From an uncultured Nitrososphaeraceae archaeon (GTDB lineage: Archaea; Thermoproteota; Nitrososphaeria; Nitrososphaerales; Nitrososphaeraceae): DNA of 53,360 bases. The stretch covers positions 1 to 53,360 of the forward strand of contig CAVSMN010000002.1 in the NCBI GenBank assembly GCA_963729045.1. The letters are read 5' to 3'. Positions 1 through 53,360 of this stretch are shown piece after piece; position 1 is the stretch's first letter; each line of letters begins with the position of its first letter. The translations under genes and the position numbers were made by a program. A model generated the notes under the pieces. The model made no database searches. It was given only the letters and a program-made list of their open reading frames with translations, and was not told the DNA's origin.

Positions 1-851
1 GAGGCCTCTTTGATTTTGGGTCTTCGAGTTCAGGGAAAGTAGTAAGTATTTCAGTCATTTCATTCCCTCTTTCTCCGCAACCAATGTAAACAATAACGCT
101 ACTGTCAGCCCATTTGGCAAGTTGTTGTTGGGTGACTGTTTTTCCACTGCCGAATGGTCCTGGAATTGCAGCAGTCCCACCCTTAGCAACAGGGAAGAAA
201 GTATCTAATACCCGTTGTCCTGTAAGCAAAGGTGATTCGGGTGGCAACTTTCTAAAAACTGGTCTAGGAGTTCTAACCATCCACCAGCTAGACAATCCCA
301 CAACTGATTTCCCGTTTGTTGTTTTTATTTCAGCTACATTCTCATTTACAGTATATTTACCCTCACTTATTTCAGATAATTTGCCGTTAATTCCAAAAGG
401 CACCATTATTTTATGATTAATTAAAGGTGTTTCTTGAACCTCACCTATTATTTCACCCTCTTGAACTTCATCATTTTTGTTTTTCCTTGGAATAAATTCC
501 CATTTAATGTGTTGATCTAACGCCGGAATTGTAACACCTCTTCCTATGAAATCTCCACTCTTTTCCCTTAAAACATCTAGAGGGCGTTGAATCCCGTCAT
601 AAATAGACTTTAAGTAATCCTGGTCCTAATTGCATGGACAAAGCTCTTTTAGTATTAATTACTTTTTCGCCTGGCCTAATTCCTGTAGTATCTTCATAAA
701 CCTGGATAGTAGCCTTATTTCCTTCCAAACGAATAATCTCTCCTAATAATCCTAAATCTCCAATGCGTACAACATGATACATCTCTGCATCTTCTACATC
801 AGTAGCCACAACTACTGACCCTGAAATACGTGACACAATTGAATTTGACAT
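1..851 (-). CDS. atpA: A/V-type ATP synthase subunit A, 5' part (runs off the window; +1 frameshift near 608)
   Basis: N-terminus ISGSVVVA...GEIIRLEG..ATIQVYEDTTGI. Removing one base gives GPGLLKSIYDGIQRPL, followed by TGQRVLDTFFP and Walker A PGPFGSGKT near 140-165. Confidence 0.95.
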
Positions 852-869
852 GTTTCCCTACTTTCCCTT

Positions 870-1214
870 TTATTTTCCCGTTTTAATACTTATCCCAAGC
901 ACTCGTTTTGCCAGAGCCGCAATAGATTCCTCATGAATAGTGCCCTGCAACGCAGGCATAAAAATAACCAGTGGATCTATCGATGATTCAATTTTTGATC
1001 TCGTCAATTGAGACAGTGAATCTTGTACGAATTGGCTTGCTATTATTAGATTATATTTGTGAGAGGCGAAAAGATTTTCCATTTTTTTTACTGCCTCATT
1101 TTTGTCATTAACTGTAAATGTATCTTCAACACCCAACAACCTATAACCCATAACTATTTCTCTTTCTCCTATTACTGCAATAGATTTAATATTTTCTTTT
1201 TTCTTACTTGACAT
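870..1214 (-). CDS. atpF: A/V-type ATP synthase subunit F
   Basis: IAVIGEREIVMGYRLLGV motif, C-terminal KRVLGI, and position just before atpA. Confidence 0.92.
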   Translation of the reverse strand: MSSKKKENIKSIAVIGEREIVMGYRLLGVEDTFTVNDKNEAVKKMENLFASHKYNLIIASQFVQDSLSQLTRSKIESSIDPLVIFMPALQGTIHEESIAALAKRVLGISIKTGK

Positions 1215-1222
1215 CTTTTATC

Positions 1223-2291
1223 TTACTCCACAACCAACAAAGAGTTAATGCGTTCTGGCGTCAAATTATATCGCTTACCATATGCAATCCTTTTGATATT
1301 GTCCCATTCAAATTCAGCAGTTATGATAAAGTAAAAAATTGTGCCAATTGACAATGCGATATTCTTTAATTTTCTTACATAATGTTTGTTTATGTATTTA
1401 TCCATGGCAACTTCAAAATCAATAAGGTTATGTGTTTTCAAATAATTATCTAAAAGATCATCAAATTTTATATGTTCATTAATCCTGTTTACAAAATCTT
1501 CAACGCTGTTTGATGAAAAAATTTCCAATAATTTTTCAATCGGAACTTTTCCCTCTTCGATAAGATGTTTTTTGACAATATCTCTATCAAGATTCGAATC
1601 TTTTCCTTTTAGCAGGGTCAATATATTTTTCTTATCTATTTGAGTACGAAACAGATCTCTTGCTATTCCCTCGTCACCTTGGAAAAATTTGATACTTTCT
1701 AGCAGGTTTATGTAATAAAATGACAAAAGTTCAGTCATCATAGGGCTTATATCAGATGTCTTTTGATACGTATCTAGATTTTGAATCAATATAGTCCCGT
1801 ACTTGTACTTTACTAATTGATTAACAACGCCTTCTACTGTTGGCTGAGATAATATAATTTTCATCTCGTCATGTGGAATATTACCTGCAGTGATTCCGGC
1901 CGGAAAATTACGACTGGATACCAAGAATGGTTCTGTTTCTGTAATTGTGCGCCCTATGACTTTGGATGACAGAATGAGTTCAATGTTATGTATATCCCAC
2001 TTTGAGAAATAGGCTCGGATAGCTTGCTTCCCACTGAAAGGAGTAGACTTCAAGCGCAATCTTATTGACTTCCACTAAATGTCGATTAATTGCGACTTCT
2101 AACAGTTCAGGTGGGGAGTAAAGAGCAGCGGCCCGGTCAATTTCAGGTCCATACCATGTTGATTCCAACATCCGTGCAACTTCTCCAACATCCTCTGCCT
2201 TAACTAGACTCTGAATAAAATCAGGTGATAGGAAATTGGTTGAGATTGCCTGCAATCTTCCAAAAGAAGAGGAGTACGATGATGTAGTCAT
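1223..2291 (-). CDS. atpC: A/V-type ATP synthase subunit C (+1 frameshift near 2050)
   Basis: Overlapping ORFs 1986-2291 and 1223-2059 join as IALKSTPFSG. Motifs KWDIHNIELIL and EFEWDNIKRIAYGK; lies between E and F. Confidence 0.9.
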
Positions 2292-2295
2292 TTTG

Positions 2296-2856
2296 TCAAA
2301 TCATTTTTTCATAAAGAAAGTTCTTAATTTCGTCTTCATGATTTTCCAATAGCTCCTCAAAAGTAAGATCTATTTCTCTACTCTGTGATTTGTCTACGGC
2401 TACAATCCCTCCCATAGTAGATATGCTAGATCCTATTGTAACCTTCTTTTCCTTCAAGTACGGAACGTCAGATTCCCTACATTTTATGATAATGTCATCA
2501 CCAAGGTATCTTTTTGCATATAGCACCATGTCCTCCAATGTTTTTTTGTAATCGGCCTTTTTGGTATTATTCTTCAACTCCTGCTTTATGGAGTCCAATG
2601 CAGTACTCATAGTCATATTAATTGCATCAAATAGAATTTTTTTTGCTTCCAATCGTGCACTTTCAGTGATTCTCGCAAATTCTCTCTGAGATTTATTCTC
2701 AGCTTCATTTTCATATTTTTCTTTTATTTCTGTTAGTTTTTCGTTTTTTATTTGGGCTACTCTATTTTTTTTTTCATCCAATAAAGAATTAAGGATAGCT
2801 AATTCTTTCCTTTTTCTATCCTGTATTTCTTCTTCAAATGTATTTAGGGCTGACAT
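2296..2856 (-). CDS. atpE: A/V-type ATP synthase subunit E
   Basis: Coiled-coil N-half and C-terminal MGGIVA...IDLTFEELL; operon position. Confidence 0.9.
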   Translation of the reverse strand: MSALNTFEEEIQDRKRKELAILNSLLDEKKNRVAQIKNEKLTEIKEKYENEAENKSQREFARITESARLEAKKILFDAINMTMSTALDSIKQELKNNTKKADYKKTLEDMVLYAKRYLGDDIIIKCRESDVPYLKEKKVTIGSSISTMGGIVAVDKSQSREIDLTFEELLENHEDEIKNFLYEKMI

Positions 2857-2872
2857 TTGATTTTTCTTAATC

Positions 2873-3214
2873 TTATAGTATTCCTAGTAATAGGATAATA
2901 CCAAGGACGAAACCAATGATCCATAGAGTTTCAGGGATTACGAAGAAGAATAGAACCTGACCAAATTTTTCAGGTTTTTCTGCAATTATACCCATACCGG
3001 CTGCACCGATTCCTTGTTGGGCATTTCCAGTTCCTATCAATCCTCCTGCTATAGCAATTGCAGCAGCAATAGCTACTAAGGATTTATTTAAACCGGCATC
3101 TCCAGTCGCGTTTTCTTGTGCAAAAGCTTGGGGGGTCAAGAGCGTAAAAGCCAACAATGCAGCGCCTGCTATTACAGGTATCATAAACAACTTTGAATAA
3201 CGAGATTGTTTCAT
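2873..3214 (-). CDS. atpK: A/V-type ATP synthase proteolipid subunit K (c), single hairpin with signal peptide
   Basis: GIGAAGMGIIAEKPEKFG loop, ion-binding IPET, and a signal peptide ending AFA. Confidence 0.93.
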   Translation of the reverse strand: MKQSRYSKLFMIPVIAGAALLAFTLLTPQAFAQENATGDAGLNKSLVAIAAAIAIAGGLIGTGNAQQGIGAAGMGIIAEKPEKFGQVLFFFVIPETLWIIGFVLGIILLLGIL

Positions 3215-3237
3215 TAATAATTAAAGACCTGCGGTGG

Positions 3238-3256
3238 CATATTAATAGGTTTTTTT
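3238..3256 (-). promoter_or_regulatory. Probable BRE/TATA promoter of the atp operon
   Basis: Minus strand AAAAAAACC-TATTAATA lies about 25-33 nt upstream of the atpK ATG, consistent with a near-leaderless transcript. Confidence 0.5.
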
Positions 3257-3764
3257 AAAATAATCCAAAATTCTTTGAGTTTTGTTAGATTATGTAATTA
3301 TACATACTAAATTTCTGAAATTTGTGAATTTAATGGTTCTAATATTTAGATTGAGGTGAAACTAAAATGAAAGTAAATTTCGGTCTTTACAAAAGGAGGT
3401 GAGCAAAGGTAAAATTATATCAAATTGATCTCAATTTCCAGATAATACCAATATTATATCCTTATGAAAAACTATCAGCAAAGATACTACTTTGAAACGG
3501 ATATCAGCTTTGATAATAAGAAAGATAGTCCCACGAAGGTATTTGTATCGAAAGTCATAAATCAATAGATCTGAAAAAGCCCCTATTCAGATGATTAAGG
3601 TATTAAAATCATTGTCACATTTAGTCAATTCTTTATTTAAGCCAAACCCGGTGAAAAATCATCAATTTTGGTCTGAAAGAAATTATCCTCGAAGTTTCGC
3701 GTTAGGCAAAATATTGCTAAATAAATTGATTTGTATAAAATAATCTTTTATTAAATAACTTGAC

Positions 3765-4703
3765 TTGATAATTTATAGAACGATCTTGTTAAGAAGTATC
3801 CTCGGGCTAATCATCCTATCAATTATTAGACGGAATGAACATGACATTGTGAATGTATATGATACATTCTCAAATCTAATGAGAATTGCTACTGGAGGGA
3901 GGCTACTAAATTTTGGATACTGGACAAAGGATATCACAAGCCCACTCCAAGCACAGATACAACTTACAAAATTATTTGGAATTTACGGATCTTTTGATAC
4001 CGCTCAAACACTATTAGATGTAGGAAGTGGTTTCTCCATTCCGGCACTACATTGGATTCATAGTTATTCTAATCTCAAAATATATTGCTTAAACATTAGT
4101 CTAAAACAACTAAAAAGTGCAAATTCTGACATGGGCAGAATTCAACATTCAAAAGATGCCAACTTAAACCTAAACTCGACTGGAAATATTGGTAATAGAA
4201 TATTTCACATTAATTCAACTTCAACATCAATGCCGATTAGAAATGAGAGTGTGGACAGGATAGCTGCATTTGAATCAGCGCAGCATTTTAAGCCGATCGC
4301 CCAATTTATACATGAATCAAAACGTATCCTAAAGAATTCAGGACAGCTTATTATGGCTATGCCAGTCATAACCAATAAATCAGATCTAATGCCATTTTCC
4401 AAAAGTTATAACCTCGGAATACTTGCAGTAACGTGGGCCTCTGAACATTATAGCGTTAACATGTTGGAATCCTTGTTACTTAAGGATGACTTTGAATTAT
4501 CAAATATAGAGTATATCGGAGGGAAGATCTATGGACCATTGGCCGAATTCTATATACAAAATCGCGATAGATTAAAGTCTGAAATAACCAAAGAATACCC
4601 CAAGTTTCTTGAAATAATTCTTTATAAATCCATGGTAAAGATGAAGATGGAATCTGACAGAAATTTTATTGATTATGTTTTAATAAAGGCCACAAAGAGA
4701 TAA
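3765..4703 (+). CDS. Class I SAM-dependent methyltransferase (sterol/tocopherol/EryG-like) with hydrophobic N-terminus
   Basis: LLNFGYW, LLDVGSG (motif I), VDRIAAFESAQHF and RILKNSG. Confidence 0.85.
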   Translation: MIIYRTILLRSILGLIILSIIRRNEHDIVNVYDTFSNLMRIATGGRLLNFGYWTKDITSPLQAQIQLTKLFGIYGSFDTAQTLLDVGSGFSIPALHWIHSYSNLKIYCLNISLKQLKSANSDMGRIQHSKDANLNLNSTGNIGNRIFHINSTSTSMPIRNESVDRIAAFESAQHFKPIAQFIHESKRILKNSGQLIMAMPVITNKSDLMPFSKSYNLGILAVTWASEHYSVNMLESLLLKDDFELSNIEYIGGKIYGPLAEFYIQNRDRLKSEITKEYPKFLEIILYKSMVKMKMESDRNFIDYVLIKATKR

Positions 4704-5002
4704 AGAATTTCAAACCAATGTTATCGTAATTAGCAAAATTGACACCCTAATTGGAGAAGAATTGGGTCGAAATTACAAAATTATCTTTCAAAAATTAATC
4801 AAAAAAACCAGAAGTTAGTAAATATCCCTGAAATACTAGCACTATGTAAAAAGAAGGCAAGCCAGGACGAACCTGAATGTGCAAATTAATATCACATTCC
4901 TGACCTTGATAGTCAGTGATAATAAATCAACATGCCTATTCTAAATTCTCAGCAAGTATAACTTCAAATAAACTTGTAGATAATATCAAATAGAAGTTAA
5001 TT

Positions 5003-5948
5003 TTGGCCCATTCAAGATCTGATTCATGTATATCGGTATCCCAGTTAAAAAAAAAATACGGTGATAAGACTGCGCTAGATGGGGTATCTTTCGAGGTTAA
5101 TTACGGGAAGGTTTTTGGATTCTTGGGTCCAAATGGTGCTGGTAAAAGTACAACTATAAAAATCCTCACAACTCTACTATTACCTTCATCTGGAAATGTA
5201 AAGATTTTTGGTTTGGATGTTAACAAATCTTCCTCAGCGATCAGGAAGAGAATAGGAGTTGTATCTCAACAACCTAGCTCAGAGGCAAACCTAACCGTGG
5301 AAAGGGCTATGGACTTGTATGGATTAATGTGGGGAATAGAACGAACCAAAAGGAAAGAGAAAATCACTGAAATAATTAATTCATTTGATCTGCAAGAAAT
5401 TAGAAATGTTAAAAATGACGAATTGTCAATTGGCCAAAAAAGACGAGGTACAAGTTGCTAGAGAATTCATTCATGAAATGGACCTCTTGTTTCTAGACGA
5501 ACCTACGGTTGGACTGGACCCTACAGCTCGTAGAGTGTTACTAGATTATATAAAAAACCAAGTGAAATCAGGACTTACCGTATTTTTTACAACTCACATT
5601 ATGGAGGAGGCTGAGTATTTGTGTGACAATATAGCGATCATTAATAGAGGCAAAATAATCGCCTTTGATACCCCTTTAGGCCTGAAAAAAAAATATGGTA
5701 AAGAAAACATAATCCAAATCCAGGTAAAGGAAAAGATTTCTGAGTTAATATTGAAATTGGCATCAAACGTTTCGCCTAATTCCCAAATTATTAAGGATGG
5801 GGAAAATGGCTTGAAAATAACCTCAATAGATCCCCAGAACACCTTAACAAAATTAATTGAAAACTTTACACTAAAAGGGATAAAAATAATTAATGTGTCA
5901 ATTAGTTCGCCCTCGTTGGAAGATGTGTTTTTGACAATGGTAAAATAA
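5003..5948 (+). CDS. ABC-2 exporter ATP-binding subunit, DrrA-like (+1 frameshift near 5447)
   Basis: GPNGAGKST, LSIGQKRR(VQVARE) after repair, LFLDEPTVGLD, TTH and C-terminal PSLEDVFL. Confidence 0.92.
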
Positions 5949-5963
5949 ATGGAATGTTATTGG

Positions 5964-6759
5964 CTAGACCTTAATCCTCAACATAGAAACTGCAGCAACA
6001 GAGAAAGCAACTATATGCTAGAATAGTAATTATGATTACTTCAAGGTTAACAAAGTCTGATACTTGAGCGTAGACTCCGGCACGGGTTATGTCGACTATG
6101 TAGGTCAACGGATTCATATAGAAAGCTGTTTTCAGAGGTTCAGGAATGCCTTCTGCCGGGTAAAAGGTTGTACTTGCAAAAGCGAAAAATAGGAAAATGC
6201 CGTTGCTTATCACATTGAATCCTTCACTACTCTTCAACCTTGTTGAAATTATAACGGTAAACGATCCAAAAAAGATCGCCCCTATGATAATGGCATACAG
6301 AGTATACGGTATGCTCCATAAAGTAGGGTGGGCACTCCCAAGTACTGTAGGAAGTCCAATTATCAAGATTAATACGGCACTTGTCAACCCCATTAGCATG
6401 ATCGTTACCAAATTACTAAATATGTATTGGACCTTGGTAAAGGGCATTACCAATATTTGTTGGAACATACCATTCCTCTTATCGGTCCAAATAATACTTC
6501 CGGCTACCGTACTGCTATTCATTACATTGAACCCAATCATCCCGACAGCTAAAAATGACGGATAACTAACTAAAATATCCCCCACTCGTATCCCTTGATT
6601 TCCCAGCAACGCAGAATAAGCATATCCAGATATGAAAATATAAAAAATTGGAAATATAATCTGCCAGATTAGGAAGACTTTATCAATAGATGCGATTAAA
6701 TTTCTATAAGTCAATACAAGAATTTCAGTAATCATCATCCATAGACCGGAGTGATTCAT
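5964..6759 (-). CDS. ABC-2 type permease (+1 frameshift near 6015; repaired end IVAFSVAAVSMLRIKV*)
   Basis: Six TM segments, with motifs DKRNGMFQQILVMP, STTFYP and NPLTYIVD. Confidence 0.9.
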
Positions 6760-7103
6760 TTATAATCTTAATTCATGATTTAATCCAAACTAGGTAGAGT
6801 TTTGAAATGCGTTTGATAAGTCACATAGTTTTATTCTTTTGAATAAATCTTGATGATTGTGAGGTTTTTCATGTTTTCTAGCCTCAAAAGCCACAAAAAA
6901 CTTTGCAGATTCTTGTAAGATAATCACATTTATTATAATAAAAAAATAGCATGGTTATTTCAAAAGGTGAATACATGAGTTAAGAAAATAAATTATTTTC
7001 AATTTATTCGCCCAATAAATGGATTGAATTTCATAATTGAGAGTAAAATCATTATTTAAATAACGTCTAATTTTATTTTAGACTATGTCTACATCAACAC
7101 AAA

Positions 7104-7718
7104 ATGAGTCACCAAAAGATATTGCACATCCCTGAAAACAAAGATGAGCAAAAACAATTAACGAATTTAAAACAATCTAAATTTACAGAGTTAACAAGTT
7201 GGCTTCAAAGTTGGGGGTATAAGGTCGTAGACAAATCTGATAATGTTAATGTCGAAGGGATAGAATTTCAAGCAGAGATAACACCTCAAGTTCCATACTC
7301 CTCCGGATTAAGCACCCCTTTTTATTTGGAATTTCAGGACGATTTAAGCGATGGATTCATCTTGAGAACAACATTTGAACTTGACAAAAATATAGAAATA
7401 CATTTAAACACCCAATCTAGGGCAAGAGAAATTGAACTAACCTATATTGAAATAAATCAAATGATACTACCTATGAAGGTTTCTATTATAAGGGATCATC
7501 CTTTTATTAAATTATACAAAGTGGTTTTTACCAATGGGCTAGATAAGCAATATTTTTTGGATTGCATAACTGATTTGATGAATTCGATGTCATTAATAAT
7601 TGGCAAGTGGGATGAAAAGTATTACAGTGTTCCCCCTAAGGAAACCCTAAGGAAACCAAAGGAGAAAAAGGAAAAAAAAATTGATGACTTAGAATTAGAG
7701 GAAATACTAAATGGTTGA
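7104..7718 (+). CDS. Hypothetical protein, DUF2299/YbjN-like; paralog of 29086-29571 and 36537-37001
   Basis: Long ORF sharing the pattern WL..(W/Y/S)G/N(Y/F)...E(F/Y).A....(L/F)E....DGF(I/L)LR. Confidence 0.65.
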   Translation: MSHQKILHIPENKDEQKQLTNLKQSKFTELTSWLQSWGYKVVDKSDNVNVEGIEFQAEITPQVPYSSGLSTPFYLEFQDDLSDGFILRTTFELDKNIEIHLNTQSRAREIELTYIEINQMILPMKVSIIRDHPFIKLYKVVFTNGLDKQYFLDCITDLMNSMSLIIGKWDEKYYSVPPKETLRKPKEKKEKKIDDLELEEILNG

Positions 7719-8048
7719 AAGGTTGGCAACCCCAATCTCCATTTCATTCAGATAATCCCAAATTTTGAGGTCATATTTCGTTAAATAGTCTTCCTATTGG
7801 ATGTTATCCATAGTTATAATTAGTTTAAAATGGATAGATTACTTTTTTTGAAAATCCGGGCATCATGCAGGTATTTATTTCTCCACGGAACCCAACAACA
7901 AGTTTCAAGTATTATCCGGCCATCCATGGGATCCAACGATTGGTATTCGAAGTGTTAGTTGGAATTTATTTATAGACCATGATTGAATTAAATAACAAGT
8001 TTAATAAATAATAGGATAGAGATAATTCTAATAAGCTGATTTGGAAAA

Positions 8049-8444
8049 ATGGATCATTATGAAATATTAGGGATTGCTAGTAACGCTTCGTCAAGAGAAA
8101 TAACGTTTGCTTATAGAAGGTTAGCTTTGCAATACCATCCAGATCGAAATAAAACTCCTCTTGCAAATGATATGATGTTAAGGATTAACACTTCTTATAG
8201 TATACTTTCCGACCCAAACAAGAGAAGAGAATACGATGCGTCTAGAAATAGAACCGAAATTCAATACGCAAAGTACGATTCTAAAGATAAAACAGATATT
8301 TTCAATGAATCATTTGCTAAAAAAGGTAAAAAAGCATCAAATAGCTCGTTTAGAAAAAAATACATCAAGTATGGGCTTATCGCACTGCTAACCTTAAAAT
8401 TTGTAATTTTAGAACTTAGAAAATTGATGCGACGAATATTCTAA
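8049..8444 (+). CDS. J-domain protein with C-terminal hydrophobic anchor
   Basis: DHYEILGI...AYRRLALQYHPDRN...YSILSDP.KRREYD, then YGLIALLTLKFVIL. Confidence 0.92.
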   Translation: MDHYEILGIASNASSREITFAYRRLALQYHPDRNKTPLANDMMLRINTSYSILSDPNKRREYDASRNRTEIQYAKYDSKDKTDIFNESFAKKGKKASNSSFRKKYIKYGLIALLTLKFVILELRKLMRRIF

Positions 8445-8862
8445 AGTTGATGACAAGATATCAAAAGTTGATGCTTGGGTTCCAATATGAGATAGCCGAG
8501 AAGTGGTATATTTAGGCATAAAGGGTTAATTAAAACTCGGGTTGATTGCAGCTTTAGATAATCAATAATATAGTTTGCAATCTTCCTCTGTGTTTATCTG
8601 AATCCATACTTACTGTCAAACCAATTTACTGACTTGATATCAGATAATTATACATCTATGACCATACCAAATGTAATGGCCATGAATGCTGCTCTTAGAT
8701 CGGGATAAGATATCACTTTTTCATTGTTCGATTCGTAAACTGATTGTAAGTTCATATAGGAAAAATATTTTTAGAATTTATAAAATTAAAGTGCGCTCAA
8801 TTATTTAGATTGCTTAGTCGTATCAATAAAAAGTGCTGTTTTTTGAGCAATTAAAAGGAGGT

Positions 8863-10568
8863 TTATTGTTTAGTTATGGTGGGTAAAATATTAGTTGCAA
8901 TATCCTCCAAGTACATCTGTATATGGGGTTCTATATTCCAGATTTTCTCACTCTCAAACAAATGCCCGTAACGTTGAGAACTCCCCATCAATTCCCTTTT
9001 CCCTAATTTATCTAAGATAGCTACTCTTGACACTGGTCTCACTGAATCCATTCTTCCTAGCGAGAGAATCTAAAAGATTGTGGATTCCTGAGCCATGTTG
9101 AGCTGCCTCCTTAATCCTATATGCAATTTCCTTCGGAATCCCCAATTTTTCAGCTAGTCTACGATGAACTCTTTTTCCTAAGTTGTCATATAAATCAATA
9201 CCCCCATTTTGGATATTTAGTCTCGGGTCGATTCTCAATACAGTATCAATTAAGTGGGGATCAAGAAATGGTTCTCGCAATTCTACGCTCTGTGACATAG
9301 TTATCTTATCTTCCCTCTCAAGTGTTTCCTTGTATAATAACTTCACATCCTTAATCATGTACTCTAGTATCTTGTCATATCCATATTTTTTGTACAATCT
9401 TAGAATACCATGAATAGCCGCCAAAAATCTCATCGGCGCCCTGACCTGTAAGCATGACCCTAATTCCTTGCTCCCGTGCTAGTTTTACTGCCGCATAAAT
9501 TGGGATTGCAACCTCAACTTGACCCATATTATCATCTTCAATCACATTTATGATCTCAGGTATCATTTTTTCAACGTCATTTTCGGACAATTGATTAATC
9601 TCCAAATGAAGATCCAGTTTTTCTGCTATATCTATAGAATTTGTAATATCATTTGAATTCTTAATTCCAGATGTATAACAAATGACATCAGGAACCATTT
9701 GTTTTGCCAAGTATGCAACGATAACACTATCAATTCCACCAGAAAAGACAATACCTATTCGGCTGAAATCCCTTACCCGTTTTTCAACAGATTGGATTAA
9801 AGCATCATTGTAGGCATCCAGAGCAGAATCAATATCTTTATAGGTTATTGGATATTTAGTCCGAATTGACTTACTGGTATTGACCGTTATAGGGTGCAAA
9901 GATGTATCGTAAGTATGCTCGTTTCCTGTTTTAGAAATAGCCAAGGCATATCCCGGTAATAGCCTTTCTATCTTGCTAAACATATTGATATTCCATAAGG
10001 CTTTCTTTTCTGATCCAAATGCGATAAATCGGTCATTTTCACCATAATAAATTTGCCTTACCCCGATACCATCTCTCACTAGGATGATATTGCCAGTTGA
10101 TTGTTCTCGTATGGCTAAAACATAAATTCCGTCAAGTTGAAAAACGGTCCTTTTTACTGCCTCTAACAAATTACCTTTTGTTTTCTCATAATGATCCTCT
10201 ATCAGATGTATGACAACTTCACTGTCAGTAGAGGTGGTAAATTTATGACGGCCTTCAAGACTTTTCCTCAGTTCTCTATAATTATAAATCTCCCCATTGT
10301 GTTCCAAAACCAGTTTTTTGTCACAGCTTATAAAAGGCTGTGAACCACATGACCCACCAACTATTGCTAATCGAGAGTGTCCGAGTACGTTGTATGCATT
10401 GGCCTGTGAAAAAAATAATTTATCAAATGTATTTGAGTATACTATCTCATCTTCGGTAGCCAATCCAACTCCGTCAGGTCCTCTATTTTTCATACATGTT
10501 AACATTTTTTCAATTAACGGTGCTACGTTCTCTCCTTTCTTACTTAATATTCCTACAATTCCACACAT
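8863..10568 (-). CDS. asnB: Asparagine synthase B-family glutamine amidotransferase (two +1 frameshifts, near 9388 and 9013)
   Basis: MCGIVG Ntn nucleophile, RGPDG, HSRLAIV, HNGEIYNY, FSGGIDS, LTGQGADEIFGGY and LREPFLD. Confidence 0.93.
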
Positions 10569-10654
10569 TTTAAAAAATTCCTAAACAATTACTATTGTAT
10601 AACAAGATATAATAATAACCTCATTACTCAAATTTAAGTATTACACTTTATATA

Positions 10655-11309
10655 CTACATATAATTTAGCACTTCAATAAGATCAGGGTTGTGAATAATG
10701 TTTTTACTTTGTTTGATGATATCTTGGTCTTTTGGCATAAAAACAATGCCCAAGCCAGCTTGCTTTATCATGCATATATCTCCCCTCGTGTCCCCGATGG
10801 CAATTGTATCTCTAATTTGAACACCATACTTTGTAGCATAATGATTCAAGTGAAATCTGTTTGCAAATGGATATGTTACACGGACATCCAATTTTCTCCC
10901 ACCCAAGAGGCATGACGATTTCACCGGTGATAATCCCGTCTTTAACAATTAATTCATTGGCCGAACAAAAATCCAAATCAAGTTTTTTTGCAACAACTCG
11001 AGCCGCAATGCTGTAACTATCGGTTATAATGCCTGTCTTATACCCATTTTTCCTAAACCATGTCACAATTTTATCTGCGTTATGCATTATTGGGATAGAA
11101 TTAATTGAATCAACTATCTCACTCTCTTTGATACCCTTGAGAAGGGAGGCTATTAATCGGGTTTTCTGATATCCCAAAAGAGAGGGGTCAGATTGAATCG
11201 AACTTACTTTGTCGGTTAACTTAAATTTTCTAGAAATTACTTCTATTAATCTTCCTTGAATCAAAGTGCCATCCATGTCGAATGCTACAAGTTTTGGTTT
11301 CACAGTCAT
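10655..11309 (-). CDS. HAD-superfamily phosphatase, SerB-like (+1 frameshift near 10858); candidate mannosyl-3-phosphoglycerate phosphatase
   Basis: FDMDGTL (motif I), IITDSY, K of motif III in ISICKRFHL after repair, and AIGDTRGDICMI (motif IV). Confidence 0.88.
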
Positions 11310-11406
11310 AGTCGGTAATAAATAATATAATGAGAAGGGTATTATTATGTGCTCACCCATAAGTTTTGTGGAATAGGTATTATTATAAGCTAAATTATAA
11401 TTAGGT

Positions 11407-12609
11407 ATGAAACTTGATTTCCCCCCTAGATTTTCTGAGAGGATAGGAGCTATTAGTCTCCACGCGGTGCAGAAAATTTATGAATTGGATTCAGGAAAGT
11501 CTCCCGAGTTTCACGGCGGACATAGGACTATCCGTGCCTTTGACCATGATGAGCTTTCCAGCATCTTTAGAGATCTCGCGATTGTTATTCCAATAAAAAA
11601 TGAAAGATTAAGGTTAATAGAAGGGGTTTTGAGTGGAATTCCTAATGAATGCATGGTTGTTATTGTATCGAATAGTCAGATTTCCCCTGTAAATAGATTT
11701 TCAATGGAGGTTGAAATGATCAAGCAATATTCTCAATTTGCAGATAAGAAAATAATAATAATTCATCAAGGTGATCCGGATCTTGCAAAGATATTTGAGG
11801 AGGTAAAATATACATCGATTTTAGACTCAAAAAAACAGATTCGCGATGGAAAAGCTGAAGGTATGATAGTAGGCATTTTAATGGCTAAGATGCATAATAA
11901 AAAGTATGTCGGCTTTATAGATAGTGACAATTATTTTCCAGGAGCGGTAAATGAATATTGTAAGATATATGCCGTCGGATTTGGGATGGCATCTACCCCT
12001 TACAGCAATATCAGGATTTCGTGGCTATACAAACCAAAAATAAGGAATAACATATTGAAATTCCCTAAATGGGGACGAACATCAGAAGTGACTAATAAGT
12101 ATTTGAACGCATTGTTATCTTATATTACCGGATTTGAAACTGATATTATAAAGACTGGGAATTCAGGGGAGCATGCCCTATCGATGTCACTAGCAGAAAA
12201 TTTGAATTATTCAAGTGGCTACTCTATCGAACCATATGAATTTATTAATATATTAGAAAAATTTGGGGGATTGCTTCCTACAGATTCACCCGATATCGTT
12301 GAAAAAGGGGTAGAGATATTTCAGATAGAAACTAGGAACCCACATTTTCACGAAGAGAAAGGTAAGGATCATTTGACTGAAATGCTTCAGGCATCGCTAC
12401 TATCAATTAGTAATAGTAAAGTTTGTAACATGGAACTCGCAAAAGAAATAAAAGAACATTTACTCAGATTAGAAACTTTATATAAAAAAGATAAGAGCGG
12501 TAAGACAGATGCAAAAAAATATTTCATTATGGATCCGATAAAAACAATTCCTATTGATAAATTCGGAGAATTGGTAAAAAAGAATGTAAAGACATTCCAC
12601 AAAATTTAG
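11407..12609 (+). CDS. mpgS: Mannosyl-3-phosphoglycerate synthase (GT55)
   Basis: AIVIPIKNE..LIEGVLSGIP, IRDGKAEGM, YVGFIDSDNYFPGAVNEY, WGRTSEVTN, TGNSGEHA and IETRNPHFHEEKG. Confidence 0.95.
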   Translation: MKLDFPPRFSERIGAISLHAVQKIYELDSGKSPEFHGGHRTIRAFDHDELSSIFRDLAIVIPIKNERLRLIEGVLSGIPNECMVVIVSNSQISPVNRFSMEVEMIKQYSQFADKKIIIIHQGDPDLAKIFEEVKYTSILDSKKQIRDGKAEGMIVGILMAKMHNKKYVGFIDSDNYFPGAVNEYCKIYAVGFGMASTPYSNIRISWLYKPKIRNNILKFPKWGRTSEVTNKYLNALLSYITGFETDIIKTGNSGEHALSMSLAENLNYSSGYSIEPYEFINILEKFGGLLPTDSPDIVEKGVEIFQIETRNPHFHEEKGKDHLTEMLQASLLSISNSKVCNMELAKEIKEHLLRLETLYKKDKSGKTDAKKYFIMDPIKTIPIDKFGELVKKNVKTFHKI

Positions 12610-13133
12610 AATAGAAATTTTGGATATCCTATTATAACCGTGTTATACTACGATAATCATAAATTCAATGACAGGATCCTCTAGTTTAACATTTTTGTTA
12701 AAAAACCTAAAGACTAATCAGTGTGTCAATAGAATTTAGTGTCACTTATCCTTCTAGTACGCAATTTTATAAGAAACATTACTCATATTTCATATGACTA
12801 GATGAGATTAGTAAGCCAGTTGTTTTAAAAAAAATTAAATTCCATCGAAAATTGTAGTTTCTTTTGAAGATATCCCCTCGTGCATGGGTATGAGGAAATG
12901 ACAAAATGTTATCATATGATATAGATTAATCATCAAGTTAAAATTTGGTTTTTAGACCAAGTAGAAATTCGGATTTGATCAATTTCCATTACTGCAGCCT
13001 GTTTGCAGGAGGTTACTCTGACATTCAAAATGATTTTAGTTTAACTTGACATGTCTCTAAACACACAAGAATGAATTTTCCTTTCCTCTTCATTTCGAAA
13101 CTAAAATGGTCTTAATGATGTAGTAAGATTTGA

Positions 13134-13805
13134 ATGAAAGATAAAGGTAAGATTATTTTGGTATCCCGATTATCGACTTCAGGAGTAGGAAAGGGTCTGA
13201 GAAATTTACAATTTGTCATAGTGCCTGGAATAGTAATAGGCATAATTGGTGGAATTCTACTTTTTTTTGCCGCATATAATTATTATCCTCAGAAGAATGT
13301 GAATATCAATTTAAACGGCAAATGCTATGAATTTTTGGATGAGGCTTATCAAAAGTACCAAGATTTAGTATCTAACAGAGAAAGGGAATTGTTAAAGTTG
13401 CAGATAGCGTCCCTAGAGGGGTCAAATTCATTTGTTCCTATTATATTCAGTGGTTCAAGTGATGACGTAGACTACATAATAGACAAATTTGACATCAAAG
13501 TAACAGAAATACAGACATTAGGTGACCAGAACACACAAGTCGATAAGATGATCATAAAGGGTGTAATCAACAATACGATTCTTGAACAAATATTGGATAA
13601 TATTTCTGATAATATTACTGATACTACTGCGAACTCGATGCCCAAAATTGGCATCTTACCCAATAGCGGAATTTCAGTGTCCGAGAGTGCAAAAATTAGC
13701 GATAATATGGATCAATTTATGATTAGCGGGCTAAAGGAAATTATATCTGAGAAAAATGGGGTAAAGGAAACAGAATGCAGAAGCACAATAATCTATAATG
13801 ATTGA
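13134..13805 (+). CDS. Hypothetical single-TM protein with extracellular domain
   Basis: 223-aa ORF with TM FVIVPGIVIGIIGGILLFFAAY and two Cys. Confidence 0.75.
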   Translation: MKDKGKIILVSRLSTSGVGKGLRNLQFVIVPGIVIGIIGGILLFFAAYNYYPQKNVNINLNGKCYEFLDEAYQKYQDLVSNRERELLKLQIASLEGSNSFVPIIFSGSSDDVDYIIDKFDIKVTEIQTLGDQNTQVDKMIIKGVINNTILEQILDNISDNITDTTANSMPKIGILPNSGISVSESAKISDNMDQFMISGLKEIISEKNGVKETECRSTIIYND

Positions 13806-14081
13806 TGAATTCCAAAATGCAAATTCCTGTGTTTATTCTTTCAATCATGAATAAAACCCAACTCTCTCTAATACAATAGAGTATATGAGATTACAAGATT
13901 TGTCAATATTTAGGAAATTAAGACGCGGGCCATTTTATTTTTTTATGTAAAATGAAAATGCTGTGTGTTACAGGTCAACATGTCAGTGATTGGAAAAGAT
14001 CCATTAGACTGCCCTCCTTTATTTATTCAAGAAAATTTGATGTAATGAATCTTGGATTTATTCAGATATGCAAAAAAAGAT

Positions 14082-15097
14082 CTATGAATCATTCATGGTT
14101 ATTAAAACTACATGCCAATTGGAGTCCTTTATTTTAATAGACTTCCAAAACATCAACTTCTGATCATCCAAATTATCTTTGATAAATACGGGTCTAGGTT
14201 CATTTGCGAATTCATTAATTAGATTAAAATGATCAAATGTCTCAAGTTTTACCTGATAGGTCATATTACTATCTGAGCTCAACGATAATGTATTATCAAG
14301 GCTACTAGAATAAGATGGTCCAATCTTTGATTTATTGGTATCTAAAAGTTCAGACCCATTATGATCGATCAGGATGAACCGATTTTCATTGTTTAGAGAC
14401 AGACCCTCCAACAAATCTGCTAAAGATTTCAAATTTATTATCCCGACCCAGTATCCACTCAGAGAGCTTGAACCGGTTTGGATATTTGAATCGCTCTTAT
14501 AGAGAGTAAACTGGGACCGCAACAGCTATTGCAGGAGCATTTATAGAAGCAGACAAGAAAATTGAACTAATGTAGGTTTGATTATTTTTGACAACTCCTT
14601 TATACCATTCTCGATCAGCAAAATTAATTCTTGGAAGTTGCTCTTGATCCCTATATGGTTCTCCCATATAGATATCTCCATTTGGTAGTACAAAGAAAAT
14701 GCTTGCAATATCTTTGTTTCGTTGGAGGATATCTTTAGCTAGATTTCTTTTGTCCAAATCTAAAGTAGAATGGATACCGTTATGATCACTGCTAACATTC
14801 TTTAGAAATGGCACATTCTTAAGTGATTCATCTCTGCTTGAAATTTCAAGAGTTTCAACGGTATTAGATATTTTGTCGTGTATCAAATCGGCAAACAGGA
14901 TAAGCATTGTAAACTTATCAGTTTGGTTTACTGGTAGTCTTTGAAAATAATTTGAAAGTTGGCTGCTGTTATCAAATTCCTAGAGCGTTAATAGGTTTGG
15001 CCATTAAAGAGGAAAGGCACATGGCAATGATAAACGTCGTAATGATAAAAAAATATTGTCTAACGATGAGAGTTAGAAGAGGAATTTGTTGAGTCAT
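14082..15097 (-). CDS. Secreted stand-alone dCache domain protein (+1 frameshifts near 14980 and 14502)
   Basis: ATG at 15097 begins a signal peptide (MTQQIPLL...PINA). Cache motifs FFVLPNGDIY, NFADREWYKG, AIAVAVPVY, FILIDHNG and WHVVL. Confidence 0.8.
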
Positions 15098-15361
15098 TTG
15101 CTATAATCAGTGAGGACAATGTCAAAGTTGATATTATTTGTTATGTTTGAATTTTAAGAAATTTTAAAAGATTTTGTAACCTTTCATGAAATGTTGTGAT
15201 AATGGCATACTCAACTGATTTCTCGATTTGCAAAGTAATTCAAACTATTTATAGATATGATAAAACTAAATCTGCAGTATTTTCTTTATGTATCAGGATT
15301 TGTTCCTAATGAAATAAAACGTTTAAGCATACATGCAAAAGGAAGTTAACCAAGAAAAAAA

Positions 15362-16448
15362 TTATTGTGGATTTGACTCTAAGTATGTAGCCGAATCGTC
15401 AAGCAGTTTGTTGATATCAGCGATATTTTGCTTTATCTCATCTATGGATGCATTTCCGTCGATCTGTTCACGGAGCTTCTCCCTCAGTAAAGCCTCACCC
15501 TTATCGGCTAGTGCTTTGCCAATTGGTGCTTCTAAATACTCAAAGTTATCCAAGTATGCAGCGGTGGCCAATTCTTTGGCTTTAATTTTATCATTTGACT
15601 CATATGCAGAGACAACTTCATTTAGCAATCCTCTGATTTTGTCTATATAGTCCTGTGATGTTGGATTGTTGCTGGCATTAGCGCTTGTAGAATTGTCATT
15701 AGTACCCAATTCATTGCTTATCCTCTCAATTATTTGATTAACAACAGCTTGGTCTCTAAGGTTCTGGAAAGAGTCTGTCAAATTTGCAAAATCAGACAAC
15801 AACGTCGTAATTACATGAGTATCATTTGAAATGTTTTCTGTGTTATTGAACAATGCACTAGCTCTATCTACAAATGCTGAACCATCCTGATATTCCAATT
15901 CCAATGTAATATTACCCCCTGTGACTCCCTCTTTGTATTCAGAAGCAGCAGTTTTTAATAGATCTTTTATAACACTAATTTTGTGCTCAGCAGTATTTAG
16001 TACGACTGCTGGTATAACCGTTGTTACCACATTATTGGACAAGTCTATTGAAGACTTGCCCTTGTTCTCAAATTCTGCTAATGTAGTCACTATTATTGGA
16101 AGCCAACCCGGCTAATTGATTCAAATCATTAAAATAGGTATCATTTAGATTCCTGTCGGCTGTAGATAATGGAATAGTTACAAGTGACAATACTTCTTCG
16201 ATTGGATGAAGAGTATGAGCTAAAGTTAATTCAGTATCATTGTGGAATTTATTAAACTCAGCCTTTTCAATATGGCCTATAATCTGTTCAATATTTGAAT
16301 GAAAACTAGTATAATCCGTCTGGTTTTGTTGTTCAGTACCATTGTTCTGACCCATTACCTGATTTGGTAAGGCGAAACCAAATATCGCGATCGTAACTAC
16401 TGCAGTAATTAATCCTAGTGTTAAATTATTGCTTTTATATGTATTCAC
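15362..16448 (-). CDS. Secreted helical putative iron-binding protein related to FTR1-associated extracellular domains (+1 frameshift near 16092)
   Basis: Signal peptide; His/Glu motifs IIGHIE, AHTLHPIEE, EYKEGV...EYQDGSAF and AYLDNFEYLE. Confidence 0.7.
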
Positions 16449-16488
16449 AATGAGAACCTTCCTTATAATATATTTATATGATTATTCA

Positions 16489-16506
16489 ATTCTCAAAAAT
16501 GAGAAT
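16489..16506. promoter_or_regulatory. Perfect 7-4-7 palindrome ATTCTCA-AAAA-TGAGAAT, candidate operator
   Basis: Lies directly upstream of the minus-strand TATA (about 16471-16479) of the iron-binding gene; an extra TGAGAA half-site sits next to the start codon. Confidence 0.5.
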
Positions 16507-16817
16507 GAAGAGGTGCTTTTGTTTCTTCTATAATTAATCATACAAATATCGTGCCCTTAACTGTGTTTAATCATTAGATTTATTTTTCAGCTACCTGTAG
16601 AAGTAGATGAAATTTGTGACTGTGCTAACGAGAATCAGCTCTGGAATGCAAAACCAGTAAGATTAATTACTCTGAATCTTCAAGGCCCAACCCTTTTTCT
16701 TTTTTTCTAGATTTTAGCACTTCTAGACATTTTATCATAAAGCATGTACGGTATAATGAAAGGTCGAATTACATCCATATAATATTTTGATGATTTTCCA
16801 TATACAATAATATCCAA

Positions 16818-18080
16818 ATGTCAAACCTTTTTAGAATTATGATTCTATTGTACTTGGATTTGTCTGGAGAAAAAATAACAACTATTGAGAACGTGCTGGT
16901 ACTTCAAGGGGGTGGATCACTTGGTGCTTTTGGATGTGGAGTGTACAAAGCATTAGTAAAACATCATCTTGATTTGGATTTGATTGCGGGGACTTCAATT
17001 GGTGGGATTAATGCGGCCATTATAGCAGGTAGTCGAAATAAAGATAGGACAGATCAAATATTAGAAGAATTCTGGATCGAGCTTTCTGAAAGTTTTGTTA
17101 ATAAAGATAAATTTTTTGGTTTTTCAAGTTCAAACCTAATGAAGCAGTTTTATGAAAATTTTGTCTATCCACTTCATAAGAATGACACGATCGCAAGTTA
17201 TGTAGAAATGAAGAAGGACCAACAGATTAAAATCAAACAACTTGAATCTTTCTACAGCTCTGCAGCGTTCGGAAATAAAAAATTTTTCAAACCTAGGTGG
17301 TTTCCGGAATATGCGATTTCAGACCCAGAGTACTTTACACCAATGAAATGGACCTATCTCTATGATCATCAACCACTGATCAAGACTTTGGAACGATATA
17401 TTGATTATGATAAGTTAAGACCAGGAGAAAATAGCAATCCTCGTCTAATACTGACCGCTGTTAGTGTTCTTGATTCTAAAGCTTTAATATTTGACAGTTT
17501 CAAGCAACAAATAGAGCCCAAGCATATCTTGGCTACCTCTGCTTATCCACTTTACAATTTTCCATGGATAGAAGTTGACAAAGGTGTTTTTGCCTGGGAT
17601 GGCGGCCTTTTGAGTAACACTCCACTTAGAGAAGTGCTTGACGCATCGCCGATCATGGATAAGAAGATATTTCTAGTAGAAAATTATCCAAAGGAGGTTG
17701 ACGCGTTGCCTGGTAATATAGCCGAAGTGCATCACAGGGCCAGAGACATTATGTTTTCAGACAAAACTGAACACAATATCAAAATGTCCGGGGTGATTAC
17801 GCGTTATTTGGACTTTATTGAAGAACTTTATCAAATTTTTGAAAATAATGCAGACAAATTACAATTAGACAAGAATACTTTAAGCAAAATTCGTCGTAAA
17901 TATAAGAAATACCATGAGGATCATGGGGCGGAAATTAAAGAAATCTATTATTTTTCACGCGATGAAATGTACCCTCATATCTTTGAAAATGCCGATTTCT
18001 CTCCTGATACCATCAAGGAATTAATAAGAGCAGGAGAGGACAAAGCTAATAAGGTCATACAAGATCATAAGCAGGAGTAA
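16818..18080 (+). CDS. Patatin-like phospholipase/esterase (true start possibly TTG near 16860)
   Basis: LVLQGGGSLGAF, GTSIG nucleophile elbow and WDGGLLSNTP. Confidence 0.92.
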   Translation: MSNLFRIMILLYLDLSGEKITTIENVLVLQGGGSLGAFGCGVYKALVKHHLDLDLIAGTSIGGINAAIIAGSRNKDRTDQILEEFWIELSESFVNKDKFFGFSSSNLMKQFYENFVYPLHKNDTIASYVEMKKDQQIKIKQLESFYSSAAFGNKKFFKPRWFPEYAISDPEYFTPMKWTYLYDHQPLIKTLERYIDYDKLRPGENSNPRLILTAVSVLDSKALIFDSFKQQIEPKHILATSAYPLYNFPWIEVDKGVFAWDGGLLSNTPLREVLDASPIMDKKIFLVENYPKEVDALPGNIAEVHHRARDIMFSDKTEHNIKMSGVITRYLDFIEELYQIFENNADKLQLDKNTLSKIRRKYKKYHEDHGAEIKEIYYFSRDEMYPHIFENADFSPDTIKELIRAGEDKANKVIQDHKQE

Positions 18081-18515
18081 ATACTTAAAGTGCTGTATGG
18101 TTTAAAAAGGATATTTGGTTCACTCAAAAGTATCGGTAAACTAAAAGTAATGAATATCATAAAAGAATGATTAAAGGACCAAATTTGACGGTCAACATAT
18201 AGGCTCATCGTCCCAAGATGAAGTCATCTGCTCATGACTTGCTCTACCCTGATCATTCTAAACGAAATCCAATCACCGGATGTTTGAAATAATTAAGTCG
18301 TCCTGATTGGTATCCAGAACCATTCCTAACCTAAAATATTTTTGTAATAAGGATTTTAGTTGTTGATGGGTATCTAAGGCGAGCATGATCCACCATTGGG
18401 AATAACCCTATAATCATTGGTGTTATTCGATTTATCTAGTACATGAATGGAAAAAGTATTATCAATTACAGGCCTTTTATTTTACTTGTATCGAATTACA
18501 CGTGTCAACAAAATA

Positions 18516-18734
18516 TCATAATGACATTGATCTATCAAAGCATTTGATAGCTTCCTCGAATTCATTCATCTGATATAAAGAATTTCCTTTCATATACCAT
18601 GAATTAAAGCTTTTCAATGAAGATAGAGCCAGAGATCTATCAAAGCATTTGATAGCTACCTCATATGATTTCCTTTTATATAATGATAATCCCATTATAT
18701 ACCAGTGATCTGCTAAACCACATCCTTCTGACAT
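18516..18734 (-). CDS. Small two-repeat TPR protein
   Basis: WY..G.SLY....YE.AIKCFDRS occurs twice with a 35-aa period. Confidence 0.8.
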   Translation of the reverse strand: MSEGCGLADHWYIMGLSLYKRKSYEVAIKCFDRSLALSSLKSFNSWYMKGNSLYQMNEFEEAIKCFDRSMSL

Positions 18735-19241
18735 AATCAATATTACATTCAAAATAGTCTTTTATAAAGATTTTGTTGAATATTGATTAATATTTGCTTT
18801 TATTGCATGAGAATCGCAAAACCTCTTTGATTGTTTAAAAGTGCATTACTGATATAGAAGAATTAGTAATATTTAATAAACAGAAAGACCGGTGCAAAAA
18901 AGATGATTGCCATATTAGGATTAATATCATTGCTGTGCTAAATAAGGGTGAATAAATGTTTACAATTGTAAATAATAGGACGAGTGATTGTATCCCTTTC
19001 CATTTTTGTTAACCATGGTAATACCATTTGAAAAATCTTCTTTGTATCTTTCGCTTTGAAATCAAAAATCCTAAAGGTCTTGAATTCTCATTCCCAAATA
19101 TGCTTCGCTTACCACCAATCAATTTCCCGAAAAAAATAGATTTTGGTATACTTGCTAATTCTCAAGAAATATCAGAATATCAGACCCCGGTCAATGGTTT
19201 TGAAATTCATGAATGAGCTAACAAGAGTCGCAGGTCTTTTA

Positions 19242-20831
19242 TTAGCAAACTATGTCATAAGCATCAGTAACTATTCTTTGATAGATTGAATTGTTCAGAT
19301 CTATTCGGTAATAATCTAATTTATCAGGATCATACTTTTGTACAATTTCAATAATTTCGCTTTTCTTTTTTCGTTGAAATATCACATCCCTGTGAGCATA
19401 ACCAGTGACATAACTATACTTATTCTTGATGGCTTCGCCTAAAAACTTTATCCTTAAGTAGTGACCACCGGTTCCGCCCCAATAACCTTCAAGGATGCTG
19501 ACCCCTTCCAGATACACAGTATTCATTGATCCCTTGTTCACATCGACTGTACCTGGGCGCAATTCATAATTTTCCAATGGACCGCCTTTTGCATAACCTA
19601 TTATATCACCATTCCTGTTGTTCATCCTTAGTGTTACCAGGATAGAAGATTCATCTGCGATTGTTTTTCTGAAATATTCTTCACTTTGCCGCATCAATGT
19701 GGAAACCCGACTGTTAATATCTAAAAGGATCTTCACAGTATCCTCATCCACTTTGCCATTTTGGCCTTCGGTAACAAATATCAATCTTGTACCTCTTTTG
19801 GAATCTTTTAATCCTAATTCTTTATTCCATGATTCCTTAAAGTACGCTACGTTATCATAAAAATTTTTCCTAAATTCAGTAGGTATATTTGACATAATAT
19901 AATCAAACATCTCCTTTTCTTCTACCATAAGGTTATCAAAAAATTTCACAGAGTTCTTATTAATCACAGAAGGATGCCATCCCAACGCATGAGCATTACG
20001 CCTTGCGATATCTCTTGCATGTTCATAATTCCCCAACGCATATCCGGCTATTCGCTCCGATACTGAAAGAAACCATCCTAAACTTCGAAAACGCTCCCTT
20101 GTTTTAATATCGTGTTGGGAAATTCCAGCTTCATCAAATAATTCATCAATCTTCCTAGTCGCATATTGCTCAATTTCCCCTTTGAACGGATAAGCAGTTC
20201 TATGAATCAGTATCATGACTAAATCGATATTCAGATTTGCATTATCAATAAATTCTCTAATTTTAGGATCGTTTCTAATGAAAAATTCGACAGAATCCTC
20301 ATTGGGTTTATCAAATTCCTTAAGAGGATCATAGTCATGAAACAGCGCAGCTACAAATAAATAAGTAGTTTCTTCTTGAGATATTTTGAAATTTTCCATT
20401 TTGTTAATCCCAGAAATCGATAAAAGCGTGAAGTAAACAGCTTCTAGTTCGTGTTGAATATTATGATAACCATAATAATCAGTGCCCAAACCTTTCTTTG
20501 AAAATTCAGATATTGTGTGACGTAGTATATCTTTTATCCATCTATCCTCAAAGCCCAACGATTTGCCCAAGTCTATAATATTATTCTTGAGGTTTGATTC
20601 GGCGGTTTGTCCTTTGTGAAATTGTAGCCACCAAGGAAATAATTTTATTCTATTATAGAATTCAAATCCAAATAGGGTTAGCCGCCCGGGCAACTTATCT
20701 GTCGACAATCCATTCTTATTGTTTAGATCATCCTTTTCACTATCAGATGTAAATATCGATGATCTAACCACATTTCTAGAATTAGAAATCCACGATATAA
20801 AATTTGCTTTTATACATGATGATTTTTGCAA
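19242..20831 (-). CDS. HD-domain phosphohydrolase fused to a C-terminal GNAT-like domain (start uncertain)
   Basis: YHNIQH and AALFHDYD; C-terminal IIGYAKG...VYLEGVSILEGYWGGTGGHYLR...KYSYVTG resembles the GNAT acyl-CoA loop. Confidence 0.78.
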   Translation of the reverse strand: MQKSSCIKANFISWISNSRNVVRSSIFTSDSEKDDLNNKNGLSTDKLPGRLTLFGFEFYNRIKLFPWWLQFHKGQTAESNLKNNIIDLGKSLGFEDRWIKDILRHTISEFSKKGLGTDYYGYHNIQHELEAVYFTLLSISGINKMENFKISQEETTYLFVAALFHDYDPLKEFDKPNEDSVEFFIRNDPKIREFIDNANLNIDLVMILIHRTAYPFKGEIEQYATRKIDELFDEAGISQHDIKTRERFRSLGWFLSVSERIAGYALGNYEHARDIARRNAHALGWHPSVINKNSVKFFDNLMVEEKEMFDYIMSNIPTEFRKNFYDNVAYFKESWNKELGLKDSKRGTRLIFVTEGQNGKVDEDTVKILLDINSRVSTLMRQSEEYFRKTIADESSILVTLRMNNRNGDIIGYAKGGPLENYELRPGTVDVNKGSMNTVYLEGVSILEGYWGGTGGHYLRIKFLGEAIKNKYSYVTGYAHRDVIFQRKKKSEIIEIVQKYDPDKLDYYRIDLNNSIYQRIVTDAYDIVC

Positions 20832-21304
20832 TTAATCAAATAAATGATGGTTTTTGGCTCAAAGTATGAAATATTTTATTCGAGAGTGCAAAATTTAATA
20901 TCAACACATACTACCCCCAAGGAATTTCCCACTAGAAAAAATGAGTCATAGTAGTGTATTGACAGAACGGGAACTTTGACATTCAAATTGATGAGTAGCT
21001 TTTACATAAGATTTCTTTCCCCGCTGATCTATAAAGTATAGCAGATTTATCTGAGAAGATGTTTTATTCAAAAAAAAAGAACGTAAATTACAGGCACGCG
21101 AGGTAATCGAATTTGGAATAAGTCGCCTAAATAATTCCTCTTGATATCCTACGGTTGTTTGAATATAAAATTGTCACCTCAACCAAAAGGTCACAGGAAA
21201 AACAGCTCAGATATTTGGCCATCTCCAATAGCAGTAAAGGTTGTAGATAATCAATACTATTGAGGAGAAATCTTGGCTTCATTAATCAATAATAACAAAA
21301 TAAT

Positions 21305-21694
21305 TTAGGTATTGGTATTAAATGTTGCAATAAGCCACATAATTCCAAACTGGTCCACTACTTTAGCCACTTTATCCATTGTGTATTTGTATGTTGGGGC
21401 TTGAATTGATTTGCAACCTGCTTTCAATGCTTTATCGTAAGTAGCATCGACATCTCTAACGTAGACCCACAATGAAAGTGAACAAGAGTGACTAATTTTA
21501 TAATCTTCCTCCATCATAATACAAGTATCACCGATTTTAATTTCAGCGTACAAACCTTTTTCTTCTTTAAATCGTTTGATAACAACTGCATTAAAGACTA
21601 ATTCTGAAAATTTAATGAATTCTAATACATTTCCAATTACCAAATATGGATTTACCGTATGGTAACCCTGGGGAAATGAGTCCGATTCTCTCAT
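21305..21694 (-). CDS. VOC/glyoxalase (PhnB-like) protein
   Basis: PQGYHTVNPYL, YAEIKIGD, YVRDVDATYDKALKAG and DQFGIMW. Confidence 0.9.
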   Translation of the reverse strand: MRESDSFPQGYHTVNPYLVIGNVLEFIKFSELVFNAVVIKRFKEEKGLYAEIKIGDTCIMMEEDYKISHSCSLSLWVYVRDVDATYDKALKAGCKSIQAPTYKYTMDKVAKVVDQFGIMWLIATFNTNT

Positions 21695-21934
21695 GGAGTT
21701 GTCATTAATTGACCAATTATTTTTACCTATCGATTAGAACTGTATTAACGATAAATCCAATATACCAATTTTCATAACTCTAATAACCAGATTGTAGTAA
21801 TTCATTACTTTTTCTCGTAGAATAATAATGTTGTTGTATGGTAAAAAGTGGAAAAATCGTTACGTTTATTAGCATTTTTTACAACATTTCGGTATAGACC
21901 AAATATTTAGAAATTAAAATGATAAAGGCCTAAT

Positions 21935-24900
21935 ATGAGCTCCTTCTTAGCACGACTATTGAACCTGAGGTGGACTAATCCAATACCTGAACTGCTTGGC
22001 AACACTCAACTACCGATTGCTATGGGAATATCGATAATAGTATTAGTAATCATTGCTTTGTTAATGACGCGCCAATTATTGGATTATACCCACATATCCG
22101 GTAATATCATGATGATTATGACTATCGTCATTTCTTATGGGATTGGTTCTTTTGTTCTCCTGAGCTTTGCTCATAGGGTAAGTAGAGAATTGAGAGGTAA
22201 ATCACTTTTAAGCAACCTAATGCACTGGACAGTAATTATTGTACAGTTCGGAATTTTGATTACATTGTTATTCATGTTATTTTTTGGAAATCCAGGATAT
22301 ATTTTATCAAAGTCAATATTCGCAGTGAGTTCATTGCTTGCCACGGTGATCATGTTAGTAATAGCTTTTAAATTTTTTTCATGGTATAGGGCCAGCAAGT
22401 ATAAAAGTCCCATAGTCCTGTTCTATGCCCTTGCTGCATTGACTCTAGCTTGTTCTATTTTTGAAGACGCGAGTACAAAATTGCTAATGGTCCAAATCAT
22501 CTATGAAGAGCCTGTGCCTGATAATCAAGTCATAGGATCATCATTTCAATATAAAGGATCTGAGAAATATGATGGACAAGTTGTATTTGTCGATACGAAA
22601 ACAGATGAAACGGCGCTTTTCATAATCCCACAATCATATCTAGAATTGTATAACTATCTTAACTCTATAATTCTGCCAATTGGATTTATTTTCAGATGGA
22701 TAGCCTCTACAATGCTATTGCGGAGTGTTTATAAGAAAATTGGCCCATTTCCAATATATCTTTGGATTATAATGTCTCTACCACTTGTACTCTATTTAAT
22801 TGGTAAGATGCCTGGCTTCTTTTCAGGTGAAAGTCTAGCTGGGATTGACGAAGCATATCGATACTATTTTAGAGTATTATTTAGAGTAGGAACGATAGCT
22901 GGAAATATCTTATTTGGTCTAGCGTTCTTCATCGTTGCGAAGAAATTGAGATCATCAAAAGTTAGAGATTATCTTATCTTAGCAGGTCTTGGTGATACAA
23001 TAGTTGGGATTGCTCTTTCTACTTCAGCGATAGAACCAACCTTCGGTGTTGCTGCACATTCATTAGTTCTTCTTTCTACATATCTATTTACACTTGGCCT
23101 TTATTCTTCCGCTATCACAATTTCACAGGAAATGAAGTTACGACAATCAATAAGAGACTCTGCCATTGAAGAGTCAAAACTTCTAGTTAGCATAGGTTCT
23201 GCACAGATGGTACAAGAAATAGAAAAAAAGGTCTTTGCAGTAGTCGAAAAGGAAAAAGCAGAATTGACTAATCGCACTGGATTACAACCATCATTCACGG
23301 AAGTAGATACAAGAGAGTATCTGGATACAGTACTTAAAGAGATAAAAATAATTCAAAATATTGACGATATTATTTTAAAAAGCAAAAGTATCCTATCTGA
23401 CTCTAGGGAGTTTATTCTGTGTACTAGACCTTCTGGATTAAGATTAGCATACAATAACTATTTTGAAATTTATCAGCAGATTTGCAGAAATGGAAGAATC
23501 CGCGGGCACAGCGGAATTAAGATTATAACATCTATTACAGATAGTAACGATATCGAGATAGTAAACAAGTTTTTGGCATTAGGAATAAATATCAAGCATG
23601 TAAAAAATCTACCACCAATCAACTTTGCCGCTTCAGAAAAAGAAATGATAGCAACGATACAAAAAACAGAAGGTGGACAAATCCTTCAAAACCTACTTAC
23701 AACCAATGAGCCAGCGTATATCGAGCATTTTAATTCAATCTTTGATGAATTATGGGAAAATGGAATTGACATGAAAAATAGGATTAATGATATCGAGACT
23801 GGAGTAGATAATGAAGGGATAGAAATAATTCAAAATCCTGAAACATTCGAGAATTTATTCTACAGCCTCATCATATCTGCGAAGGAAGATATTGTTGGAA
23901 TTTTTTCAACTCCGAATGCATTTAGACGTCAAAAGTATGCTGGGACACTTGATATAATAAGGGAAAGACTAGAAACTAAATCCTTAAATGTAAGAATTTT
24001 GGTCCCGGAGGACAAATTGATTTATCAGACTATAAACGAGTTCGAAGATCAAGGTATTTCAGACAGAATTAAAATTAGACTAATGGAGCCAAGCATGCAA
24101 ACCAAAGTGTCAATAGTAGTGATTGATAAGAAATACTCACTAGCAGTGGAACTAAAAGATGATTCTAAGAATACCGTATCTGAGGCCATTGGATTAGTAA
24201 CGTATTCTAATAGTAAATCAACGGTATTATCCTATTATTCGATTTTTGAAAGTTTATGGAAACAAACAGAATTATACAAACAGTTAAAATTAAACGAGAG
24301 AATGCATAAGGAATTTATTAATACAGCTGCACATGAACTGAGGACACCAATTCAGCCAATCCTTGGGGCGGTAGATATACTTAGAAATAACGCACATAGT
24401 TCCAGGGAAAAGGAGCTTGTTGAAATCGTCAGTCGTAATGCCAGAAGGTTGAAAAAACTTGCTGAGGATATACTTGATGTCACCAAAATGGAAGGATATT
24501 CCTTAAACCTAAATCTGGAAAAATTCAGAATTAGAGATATTATACTAGAGAATATTCACAATTATGAAACAAATTTTGAAAAAAGTAAGATTGAAATTAA
24601 ATATAATGAAGTAGACGACTTACAAATTTTTGCAGACAAAGGTGGCATTAGCCGAGTTATCTCTAATTTGATTAACAATTCAATAAAATTTTTGCCCAGC
24701 CCAGGAGGCTTTATCACTATTACGGTTAAACTAACGAAACTCCAAAATGATGACAAATCCGATTCCATGGTGGAAGTAAGCATAATGGACAACGGGACGG
24801 GAATAGATAGTGAGATACTACCAAAGCTATTTACAAAGTTTGCGACTAAATCTTTTCACGGCATCGGCCTTGGGTTGTTTATTTCAAAGAGCATTATAGA

Positions 24901-25006
24901 GGCACATGGTGGTAGGATATGGGCCGAGAATAACCTGGTTGGACAAGGAGCAACATTTTCATTTGTATTACCCCTTAAGAATTCTGAACAGGGTAACAAC
25001 AAATAA
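21935..25006 (+). CDS. Multi-TM sensor histidine kinase
   Basis: About 10 TM helices; H-box AAHELRTPIQP, N-box NLINNSIKF, G1 DNGTGI and G2 GIGLGLFIS...AHGG. Confidence 0.95.
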   Translation: MSSFLARLLNLRWTNPIPELLGNTQLPIAMGISIIVLVIIALLMTRQLLDYTHISGNIMMIMTIVISYGIGSFVLLSFAHRVSRELRGKSLLSNLMHWTVIIVQFGILITLLFMLFFGNPGYILSKSIFAVSSLLATVIMLVIAFKFFSWYRASKYKSPIVLFYALAALTLACSIFEDASTKLLMVQIIYEEPVPDNQVIGSSFQYKGSEKYDGQVVFVDTKTDETALFIIPQSYLELYNYLNSIILPIGFIFRWIASTMLLRSVYKKIGPFPIYLWIIMSLPLVLYLIGKMPGFFSGESLAGIDEAYRYYFRVLFRVGTIAGNILFGLAFFIVAKKLRSSKVRDYLILAGLGDTIVGIALSTSAIEPTFGVAAHSLVLLSTYLFTLGLYSSAITISQEMKLRQSIRDSAIEESKLLVSIGSAQMVQEIEKKVFAVVEKEKAELTNRTGLQPSFTEVDTREYLDTVLKEIKIIQNIDDIILKSKSILSDSREFILCTRPSGLRLAYNNYFEIYQQICRNGRIRGHSGIKIITSITDSNDIEIVNKFLALGINIKHVKNLPPINFAASEKEMIATIQKTEGGQILQNLLTTNEPAYIEHFNSIFDELWENGIDMKNRINDIETGVDNEGIEIIQNPETFENLFYSLIISAKEDIVGIFSTPNAFRRQKYAGTLDIIRERLETKSLNVRILVPEDKLIYQTINEFEDQGISDRIKIRLMEPSMQTKVSIVVIDKKYSLAVELKDDSKNTVSEAIGLVTYSNSKSTVLSYYSIFESLWKQTELYKQLKLNERMHKEFINTAAHELRTPIQPILGAVDILRNNAHSSREKELVEIVSRNARRLKKLAEDILDVTKMEGYSLNLNLEKFRIRDIILENIHNYETNFEKSKIEIKYNEVDDLQIFADKGGISRVISNLINNSIKFLPSPGGFITITVKLTKLQNDDKSDSMVEVSIMDNGTGIDSEILPKLFTKFATKSFHGIGLGLFISKSIIEAHGGRIWAENNLVGQGATFSFVLPLKNSEQGNNK

Positions 25007-25022
25007 TCGTAGTGGGGCTATT

Positions 25023-25401
25023 ATGATGACCAGAAGAAAAATATTGATAGTCGATGATGAATATGATATCACTTTTGTCTTTAAGATAATACTTGAAGAA
25101 AGAGGATTTGAAGCAGATATTTACAATGACCCAATCGTTGCGTTATCAATGTACAAGACCATGCTATTATGACTTAGTAATGATCGATCTAAAGTTACCT
25201 GGAATGACGGGTTTTGAGTTATATAATCAAATCAGGATGTTTGACAAAAAAACCAAAGTATGCTTTTTGACTTCTAGTGAGCAGTTTCATCAACAATATC
25301 GCAGCAATGAATTTCAAGATTTTGACCCAGAACTTTTCATTCAAAAGCCAGTTGAGAATGAAGTATTGATCAGTAGAATCAACAAAATTATCGAGATGTG
25401 A
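25023..25401 (+). CDS. Stand-alone response regulator receiver (+1 frameshift near 25155)
   Basis: KILIVDDE, DLVMIDLKLPGMTGFEL, FLTS and QKPV. Confidence 0.92.
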
Positions 25402-25677
25402 TCTACTGATAGTTTATCCACTCGAGTTCTTTGATTAAGCCGATAATTTTTTGACTTTAATGAAGTGAATAGGACAAGATTTCAAATTCCGATATGTTAC
25501 AAATCTATATTATTAATACACCCATCTTAACAAGCTAATGGTCAAAGAATGTCAACTCTTACAGACTTGATTAATCCGTTATCCGGTTCTAACTAAATCT
25601 ATATACAATAACAAATTCCATCCTACTAGTCATAATTTTAGTGTGAAATTCAATTAGATAAAGCATATTGATTTTAT

Positions 25678-26133
25678 TTAGATGACAATCACTTTTCCCA
25701 CCATGCCCGGATGTAAGATACAAAAATATGGATATTCACCTGCTAATTCAAATGTGTATTCGTAAGTCTTACCAGTGCTTGCTAATGCTGTTGGACCTGC
25801 CAACCCTGAATCGAAAATACGATCTGGATTAGTATCTCCCACTTCCCCTGAAGTAACAGTATGAAATGAAAAATCGTCATTTATCCATAAAACAGTTTGC
25901 CCAACGTTCACCTCTATAGGATTTGGATTATAAGCAGTGTCAGTTAGAAATGTCGCTCCAGGTACAATGGATACCTGAATTTTATCAGATGTTGGGATTG
26001 TGTCATTTCTGGGCATTGGAGCAATCACATCACCAACTTTTTGAGCATTTACTTGTTGAATATATATTCCATTAGGAACTAAAACTGCAACCAAAGTTAA
26101 ACCAGTCACTAAAAAAAGTGGGTTGATTTTCAT
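25678..26133 (-). CDS. Secreted cupredoxin (plastocyanin/amicyanin-like blue copper protein)
   Basis: Signal peptide, V.W.N.D...HTVT and YFCILHPGMVG type-1 copper ligands. Confidence 0.93.
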   Translation of the reverse strand: MKINPLFLVTGLTLVAVLVPNGIYIQQVNAQKVGDVIAPMPRNDTIPTSDKIQVSIVPGATFLTDTAYNPNPIEVNVGQTVLWINDDFSFHTVTSGEVGDTNPDRIFDSGLAGPTALASTGKTYEYTFELAGEYPYFCILHPGMVGKVIVI

Positions 26134-26413
26134 TAGGGATATGAATAAATTGATCCTTAATATTTCATGTTAAATCAAGGTTCAGCCAAAAGTATTATGA
26201 TAACATTCAATTATCATGCTCAGATTCTTTTTCTGGAGATCTCTGGGAAATTGAGGCGTTTGCTCTCATTATTTTTTTTCAGAAAATTAAGCATGTCTTG
26301 AAGGTTTATAGGGTTGAGACGATTTCAATCAGTCTCAGCCCATAATTATTATTCAGATATTTAAATAAACATTTATTTCCGTACTTTGAGCATCCAACTG
26401 ATATTAAAAGAAA

Positions 26414-27451
26414 ATGAATTTGAATCACCAGACCAAGATATGGTTAATTTTGATTTCGCTATGGGTAATTAATGGTTCCAGCTTCCTTGCTATTAAAGTG
26501 GCTATCGATACGATTCCACCTCTTTTGAGTGCCGGTTTACGGTTTAGTATAGCCGGTGCGATATTGTTCACAGTTTATTTTCTTCAAGTCAATAGATATA
26601 GATTGTGGGAACATCACGACCCCGAGCATTCACAAGAGATGCCTGAAGCGGGACAACAGATTCGAGCACCAGTACAGGTACCTAGGGAACGAATTTCACT
26701 CCAGCAATGGAAGGACAGTCTCATTCTAGGTGTTACTCTATTCTTGGGGGGACAAGGATTGTTAACTTGGGGAGCCCAATACTTAACCTCAGGGATGACA
26801 GGATTGTTAAACTCTACCATTCCTTTATGGGTAGCGATTATAGGCTATTTGATCTATAGATGGTTTAAGAAAGATACTATCGGTAAGAAAATGTCAAGAG
26901 GAACTATCCTAGGGTTGGTCGCTGGTTTTGGTGGATTGATGCTCCTGGTTGGCCCTTCAATTGGTTCAGGAGACCTCAATCCAATTGGAACAGTAGCGCT
27001 AATAATTAGTTCGATTTCATGGGCTATCGGGTCAATCTATTCAACCAGAGCTCAACTCCCAGTTAGTATATTGGCTTCTGCAGGCATGATAATGATTACT
27101 GGAGGCTTGATGCTTACGGGTGTGAGTTTCATATTTGGCGAGTATAGGGATTTGGATTTGATGCAGGTTTCTATCCAGTCTATAGTAGCCCAAATATACT
27201 TGATAGGAATAATTACGGTTGTAGGGTTTACCGATTTTTACTGGCTTTTAAGGGTGACCTCCGCCTCTCTTGCTAATACATTTGCCTACGTTAGTCCAGT
27301 GATAGCAGTGCTTCTAGGGGTGGCAGTTTTGCATGAGACTTTAACTCTGATTACTGTAATAGCGATGGTTATAATCCTCGCAGGAGTCGCATTGATGGTG
27401 ACAAAAAAGAAAGCTCCGAGCAAATCAAAACAGATCAGTCTAGTTGACTAA
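26414..27451 (+). CDS. EamA/DMT family transporter (YedA-like)
   Basis: GSSFLAIK, PPLLSAGLRF, NSTIPLW and AYVSPVIAVLLG; ten TM helices. Confidence 0.93.
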   Translation: MNLNHQTKIWLILISLWVINGSSFLAIKVAIDTIPPLLSAGLRFSIAGAILFTVYFLQVNRYRLWEHHDPEHSQEMPEAGQQIRAPVQVPRERISLQQWKDSLILGVTLFLGGQGLLTWGAQYLTSGMTGLLNSTIPLWVAIIGYLIYRWFKKDTIGKKMSRGTILGLVAGFGGLMLLVGPSIGSGDLNPIGTVALIISSISWAIGSIYSTRAQLPVSILASAGMIMITGGLMLTGVSFIFGEYRDLDLMQVSIQSIVAQIYLIGIITVVGFTDFYWLLRVTSASLANTFAYVSPVIAVLLGVAVLHETLTLITVIAMVIILAGVALMVTKKKAPSKSKQISLVD

Positions 27452-28046
27452 TAGTCAAAACTGCTCTGTTTTGAAAGTACATCCCCTGGGTGTAATATGG
27501 ACGAACCACTTAGTATGAGCCAGATTTTATACTCTATTTTTAAGTAATTTTATCCTGTCTCTTGTAGTTCCGTTGGGTCGAAGACATCCGATCTAGACAA
27601 ATCAATGCCTTTATCGTTCATCTCTCTAGCGAAATTTGCTTACATGTATGCCTATAATCCGATACTTTAAATAAAAAAGCTAGCCAATTTCGTGATTTTG
27701 CATAAACTCTATATACAATGTTGTTTGGGTCCTCAGTATTAAAAGACTTAAGTTTAACCAGCAATAAATTCCAGATTTGAAAGCATAATACACCAGAAAA
27801 AATGTTAGGACAAGACGTGTCCCTTAGGTATTCAACTAGATTTAGATTTGTTAAGAAGAGGTAATTAGAGCAAAAATTGGACTAGGACTAGTTAAACATA
27901 TGACTGAAAAGTTTAATTTTGAAAACCTATTCGATTCAAATTCATTAATCTGGGCTGTCAAATAGTCATCATATTTCGGTTAGAAACAGGTTTCGTTGGA
28001 AGGTAGGAAAAGAATAGTTAAAAAGAGCTCATCCAAATAACTTCTA

Positions 28047-28478
28047 TTGTCTGTTTATATAGACTTGGAAAATATTGATGTTAATACGAGGTCCGTCTTA
28101 TTAAGAGACCTTGAGTTAGAGTTTTTCCCAAATGATAATAATCTTACACGTTACTACACTATTATATACACTGAAAACATTGAGAAAGGAGACATTCAAG
28201 GTAGGCCCAACTATGACCCAGCCACAGTTAAAGGGGTAGAACTAAACGATAATTTAGATCACATAAATGATATCAAACATAAAATTAGAGACATTATACT
28301 AAGAAATTCAATCGCTGAATATGTTGTAACCCGAGATAGAAATTCTACCAATACGATAATCGTAATGAAACGGACAAGCGGAGAATCTATGGGGATATTT
28401 CATTGTAGGCATTGTGCAATGGAATTTGATGACGAAATCCAACTCAGTAGTCATTTACGGATGCATTTTTTTATTTGA
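28047..28478 (+). CDS. Protein with C-terminal C2H2 zinc finger; paralog of 40602-40970
   Basis: CRHCAMEF...LSSHLRMH, preceded by RNSIAEYVV. Confidence 0.8.
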   Translation: MSVYIDLENIDVNTRSVLLRDLELEFFPNDNNLTRYYTIIYTENIEKGDIQGRPNYDPATVKGVELNDNLDHINDIKHKIRDIILRNSIAEYVVTRDRNSTNTIIVMKRTSGESMGIFHCRHCAMEFDDEIQLSSHLRMHFFI

Positions 28479-28605
28479 TACATCCATAAGTCGTGTGTTA
28501 CATTGTAATGTGGTACGGACAGTGGCTGCATGCATCGGAAATAAGAGACTTGATGTGAAATTTTTAGACATTTATTTATAAACATCCTACGACTTCGGTT
28601 CCGAT

Positions 28606-28776
28606 AAAAAAGAATGAATGAATAACAAATATTGCATGATTCGGTACTTTACATCATGATGATACAAGGACATTCATTCTGTTCCTTCTAGCAGACAATA
28701 TCTGAATTACATTTTATTAGAGGATAATAGAATATACGGGTTAATTAAAAAGATACTACCTCTATATCCTGCAAGA
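28606..28776. repeat. 171-bp direct repeat, copy 1
   Basis: Identical to 29834-30004 except for one G/A difference (cattctGttcc vs cattctAttcc). Confidence 0.95.
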
Positions 28777-29085
28777 CTTTAATAAAAACGAAATCAAAAA
28801 ATTGAGAATTAAGTATGAGCCCAAATTAAATACAAAATTGATTTCGCCGGCTTGTATACCAGGCCTGTAACCAAAAAAGGTTACCTCGTTTGACATATCA
28901 AATCACTAGAGTCACCGAACCAGACTGTTACCCTACCCAAATTGAATACTAGCGGTAAAACCCAGCAATCTCCGATGCAAATCAAAGATTTTTAGCCCAT
29001 AGCCAAGATTTATGAGTAGTCAATTGTCACACCATCTTGAAAAGTAGTAATTGTTAATCACCGTAAATTTAATTGATCCCCATTA

Positions 29086-29571
29086 TTACTTATCCCTTCT
29101 TGGAAATAGATCTCCTATGAATTCATAAAATGTAAGTTCAATTAGATACATCGCGTTTGACATTTCAATTACGCTATCCCATAAATATTGTTTACATTCT
29201 ATGGAATTTACATCAACAAACAAGTACTTCTCTACACTGATCACTGAATTTTCAATTTTGCAGAGTAATCTGATTGGCGATAGTATCTTGTGCACTCGTA
29301 TAAAAAGACTATTTTGAACCTCCTCTTTTAGATGTTCAAAGTCGCTTCTATCCTTGGGGTTAAATGCTACGCTCATACGGAGTAAGAACCCATCCTTAAG
29401 ATCAACGTCAGAAACTATTTCAAAAAATTTTATATCCTGGTTTGGTGGAAATACCTTGGCATAGTACTCTGATGAACTAGTTCTGGCGTTTTCCTCCTTT
29501 ATGGTATAATTATAATCCTTCAACCACTGAAGAATAGTGCTATATACTAGATCCTTGTTACTATCAGGCAA
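29086..29571 (-). CDS. Hypothetical protein, DUF2299/YbjN-like paralog
   Basis: QWLKDYNYTIKEE...SEYYAK...FEIVSD.DLKDGFLLR aligns with 7104-7718 and 36537-37001. Confidence 0.7.
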   Translation of the reverse strand: MPDSNKDLVYSTILQWLKDYNYTIKEENARTSSSEYYAKVFPPNQDIKFFEIVSDVDLKDGFLLRMSVAFNPKDRSDFEHLKEEVQNSLFIRVHKILSPIRLLCKIENSVISVEKYLFVDVNSIECKQYLWDSVIEMSNAMYLIELTFYEFIGDLFPRRDK

Positions 29572-29833
29572 TGTGTTCTGTTACTAGATCAAATATTTAA
29601 AGAGATTGAATCTATCATCATCCCCCCTGAAATGTGGTTCTGTTAACTAAATCTCCTATTGCGTCAATGACAAAATATGAGAACTATTCATCGTCATAAC
29701 GAAAAAAGAAACAAATGCTACTTTGGCAATTACCATATGGTGAGCCTCAACTTTTAAGTTGTAGTCAACAATTGAAAACCGGTAATCAAAGTATCCTAGC
29801 CTGCCAATTTTCCATGCAAAAGTTTTATAAAAC

Positions 29834-30004
29834 AAAAAAGAATGAATGAATAACAAATATTGCATGATTCGGTACTTTACATCATGATGATACAAGGACA
29901 TTCATTCTATTCCTTCTAGCAGACAATATCTGAATTACATTTTATTAGAGGATAATAGAATATACGGGTTAATTAAAAAGATACTACCTCTATATCCTGC
30001 AAGA
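29834..30004. repeat. 171-bp direct repeat, copy 2
   Basis: Matches copy 1 at 28606-28776. Confidence 0.95.
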
Positions 30005-30182
30005 ATTCATAATAGAAATAAAACCAAATGCATCTTGCTTTCAAGTTTAAAAATAAAAATGGAAATTCGGCCAACCACATTTTTTAAATTCTGTCGGATT
30101 ATTACAAACTAGTAGATAATTTTTTTCTTGTTCGCTAGACCAAACTATGTTTATAATTAACTTAATTTAAGGTATACCAGAA

Positions 30183-30422
30183 ATGACAAGATTAATTCTC
30201 AAACCAGGTAGATGGTTAATCATAGTCGGAATCTTATTGATAATTATGGGAATCATATTTCAGTTACAGAGTATTTCCTTGATTGGACCTTCTTCTTCTT
30301 TTATGTACTCAAATCAAGATTGGACCTACAATGGCCTTATAATTATGGTGGTAGGTATAGCTTTTTTAGTAATAGGACTTTACGTGAAAACAAAAAATGA
30401 TAGAAATCCCTCAATTTCTTGA
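30183..30422 (+). CDS. Small two-TM membrane protein
   Basis: Two hydrophobic helices joined by GPSSSFMY...W..NG. Confidence 0.8.
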   Translation: MTRLILKPGRWLIIVGILLIIMGIIFQLQSISLIGPSSSFMYSNQDWTYNGLIIMVVGIAFLVIGLYVKTKNDRNPSIS

Positions 30423-30485
30423 AGTTGTTATTTTAAAATCTAAATTTTGATTCTTGTAGTTAGAAAAAAGCTATTGGGTCTAATT

Positions 30486-31112
30486 TCAATGTTTAGTCAG
30501 GTATATAGTAAGTATTTTGATTCTCTCTTGATCGTTACTAAATAAATCTATAAATTTAGATGTATAATTATAAGGTACGCCTTCAATCATATTTCCTACA
30601 TAAAACCCTAAATCGGTAAAAGTCTCAACAATCCACTCTTTCCAATTCATATATTCATCATAAATAACGGGTGAAAAAAACTCGTCTGTAAATTCAGTTA
30701 TCAACAGGAGATGACCATTTTTCTTAATTTTGTGTAAGATGGTCTTGTATATTGGTTTCCAAAATCTCATATTTTCACGATCAATATATTTTGGATGCGG
30801 TAGTATAGACAAAATTTCATCCGCTGAACAATCCGGCAATTGGTCAATCACCCCCTCAAACTGACTATTTACAAATAACAAATTAGATTTCCTATTAGGA
30901 AGTAAAAGACAAGATTTCCTATACTGAGAAGCATCTATTTCTATTCCAAGATAAAAAGTAGTCGTTTCTTCTTCTTTGTTCGATAATCGATATAACAATT
31001 TTCCATCGCCGCTGCCGAGTTCAACTATCAGTTTATCATACTTGGTCAAAAATGACATGTCCATGCAGTGATCCATTTGGCAAAGAACTACATTGGATTT
31101 AAACAAACTCAA
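30486..31112 (-). CDS. SAM-dependent methyltransferase (TrmB/Trm8-like); start uncertain
   Basis: LIVELGSGDG, YLGIEID, LPHP and GHLLLITE. Confidence 0.8.
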   Translation of the reverse strand: MSLFKSNVVLCQMDHCMDMSFLTKYDKLIVELGSGDGKLLYRLSNKEEETTTFYLGIEIDASQYRKSCLLLPNRKSNLLFVNSQFEGVIDQLPDCSADEILSILPHPKYIDRENMRFWKPIYKTILHKIKKNGHLLLITEFTDEFFSPVIYDEYMNWKEWIVETFTDLGFYVGNMIEGVPYNYTSKFIDLFSNDQERIKILTIYLTKH

Positions 31113-31280
31113 TCGCCTCTTTTGGGTTGTTTCTATGTTATGACTAGCTTATCTACTCAGATATTTTGACAGAAAGTGATCATAATAATCATACCCAAAT
31201 AACATGTGCAATCTAGTATTATTTATAACGAAGAAGTAGGAAAAGGAAAAGTAAATTCATAACTAGGTATAATGTAAACT

Positions 31281-32039
31281 ATGGATCGTGCTTTTTTTGA
31301 TCAAGTTATCTTGGTTACTGGTGGTACAGGTGCATTGGGCTCCAAAGTATCAGAAGCGTTTCTGAAATTATCCCCAAGGGCACTTATTATAACATTTAGA
31401 TCTGAAACCGAAATGCAAGAATTGAGGGAAAAAATCCTTGAAAAAAGTAATAGTGTACAAAATGATAATCATGATACAGTAGTCGAATTCATGAAGGTAG
31501 ATATTACTCATGAGAATGAGGTCAAAATACTAATCTCGAATATACTTGAGAAATTTGGACAAATCCATGTTTTAGCAAATATAGTTGGCGGGTATATTGG
31601 TGGCAAAAGTGTAACTGAAACAAGTGAAGAGGAATGGGATAAAATGATGTCTATTAATTTAAAATCTGCATTTCTTATAAGTAAACACGTGTTGACAACT
31701 ATGAAAAAGAAAGAGTTTGGAAAGATTGTTCATGTATCTTCTGCAACAGGAGCAAAAGCAAATGGTAATGATTCTGCCTATGCAGCATCGAAAGCAGGAT
31801 TAATAAGACTAGTTGAATCTATGGCGCAGGAGATAAGGGGTCTAAACATAAATATCAATTGTGTCCTCCCAACTATAATCGATACAGAATCAAACAGGGC
31901 ATCTATGCCTAATTCCAATTATTCAACTTGGATACCACCCCAGGATTTGGCTAAGGTGATTTGCTTCTTAAGTTCGGAGGAATCCAAAGTTATCAATGGG
32001 GTGGCTCTTCCAACCCCGGGAACTTCAATAGGCTCGTAA
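31281..32039 (+). CDS. Short-chain dehydrogenase/reductase
   Basis: TGGTGALG, YAASK and NCVLPTIIDT. Confidence 0.95.
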   Translation: MDRAFFDQVILVTGGTGALGSKVSEAFLKLSPRALIITFRSETEMQELREKILEKSNSVQNDNHDTVVEFMKVDITHENEVKILISNILEKFGQIHVLANIVGGYIGGKSVTETSEEEWDKMMSINLKSAFLISKHVLTTMKKKEFGKIVHVSSATGAKANGNDSAYAASKAGLIRLVESMAQEIRGLNININCVLPTIIDTESNRASMPNSNYSTWIPPQDLAKVICFLSSEESKVINGVALPTPGTSIGS

Positions 32040-32290
32040 TAACTTTTTCCTAATTTAGTGAAGGGCCATCACAGATTTCCTTATATTAATGGGCAAGAAT
32101 CAATCCAGGTTCATCGATAATGGGTGAGATTAAAGCATGATTATCATGAAAATCCGTGTAACGAGGTCGACCATCGGTCAATCTGTAATTTCTATGAAGA
32201 AAATTTCAAAATTGATTGAATTGAATTTTACTGAGTGGGCAACATTAATGAACAAGTTTTATTTTGAGAATCATTAATTATTTAATAAAA

Positions 32291-32949
32291 GTTGTTAATT
32301 TACCGATAAATCTATAGATCAAAGTTGTCTTCTTTTTAATACATACAATAAAAGAAACAGAATACATTCACCAAATATTGGCTATGGATTAAATTTGTAT
32401 TTTCTTGTATTTTCAACTTAAAGTTTTTCAAAGGCAATTTCTTATTTATTTATGTCAAGGAGAAATCACATAACTATCTGAAAACAAACTCAATTGTAAT
32501 ATCCCGAGAAGATATCCATCTCTAAAAGGGATCGCAGAATACATCGATTATGAGACTAATCAGGCTGACTCAAAATTAACCTGGCTATGAGTCGCAATTG
32601 AACTAAAAAGCATGGAAATTCTCGCACTCCATATTAAGAGAGAAACATGTTTGTGGCTGAAAGGTTTCTGTCGTGTTTAATCAATGAGTATAGAAATTAT
32701 CCACTTTATACCAATTATGGTACTTGGTACCCATTGGCCCATAGATTCTTGAGATTGAAACACCAGAATCATTCCATACATGTGGAAAGATTCATTGATA
32801 GGACAATTCAACATTTCACGAGTAGGATCGAAGGTTTTCGGTGACTATTGTTTCTGTATCAAGGCACATTGTAAGCTGTTTTAATTATGTGGCTCAACCT
32901 ATTTGAACGCATAGATACCAAAGTGGTTCTAACCACTAAACTTAACAAC
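32291..32949 (+). mobile_element. Decayed IS6-family element (transposase pseudogene with imperfect terminal inverted repeats)
   Basis: Fragments RNR...IGYGLNLYF, LTWL*VAIE and RNMFVAERFL...GTWYP.A.RFLRLKH...IDRTIQ...RIEGF. Ends GTTGTTAATTTA (32291) and TAAACTTAACAAC (to 32949). Confidence 0.8.
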
Positions 32950-33032
32950 CCAATCAATAATTAAAGTAACTTTATCCTTTAGATTTAGAAAATGAGTTGG
33001 AGGATTTATTTAACGAAAATCATACTAACTAA

Positions 33033-33629
33033 TTGTCGAAATTGAAATCAACCCAGGATCTTAAGGATGATCATATTACTATAAGAAGAATTAAAGAAGT
33101 TGCTTTAAAATGTTCAAATAGGTTATATAAAAACCAACCTGTTCCTATAGAAGATATAGAAATTATTTCGGTCGTAATAGAGGAGTTTGTTGATCATTTT
33201 CACCACGGAAAAGAAGAAAAAGCATACTTTCCCGAGACTAAAGAAAAAGGCGAATTTTCAAAAGACATTCGGAAATTTCTGATTGAGCATGAGTTTGGAA
33301 GAAGAATAGCCATTATGCTCAGGAGGGCAGTGAACAACTGGAAATCGAAAATTAAAGAGGCTAATCAGAATGAAGAGCAAACAAAAGCGCTACTAGAACC
33401 TATTGCAAGATTCTTGAAAGCGTATGCCATTTTTATTGAGGACCATACCAAAAAGGAAGACAAATTTTTTGATAGCATTGAAGAAGGTAAAATTATTTCA
33501 AAGAGCGATGATGAATTATTACTAATCCATTATAAATCATGTATGAATCAAGCAGGTGGGAAAATAAGAATAGAACAAATGGTTAAATTAATAAATTATC
33601 TTGAGAGTACTGATTGGATGGCAGATTGA
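33033..33629 (+). CDS. Hemerythrin-like (HHE) domain protein
   Basis: LKDDH, DHFHHGKEE..YFP, LIEHEFGR and DHTKKED..F. Confidence 0.92.
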   Translation: MSKLKSTQDLKDDHITIRRIKEVALKCSNRLYKNQPVPIEDIEIISVVIEEFVDHFHHGKEEKAYFPETKEKGEFSKDIRKFLIEHEFGRRIAIMLRRAVNNWKSKIKEANQNEEQTKALLEPIARFLKAYAIFIEDHTKKEDKFFDSIEEGKIISKSDDELLLIHYKSCMNQAGGKIRIEQMVKLINYLESTDWMAD

Positions 33630-33868
33630 TTCAGCCCGTTCGAGGAACATATTAGAGTTGAATCTAAAATCCATATCCTCTCCCGTGTAAGCATCAGTAG
33701 GATCTTTCAGTTGGTTTTTCAATTGCATTGAGGTAAATTTCAGTCTTTTTAATGCGGTTTGTTGCTGTTCCTTTAATCTGATTACCACATAAGAAGGAGT
33801 CCAACTGAGTATCTCTTCAAAAGGTGGGGTAAAGAAATTAGTTTTACCCAAAATCAATAATAGGATTA

Positions 33869-35344
33869 TCAGCTAAAGCTGAAATCGATTCCTACAGATC
33901 TCATTGTATCTTCTACATCATTTAATATTCCACCCACACCAGAGCCAGAATCATCTGAACCGTCATTGTTGTTGTTGTCAAAATTAAATCCTAAGTCAGA
34001 ATCATCTGAATCGTCATTGTTGTTGTTGTCAAAATTAAATCCTACAGTCATTGAAGTCATCTGATATCGTCGTCATTGCTACTGTGTACTGCTAATGCTT
34101 GAGTCATCATCGTCGTCATTGCTACTGGTAATGCTACTGCTTGAGTCATCATCGTCGTCATTGCTACTGGTACTGCTACTGCTTGAGTCATCATCGTCGT
34201 CATTGCTACTGGTACTGCTACTGCTTGAGTCATCATCGTCGTCATTGCTACTGGTACTGCTACTGCTTGAGTCATCATCGTCGTCATTGCTACTGGTACT
34301 GCTACTGCTTGAGTCATCATCGTCGTCATTGCTACTGGTACTGCTACTGCTTGAGTCATCATCGTCGTCATTGCTACTGGTACTGCTACTGCTTGAGTCA
34401 TCATCGTCGTCATTGCTACTGGTACTGCTACTGCTTGAGTCATCATCGTCGTCATTGCTACTGGTACTGCTACTGCTTGAGTCATCATCGTCGTCATTGC
34501 TACTGGTACTGCTACTGCTTGAGTCATCATCGTCGTCATTGCTACTGGTACTGCTACTGCTTGAGTCATCATCGTCGTCATTGCTACTGGTACTGCTACT
34601 GCTTGAGTCATCATCGTCGTCATTGCTACTGGTACTGCTAGTTGAGCCTCCAATTCCTGATCCTGGAGAACTGCTTGCAGTAGTCTTACAACATATTGGA
34701 CCATTTCCTGTATCTTGATTGAATTGTTGAATTTGTGCAAAAGGTTGTAATCCACCTGATGCTGCCTGACTCATATTACCACTATTTGTCGTTGAATTTG
34801 AAGACTCTAACATCATGTTATAGCTAGATAACTGTGCTTGTGTAAAGTTAGTAGCTGTAATATTTACAGAGTAATATGCTTGTAATGTTTGTGGACCATT
34901 TAAACAAAGAATTTTAGATGTTATTTTGTTGTTTCCTTCATTGATGTTTGTATAATTGCTTGCTACTGTGTATTGCCAGTTAGAATAATCATTGTCTCCT
35001 TGAACACCTGTAGGATTAACATTCTGATAGGGTTTTACATTATTTATTATAACAGAAACGTCACAATCTGATGTTACATTATCCTTTGAAACTCCTTTGA
35101 TTACTAGTGAATTGTTTGAATTTAATGGGACTAGATCTCCTTTGTCTGGAGAAATTATCTTTACACCGCCTGAAAGCTTTGTAATATTTGATACTGTGTC
35201 AGAAACAGTGGGAACAGAAGAGTTTGTTGTACTTGCCGAAGTATTTTGCTGTGCTAATACTTGGATGTTTGCATTATAGTTGATGTTTGATAATAATAAT
35301 ACTATCAATAGTCCTGCAAAAATAATACCAAGCCTTTTTACCAT
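33869..35344 (-). CDS. Secreted protein with Ig-like domain and long Ser/Asp tandem-repeat tail (indels at 34045-34086)
   Basis: Signal peptide; VKIISP..G..V...IKGVSKDN...CDVSVI.N...YSNW...INEGNNKITSKILC domain; repeats; tail GILNDVEDTMRSVGIDFSFS*. Confidence 0.85.
33946..34044 (-). repeat. 51-bp tandem repeat, about 2 copies (GFNFDNNNNDDSDDSDL)
   Basis: Units start at 33946 and 33997. Confidence 0.9.
34099..34640 (-). repeat. 42-bp tandem repeat, 13 near-perfect copies (SSSSSTSSNDDDDD), plus a degenerate copy at 34067-34098
   Basis: ttgagtcatcatcgtcgtcattgctactggtactgctactgc recurs every 42 nt from 34099 to 34603. Confidence 0.97.
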
Positions 35345-35865
35345 AATTGATTTTGTAATTTATATGTATATTAAAGTTTGATTAGATTTTTCTATATGAT
35401 AAAACCAGTTATATGTTCCTGCCAGACTTGATTGATATCCGATACACCCTCCAACTGGAAATGAGTTTTGGATTTATGTGGACACCTAGAAATACCAAAT
35501 ATGTAAAACCTGAAGATTCTTTTAGATTAATTCTGTTATGTTCCCCCATATTGAATTATTCCTTTGAATCATCTTAGAAGCTGAATGCTAAAGCCAAATT
35601 ACCCATTTTGAATAGTTGAAGAAATAGCTTTTCGACTATGTGGATTTCTCTAGAAATTTTTGACTTCAATCGCACTAAGTTTGGATTTGATTTCCGCTGA
35701 ATTAAAAAATTAACATATAACCAAATTTATTTTTGAATATATTGGCTGATATTCTCTTATCCAAATCATTGTGTTTATAGAATGTTGAGTCTCAGTGTTT
35801 TATATAGAACGGAAGAAATAGAGCACCAATCAAGGGAATTGGAAATAAAATACGAGTGGGCCCAA

Positions 35866-36388
35866 TTATCGCTCTTCAGTATTCATTTGTAATAAGTTTA
35901 TTATGTGTCCTCTGATTTCACCACTAGGATATTGCCCTGCAGGGATATTTGGACAGGAATTGTCTTCCTCAAATACTTCGATAAAATCTGAGAATTGCAT
36001 GTCTATGCGTGGACCTGTAAGATTATTAGTTGTAAGAGACCCACCCTCAGATACTTGGTGTTGAGAAGTGTCGTCTTTAAATAGGGTAACTATAACTGAT
36101 CTGTTTTCCCCTTCGATACCATAATAAATGTTCCCTGCTGTAACTCCCTCTATTCTGATGGCATTAACAGTGCATTAAACACTGTTTTCAGAAGGCGTGA
36201 AATCAGCAATTTCTACTACTGGGGTATCCACTGGTGGAGATATTTCGTCTGAGAAAACCGTACTATACGGAGTATCACTTTCATGTGCATTTGGGATGGC
36301 AAATAACTTTGATGATAAATAACTGAATGAACTTATTCTAAAATCATGGATATACCAACCAAAAGCCCAGCACGGATCATTTTTTCAT
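35866..36388 (-). pseudogene. CHRD-domain secreted protein pseudogene (absent from the ORF track)
   Basis: Minus-strand reading ISPPVDT...ADFTPSENSV*CTVN..IEGVTAGNIYYG.EGEN..VIVTLF...LTGP...YPSGEIRGHI. Has an in-frame stop and lacks the conserved His residues. Confidence 0.8.
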
Positions 36389-36536
36389 AAAATCGAATTA
36401 CAAATTCGCGATATTTAAGTAATGTATTAAGAAATAAGCATACGTTTTCCTCTACCAATTCAACTAATCTTAATTATGATCACAACAACATTATTCTAAT
36501 AAAACAATTAGATTAAATAATTCCATAAATATATTT

Positions 36537-37001
36537 ATGAAAATGACTGACGAAAATAGGGAGTTTATCTTTAACAATATTACCCGATGGTTGAGAGACT
36601 CTAATTTTGTGATCAGCGAGGAAAAGATTACAGTTGTTACTTCAGAATTTTATGCCAAAGCTCATCTACAGTCAGATCATGAACATATTCTTGAAATACT
36701 TTCCTCCTCTGGCATTGAAGCACGTTTCGTGCTGCGGACCAGATTACAAGTATCCGAACAACAATTAGTGGTTATTGAGAAACTCGGGCCGAAGGAAAAA
36801 CTAACATTCAATGATAAAATGAATACTGTGATAATTCCCCAACACCAATCGATCATCTTTAGAGATAAATCAGCCGCATTGGAGAAAATAATCTCGATTG
36901 ATCCAAAATCAATTGATTCTAAACAAGAAGTCATTCAGAATGTTTCAAACTTGTTAGAATCAGCAAAAAAATTAGATATTATTTTTAATGAATTTTTTTA
37001 A
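36537..37001 (+). CDS. Hypothetical protein, DUF2299/YbjN-like paralog
   Basis: RWLRDSNFVISEE...SEFYAK...LEILS...FVLR...LEKIISID..SIDSKQ aligns with 29086-29571. Confidence 0.7.
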   Translation: MKMTDENREFIFNNITRWLRDSNFVISEEKITVVTSEFYAKAHLQSDHEHILEILSSSGIEARFVLRTRLQVSEQQLVVIEKLGPKEKLTFNDKMNTVIIPQHQSIIFRDKSAALEKIISIDPKSIDSKQEVIQNVSNLLESAKKLDIIFNEFF

Positions 37002-37224
37002 ACAATAGGAGATAAAAAATAACTAACCAGAAGTTGGCATGATTTATGTATAGAATACCTTATTTACCGCTCGAATATCTTGCGATTTTTGACTAGACTA
37101 AGTCAATTCATGTTACCTTGATTATCGGTTACTATTTCTCATCTTAAATAAAACAGATAGAAAATTGGTACTTCGACTGACTTTTTTTAGTATTCTTACA
37201 TTCTTTAACCGAGCTGAGGATGGT

Positions 37225-37530
37225 CTAATAATCCAAGAGATCTAAAGGGTCATCCATTACATCAGTTTTTGGATCTAATAGATATTCTTCGCCTAAATTA
37301 CACTTCAAGTCCGTGCAGAGCATAGGATCGGATTCATCCTCAGTTGTAGTTGAGGAAGAGGTAGAGGTTGCGGTATTAGAGTGACTATTATACTGTTCAT
37401 GACATGAAATATTTGGATCATCTAATTCGCTACAAATTGCATATGCTGCTCCATTATTGTTGAGCGTCATAAATAATGTAGACACACTCAAAATTGAAAA
37501 TATAACAACTATTCTTAATAATGTTCTCAT
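37225..37530 (-). CDS. Small secreted acidic protein with four Cys
   Basis: Signal peptide ending AYA, Ser/Thr linker and two Cys pairs. Confidence 0.7.
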   Translation of the reverse strand: MRTLLRIVVIFSILSVSTLFMTLNNNGAAYAICSELDDPNISCHEQYNSHSNTATSTSSSTTTEDESDPMLCTDLKCNLGEEYLLDPKTDVMDDPLDLLDY

Positions 37531-38282
37531 ATTGAAGTATATTATTGCAAATAATATTAGAATTTTTCATCTATATACTGCAAGAATTTTTGGTATTTTT
37601 CTACTGTTATTCTTAAGAAAACTTCTCTATTAGTGTATTTTTCATAGCACTTTACGTAATTCTATTGTATTCCAGAGTAATTGGAAAATATCCCTCTGCC
37701 TCCTTAATTTGATTTCTTAAAGATTGGAGCATTTCGGATGGATTAGACATTTACTTATACATTCTATCCAACAAAGGTAATTTCAATTCGAGAGGATCGA
37801 TGAAAAATATAATGTGATTCCTGTTGACAGGTTTTTCTCTATCCATCTTGCCACTTTTAATCCTTGTCTATCACTTCTTATAGATCCGATGATTATAGCG
37901 ATCTTTGTCATTAAGACTGTTATATTTGATTACATAAATGCATAAATCTATCGTGAAAATGGTTATTAAAGTCTTCAGCCGACAAAAATGACTTCAGATA
38001 TTGTTGATTTCCTAATCGATTTTATATTATATCCACTCTGATTTGAGTTCGTTTAAAAGATTCAAAGTTAAAAAAATTCAAAAGAAAAAGAAGGATGGAT
38101 AACATTCTATGCTGAATTTAAATATGTCCATAAATTGTGTAATAGTAAAATATATTTGGCATTCCTTATTTCCCAACCAGGAGGCTTTCGGTGACCTTAT
38201 ATTTCATACAGATGTAATCTTTTTAATCCGGCAATGTTTTAAGTCTTATAATTATAAATAGTTTTAATTGGATAATAAGGTA

Positions 38283-38546
38283 ATGAGCTTAAGATGTCCT
38301 AATTGCGAATCGGAAATGAGGTTAAGCAACAAATATGGGGTTGAGATTGATCACTGCCCACGATGTCGTGGAGTTTGGCTTGATAGAGGAGAGTTGGAAA
38401 AAGTTGCCAATATGCAGAATCAATATGAAGACGACCATTATCAAAAATATCACCATGGTAAAGATCATGATGTTGACGATGATTATTACCATAGAAGAAA
38501 ACACAAGAAGAAAGGCTTTTTCGGTGACATGTTTGATTTTGACTAA
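38283..38546 (+). CDS. zf-TFIIB zinc-ribbon protein with His/Asp-rich tail
   Basis: CPNC...GVEIDHCPRCRGVWLDRGELEK; tail KKKGFFGDMFDFD. Confidence 0.92.
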   Translation: MSLRCPNCESEMRLSNKYGVEIDHCPRCRGVWLDRGELEKVANMQNQYEDDHYQKYHHGKDHDVDDDYYHRRKHKKKGFFGDMFDFD

Positions 38547-39637
38547 ATAGTAGCCGGCTATTTGGTCCTGTAAATGAGTAATATGATTCTTTATTTTTTC
38601 ATCTGTTGATCTGATCGTTGCTCATACTATATCTTAATTAGCTAATCATTCTAGTGGTCTAACAAATCTTAATTGCTAATTCCAAGTCTATTTATCAATT
38701 TTTAAGTATTTGTCAACTCGCGTTTCACTTCATTCGGATTACCCCAAAATAATTGTGGAGACATGGTCTTCTTTAATTGGCCCAAAGTGTATATAAGTAA
38801 AGTATCCTTTTTAAAAGGAAGAATAAACAAAAACTTAATCTTTGTCGTAGCCAAAGAATCTTGTGCATGAACATATGTAGCAGTGGTGATCATTTGATTG
38901 TTTTGAAATGTATTTATGAGAAATCCTCAGGTGACCACAGTCTCTGCAAATATGATATTTACGAGAATCCATCGTGCAATAGTATTATCATTTTGGGATA
39001 TAAGAATTATTTCATAATATTAATTGTTTATTGGTATCAGATCGAGGTGGATCTGATTGAATTCATACTTTCATGATGTGCATCAAGTCCTCTACTAGAG
39101 ACCAGTAGTAAAAGCGGGAAGTTGGAGTGGATCAAACCAAGTTTCCTTTTCGAATCAACATTGAGACTGGAAAAATGTTTGATTTTTTATGAACCAAATA
39201 AGTCTTGGGCCAGATAATTCATAAGAAAATTACCAAGACAATCGTCTAATATTATATAAATCCTAGGGTTAGGAAGGTGGAACTCAGGATGTTTTCCAAT
39301 TGCATCTCCGAATCTATATTAGATTTTGATATTAACCATCCTCACGATTCATCTCATCGCCTCCATTTCTAAAAGAGGGAACTCGATATGGTATTAAGCC
39401 GGTGGTTTTTATATGTAGTTACATTTTTAGTCTTATCCGAATCAGAGGGCTATTTTGGTTATCATTAATTTATCGTTGGATTTACCCACCCCTGCCATTT
39501 ACATCAAAACCAATATAAAGAATATCAAACATCATCATGTATCCCCGCATCTTAAAAGGAAACAATCAAAATTTTAAATCATGACAATTTTAAGTGTTCA
39601 TATTATAATTAAATACTTTGTTATACACTCTATTTTG

Positions 39638-39733
39638 ATGTCAGAAGAAAATAAAAAGAAATTCGACTGTAGGTGCGGCGCCGCTTTTGATACCGTTGAA
39701 GAATTAGATAAACATAATCACGAGGCGCATTAG
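39638..39733 (+). CDS. 31-aa C2H2 zinc-finger microprotein (below the ORF-track cutoff)
   Basis: MSEENKKKFDCRCGAAFDTVEELDKHNHEAH*; TATA-like TAATTAAATA about 25-30 nt upstream; GCGGTT/AACCGC hairpin downstream. Confidence 0.72.
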   Translation: MSEENKKKFDCRCGAAFDTVEELDKHNHEAH

Positions 39734-40223
39734 ACCAGCCTTAATACAGGGCAATAGACGCGGTTTGTAATTCAACCGCCAATTTGAAATCATTTTTCTT
39801 ATCAAGCTTTGATCCTGTTCAAATGATAATTACCTTGCTACACACTGAACTTGCCAAGCCTTCAAATCCCCACTACGTTTAATCAATTGTCTAATTAATT
39901 CACACTGGCAGTCCCTGAGTGGGCATTTAATCTTCAGTCCAAATTACAAATATGCAATCTAAATTTTTAGTAGTCACCAAACATCTACTATTGACATAAT
40001 TGTAGGGTATCATTTTTGATATTGTTTCTTCCACCTATGGTACGTTAAATGATAATCAAAAAGAGGGACAACTAGAACATCAGAAGGAGTCAAACCTTTA
40101 GGCATATTTTTGTTCTAGAATATAGTTAATAGTTAAGCTGATAAATTCCACAAGAAAATATGGCTAAATCAGAACCGTCAATATTGTATCCTAATTCGTT
40201 TCATATTGGTAAGGTTTTTTCAC

Positions 40224-40517
40224 TCATCCTAATTTTCCTACAATTAGAAAGGAATATATCCTAAAGTCCGAAACAATTATTTGGATTTTGTGATCTAATC
40301 CATATAATCGAGGCATTTCGCTAATGATTATGATTGACATTTGATAAAATGTATATGCCCTCGCTATTATGATTTGATCTGAAACCGTATCTCTAGCAAA
40401 CTCATTTCTTAAAGACAGTTTATTCAAATTAGGAGATGTTGTTCTCAACTTGTAACCGTTACCTATATCTATTGAGTTAGCCTTACTTTTTTTCCCAGTA
40501 ATTATTATCATTACCAA
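40224..40517 (-). pseudogene. Fragment of an inactivated RadA/RecA-like protein (type usually linked to PolB2)
   Basis: IDIGNG...FARD...DQIIIARAYTFYQM..III.EMP...IQIIVSD resembles the RadA-fold ARAFTxxQ motif and Walker B strand; truncated. Confidence 0.55.
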
Positions 40518-40601
40518 ATTTAGGAATCATATAATGCAAAAGGGTCCAAAAACACGTTGATCTATGGTCTAGTGGCAACATATGATTGACTTTGAATCAT
40601 A

Positions 40602-40970
40602 CTAATAAAAATAGTGGGCCCTTTCGTGTAGATACTTCCCTTCTTCAGTATTGAAAAATGCCCCACAAAAATCGCAAAAATAAATACCCAATTGTCCTAA
40701 ATCACCAGATTTTAACAAAGTGAATGTGTTTTCTTTTTGAGAGTCTTGTGCTACCACATAATCAACAATAGAATTCCTTTTCAATGATAAGTGCAAAGCA
40801 TCTTCAAAATCAGTTATGGAGCCTGAAAATTCAAACTCGACATATTGTGAAAGTGCTTCTGAGTTAATTTCATGAGATTTAATGGGACGGTGTGGGATCA
40901 GGTTGATAGCATTAAAGATTTCATTGAGATGCTGTCCAGACACAAAAGACAAATCCAAGTAAAATCTCAT
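40602..40970 (-). CDS. Protein with C-terminal C2H2 zinc finger; paralog of 28047-28478
   Basis: KRNSIVDYVV...GIYFCDFCGAFF...YLHERAHYFY. Confidence 0.8.
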   Translation of the reverse strand: MRFYLDLSFVSGQHLNEIFNAINLIPHRPIKSHEINSEALSQYVEFEFSGSITDFEDALHLSLKRNSIVDYVVAQDSQKENTFTLLKSGDLGQLGIYFCDFCGAFFNTEEGKYLHERAHYFY

Positions 40971-41486
40971 TAACTAAATTAGATTACACAAAGCCGGTCT
41001 AATAAGTAAAGCATTCTAGGTGATGAAGGTCTAGTAAAAATGTTGGAAGAAGGATTTAATTCATTGTCGAGGATTAATTATTATAGATACTATCACGTTT
41101 CCAATAATAATTATATCGAACCGCTCAGATTTATAACAAGACGGTTCCTACTAGAAAATTCGCTAAATGAGAAATATCAACAACAATTATCTCTCATGAA
41201 CAAAATCATGAGATGGATTTGAAAGTCGTTATCGGAATGAAATAACTTGCATCATCATCCTAACAATGGATTTGTAATTTACCAAAGTTGAAATTTCTTG
41301 TGCCCCATGGATCTTAAAAAAACATTTAATGTAAGAATACAAAAAGATAATTGTAAACATTTGTTGAGCATATCCAAGTTGAGTGATTGAGTATGTTCAA
41401 GCTGGCCTGCGATTAAATACAAGTTAAGAAAAAGTTGAATTTTTGTATTCAATTAAATATTTCCACTTTGCTTAATAGTTAAGAAA

Positions 41487-42455
41487 TTGGTAGGGACATT
41501 TTTGTCACATATTATCGCAGAACTGTCTCTAAAAAGAGTTGGTGTTAAGCGATCGAAAATAGGATGGTTTTGGCTTATTGAAATTCTCCTATCCATAATA
41601 ATAATAAAATACATTGAAAATATTATAGATGCGGTTATACATTTGGCGACTGGGACTTGGTCACCTGGCCAGGCATTTGAAGGGGTTACTGGGATGCTTG
41701 CGATTGCTAGCGCAGTTATAGTAGGATTGATTCTATTTCTTTTATACTCTGGCAAGATCAAAGTTGAAGATAGGCATACCGATCTAAAGTTTTTTGAGAT
41801 TATAGATATACAGGAGTTAGAAAAGGAATCATTACATAACGGTCTTAGAAAAGAAATAATAATAATTTGTGGACCTTCAACTAAGTTCGTTATCACAATT
41901 ATGGAATGTATTTTGAGATCAAAAGAGATGAATTCCATAGAGAAACTAAGTATACTGGGACAAGACTTTGAAGACTTATCCCATTTCGAGGGTTTAGAGA
42001 AACCAAAGGATAAAGTAACCAAAGAAATTTTGACGCCACTTTCAAAGAAATTGAAAGAAGAATTTAATGGATTTGATCCTTTTTCGAATCAGTGCTCCAA
42101 GTTATTCTCATATGTGAATGAAACTTTCAGACAAGAGTATTCAGATATTATCGAATTCCGGATGACAAGTCAACCTATTTACAAGTCGGTGGTTTTTATC
42201 ATCTCTTCTGATCCCAATACACTGAACAGAAATACAGAATTATACATCGAGCCTTTTGTTTTGACGGCGATGGACCACCAACATATAGCTTACAGATTTA
42301 GATCCCCCCCAAAATCAAAAAAAAATAGTGAGATGATACGATATGATCTTTTTGAAGTAGAGTATTCAAATTTTCTTAAATGTTGGGAATCGGCCACTAC
42401 TAGCGGAAATTACACGACATTAAGAGATCGAAAAGATGGAAGATCATTCAATTAA
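41487..42455 (+). CDS. Hypothetical protein with N-terminal TM helices and a soluble alpha/beta domain (5' end possibly truncated)
   Basis: 322-aa ORF with 2-3 hydrophobic helices, then a domain ending FLKCWESA. Confidence 0.7.
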   Translation: MVGTFLSHIIAELSLKRVGVKRSKIGWFWLIEILLSIIIIKYIENIIDAVIHLATGTWSPGQAFEGVTGMLAIASAVIVGLILFLLYSGKIKVEDRHTDLKFFEIIDIQELEKESLHNGLRKEIIIICGPSTKFVITIMECILRSKEMNSIEKLSILGQDFEDLSHFEGLEKPKDKVTKEILTPLSKKLKEEFNGFDPFSNQCSKLFSYVNETFRQEYSDIIEFRMTSQPIYKSVVFIISSDPNTLNRNTELYIEPFVLTAMDHQHIAYRFRSPPKSKKNSEMIRYDLFEVEYSNFLKCWESATTSGNYTTLRDRKDGRSFN

Positions 42456-42504
42456 AATTAATACTGATGATGGAATCAATTAAGACTTTTTCATTGAAGA
42501 CTAA

Positions 42505-43250
42505 ATGAGTTTTAGTACGAAAGCGTTTGCTGTATTATGCATGGGATATATGGACCTAATGAGTAAAGTGGACAACATAAAACTACTTGGTGGGGTGATT
42601 AAACATTTGGCTACTAATCGTGGTAAATTGGATACAGTCTTTGATCTTGAAGACGGTTTCCGGGATACGATTTGGATGAAGAAACTGTATCGAAAGATTA
42701 CGAGAACATCCTAAATCCGCAAGAATGTTCGAAGAATGATACATGGGACCAAAATATGAACTGGATGAGATGCTTAAATTACGATAGGGTTCGTTAGGCT
42801 ACACATATGCATTTTTGATAAAGACGATGAGTTTTAAACCTCATTTTTATGACTCAAGAGACAAAAAATTTTTGGATAATGATACTGATTATGAAACAAT
42901 TAGGGTTAGAAAAACGTATGATATGTATCACACAATTAGTGGGTTTGATATGCACATTGGAGAAATTGGAGTAATAGCATTATATGTGACTCAATATTCT
43001 TATCCTGATTTCATGTTAATTGACTTGGTTGCAGTAGGAGCAGCCTGTTTTACGGGGTTAGCAAGTATTCCTAATTCTGAATAATTCATTCCTCTCCAAT
43101 TTTTGGAACTTTGTATAAAGGGATCAAGATTGCACAGGAATGTAAGCCTCTTTTTGCTGCAAATTTTGAAGAAATGCTTGAAAGGCCACTTGATGATGTT
43201 AGGAAGGAGTTGAATATCACTCTTATCAAAGAGGCTCAAAGTTGGTATCA
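42505..43250 (+). pseudogene. Coq4-family protein pseudogene
   Basis: RVRKTYDMYHTISGF...GEIGVIAL is a degenerate HDxxH...GE motif; split across several short frames. Confidence 0.6.
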
Positions 43251-43377
43251 ATATACAATCATAAAGGAAGATGGAATTTATTAGGATTTTTGGTACTACC
43301 GCATAATTTTTGGATGTTGGCCAACATTGATCTAAGCCTTTATTTGTTTTTCTATCACAAATTAGAATGTAATCCGT

Positions 43378-43929
43378 ATGAACAGGGAAGAGATGGCTCT
43401 AAACATAATTTCCAAAGCTATAATGCATGTACAAAGTAATCCTCAAGTTGTAAGAGAAAATGGATGCGCGGCCTGCCATGTTTTGTTTGTATTGGCTGAA
43501 AAAATGAATGTAAGCGAGCAAGACGCTTCAGATTTGCTTTCAGATGTTTTAGCCAAATTTCCAGAACTAGACAATGAATTTATTGTAATGGTAGAAAACA
43601 TTCACATGAAAAAAAGAATGATGGGAAATGTATTCGCGATTAAAACCAGAGAAGCTAAGGACAAATATATATATTCTAATTTTAAGAACACTATCGCTGA
43701 ATTACATTCTGATGTAATAAATTATGGTCCAGATGTTACCCTCCGAAAATTATTGATGTCAGTGATATCATTAGAAATAGCAAAGAATATAGGAGTTGAC
43801 TATCATGCATCAACAGAAGAACTCCATCACTATATGAGAAGAAATCATCAAGAAACAAACGAAGAACTGTTGATATTTATTAATCAACTTTATCAAAGAA
43901 TAAATAACAAGAAATTCAACTACGATTAA
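43378..43929 (+). CDS. Helical cytoplasmic hypothetical protein with a CxxCH motif
   Basis: Intact 183-aa ORF with GCAACH at residues 29-34; no signal peptide. Confidence 0.8.
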   Translation: MNREEMALNIISKAIMHVQSNPQVVRENGCAACHVLFVLAEKMNVSEQDASDLLSDVLAKFPELDNEFIVMVENIHMKKRMMGNVFAIKTREAKDKYIYSNFKNTIAELHSDVINYGPDVTLRKLLMSVISLEIAKNIGVDYHASTEELHHYMRRNHQETNEELLIFINQLYQRINNKKFNYD

Positions 43930-44488
43930 GAACATTTTTGGTCTATATTACTATAGAAATAGTTGAACCAGGTCCTAAATAGAGAACAAATTTTGAAACT
44001 TTCTCTATTTTATCATTACACATCCCCATCGAAGACATCCGCCATTTGTAGAACACTAATGCGATCTAAAAGGATCATCATCACACTAGAACTTAGAAGA
44101 CAAGTAATAGAAAGAATTCGGGTTTAATCTTTAATCAAGGATGTTATAAATATTTTAGATGAATATTCGGTTAATATTTTTAATGTATTGGAGATGGATG
44201 TCGAAAAATATGATATCATCTCATGAACTTTATTGGCTTTACACCATGGTCAGAAGACTTATAATAATAAAATTGCATTTAGTAAACGTTTCTAAATTAC
44301 CACTTTATATCGAATAACCAAAAAATTTTCAGATTGTATGGAATTTACTTTATGAATATTACATTTAGTAACATTATGTGTCGAGATTCTCCCATATAAT
44401 CCCAATTAATAAAACACAATTGTAAAATAATATATGAACCTGGCATTTTAGTAAACAGCAAACTGCTGCCTAACTCATTAACCTTGAG

Positions 44489-44776
44489 CTAGAAGAGTAC
44501 ATCTGCGTTAGTTCGTCTTGAGTGCTCATCAATACCGTTCATTGTAATTTGATATTCGTTATCCCCTATTCGGGAAACAAAACCACCTACAATTAGATTT
44601 TGAAGGGCGATATCAAAATTTGAAGAACCCATCTTGTCTGTCAATATTTCACGTAATTCATTATCACTTGTCAATGGAGTTTGTTTATTTGATAGCGTAA
44701 ATAATTTTTCTAATATCCTGTCCTCAATCTTATTAATTGACGAGTAGTTATCCTCAGCATTTTGAAACTTAGCCAT
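44489..44776 (-). CDS. Small winged-helix-like protein
   Basis: ILEKLF...FDIALQNLIVGGFV....EYQITMNG matches a wHTH wing pattern. Confidence 0.6.
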   Translation of the reverse strand: MAKFQNAEDNYSSINKIEDRILEKLFTLSNKQTPLTSDNELREILTDKMGSSNFDIALQNLIVGGFVSRIGDNEYQITMNGIDEHSRRTNADVLF

Positions 44777-46092
44777 GAATGTAAATATCTAATCTATTTA
44801 TATAATTGCTTTTAACTATTAAAACTATTTTTTGAATCATTAATAATGATGCTGCCAAAAATTCAATTATTGCACTTTTGATCTTATAAGGGTATACTGT
44901 ACTGCGTGATGTCGAGTGGATTACAGATAAAGTATTAATGAATGTTGAATTAACCAAAAGATATAACAATGTGAAAGTCAACAAAAGAGTTTATCGTGCA
45001 TTCGTACTGCCGAATTAAAATTAGAATTCTTGTCATTACCAAACTATAGTAACTATAAATGAATATACATGAATAAAAAAAGCAAAAAGAGTTGATGAGA
45101 TCTATTCAACATGAAAATCAAACATTCTAGAGCAAATAGATATTGCCTTCCATTATTCTTCATAAAAAGCCAATCAGATTAAACTTGGTTCACATGCAAT
45201 CGTTTTCTATCTATATCGCTCTTTATAAACTGAGTAATAACTAGGAATCAAAAGATTTTCTTTAACTTTGAGTCTATTTTCTTGTTCACAGTCACATATA
45301 TCTAGAAGTCCGACTAATACCTCGAACATGATACCTATGTACTAGAATTACGATAATGTTATCATGTGTATTAAATGTGAATTATTGGGTGTTATTAGCA
45401 AATTATCAAAAGAACAATATAAAGAGTCGGCCCTGCCCGTTGAAGATACTATCCGACCGGTTAAAACCAACTTGACCTAGAAATAATACATAACAGCTCA
45501 TTAATAGAAACGCATTATTAGGTCGTCTTGACTCTGGAATATTATAATGGAAAACCATCCTTAATAAAATTGGAATTCCGAGATAAAAATCAATAAAGTA
45601 TGAGAGTCTAGATTGATCTTTTTCAAAACATGTTTATAATTATCTTGAGTTGAAAGGTTTGTTTTCAGATCGGGTTTGTCAATGATCTAGCAATTAAGAT
45701 GTCGGCTTGATAACTGCGTAAAGTTATCCATAAGGACCGATAATACAAGATAGAAAAAATTTCGGGTATAAGAAAATTTTATGGTTAATTCATAAATATT
45801 ATTTTCTTGACCATACAATTTACAATTTCTAAACTGATATGATAGAATCATCACATTTATCAAAGTAATCCTTAGGATTATTTGCAATTTTTAGACAATA
45901 ATAGAGTAATTTATCTGACAATTCCTATTTATAGCATCAATTTTTTCCTAGGTTTATCTCATTATTGGCCTTAAGATTTAATTGTAAATAGGAAAGAAAA
46001 TTTAACTAGGTCAATAGTTTGACGGGCAAGTTTTGTTGATCAAGATTTTACCAAGAAAACATCCATCTATTCTTGTTACCCATGCACTTTAA

Positions 46093-46581
46093 ATGGTTGG
46101 ATGTAATGTAATCCGTGTGAACGTAGGAAAACAACAGCATAAAAATCCAACCCCTACTGTAGATACCATAATTCAAAAAGATTCCAAAATCCTGTTAGTC
46201 AAAAGAAAAAAGGATCCATTTAAACAAAGGATGGTTTTACCTGGTGGATTTGTAAATGAAGGCGAAAGGGTGGAAGATGCAGCAATACGTGAAGTAAAAG
46301 AAGAGACTTCTTTAGATATAGAAATCGACAACATATTAGGAGTGTATTCTGATCCCTCTAGAGACCCAAGAGGTCACATCATGTCTACAGTATTTATTGG
46401 AAAAATATCTGATAAGAGCGATATAAAAGAGCCCATGGCAGGAGACGATGCAGCTGCAGTAAAGTGGGTAGATCTTGCATCCATAGAAGAAGAAAGTTTC
46501 GGGTTTGATCATAAGAAAATTTTGAACGATTATAAAAAATGGAAACGGTCTGGACAAACTTTTTGGTCTTCAAAAACCTAA
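46093..46581 (+). CDS. NUDIX hydrolase (ADP-ribose pyrophosphatase/NudF-like); start possibly GTG at 46117
   Basis: LPGGFVNEGERVEDAAIREVKEETSL Nudix box, SDPSRDPRGH, AGDDAA and FDH. Confidence 0.95.
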   Translation: MVGCNVIRVNVGKQQHKNPTPTVDTIIQKDSKILLVKRKKDPFKQRMVLPGGFVNEGERVEDAAIREVKEETSLDIEIDNILGVYSDPSRDPRGHIMSTVFIGKISDKSDIKEPMAGDDAAAVKWVDLASIEEESFGFDHKKILNDYKKWKRSGQTFWSSKT

Positions 46582-47066
46582 AACAAAAATTGATTTCATA
46601 GTAGAACCTATCAAATGTATCATCACCTATTTCTTTAAACAAGATTTTAAAGCCAAGATGAAAATCTAAAATAACGGAAATATGTCAGCTTTCATAACCC
46701 CTTCTGTTTTTGTTTCGCTACAATTTGAAGTCGTGTTTGCAATCAAGGAATAATATACTTTCGAAGAAAACAAGAATATTTAAGATGCCGAATAGGAAAT
46801 CTTAAGATAGTTGGGACAGGGCTATGAATACATAGAATTAGAATCCAGGATATCAAAGCTCCAAGAGATGTATGGTTAAATAACGCTTTGACCCGAAGTT
46901 TCTTATTTTGTAGAACCCATTAATTGAACTATTGTACTCCAGTGTATACCATATCCCAATAGAAATGTCCTTTATTTTCCATTAAATTGATTAATAATCA
47001 AGTTTACTTTCCAGTAGTAATAGATTTGTAATTCTATTTTATAAATCAAATTAGTTTATAAACCCA

Positions 47067-49451
47067 TTAATCAAATATAGGATTTTGAGAATAGAAAAAT
47101 TTAGTTATGGAGTCATAAGTTTCTTTTAATAATTCTAAATATCTTTTCGTATCGTACCTAAAATTGTTTTCATCAATTAGTTCAATTGGTACTGCCCTTT
47201 CCAAGAAATTCTCACCATAAAAATTCGTAATTATGTATTTAATTTCTTCTCCAGCATTCAAGGATTTCCCATTGCTAGTTAGTCGTTTTAAAACACAATT
47301 TTCAATTGTCTTTCTATCTGCATATTCATTACTTGCTTTTGATATCCTTTTGATAAATATCAGATCGGTGTATGAAATTTTTTTAGAGCATATTAAATTT
47401 ATATATTTTTTATATACGCTCTCTAAAATTGGCAAGCATTTCGTGATTTCATGAATGTTGCTATGGGCAGACATTATTTTCATTAACTCCTCTTGAAAAT
47501 AGACAAAGAGTTCAGGAGTATCATGTCTTCTTGTTTCAATCCCCCTCATCTTTATTGTCCCATCTTCAAAAACGCCAAAGTATCTATTTAGGGCAGGTAA
47601 GTCAGGATTGATCTTAGATGAATCGAAAACGATCCATTTGTATACTCCTTCAAAAGATATGGAAAAACCTGTTTGCTCCTCTATGTCTTTTTTTAAATTA
47701 ATATATCGATGTGCAGAATCGGCTGCCGATAATGAATATTTTATATTATCTATTTCTCTTATCCAGATAGAATCCACAATACCATGAATTACATCAAATC
47801 CGTGTTTCTCTACTATTTTAGACGTTTTCATTAATATATCTCTAGCAAAGGCGCATACAGTGATGTGAGCATCTATCCTACCAAACTTTGAGTTACTAAA
47901 TCCAAGATATCCAAAGGAAGTAACTAGGATCCATTTTAAAGCAGTTTGTCTGTTGTCATAGCAATTTTTTAAATACTCATCATTCTTAGATATACACAGG
48001 TTTTTTCTCTTTTTGTATTCTAACCGTCTATCTAGAACTGTTTTAAGAGATAAAGGTACTATTCCCATCTTTTTTTTGCATAAGTGATAAAGATGTTCGA
48101 GTTCTGGCACTTTGTTATCCGTTTCTGATCTACAGCATGCACAATTGATTGTGTCTGAAGAAACATTTTTCCTTAGCATTATATTTGGATAAAGAGATAT
48201 AAAATCAAATTCTGCTACTTTGTTATATGCTCCAGGTTTTGACTCAAAAACAAAGCCCCCTTTATCTGCCTTTAATAAATCAGAAAATGACTTGAAGATT
48301 TCCGACGTTATAGGCTTCCAGGGTATCAATATATCCTTTTTATGAGCATTATAAAAATACAAGCTGCTTAGACACTTCCCTATAGTAGATCTTGATGCTA
48401 GTTGTAATGGAATTCTGCAAACTCTGGATAATTCTGCTAATCCCTCCAATCCATTGTCCCTGTAAATAAATGAATTGTTAACGTCGATGTGAATTCGGCC
48501 GTATAGAAAAAACGGTCGTGGTTTGAAATACACTTTTCCGTAAGAGAGGTATGATGTTGAGGACAAGTCATTAGATCTAATATTTTTATTTGGAAACAAC
48601 TTGTTTTTCTTTAGTAAATATTCTAGATTTGATTCGCGATTCAAATTGATCAATAACTGATTTTCAACCTTGTTGGCCTTGGCTCTATAAAGTAAATGTG
48701 GAAACAAAAATTGGTCTCCACCTTTAGTTAAAATAATATCAGGATCGATTCTATTAATTTCATAAGCGAATTCTAATATTGTTTCAAGTTCATTTTCTTC
48801 AGATATCGAAAATTTTTCCTTGATCACGTTATCCTTTTCAAAAAAGATAATTCTGATCTTTAGAATCCTATCCTCTAAATCATATCCTATTGATTTTCTC
48901 TCCGAAATTAATTCAAATGATAGAAATTTAAAATTTGGAATAATGTAATCAAATGAGTCAATATCGTCGTTCTCATCGTTAACTATTTGATACATATTAG
49001 TTCGTACTGATTCCGTGGATCTTGTTTCTTCTAGGCTGAATAATCCAAGTGGATAGAGATCCTTTTCGTATAAGAAAGACTGTTCAGGTGATATATCTAC
49101 GTTGTATAGTCGATAGTGTCCAAATCTATTAGAGAGTTTTTCAATTTGTCTTGCTAAATTTAATATCTGCAGTGAATCAGACAGAGTTAATCTCAGAGTT
49201 ACATCCCTTTTACGCTTATCAACAGCAGTGGAAGAAGGATACTCAAATTTGTATTCAAATTGATATTCCTTGATTGATGAAGAAATTTTACCATTCCTTA
49301 TCAAGTCTACTAACTCGGATTTTAGGTCTGACGCTACATATATTGAAGGAGACCATAAATACTCTAGTCTTTTTACATTCCCATTTCTTTCTTTTATCCA
49401 TAAAATCATTCTATCTTTTAGATGATAAATATCAAATAGCCAACCATTCAT
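47067..49451 (-). CDS. polB2: Family B DNA polymerase, PolB2 (Dpo2-like) group
   Basis: EFDFISLYPNIM, KWILVTSFGYLG, motif C altered to HGIVDSIW, degenerate exonuclease motifs, NRYFG and RGIETRRHDTP. Confidence 0.9.
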   Translation of the reverse strand: MNGWLFDIYHLKDRMILWIKERNGNVKRLEYLWSPSIYVASDLKSELVDLIRNGKISSSIKEYQFEYKFEYPSSTAVDKRKRDVTLRLTLSDSLQILNLARQIEKLSNRFGHYRLYNVDISPEQSFLYEKDLYPLGLFSLEETRSTESVRTNMYQIVNDENDDIDSFDYIIPNFKFLSFELISERKSIGYDLEDRILKIRIIFFEKDNVIKEKFSISEENELETILEFAYEINRIDPDIILTKGGDQFLFPHLLYRAKANKVENQLLINLNRESNLEYLLKKNKLFPNKNIRSNDLSSTSYLSYGKVYFKPRPFFLYGRIHIDVNNSFIYRDNGLEGLAELSRVCRIPLQLASRSTIGKCLSSLYFYNAHKKDILIPWKPITSEIFKSFSDLLKADKGGFVFESKPGAYNKVAEFDFISLYPNIMLRKNVSSDTINCACCRSETDNKVPELEHLYHLCKKKMGIVPLSLKTVLDRRLEYKKRKNLCISKNDEYLKNCYDNRQTALKWILVTSFGYLGFSNSKFGRIDAHITVCAFARDILMKTSKIVEKHGFDVIHGIVDSIWIREIDNIKYSLSAADSAHRYINLKKDIEEQTGFSISFEGVYKWIVFDSSKINPDLPALNRYFGVFEDGTIKMRGIETRRHDTPELFVYFQEELMKIMSAHSNIHEITKCLPILESVYKKYINLICSKKISYTDLIFIKRISKASNEYADRKTIENCVLKRLTSNGKSLNAGEEIKYIITNFYGENFLERAVPIELIDENNFRYDTKRYLELLKETYDSITKFFYSQNPIFD

Positions 49452-49456
49452 GGTTA

Positions 49457-49648
49457 TCAGCAAATCAACGATAAACTGATGAGGCTAATAGAAAAATTTT
49501 GAATATATTTAATCAAATTAGTTTGTATTTGGTGAGGTAAGTATTGATCCATGTTTAATGAAATAATTTTACTCAAACGAGAATAGAATTCTATTTTACT
49601 ATTCGGATGAATATACAAATGAGAAGACATATCTGAGACATTCGTCAT
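49457..49648 (-). CDS. Possible small ORF directly upstream of polB2
   Basis: ATG about 25 nt after TATAAA (49670-49675) and stop adjacent to the polB2 start; no recognisable motif. Confidence 0.3.
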   Translation of the reverse strand: MTNVSDMSSHLYIHPNSKIEFYSRLSKIISLNMDQYLPHQIQTNLIKYIQNFSISLISLSLIC

Positions 49649-49678
49649 ATTAATAAATGTTAGAACATGTTTATATCT

Positions 49679-49723
49679 ATTACGCTGCGTATACTATAAT
49701 TACGCTATGTCTACTTAATTACC
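49679..49723. repeat. About 20-bp imperfect tandem repeat upstream of the polB2 TATA box
   Basis: ATTACGCTgcGTaTACTaTA / ATTACGCTatGTcTACT-TA / ATTACc. Confidence 0.7.
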
Positions 49724-50368
49724 AGTATTGATCAACATTGTATTTTAAGTACTGACGCATTATTGGTCCAATGAGTTGGATTTAAGGGGCCAGTCAAAAT
49801 AAGGCGGTGTTTTGAATGGATCCAAAATTTATCATTTTTAGGAATTGGATCATAGGTTTGAGATCCTCTACAATATCTCAAACCCGCTATCGGTTTGTAA
49901 TAAGGATGTACTCTTTTATATGAGTAATCAATTGATGTACCAAACGATCAGCGATTAATTATTTAAGAGGATTTTTTACCGTGATTTTCTCATTATTGGT
50001 ATCCCTTACCTAATTATGACAAATTAAGGATTTGTTTTGCTTTAAAAAGGAAGGCTATCAACCAGATAATTAGCAACTGGTACATATGCCAACATTCAGA
50101 ATTTTGAGGGTAGAATCTTGAAATAAAGATTGCAAAAACAGCCTCAATTAAATGATTCAGTCATTTACATTAGTTATTTTATTTTGAGGATTAATGATAA
50201 GAAAAGATAAATAGTGTACGAATACAGCGAAAATAAACAAAATAATTATCTTATTGGTAGTTTGTTTTTATTTAAAATATCAAAAATTTATAATTTATAC
50301 TTAGGGGAAATAATTAAAACGATGAAGGGACAAAAAAGGACAAGGATTCAATAAAAATATAGGTGTAT

Positions 50369-50710
50369 TTATCTTCCAAAATACGCCTTCACATTTGGTT
50401 TGAATAGATAGTAAATGATAATAGCATTGATTATTACCGGAATAACTGCTCCTACATTTCCCACGATGATTGATCCAAGGCCCGAGATAAAAGCTATTAC
50501 AGTAACTATCAACGTGATAATCCAAGCCCATTTTAGCCCTTTCCATAATCCATAAGCAACACCAAAATAGGCTAATCCGATTATAATGAGAGCTGCACCT
50601 AGGAATGGTATTATCGCTACTAGGGCAATACCGCCTACTAAGGAACCAATACCTCCAAGAATAGCAAGAATAGCAATAATTGTAACACCTAAAGGTCTAT
50701 CGTTTTGCAT
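50369..50710 (-). CDS. Four-TM membrane protein
   Basis: RPLGVTIIAIL...YGLWKGLKWAW...IIIYYLFKPNVKAYF. Confidence 0.88.
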   Translation of the reverse strand: MQNDRPLGVTIIAILAILGGIGSLVGGIALVAIIPFLGAALIIIGLAYFGVAYGLWKGLKWAWIITLIVTVIAFISGLGSIIVGNVGAVIPVIINAIIIYYLFKPNVKAYFGR

Positions 50711-51055
50711 TTACTATGTCTAATGAGTATAACTTATTAAACTTACATCAAAATAGAGTAGTTTCATTTAATACTAGTATTTTATTTAATGAATGTTGTA
50801 TCTCATTCGTGAATTTTGAAATATATTCCCAATTAAAAGTTTTCATAGTTGTCCTTACCAAGTGCAAATTTAATTCGAACAGATCTTCAAAATTGGATTT
50901 TGTAATACATGATTTAGACTGCAGCAATGCTTAGTCTAATTTCAATTATAGAAATATTGTAAGTCAAAAAATACAAACATTTCTATTATTAAAATCTTGC
51001 AGTTTGAAGTGTCTAAACTATGATATGTATAATTTTAGATATACATCGTAATAAA

Positions 51056-51331
51056 ATGGACGGTCTAATAAAAACTCACAAATTTGGAATATTCGCAATT
51101 ATATTCGTTGCAACAGCCCTAATTGGTTCAGTAGTCGCAATTGCAGGAGATAGCAACGCAGCATTTGCAACCAAAAAAAAATCAAATGTCTCATTACAAG
51201 ATATCATTCAAGAGAGTTCTACAGGAGAAAGTGCAGAATGTTTTTCAAATAATAATACTTTAGCATCATGTAACAACGTTGCTTTGTCACTTAACTTAAA
51301 TGACGGCAACAACGCAGAAGGCCAACAATAA
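51056..51331 (+). CDS. Small secreted Asn/Ser/Gln-rich protein with a Cys pair
   Basis: Signal peptide ending AFA; C.SNNNTLASCNN...NDGNNAEGQQ; followed by a T-rich tract. Confidence 0.8.
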   Translation: MDGLIKTHKFGIFAIIFVATALIGSVVAIAGDSNAAFATKKKSNVSLQDIIQESSTGESAECFSNNNTLASCNNVALSLNLNDGNNAEGQQ

Positions 51332-51928
51332 ACCACCTCCTCTTTTCAATTTTATTTGTGTTATTCCTTATCATTAGTTTTTAGCCAGATACTCAAAAAT
51401 AATAATATCTAATTACTCCCATTCCATAAACTTGCATTTATCTGGTTTCTTATCAGTCAGATTTTTGATTTGAAAAAAGAGTCATAGGGCTATCTCGATC
51501 TTTAATTGAACTCTTTCCAGGGATCGACCAATAGCTTTACTATGCACCTAATTTTTAGACTAGTGTTGCTATTAAGTATAAGGAACTGCGAGGGTATCCC
51601 TCGTGATGAGTGCAACCATACGCATGCATTAAGATTTGATGAATAAAGTTTACCAAAATTTACCATCAAAAGCTAATAAAATAATCCAGAATTCAAGAGG
51701 TAAGAACATGATTGGTGGTCTATATACAAATTGCAATCCCTAAGAAAGTTGATTACTCCATGGATGACTTTATCGTTGAACTTTCTAATAGAGACATTCA
51801 ACCATCAGGGATCAAAGAAGTTCAAAATGACGGTTGAGGAATTGCATTGTTAACATTGGAATGAAAATACTATACAAGATATTTTCAGTAATTATGCATT
51901 AGTAATATCGATAATCTACTCCTCTTGC

Positions 51929-52420
51929 TCAACCCGTAAACCCAAATAGGGAATTAAATTTTTCAATATCACTAAGTTCTGAATTATCGATTGATGATTG
52001 TGCATCAGATTGTGCATCAGAATTATCGATTGATGATTGTGCATCAGATTGTGCATCAGAATTATCGATTGATGATTGTGATCGATTGATGATTGTGCAT
52101 CAGAATTATCGATATGATGATTGTGCATCAGAATTATAAGCAAATACTTCGTTGTAGCAACTAGTTACCTCATGTTTGGTTGGTTCTTTTTCAAAATACG
52201 GATCTACTTCAACACCTTTACTCTCATCTATTTTTTTATCGATGCAATCATAAAATCCTGGAAGGCCCTGATCTAGAGTGGCATTTCCAGTTCGAATTGG
52301 TATCAAATCTACTGCCTGACCAAACGATACATTTCCTTGAACAAAAGTCGTTAACATCATTATGGCAAGAGTTATGAAGAGTAGTGAAAAGATTAATGAA
52401 TTTTTTAGTTCATAATTCAT
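51929..52420 (-). CDS. Secreted protein with NSDAQSSID repeats (indels near 52114 and 52080)
   Basis: Signal peptide; TGNATLD..LPGFYDCID...EPTKHEVTSCY domain; repaired tail ...SSIDNSELSDIEKFNSLFGFTG*. Confidence 0.78.
51979..52136 (-). repeat. Nested 27/39-bp tandem repeat (NSDAQSSID / NSDAQSDAQSSID)
   Basis: gaattatcgattgatgattgtgcatcag recurs, with an internal 12-bp attgtgcatcag duplication. Confidence 0.92.
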
Positions 52421-53360
52421 GCAGTATTATTATGCAGAAATAATTTAACCTATTCTACAATTTCAATAATTTATTTTTTACATAACAAATTCGAGATACA
52501 ATTCTAGTTCATTATATAATTGGAGATTTTACCATAATATTGATATCCTATTCCATTTTAAATTTTAATTTCTCACCAGACGACAAAATATTTCATAATA
52601 TGGTTTTGTAAAGCTTTAATATCAGAGAAAATTCGATATCAAATGTAGATAAACCTTCCACTATTTTTTTGTATATTCTTAATCAGCTTAATAAGGCGGC
52701 TCAATTATATCGGCAATATTAATAATGCATTCAAGAGACTTTATCCCATCATATGTTCTTTGGAACAGAATCTATAATTTATCAACCGATCGAAAATATG
52801 ATAATATCATAACCATACGACAAAAATAGCAACTTTTGAAATAAAACTTATGTAATTGATTTGAGTTACCTAATCACGGACCTGCTGTGAAAATTTACCG
52901 GTATTATGGGATGTGGATGCTAAATAAAAATCAGAAAATATAAGAATACTTATCATAAATGACTATATAATTGACTCCAGCGACTTCTGGATCAATATCT
53001 TTTACCAAGTGAATATTAATTATCCTTCTGTTTTCTCTTTGCAGAAAATTATTGATTTCATTCTTTATTGTATTGTTCAATAGAAATGTTTACTGTTTCA
53101 TCACAAATATTTTGAGAATTTTATTTATAAAACTGAATCGCAATTGCTTTCGGTTTTTAGTACTTATATTCTGAAATGGCTCCATGCTAGCATACTTCAC
53201 ACTTTTTTACAACTATTACCTAAATCAAAGACACGATATACAATGCTTAATTGATGGTCAATATTCAATTAATATTTATCTGACTTTTAGCCACTGCATT
53301 TTAGGTAATAAGGACATTTCCTAATATTGTGAAGGAATTAAGAACTAAGAATGTTTGTGA

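Follow-up and report, generated by a model that had tools for sequence, protein, structure and literature searches.

We have identified a three-gene locus that we read, with a probability of roughly one half for the explanation as a whole, as a compatible-solute module in the ammonia-oxidising soil archaeon Candidatus Nitrosocosmicus. The locus combines mpgS with genes for a HAD-superfamily phosphatase and an AsnB-like amidotransferase, and lies within a 53,360-nucleotide stretch of DNA (the window). In the proposed pathway, MpgS would convert GDP-mannose and 3-phosphoglycerate to mannosyl-3-phosphoglycerate, as its family assignment predicts. The phosphatase, to judge from its conserved adjacency to mpgS and the missing canonical MpgP, would release mannosylglycerate. 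The AsnB-like enzyme, on the evidence of its context and active-site changes, may then adenylate the free glycerate carboxylate and use glutamine-derived ammonia to form neutral mannosylglyceramide; alternatively, amidation could occur on the phosphorylated intermediate. AsnB is a good candidate for the mannosylglycerate amidating enzyme, with mannosylglyceramide as its predicted product. A broader proposal, to which we give slightly less than an even chance, is that the AsnB clade is the missing mannosylglyceramide synthase, and that Nitrososphaeraceae and several uncultured bacterial lineages accumulate the amide, with MpgP replaced by a recruit from the phosphoserine phosphatase family.

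The features of the locus are as follows.

8863..10568, minus strand: AsnB-like glutamine amidotransferase/adenylating synthetase, candidate mannosylglycerate amidating enzyme; frame broken twice
about 9014-9017: AsnB insertion, an extra T
9386-9391: AsnB insertion, an extra A in a run (A6 versus A5)
10569..10654, no strand: 86-bp spacer separating the HAD and AsnB genes; contains a one-mismatch GGTATTATTAT copy
10655..11309, minus strand: HAD-IB (SerB-like) phosphatase, candidate mannosyl-3-phosphoglycerate phosphatase; frame broken by one extra base
about 10857-10859: HAD insertion, one extra base
11310..11406, no strand: 97-bp divergent spacer separating the HAD gene from mpgS; contains two exact GGTATTATTAT copies
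11407..12609, plus strand: mpgS, mannosyl-3-phosphoglycerate synthase (GT55; TIGR02460 and PF09488); intact, 400 aa

The initial annotation had described this gene trio with spacers of 97 and 86 bp and a duplicated motif in the divergent region. Coordinates and profile matches confirm the gene set and both spacers, and an exact-match count confirms the two copies of the motif. The description fails for the reading frames: it made no mention of breaks, and ORF pieces and alignment show that both minus-strand genes are interrupted in the window. The mpgS product scored 583.7 bits on TIGR02460 (cut-off 351.2; profile positions 3-382 of 383), which places it in that equivalog family, and 503 bits on PF09488; it is 93-98% identical to its same-genus orthologues. 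The start of the HAD gene was set at the Met of MTVKPKLVAFDMDG (11309), giving the 97-bp spacer to mpgS, and AsnB begins at 10568 (MCGIVG), 86 bp past the HAD stop, and ends at 8863.

As deposited, the HAD gene falls into two pieces (10812..11360 and 10655..10948) and AsnB into three (9375..10568, 9008..9433 and 8863..9051). Alignment to three close relatives, in which the HAD gene (234 aa) and AsnB (567 aa) are intact, placed one single-nucleotide insertion in the former and two in the latter. Three frame-breaking insertions within 2.5 kb of deposited sequence, next to an intact mpgS, could mean that the phosphatase and AsnB are true pseudogenes in this genome and that the strain gets no further than mannosylglycerate, formed through another phosphatase. 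We consider this very improbable. Split ORFs make up 8 of the 33 compared with those of the relative G004; they have unrelated functions and all fall within positions 1..25400, with zero beyond. The AsnB pieces retain 98, 95 and 81% protein identity to the intact 567-aa G004 protein. In the public runs X1 (DNA) and X15 (RNA library), whose contigs are near-identical to the window, every covering contig lacks the extra base at whichever of the three sites it covers. The likeliest explanation of the insertions is assembly error within the contig's first 25 kb, and the organism therefore probably has all three genes intact. Users of this assembly should be aware of many single-base errors in that region. 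Each of the three genes is partly covered by contigs from the metatranscriptome library X15, although contigs cannot show transcription.

Profile scores agree with the earlier view of the phosphatase as SerB-like and not a Cof-type MpgP: it is a SerB paralogue, the housekeeping SerB being encoded elsewhere. The two window pieces match HAD and serB models, with 70.8 and 35.8 bits on serB (TIGR00338), under its cut-off of 144.15. The intact G004 orthologue matches serB end to end at 109.5 bits, which leaves it outside SerB proper, and reaches 73.1 bits on HAD-SF-IB (TIGR01488; cut-off 45), which places it in HAD-IB. The HAD motifs DxDxT and GDxxxD are read in the translations as FDMDGT and GDTRGD. 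A true SerB is found in genome G000 at another locus (C12:293479-294090; about 158.7 bits). Against the MpgP models (TIGR01486/TIGR02461) the window gene gave a partial 16-bit match only and falls outside both. No canonical MpgP (TIGR01486) exceeded the cut-off in G000 or in four complete genomes of the family (best 29.6 bits), the best match in G000 being one of 26 bits at a locus away from mpgS. Among 121 genomes of the order, 32 carry a HAD orthologue and 29 of those have mpgS, the remaining three being G080, G088 and G096; the gene also directly adjoins mpgS in four genomes that lack AsnB (G108, G041, G052 and G059). From this conserved adjacency and the absence of canonical MpgP, we infer that the HAD-IB phosphatase stands in for the Cof-type enzyme. 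A neighbour of about 275 aa, considered as a third phosphatase candidate in Nitrososphaeraceae without the HAD gene, was rejected as a multi-pass membrane protein.

The trio is kept in all 11 same-genus loci with enough flanking sequence, down to 67% MpgS identity. Orthologues of AsnB, defined by an identity of 44% or more, were found in 20 of the 121 genomes; all 20 carry mpgS, with AsnB within 1 kb of it in 16 and away from it in four, and all 82 genomes that lack mpgS also lack an orthologue, although the genomes of one order are kin and such co-occurrence counts exaggerate independence. The linkage takes three gene orders across the order. In G034 the order is AsnB, mpgS, canonical MpgP (TIGR01486, 191 bits; cut-off 164.75), and in several lineages AsnB either separates the two mannosylglycerate genes or immediately adjoins them. 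Two Verrucomicrobiota, one Ignavibacteria and one unclassified bacterium likewise have mpgS immediately after AsnB, and in the tree the proteins of ammonia-oxidising archaea (AOA) and of these bacteria form one clade (39 rows; SH-aLRT 98) with mpgS within 6 kb in 28 of 39. The best 120 AsnB homologues listed are all from AOA. The best 120 listed homologues of the Ignavibacteria protein include Latescibacterota, Krumholzibacteriia, Verrucomicrobia, Calditrichaceae and Deltaproteobacteria; Rhodothermus was named neither among these nor among 80 loci returned by a scan of named genomes with the AsnB alignment, two results that say nothing on absence. A literature search found no published report of an AsnB-mpgS pairing. 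Both the synteny survey, in which the clade is confined to mpgS genomes and is usually adjacent, and the tree, in which the mpgS-linked proteins form a supported clade of their own, thus favour the interpretation first offered for the locus, as does the SerB-paralogue phosphatase; the product, so far a prediction, and the frame breaks in the window genes, probably a sequencing artefact, count against full support.

AsnB combines a GATase_7 domain (102.5 bits) with an Asn_synthase domain and begins with a Cys nucleophile (MCGIVG), as in class II glutaminases. All 18 orthologues compared share its PP-loop, FSGGIDS, without change, and Lys-486, which aligns with human Lys-466, is invariant in the clade alignment (A2). 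Also kept are the Arg-403 equivalent and Asp-379, the counterpart of human Asp-367, which binds the aspartate alpha-amino group in the human model. The catalytic Glu is absent: the position of Glu-364 in human ASNS is taken by Gln-376, a Gln in 18/18 AOA orthologues, and that of human Asp-400 by Thr-415 (Thr, Ser or Cys in 18/18). Of the two acidic residues that form the pocket for the amino group of the substrate, Asp-367 and Asp-400, the first is thus kept and the second replaced. Glu-364 is conserved in known asparagine synthetases and is required, the human E364Q variant being inactive (PMC6748925). A Gln at this position occurs in 83 of 98 near representatives with a readable motif; we rejected Gln-376 as diagnostic for the mpgS-linked clade because most near relatives have it too. 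On the AsnO model TIGR03104 the protein reached 146.4 bits against a cut-off of 570.1 and is therefore not an AsnO, and a Protein Atlas look-up returned generic AsnB clusters only.

AsnB might instead be an ordinary glutamine-dependent asparagine synthetase that feeds AsnRS, with its proximity to mpgS reflecting shared stress regulation or block inheritance and the chemistry unrelated. Its first piece alone passes the asparagine-synthase equivalog TIGR01536 (280 bits; cut-off 267), it is the sole AsnB with both domains in G000, where AsnRS, which needs free asparagine, is present, and it retains equivalents of Cys-1, the PP-loop, Asp-367 and Lys-466. We nevertheless regard this reading as unlikely. 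The natural Gln corresponds to the human change that abolishes asparagine synthesis. AsnRS exceeds its cut-off in 81 of 121 genomes, the majority of which lack this AsnB; it is found in same-genus G003 and in families with no AsnB-clade member at all (13/13 genomes in f7, 13/14 in f10 and 10/11 in f9). GatB is present, so Asn-tRNA can form without free asparagine. The restriction of the clade to mpgS genomes argues in the same direction, as does a linkage that persists in three gene orders, with either type of phosphatase, and after transfer to bacteria.

A sister clade, 38-42% identical to AsnB, was found beside genes for a carbon-nitrogen hydrolase, sugar-type ABC or sodium:solute transporters, and MscS and CLC channels, with mpgS in 0 of 10 genomes tested; the wider AsnB group therefore acts on a substrate other than GT55-made mannosylglycerate. 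This distribution, the widespread Gln-type active site and the varied substrates that AsnB-family enzymes amidate would suit an AsnB that acts on some other carboxylate (that of a different solute, of a compound taken up by the cell or of a sugar acid in the cell envelope) and is tied to mpgS by a shared stress regulon and not by successive steps. We hold such a role to be possible but doubtful: the mpgS-linked proteins branch as their own supported group, every AOA genome found to carry the gene also has mpgS, its position between or against the mannosylglycerate genes recurs in several lineages, and these loci share no other solute gene. Amidation of mannosylglycerate is the reading that we prefer.

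The two exact copies of GGTATTATTAT in the divergent spacer (11338-11348 and 11376-11386) are the only ones in the window, where 0.06 were expected; two copies were attained in 0 of 100 shuffles, and the motif is conserved in four close relatives (G004, G020, G012 and G017). The one-mismatch copy at 10609..10619 (minus strand) lies 41-51 nt ahead of the AsnB start. With one mismatch allowed, 11 copies occur across the window versus 3.5 expected, so the motif resembles a promoter or TATA-type element of general use, and its designation as a dedicated regulatory site was rejected. The copies in the spacer are probably TATA-type promoter elements serving the HAD gene and mpgS. A scan for bacterial-type promoters and terminators gave matches at chance level only.

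To our knowledge, mannosylglyceramide has been recorded from Rhodothermus only and its amidating enzyme has never been assigned; our literature search found no enzyme that turns mannosylglycerate into the amide. If the proposed pathway is correct, soil ammonia oxidisers would accumulate a neutral solute that contains nitrogen, the amide of mannosylglycerate, hitherto recorded from that genus only, which would offer a new view of osmotic and drought tolerance in dominant soil nitrifiers. It would also correct the automatic 'asparagine synthase' label of a widespread protein clade, and add a further case in which a phosphatase of one HAD subfamily displaces another in a solute pathway. The candidate is defined and has intact orthologues in cultured Nitrosocosmicus strains, which makes the question directly testable.

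In Rhodothermus marinus, mannosylglyceramide is described as the neutral amide of mannosylglycerate that is favoured at high salt (PMC1224877). It is the product predicted here. The two-step MpgS/MpgP pathway to mannosylglycerate operates in Pyrococcus horikoshii, Thermus thermophilus and Rhodothermus marinus. The present locus shares with it the GT55 synthase and an adjoining HAD-superfamily phosphatase, and the classical pair is retained in G034; it differs in that MpgP is Cof-type (IIB), whereas the phosphatase here is HAD-IB (SerB-like, C1 cap), and in a third gene, the amidotransferase. The phosphatase resembles SerB in its DxDxT and GDxxxD motifs and its end-to-end model match, but the G004 orthologue remains under the SerB cut-off (109.5 vs 144.15), a separate true SerB exists, and its distribution follows mpgS. 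With asparagine synthetase B and human ASNS (PDB 1CT9 and 6GQ3; about 116 bits to the latter), AsnB shares the two-domain build, the Cys-1 glutaminase, the SGGxDS PP-loop and the equivalents of Asp-367, Arg-403 and Lys-466, and it departs from human ASNS at Glu-364 (Gln) and Asp-400 (Thr/Ser/Cys). The AsnO-Ngg pathway makes N-acetylglutaminylglutamine amide in Sinorhizobium and Pseudomonas. Its substrate is a dipeptide and the window AsnB scores far under the AsnO model cut-off, but the likeness lies in an AsnB-family amidotransferase placed in a solute operon, where amidation of a carboxylate completes the osmolyte.

The window is a complete contig (C2) of the 2.85-Mb G000 assembly (22 contigs, 87% complete, ~33% G+C). 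The source names of near-identical proteins assign the contig to Candidatus Nitrosocosmicus. The locus on it is laid out as follows:

11407..12609, plus strand: mpgS, encoding mannosyl-3-phosphoglycerate synthase (MpgS, GT55), intact; 583.7 bits on TIGR02460 (cut-off 351.2)
from 11309 (a sensible start chosen), minus strand: HAD-IB SerB-like phosphatase gene, split frame
97 bp, counted from the HAD start at 11309: divergent spacer between the HAD gene and mpgS
10568 to 8863, minus strand: AsnB-family gene, beginning 86 bp past the HAD stop, split frame

The initial annotation had described mpgS, a 97-bp divergent region carrying GGTATTATTAT twice, and an AsnB-family gene 86 bp beyond the phosphatase on the same strand. 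These genes and spacers are real, with exact copies of the motif at 11338 and 11376 (two in the window versus 0.06 expected), but both minus-strand genes are frame-split, which had gone unmentioned. The motif is retained in four close relatives, and a one-mismatch copy lies 41-51 nt upstream of the AsnB start. Since one-mismatch copies number 11 in the window versus 3.5 expected, GGTATTATTAT is read as a putative promoter-type element of a general kind.

The HAD gene occupies two ORFs in the window and AsnB three. Alignment with three close relatives revealed single-base insertions at ~10859, 9391 (an A-run longer by one base) and 9017; the intact genes of close relatives have 234 (HAD) and 567 (AsnB) codons. 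Among 36 ORFs of at least 150 aa in the syntenic region of G004, a relative, 33 matched the window at ≥60% identity. Eight of the 33 were frame-split in the window, every one within 1..25400 and none within 25400..53360; comparison with a second relative, G020, gave six split ORFs of 31, in the same places. Breaks relative to two close relatives fall near 610, 2060, 5400, 9017, 9391, 10859, 14500, 15000, 16090 and 25156, and look like uncorrected single-base errors across one half of the contig. Contigs from four public sequencing runs were aligned to the region; X1 (DNA) and X15 (an RNA library) cover the insertion places, and X2 and X6 do not. The extra base was absent from every public contig covering any of the three places: at 9014/9017 from a single X1 contig and a single X15 contig, at 9386 at depths of 14.4/14.4 (X1) and 9.2/9.2 (X15), and at 10857 from three X1 contigs (18.3/18.3). 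Because the splits cluster in 1..25400 and the covering contigs lack the extra bases, the most likely cause of the HAD and AsnB frame breaks is faulty assembly close to one contig end.

The phosphatase had been called SerB-like and distinct from the Cof-type MpgP, and this held: the intact G004 orthologue scores 109.5 bits, under the SerB cut-off of 144.15, and the mpgS-adjacent protein passes the HAD-IB subfamily model. The true SerB of G000 is encoded elsewhere (C12:293479-294090, 158.7 bits). Canonical MpgP was found neither in G000 (best 26 bits, cut-off 164.75) nor in the four complete family genomes searched, where the top score was 29.6 bits. In a sample of 121 genomes from the order, 32 carry a HAD orthologue, and 29 of those 32 have mpgS. 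By coordinates, the HAD gene immediately adjoins mpgS in 18 genomes, among them four without AsnB (G108, G041, G052, G059), and lies 1.4 kb away in G084. In family f9 it is distant from mpgS (356 kb in G032). Ten of the 121 genomes carry mpgS without a HAD orthologue, and in one of them, G034, canonical MpgP takes its place. The predicted replacement of canonical MpgP by a HAD-IB phosphatase is well supported. In family f12, three genomes (G080, G088, G096) have a HAD-IB orthologue at 44-45% identity, and mpgS was not found there. A conserved protein of ~275 aa adjoins mpgS or AsnB in Nitrososphaeraceae genera without the HAD-IB gene; this multi-pass membrane protein carries a GCPTCAG motif, is 39-45% identical between genera, and matched no Pfam or NCBIfam family. 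Its genes are:

L066:3444-4253
L074:3255-4097
L076:3488-4315
L065:7268-8137

The three-gene module is conserved. A survey of mpgS neighbours in ammonia-oxidising archaea (AOA) found the trio kept together at 11/11 Candidatus Nitrosocosmicus loci, all with AsnB-HAD divergent from mpgS. G053, G115 and family f4 have a co-directional mpgS-HAD-AsnB order, G074 and G122 have mpgS and AsnB with no HAD gene, and G034 has AsnB-mpgS-MpgP with the classical phosphatase. The trio at L083, 88-97% identical in protein sequence to Nitrosocosmicus relatives, is in a record whose label, Nitrosopumilus sp., is probably wrong. Besides the mpgS of the trio, Nitrosocosmicus genomes carry one or two paralogues at 57-63% identity, those of relatives being at L035-L038 and those of G000 at:

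C22:1856-3031 (L033)
C20:122786-123962 (L034), with an internal stop

The three annotated paralogues (L033-L035) lie among Kelch-repeat proteins and glucose/sorbosone dehydrogenases, with a GT2-GtrA (dolichyl-phosphate-mannose-synthase-like) gene added at L033 and L034. No HAD or AsnB match was found near any of the six (L033-L038).

AsnB orthologues (≥44% identity over length) were present in 20 of the 121 genomes, all among the 39 that bear mpgS. None occurred in the 82 genomes without mpgS, where only partial matches of ~30% identity were seen; both genes are missing from G003, a 97% complete genome from the window's own genus. AsnB lies within 1 kb of mpgS in 16 of the 20, 9 kb away in G084, and on a separate contig in G064, G099 and G132. 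AsnRS exceeded its cut-off in 81/121 genomes, including G003 and families without the AsnB clade, and thus the clade tracks mpgS and not demand for free asparagine. GatB is also present in G000. These tallies include an unpublished genome, G128, with AsnRS and without mpgS or an AsnB orthologue; when it is left out, AsnB occurs in 0/81 genomes lacking mpgS and AsnRS in 80/120.

AsnB was aligned to human ASNS, with the numbering verified by residues named in a paper. Asp-367, Arg-403 and Lys-466 are kept as Asp-379, Arg-418 and Lys-486; Glu-364 corresponds to Gln-376 and Asp-400 to Thr-415. Gln-376 and Thr/Ser/Cys-415 are present in 18/18 AOA orthologues. By this alignment, the enzyme retains the glutaminase and adenylation parts, and two of its substrate-side residues are not those of asparagine synthetases. 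Gln occupies the Glu-364 position in 83 of 98 near representatives with a readable motif, among 150 listed, and marks a large AsnB-like subfamily, not the mpgS-linked clade alone.

A scan of named genomes with the AsnB alignment returned 80 loci, 15 with mpgS inside the examined flank (nine AOA, two Verrucomicrobiota, one Ignavibacteria, one unclassified bacterium, two ANME-1). In all four bacteria among these 15, mpgS directly follows AsnB. At the two that were annotated (L101:8915-10564 and L103:4219-5862, in Verrucomicrobiia and Ignavibacteria), a sodium:solute symporter (SSF) directly follows AsnB-mpgS. A quick maximum-likelihood tree was built from 89 rows: 18 were earlier loci and 71 came from the 80, nine with a recovered ORF <430 aa having been omitted. 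It bears on the proposal that AsnB amidates mannosylglycerate to mannosylglyceramide. A 39-row clade (SH-aLRT 98) unites AOA, bacteria with AsnB-mpgS and a Dehalococcoidia fragment, with mpgS within 6 kb in 28 rows. Its sister clade has 21 rows (SH-aLRT 100), and mpgS was present in 0/10 of the sister-clade genomes tested. Sister-clade genes (L106-L111, L116, L117, L120, L122, L124) are followed by a carbon-nitrogen hydrolase and, in most cases, by sugar-type ABC or sodium:solute transporters, MscS or CLC channels lying nearby; hosts include Nitrospirota, Thermodesulfobacteriota, Scalinduaceae, Methanolliviera and Syntrophoarchaeum. The pairing looks like a make-and-break system for some other amide solute, and the lack of mpgS in those ten genomes indicates that the wider AsnB group acts on a compound other than the product of GT55 MpgS. 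Of all the results, this one weighs most against a simple mannosylglycerate-amidation reading.

The AsnB-like enzyme is a strong but unproven candidate for the amidating step. In the accessible part of a review, Rhodothermus marinus is the sole mannosylglyceramide producer named, the amide being favoured at high salt (PMC1224877). AOA papers, in their accessible text, predict mannosylglycerate from MPGS, one crediting Nitrososphaerales with a phosphatase gene that it does not specify; no mention of the amide or AsnB was found in that text. A literature search joining mannosylglycerate with asparagine synthetase found nothing relevant. The NAGGN pathway is likewise a solute operon finished by AsnB-family amidation, so the kind of system is already known, whereas the substrate, the AsnB clade and the phosphatase here would be new variants.
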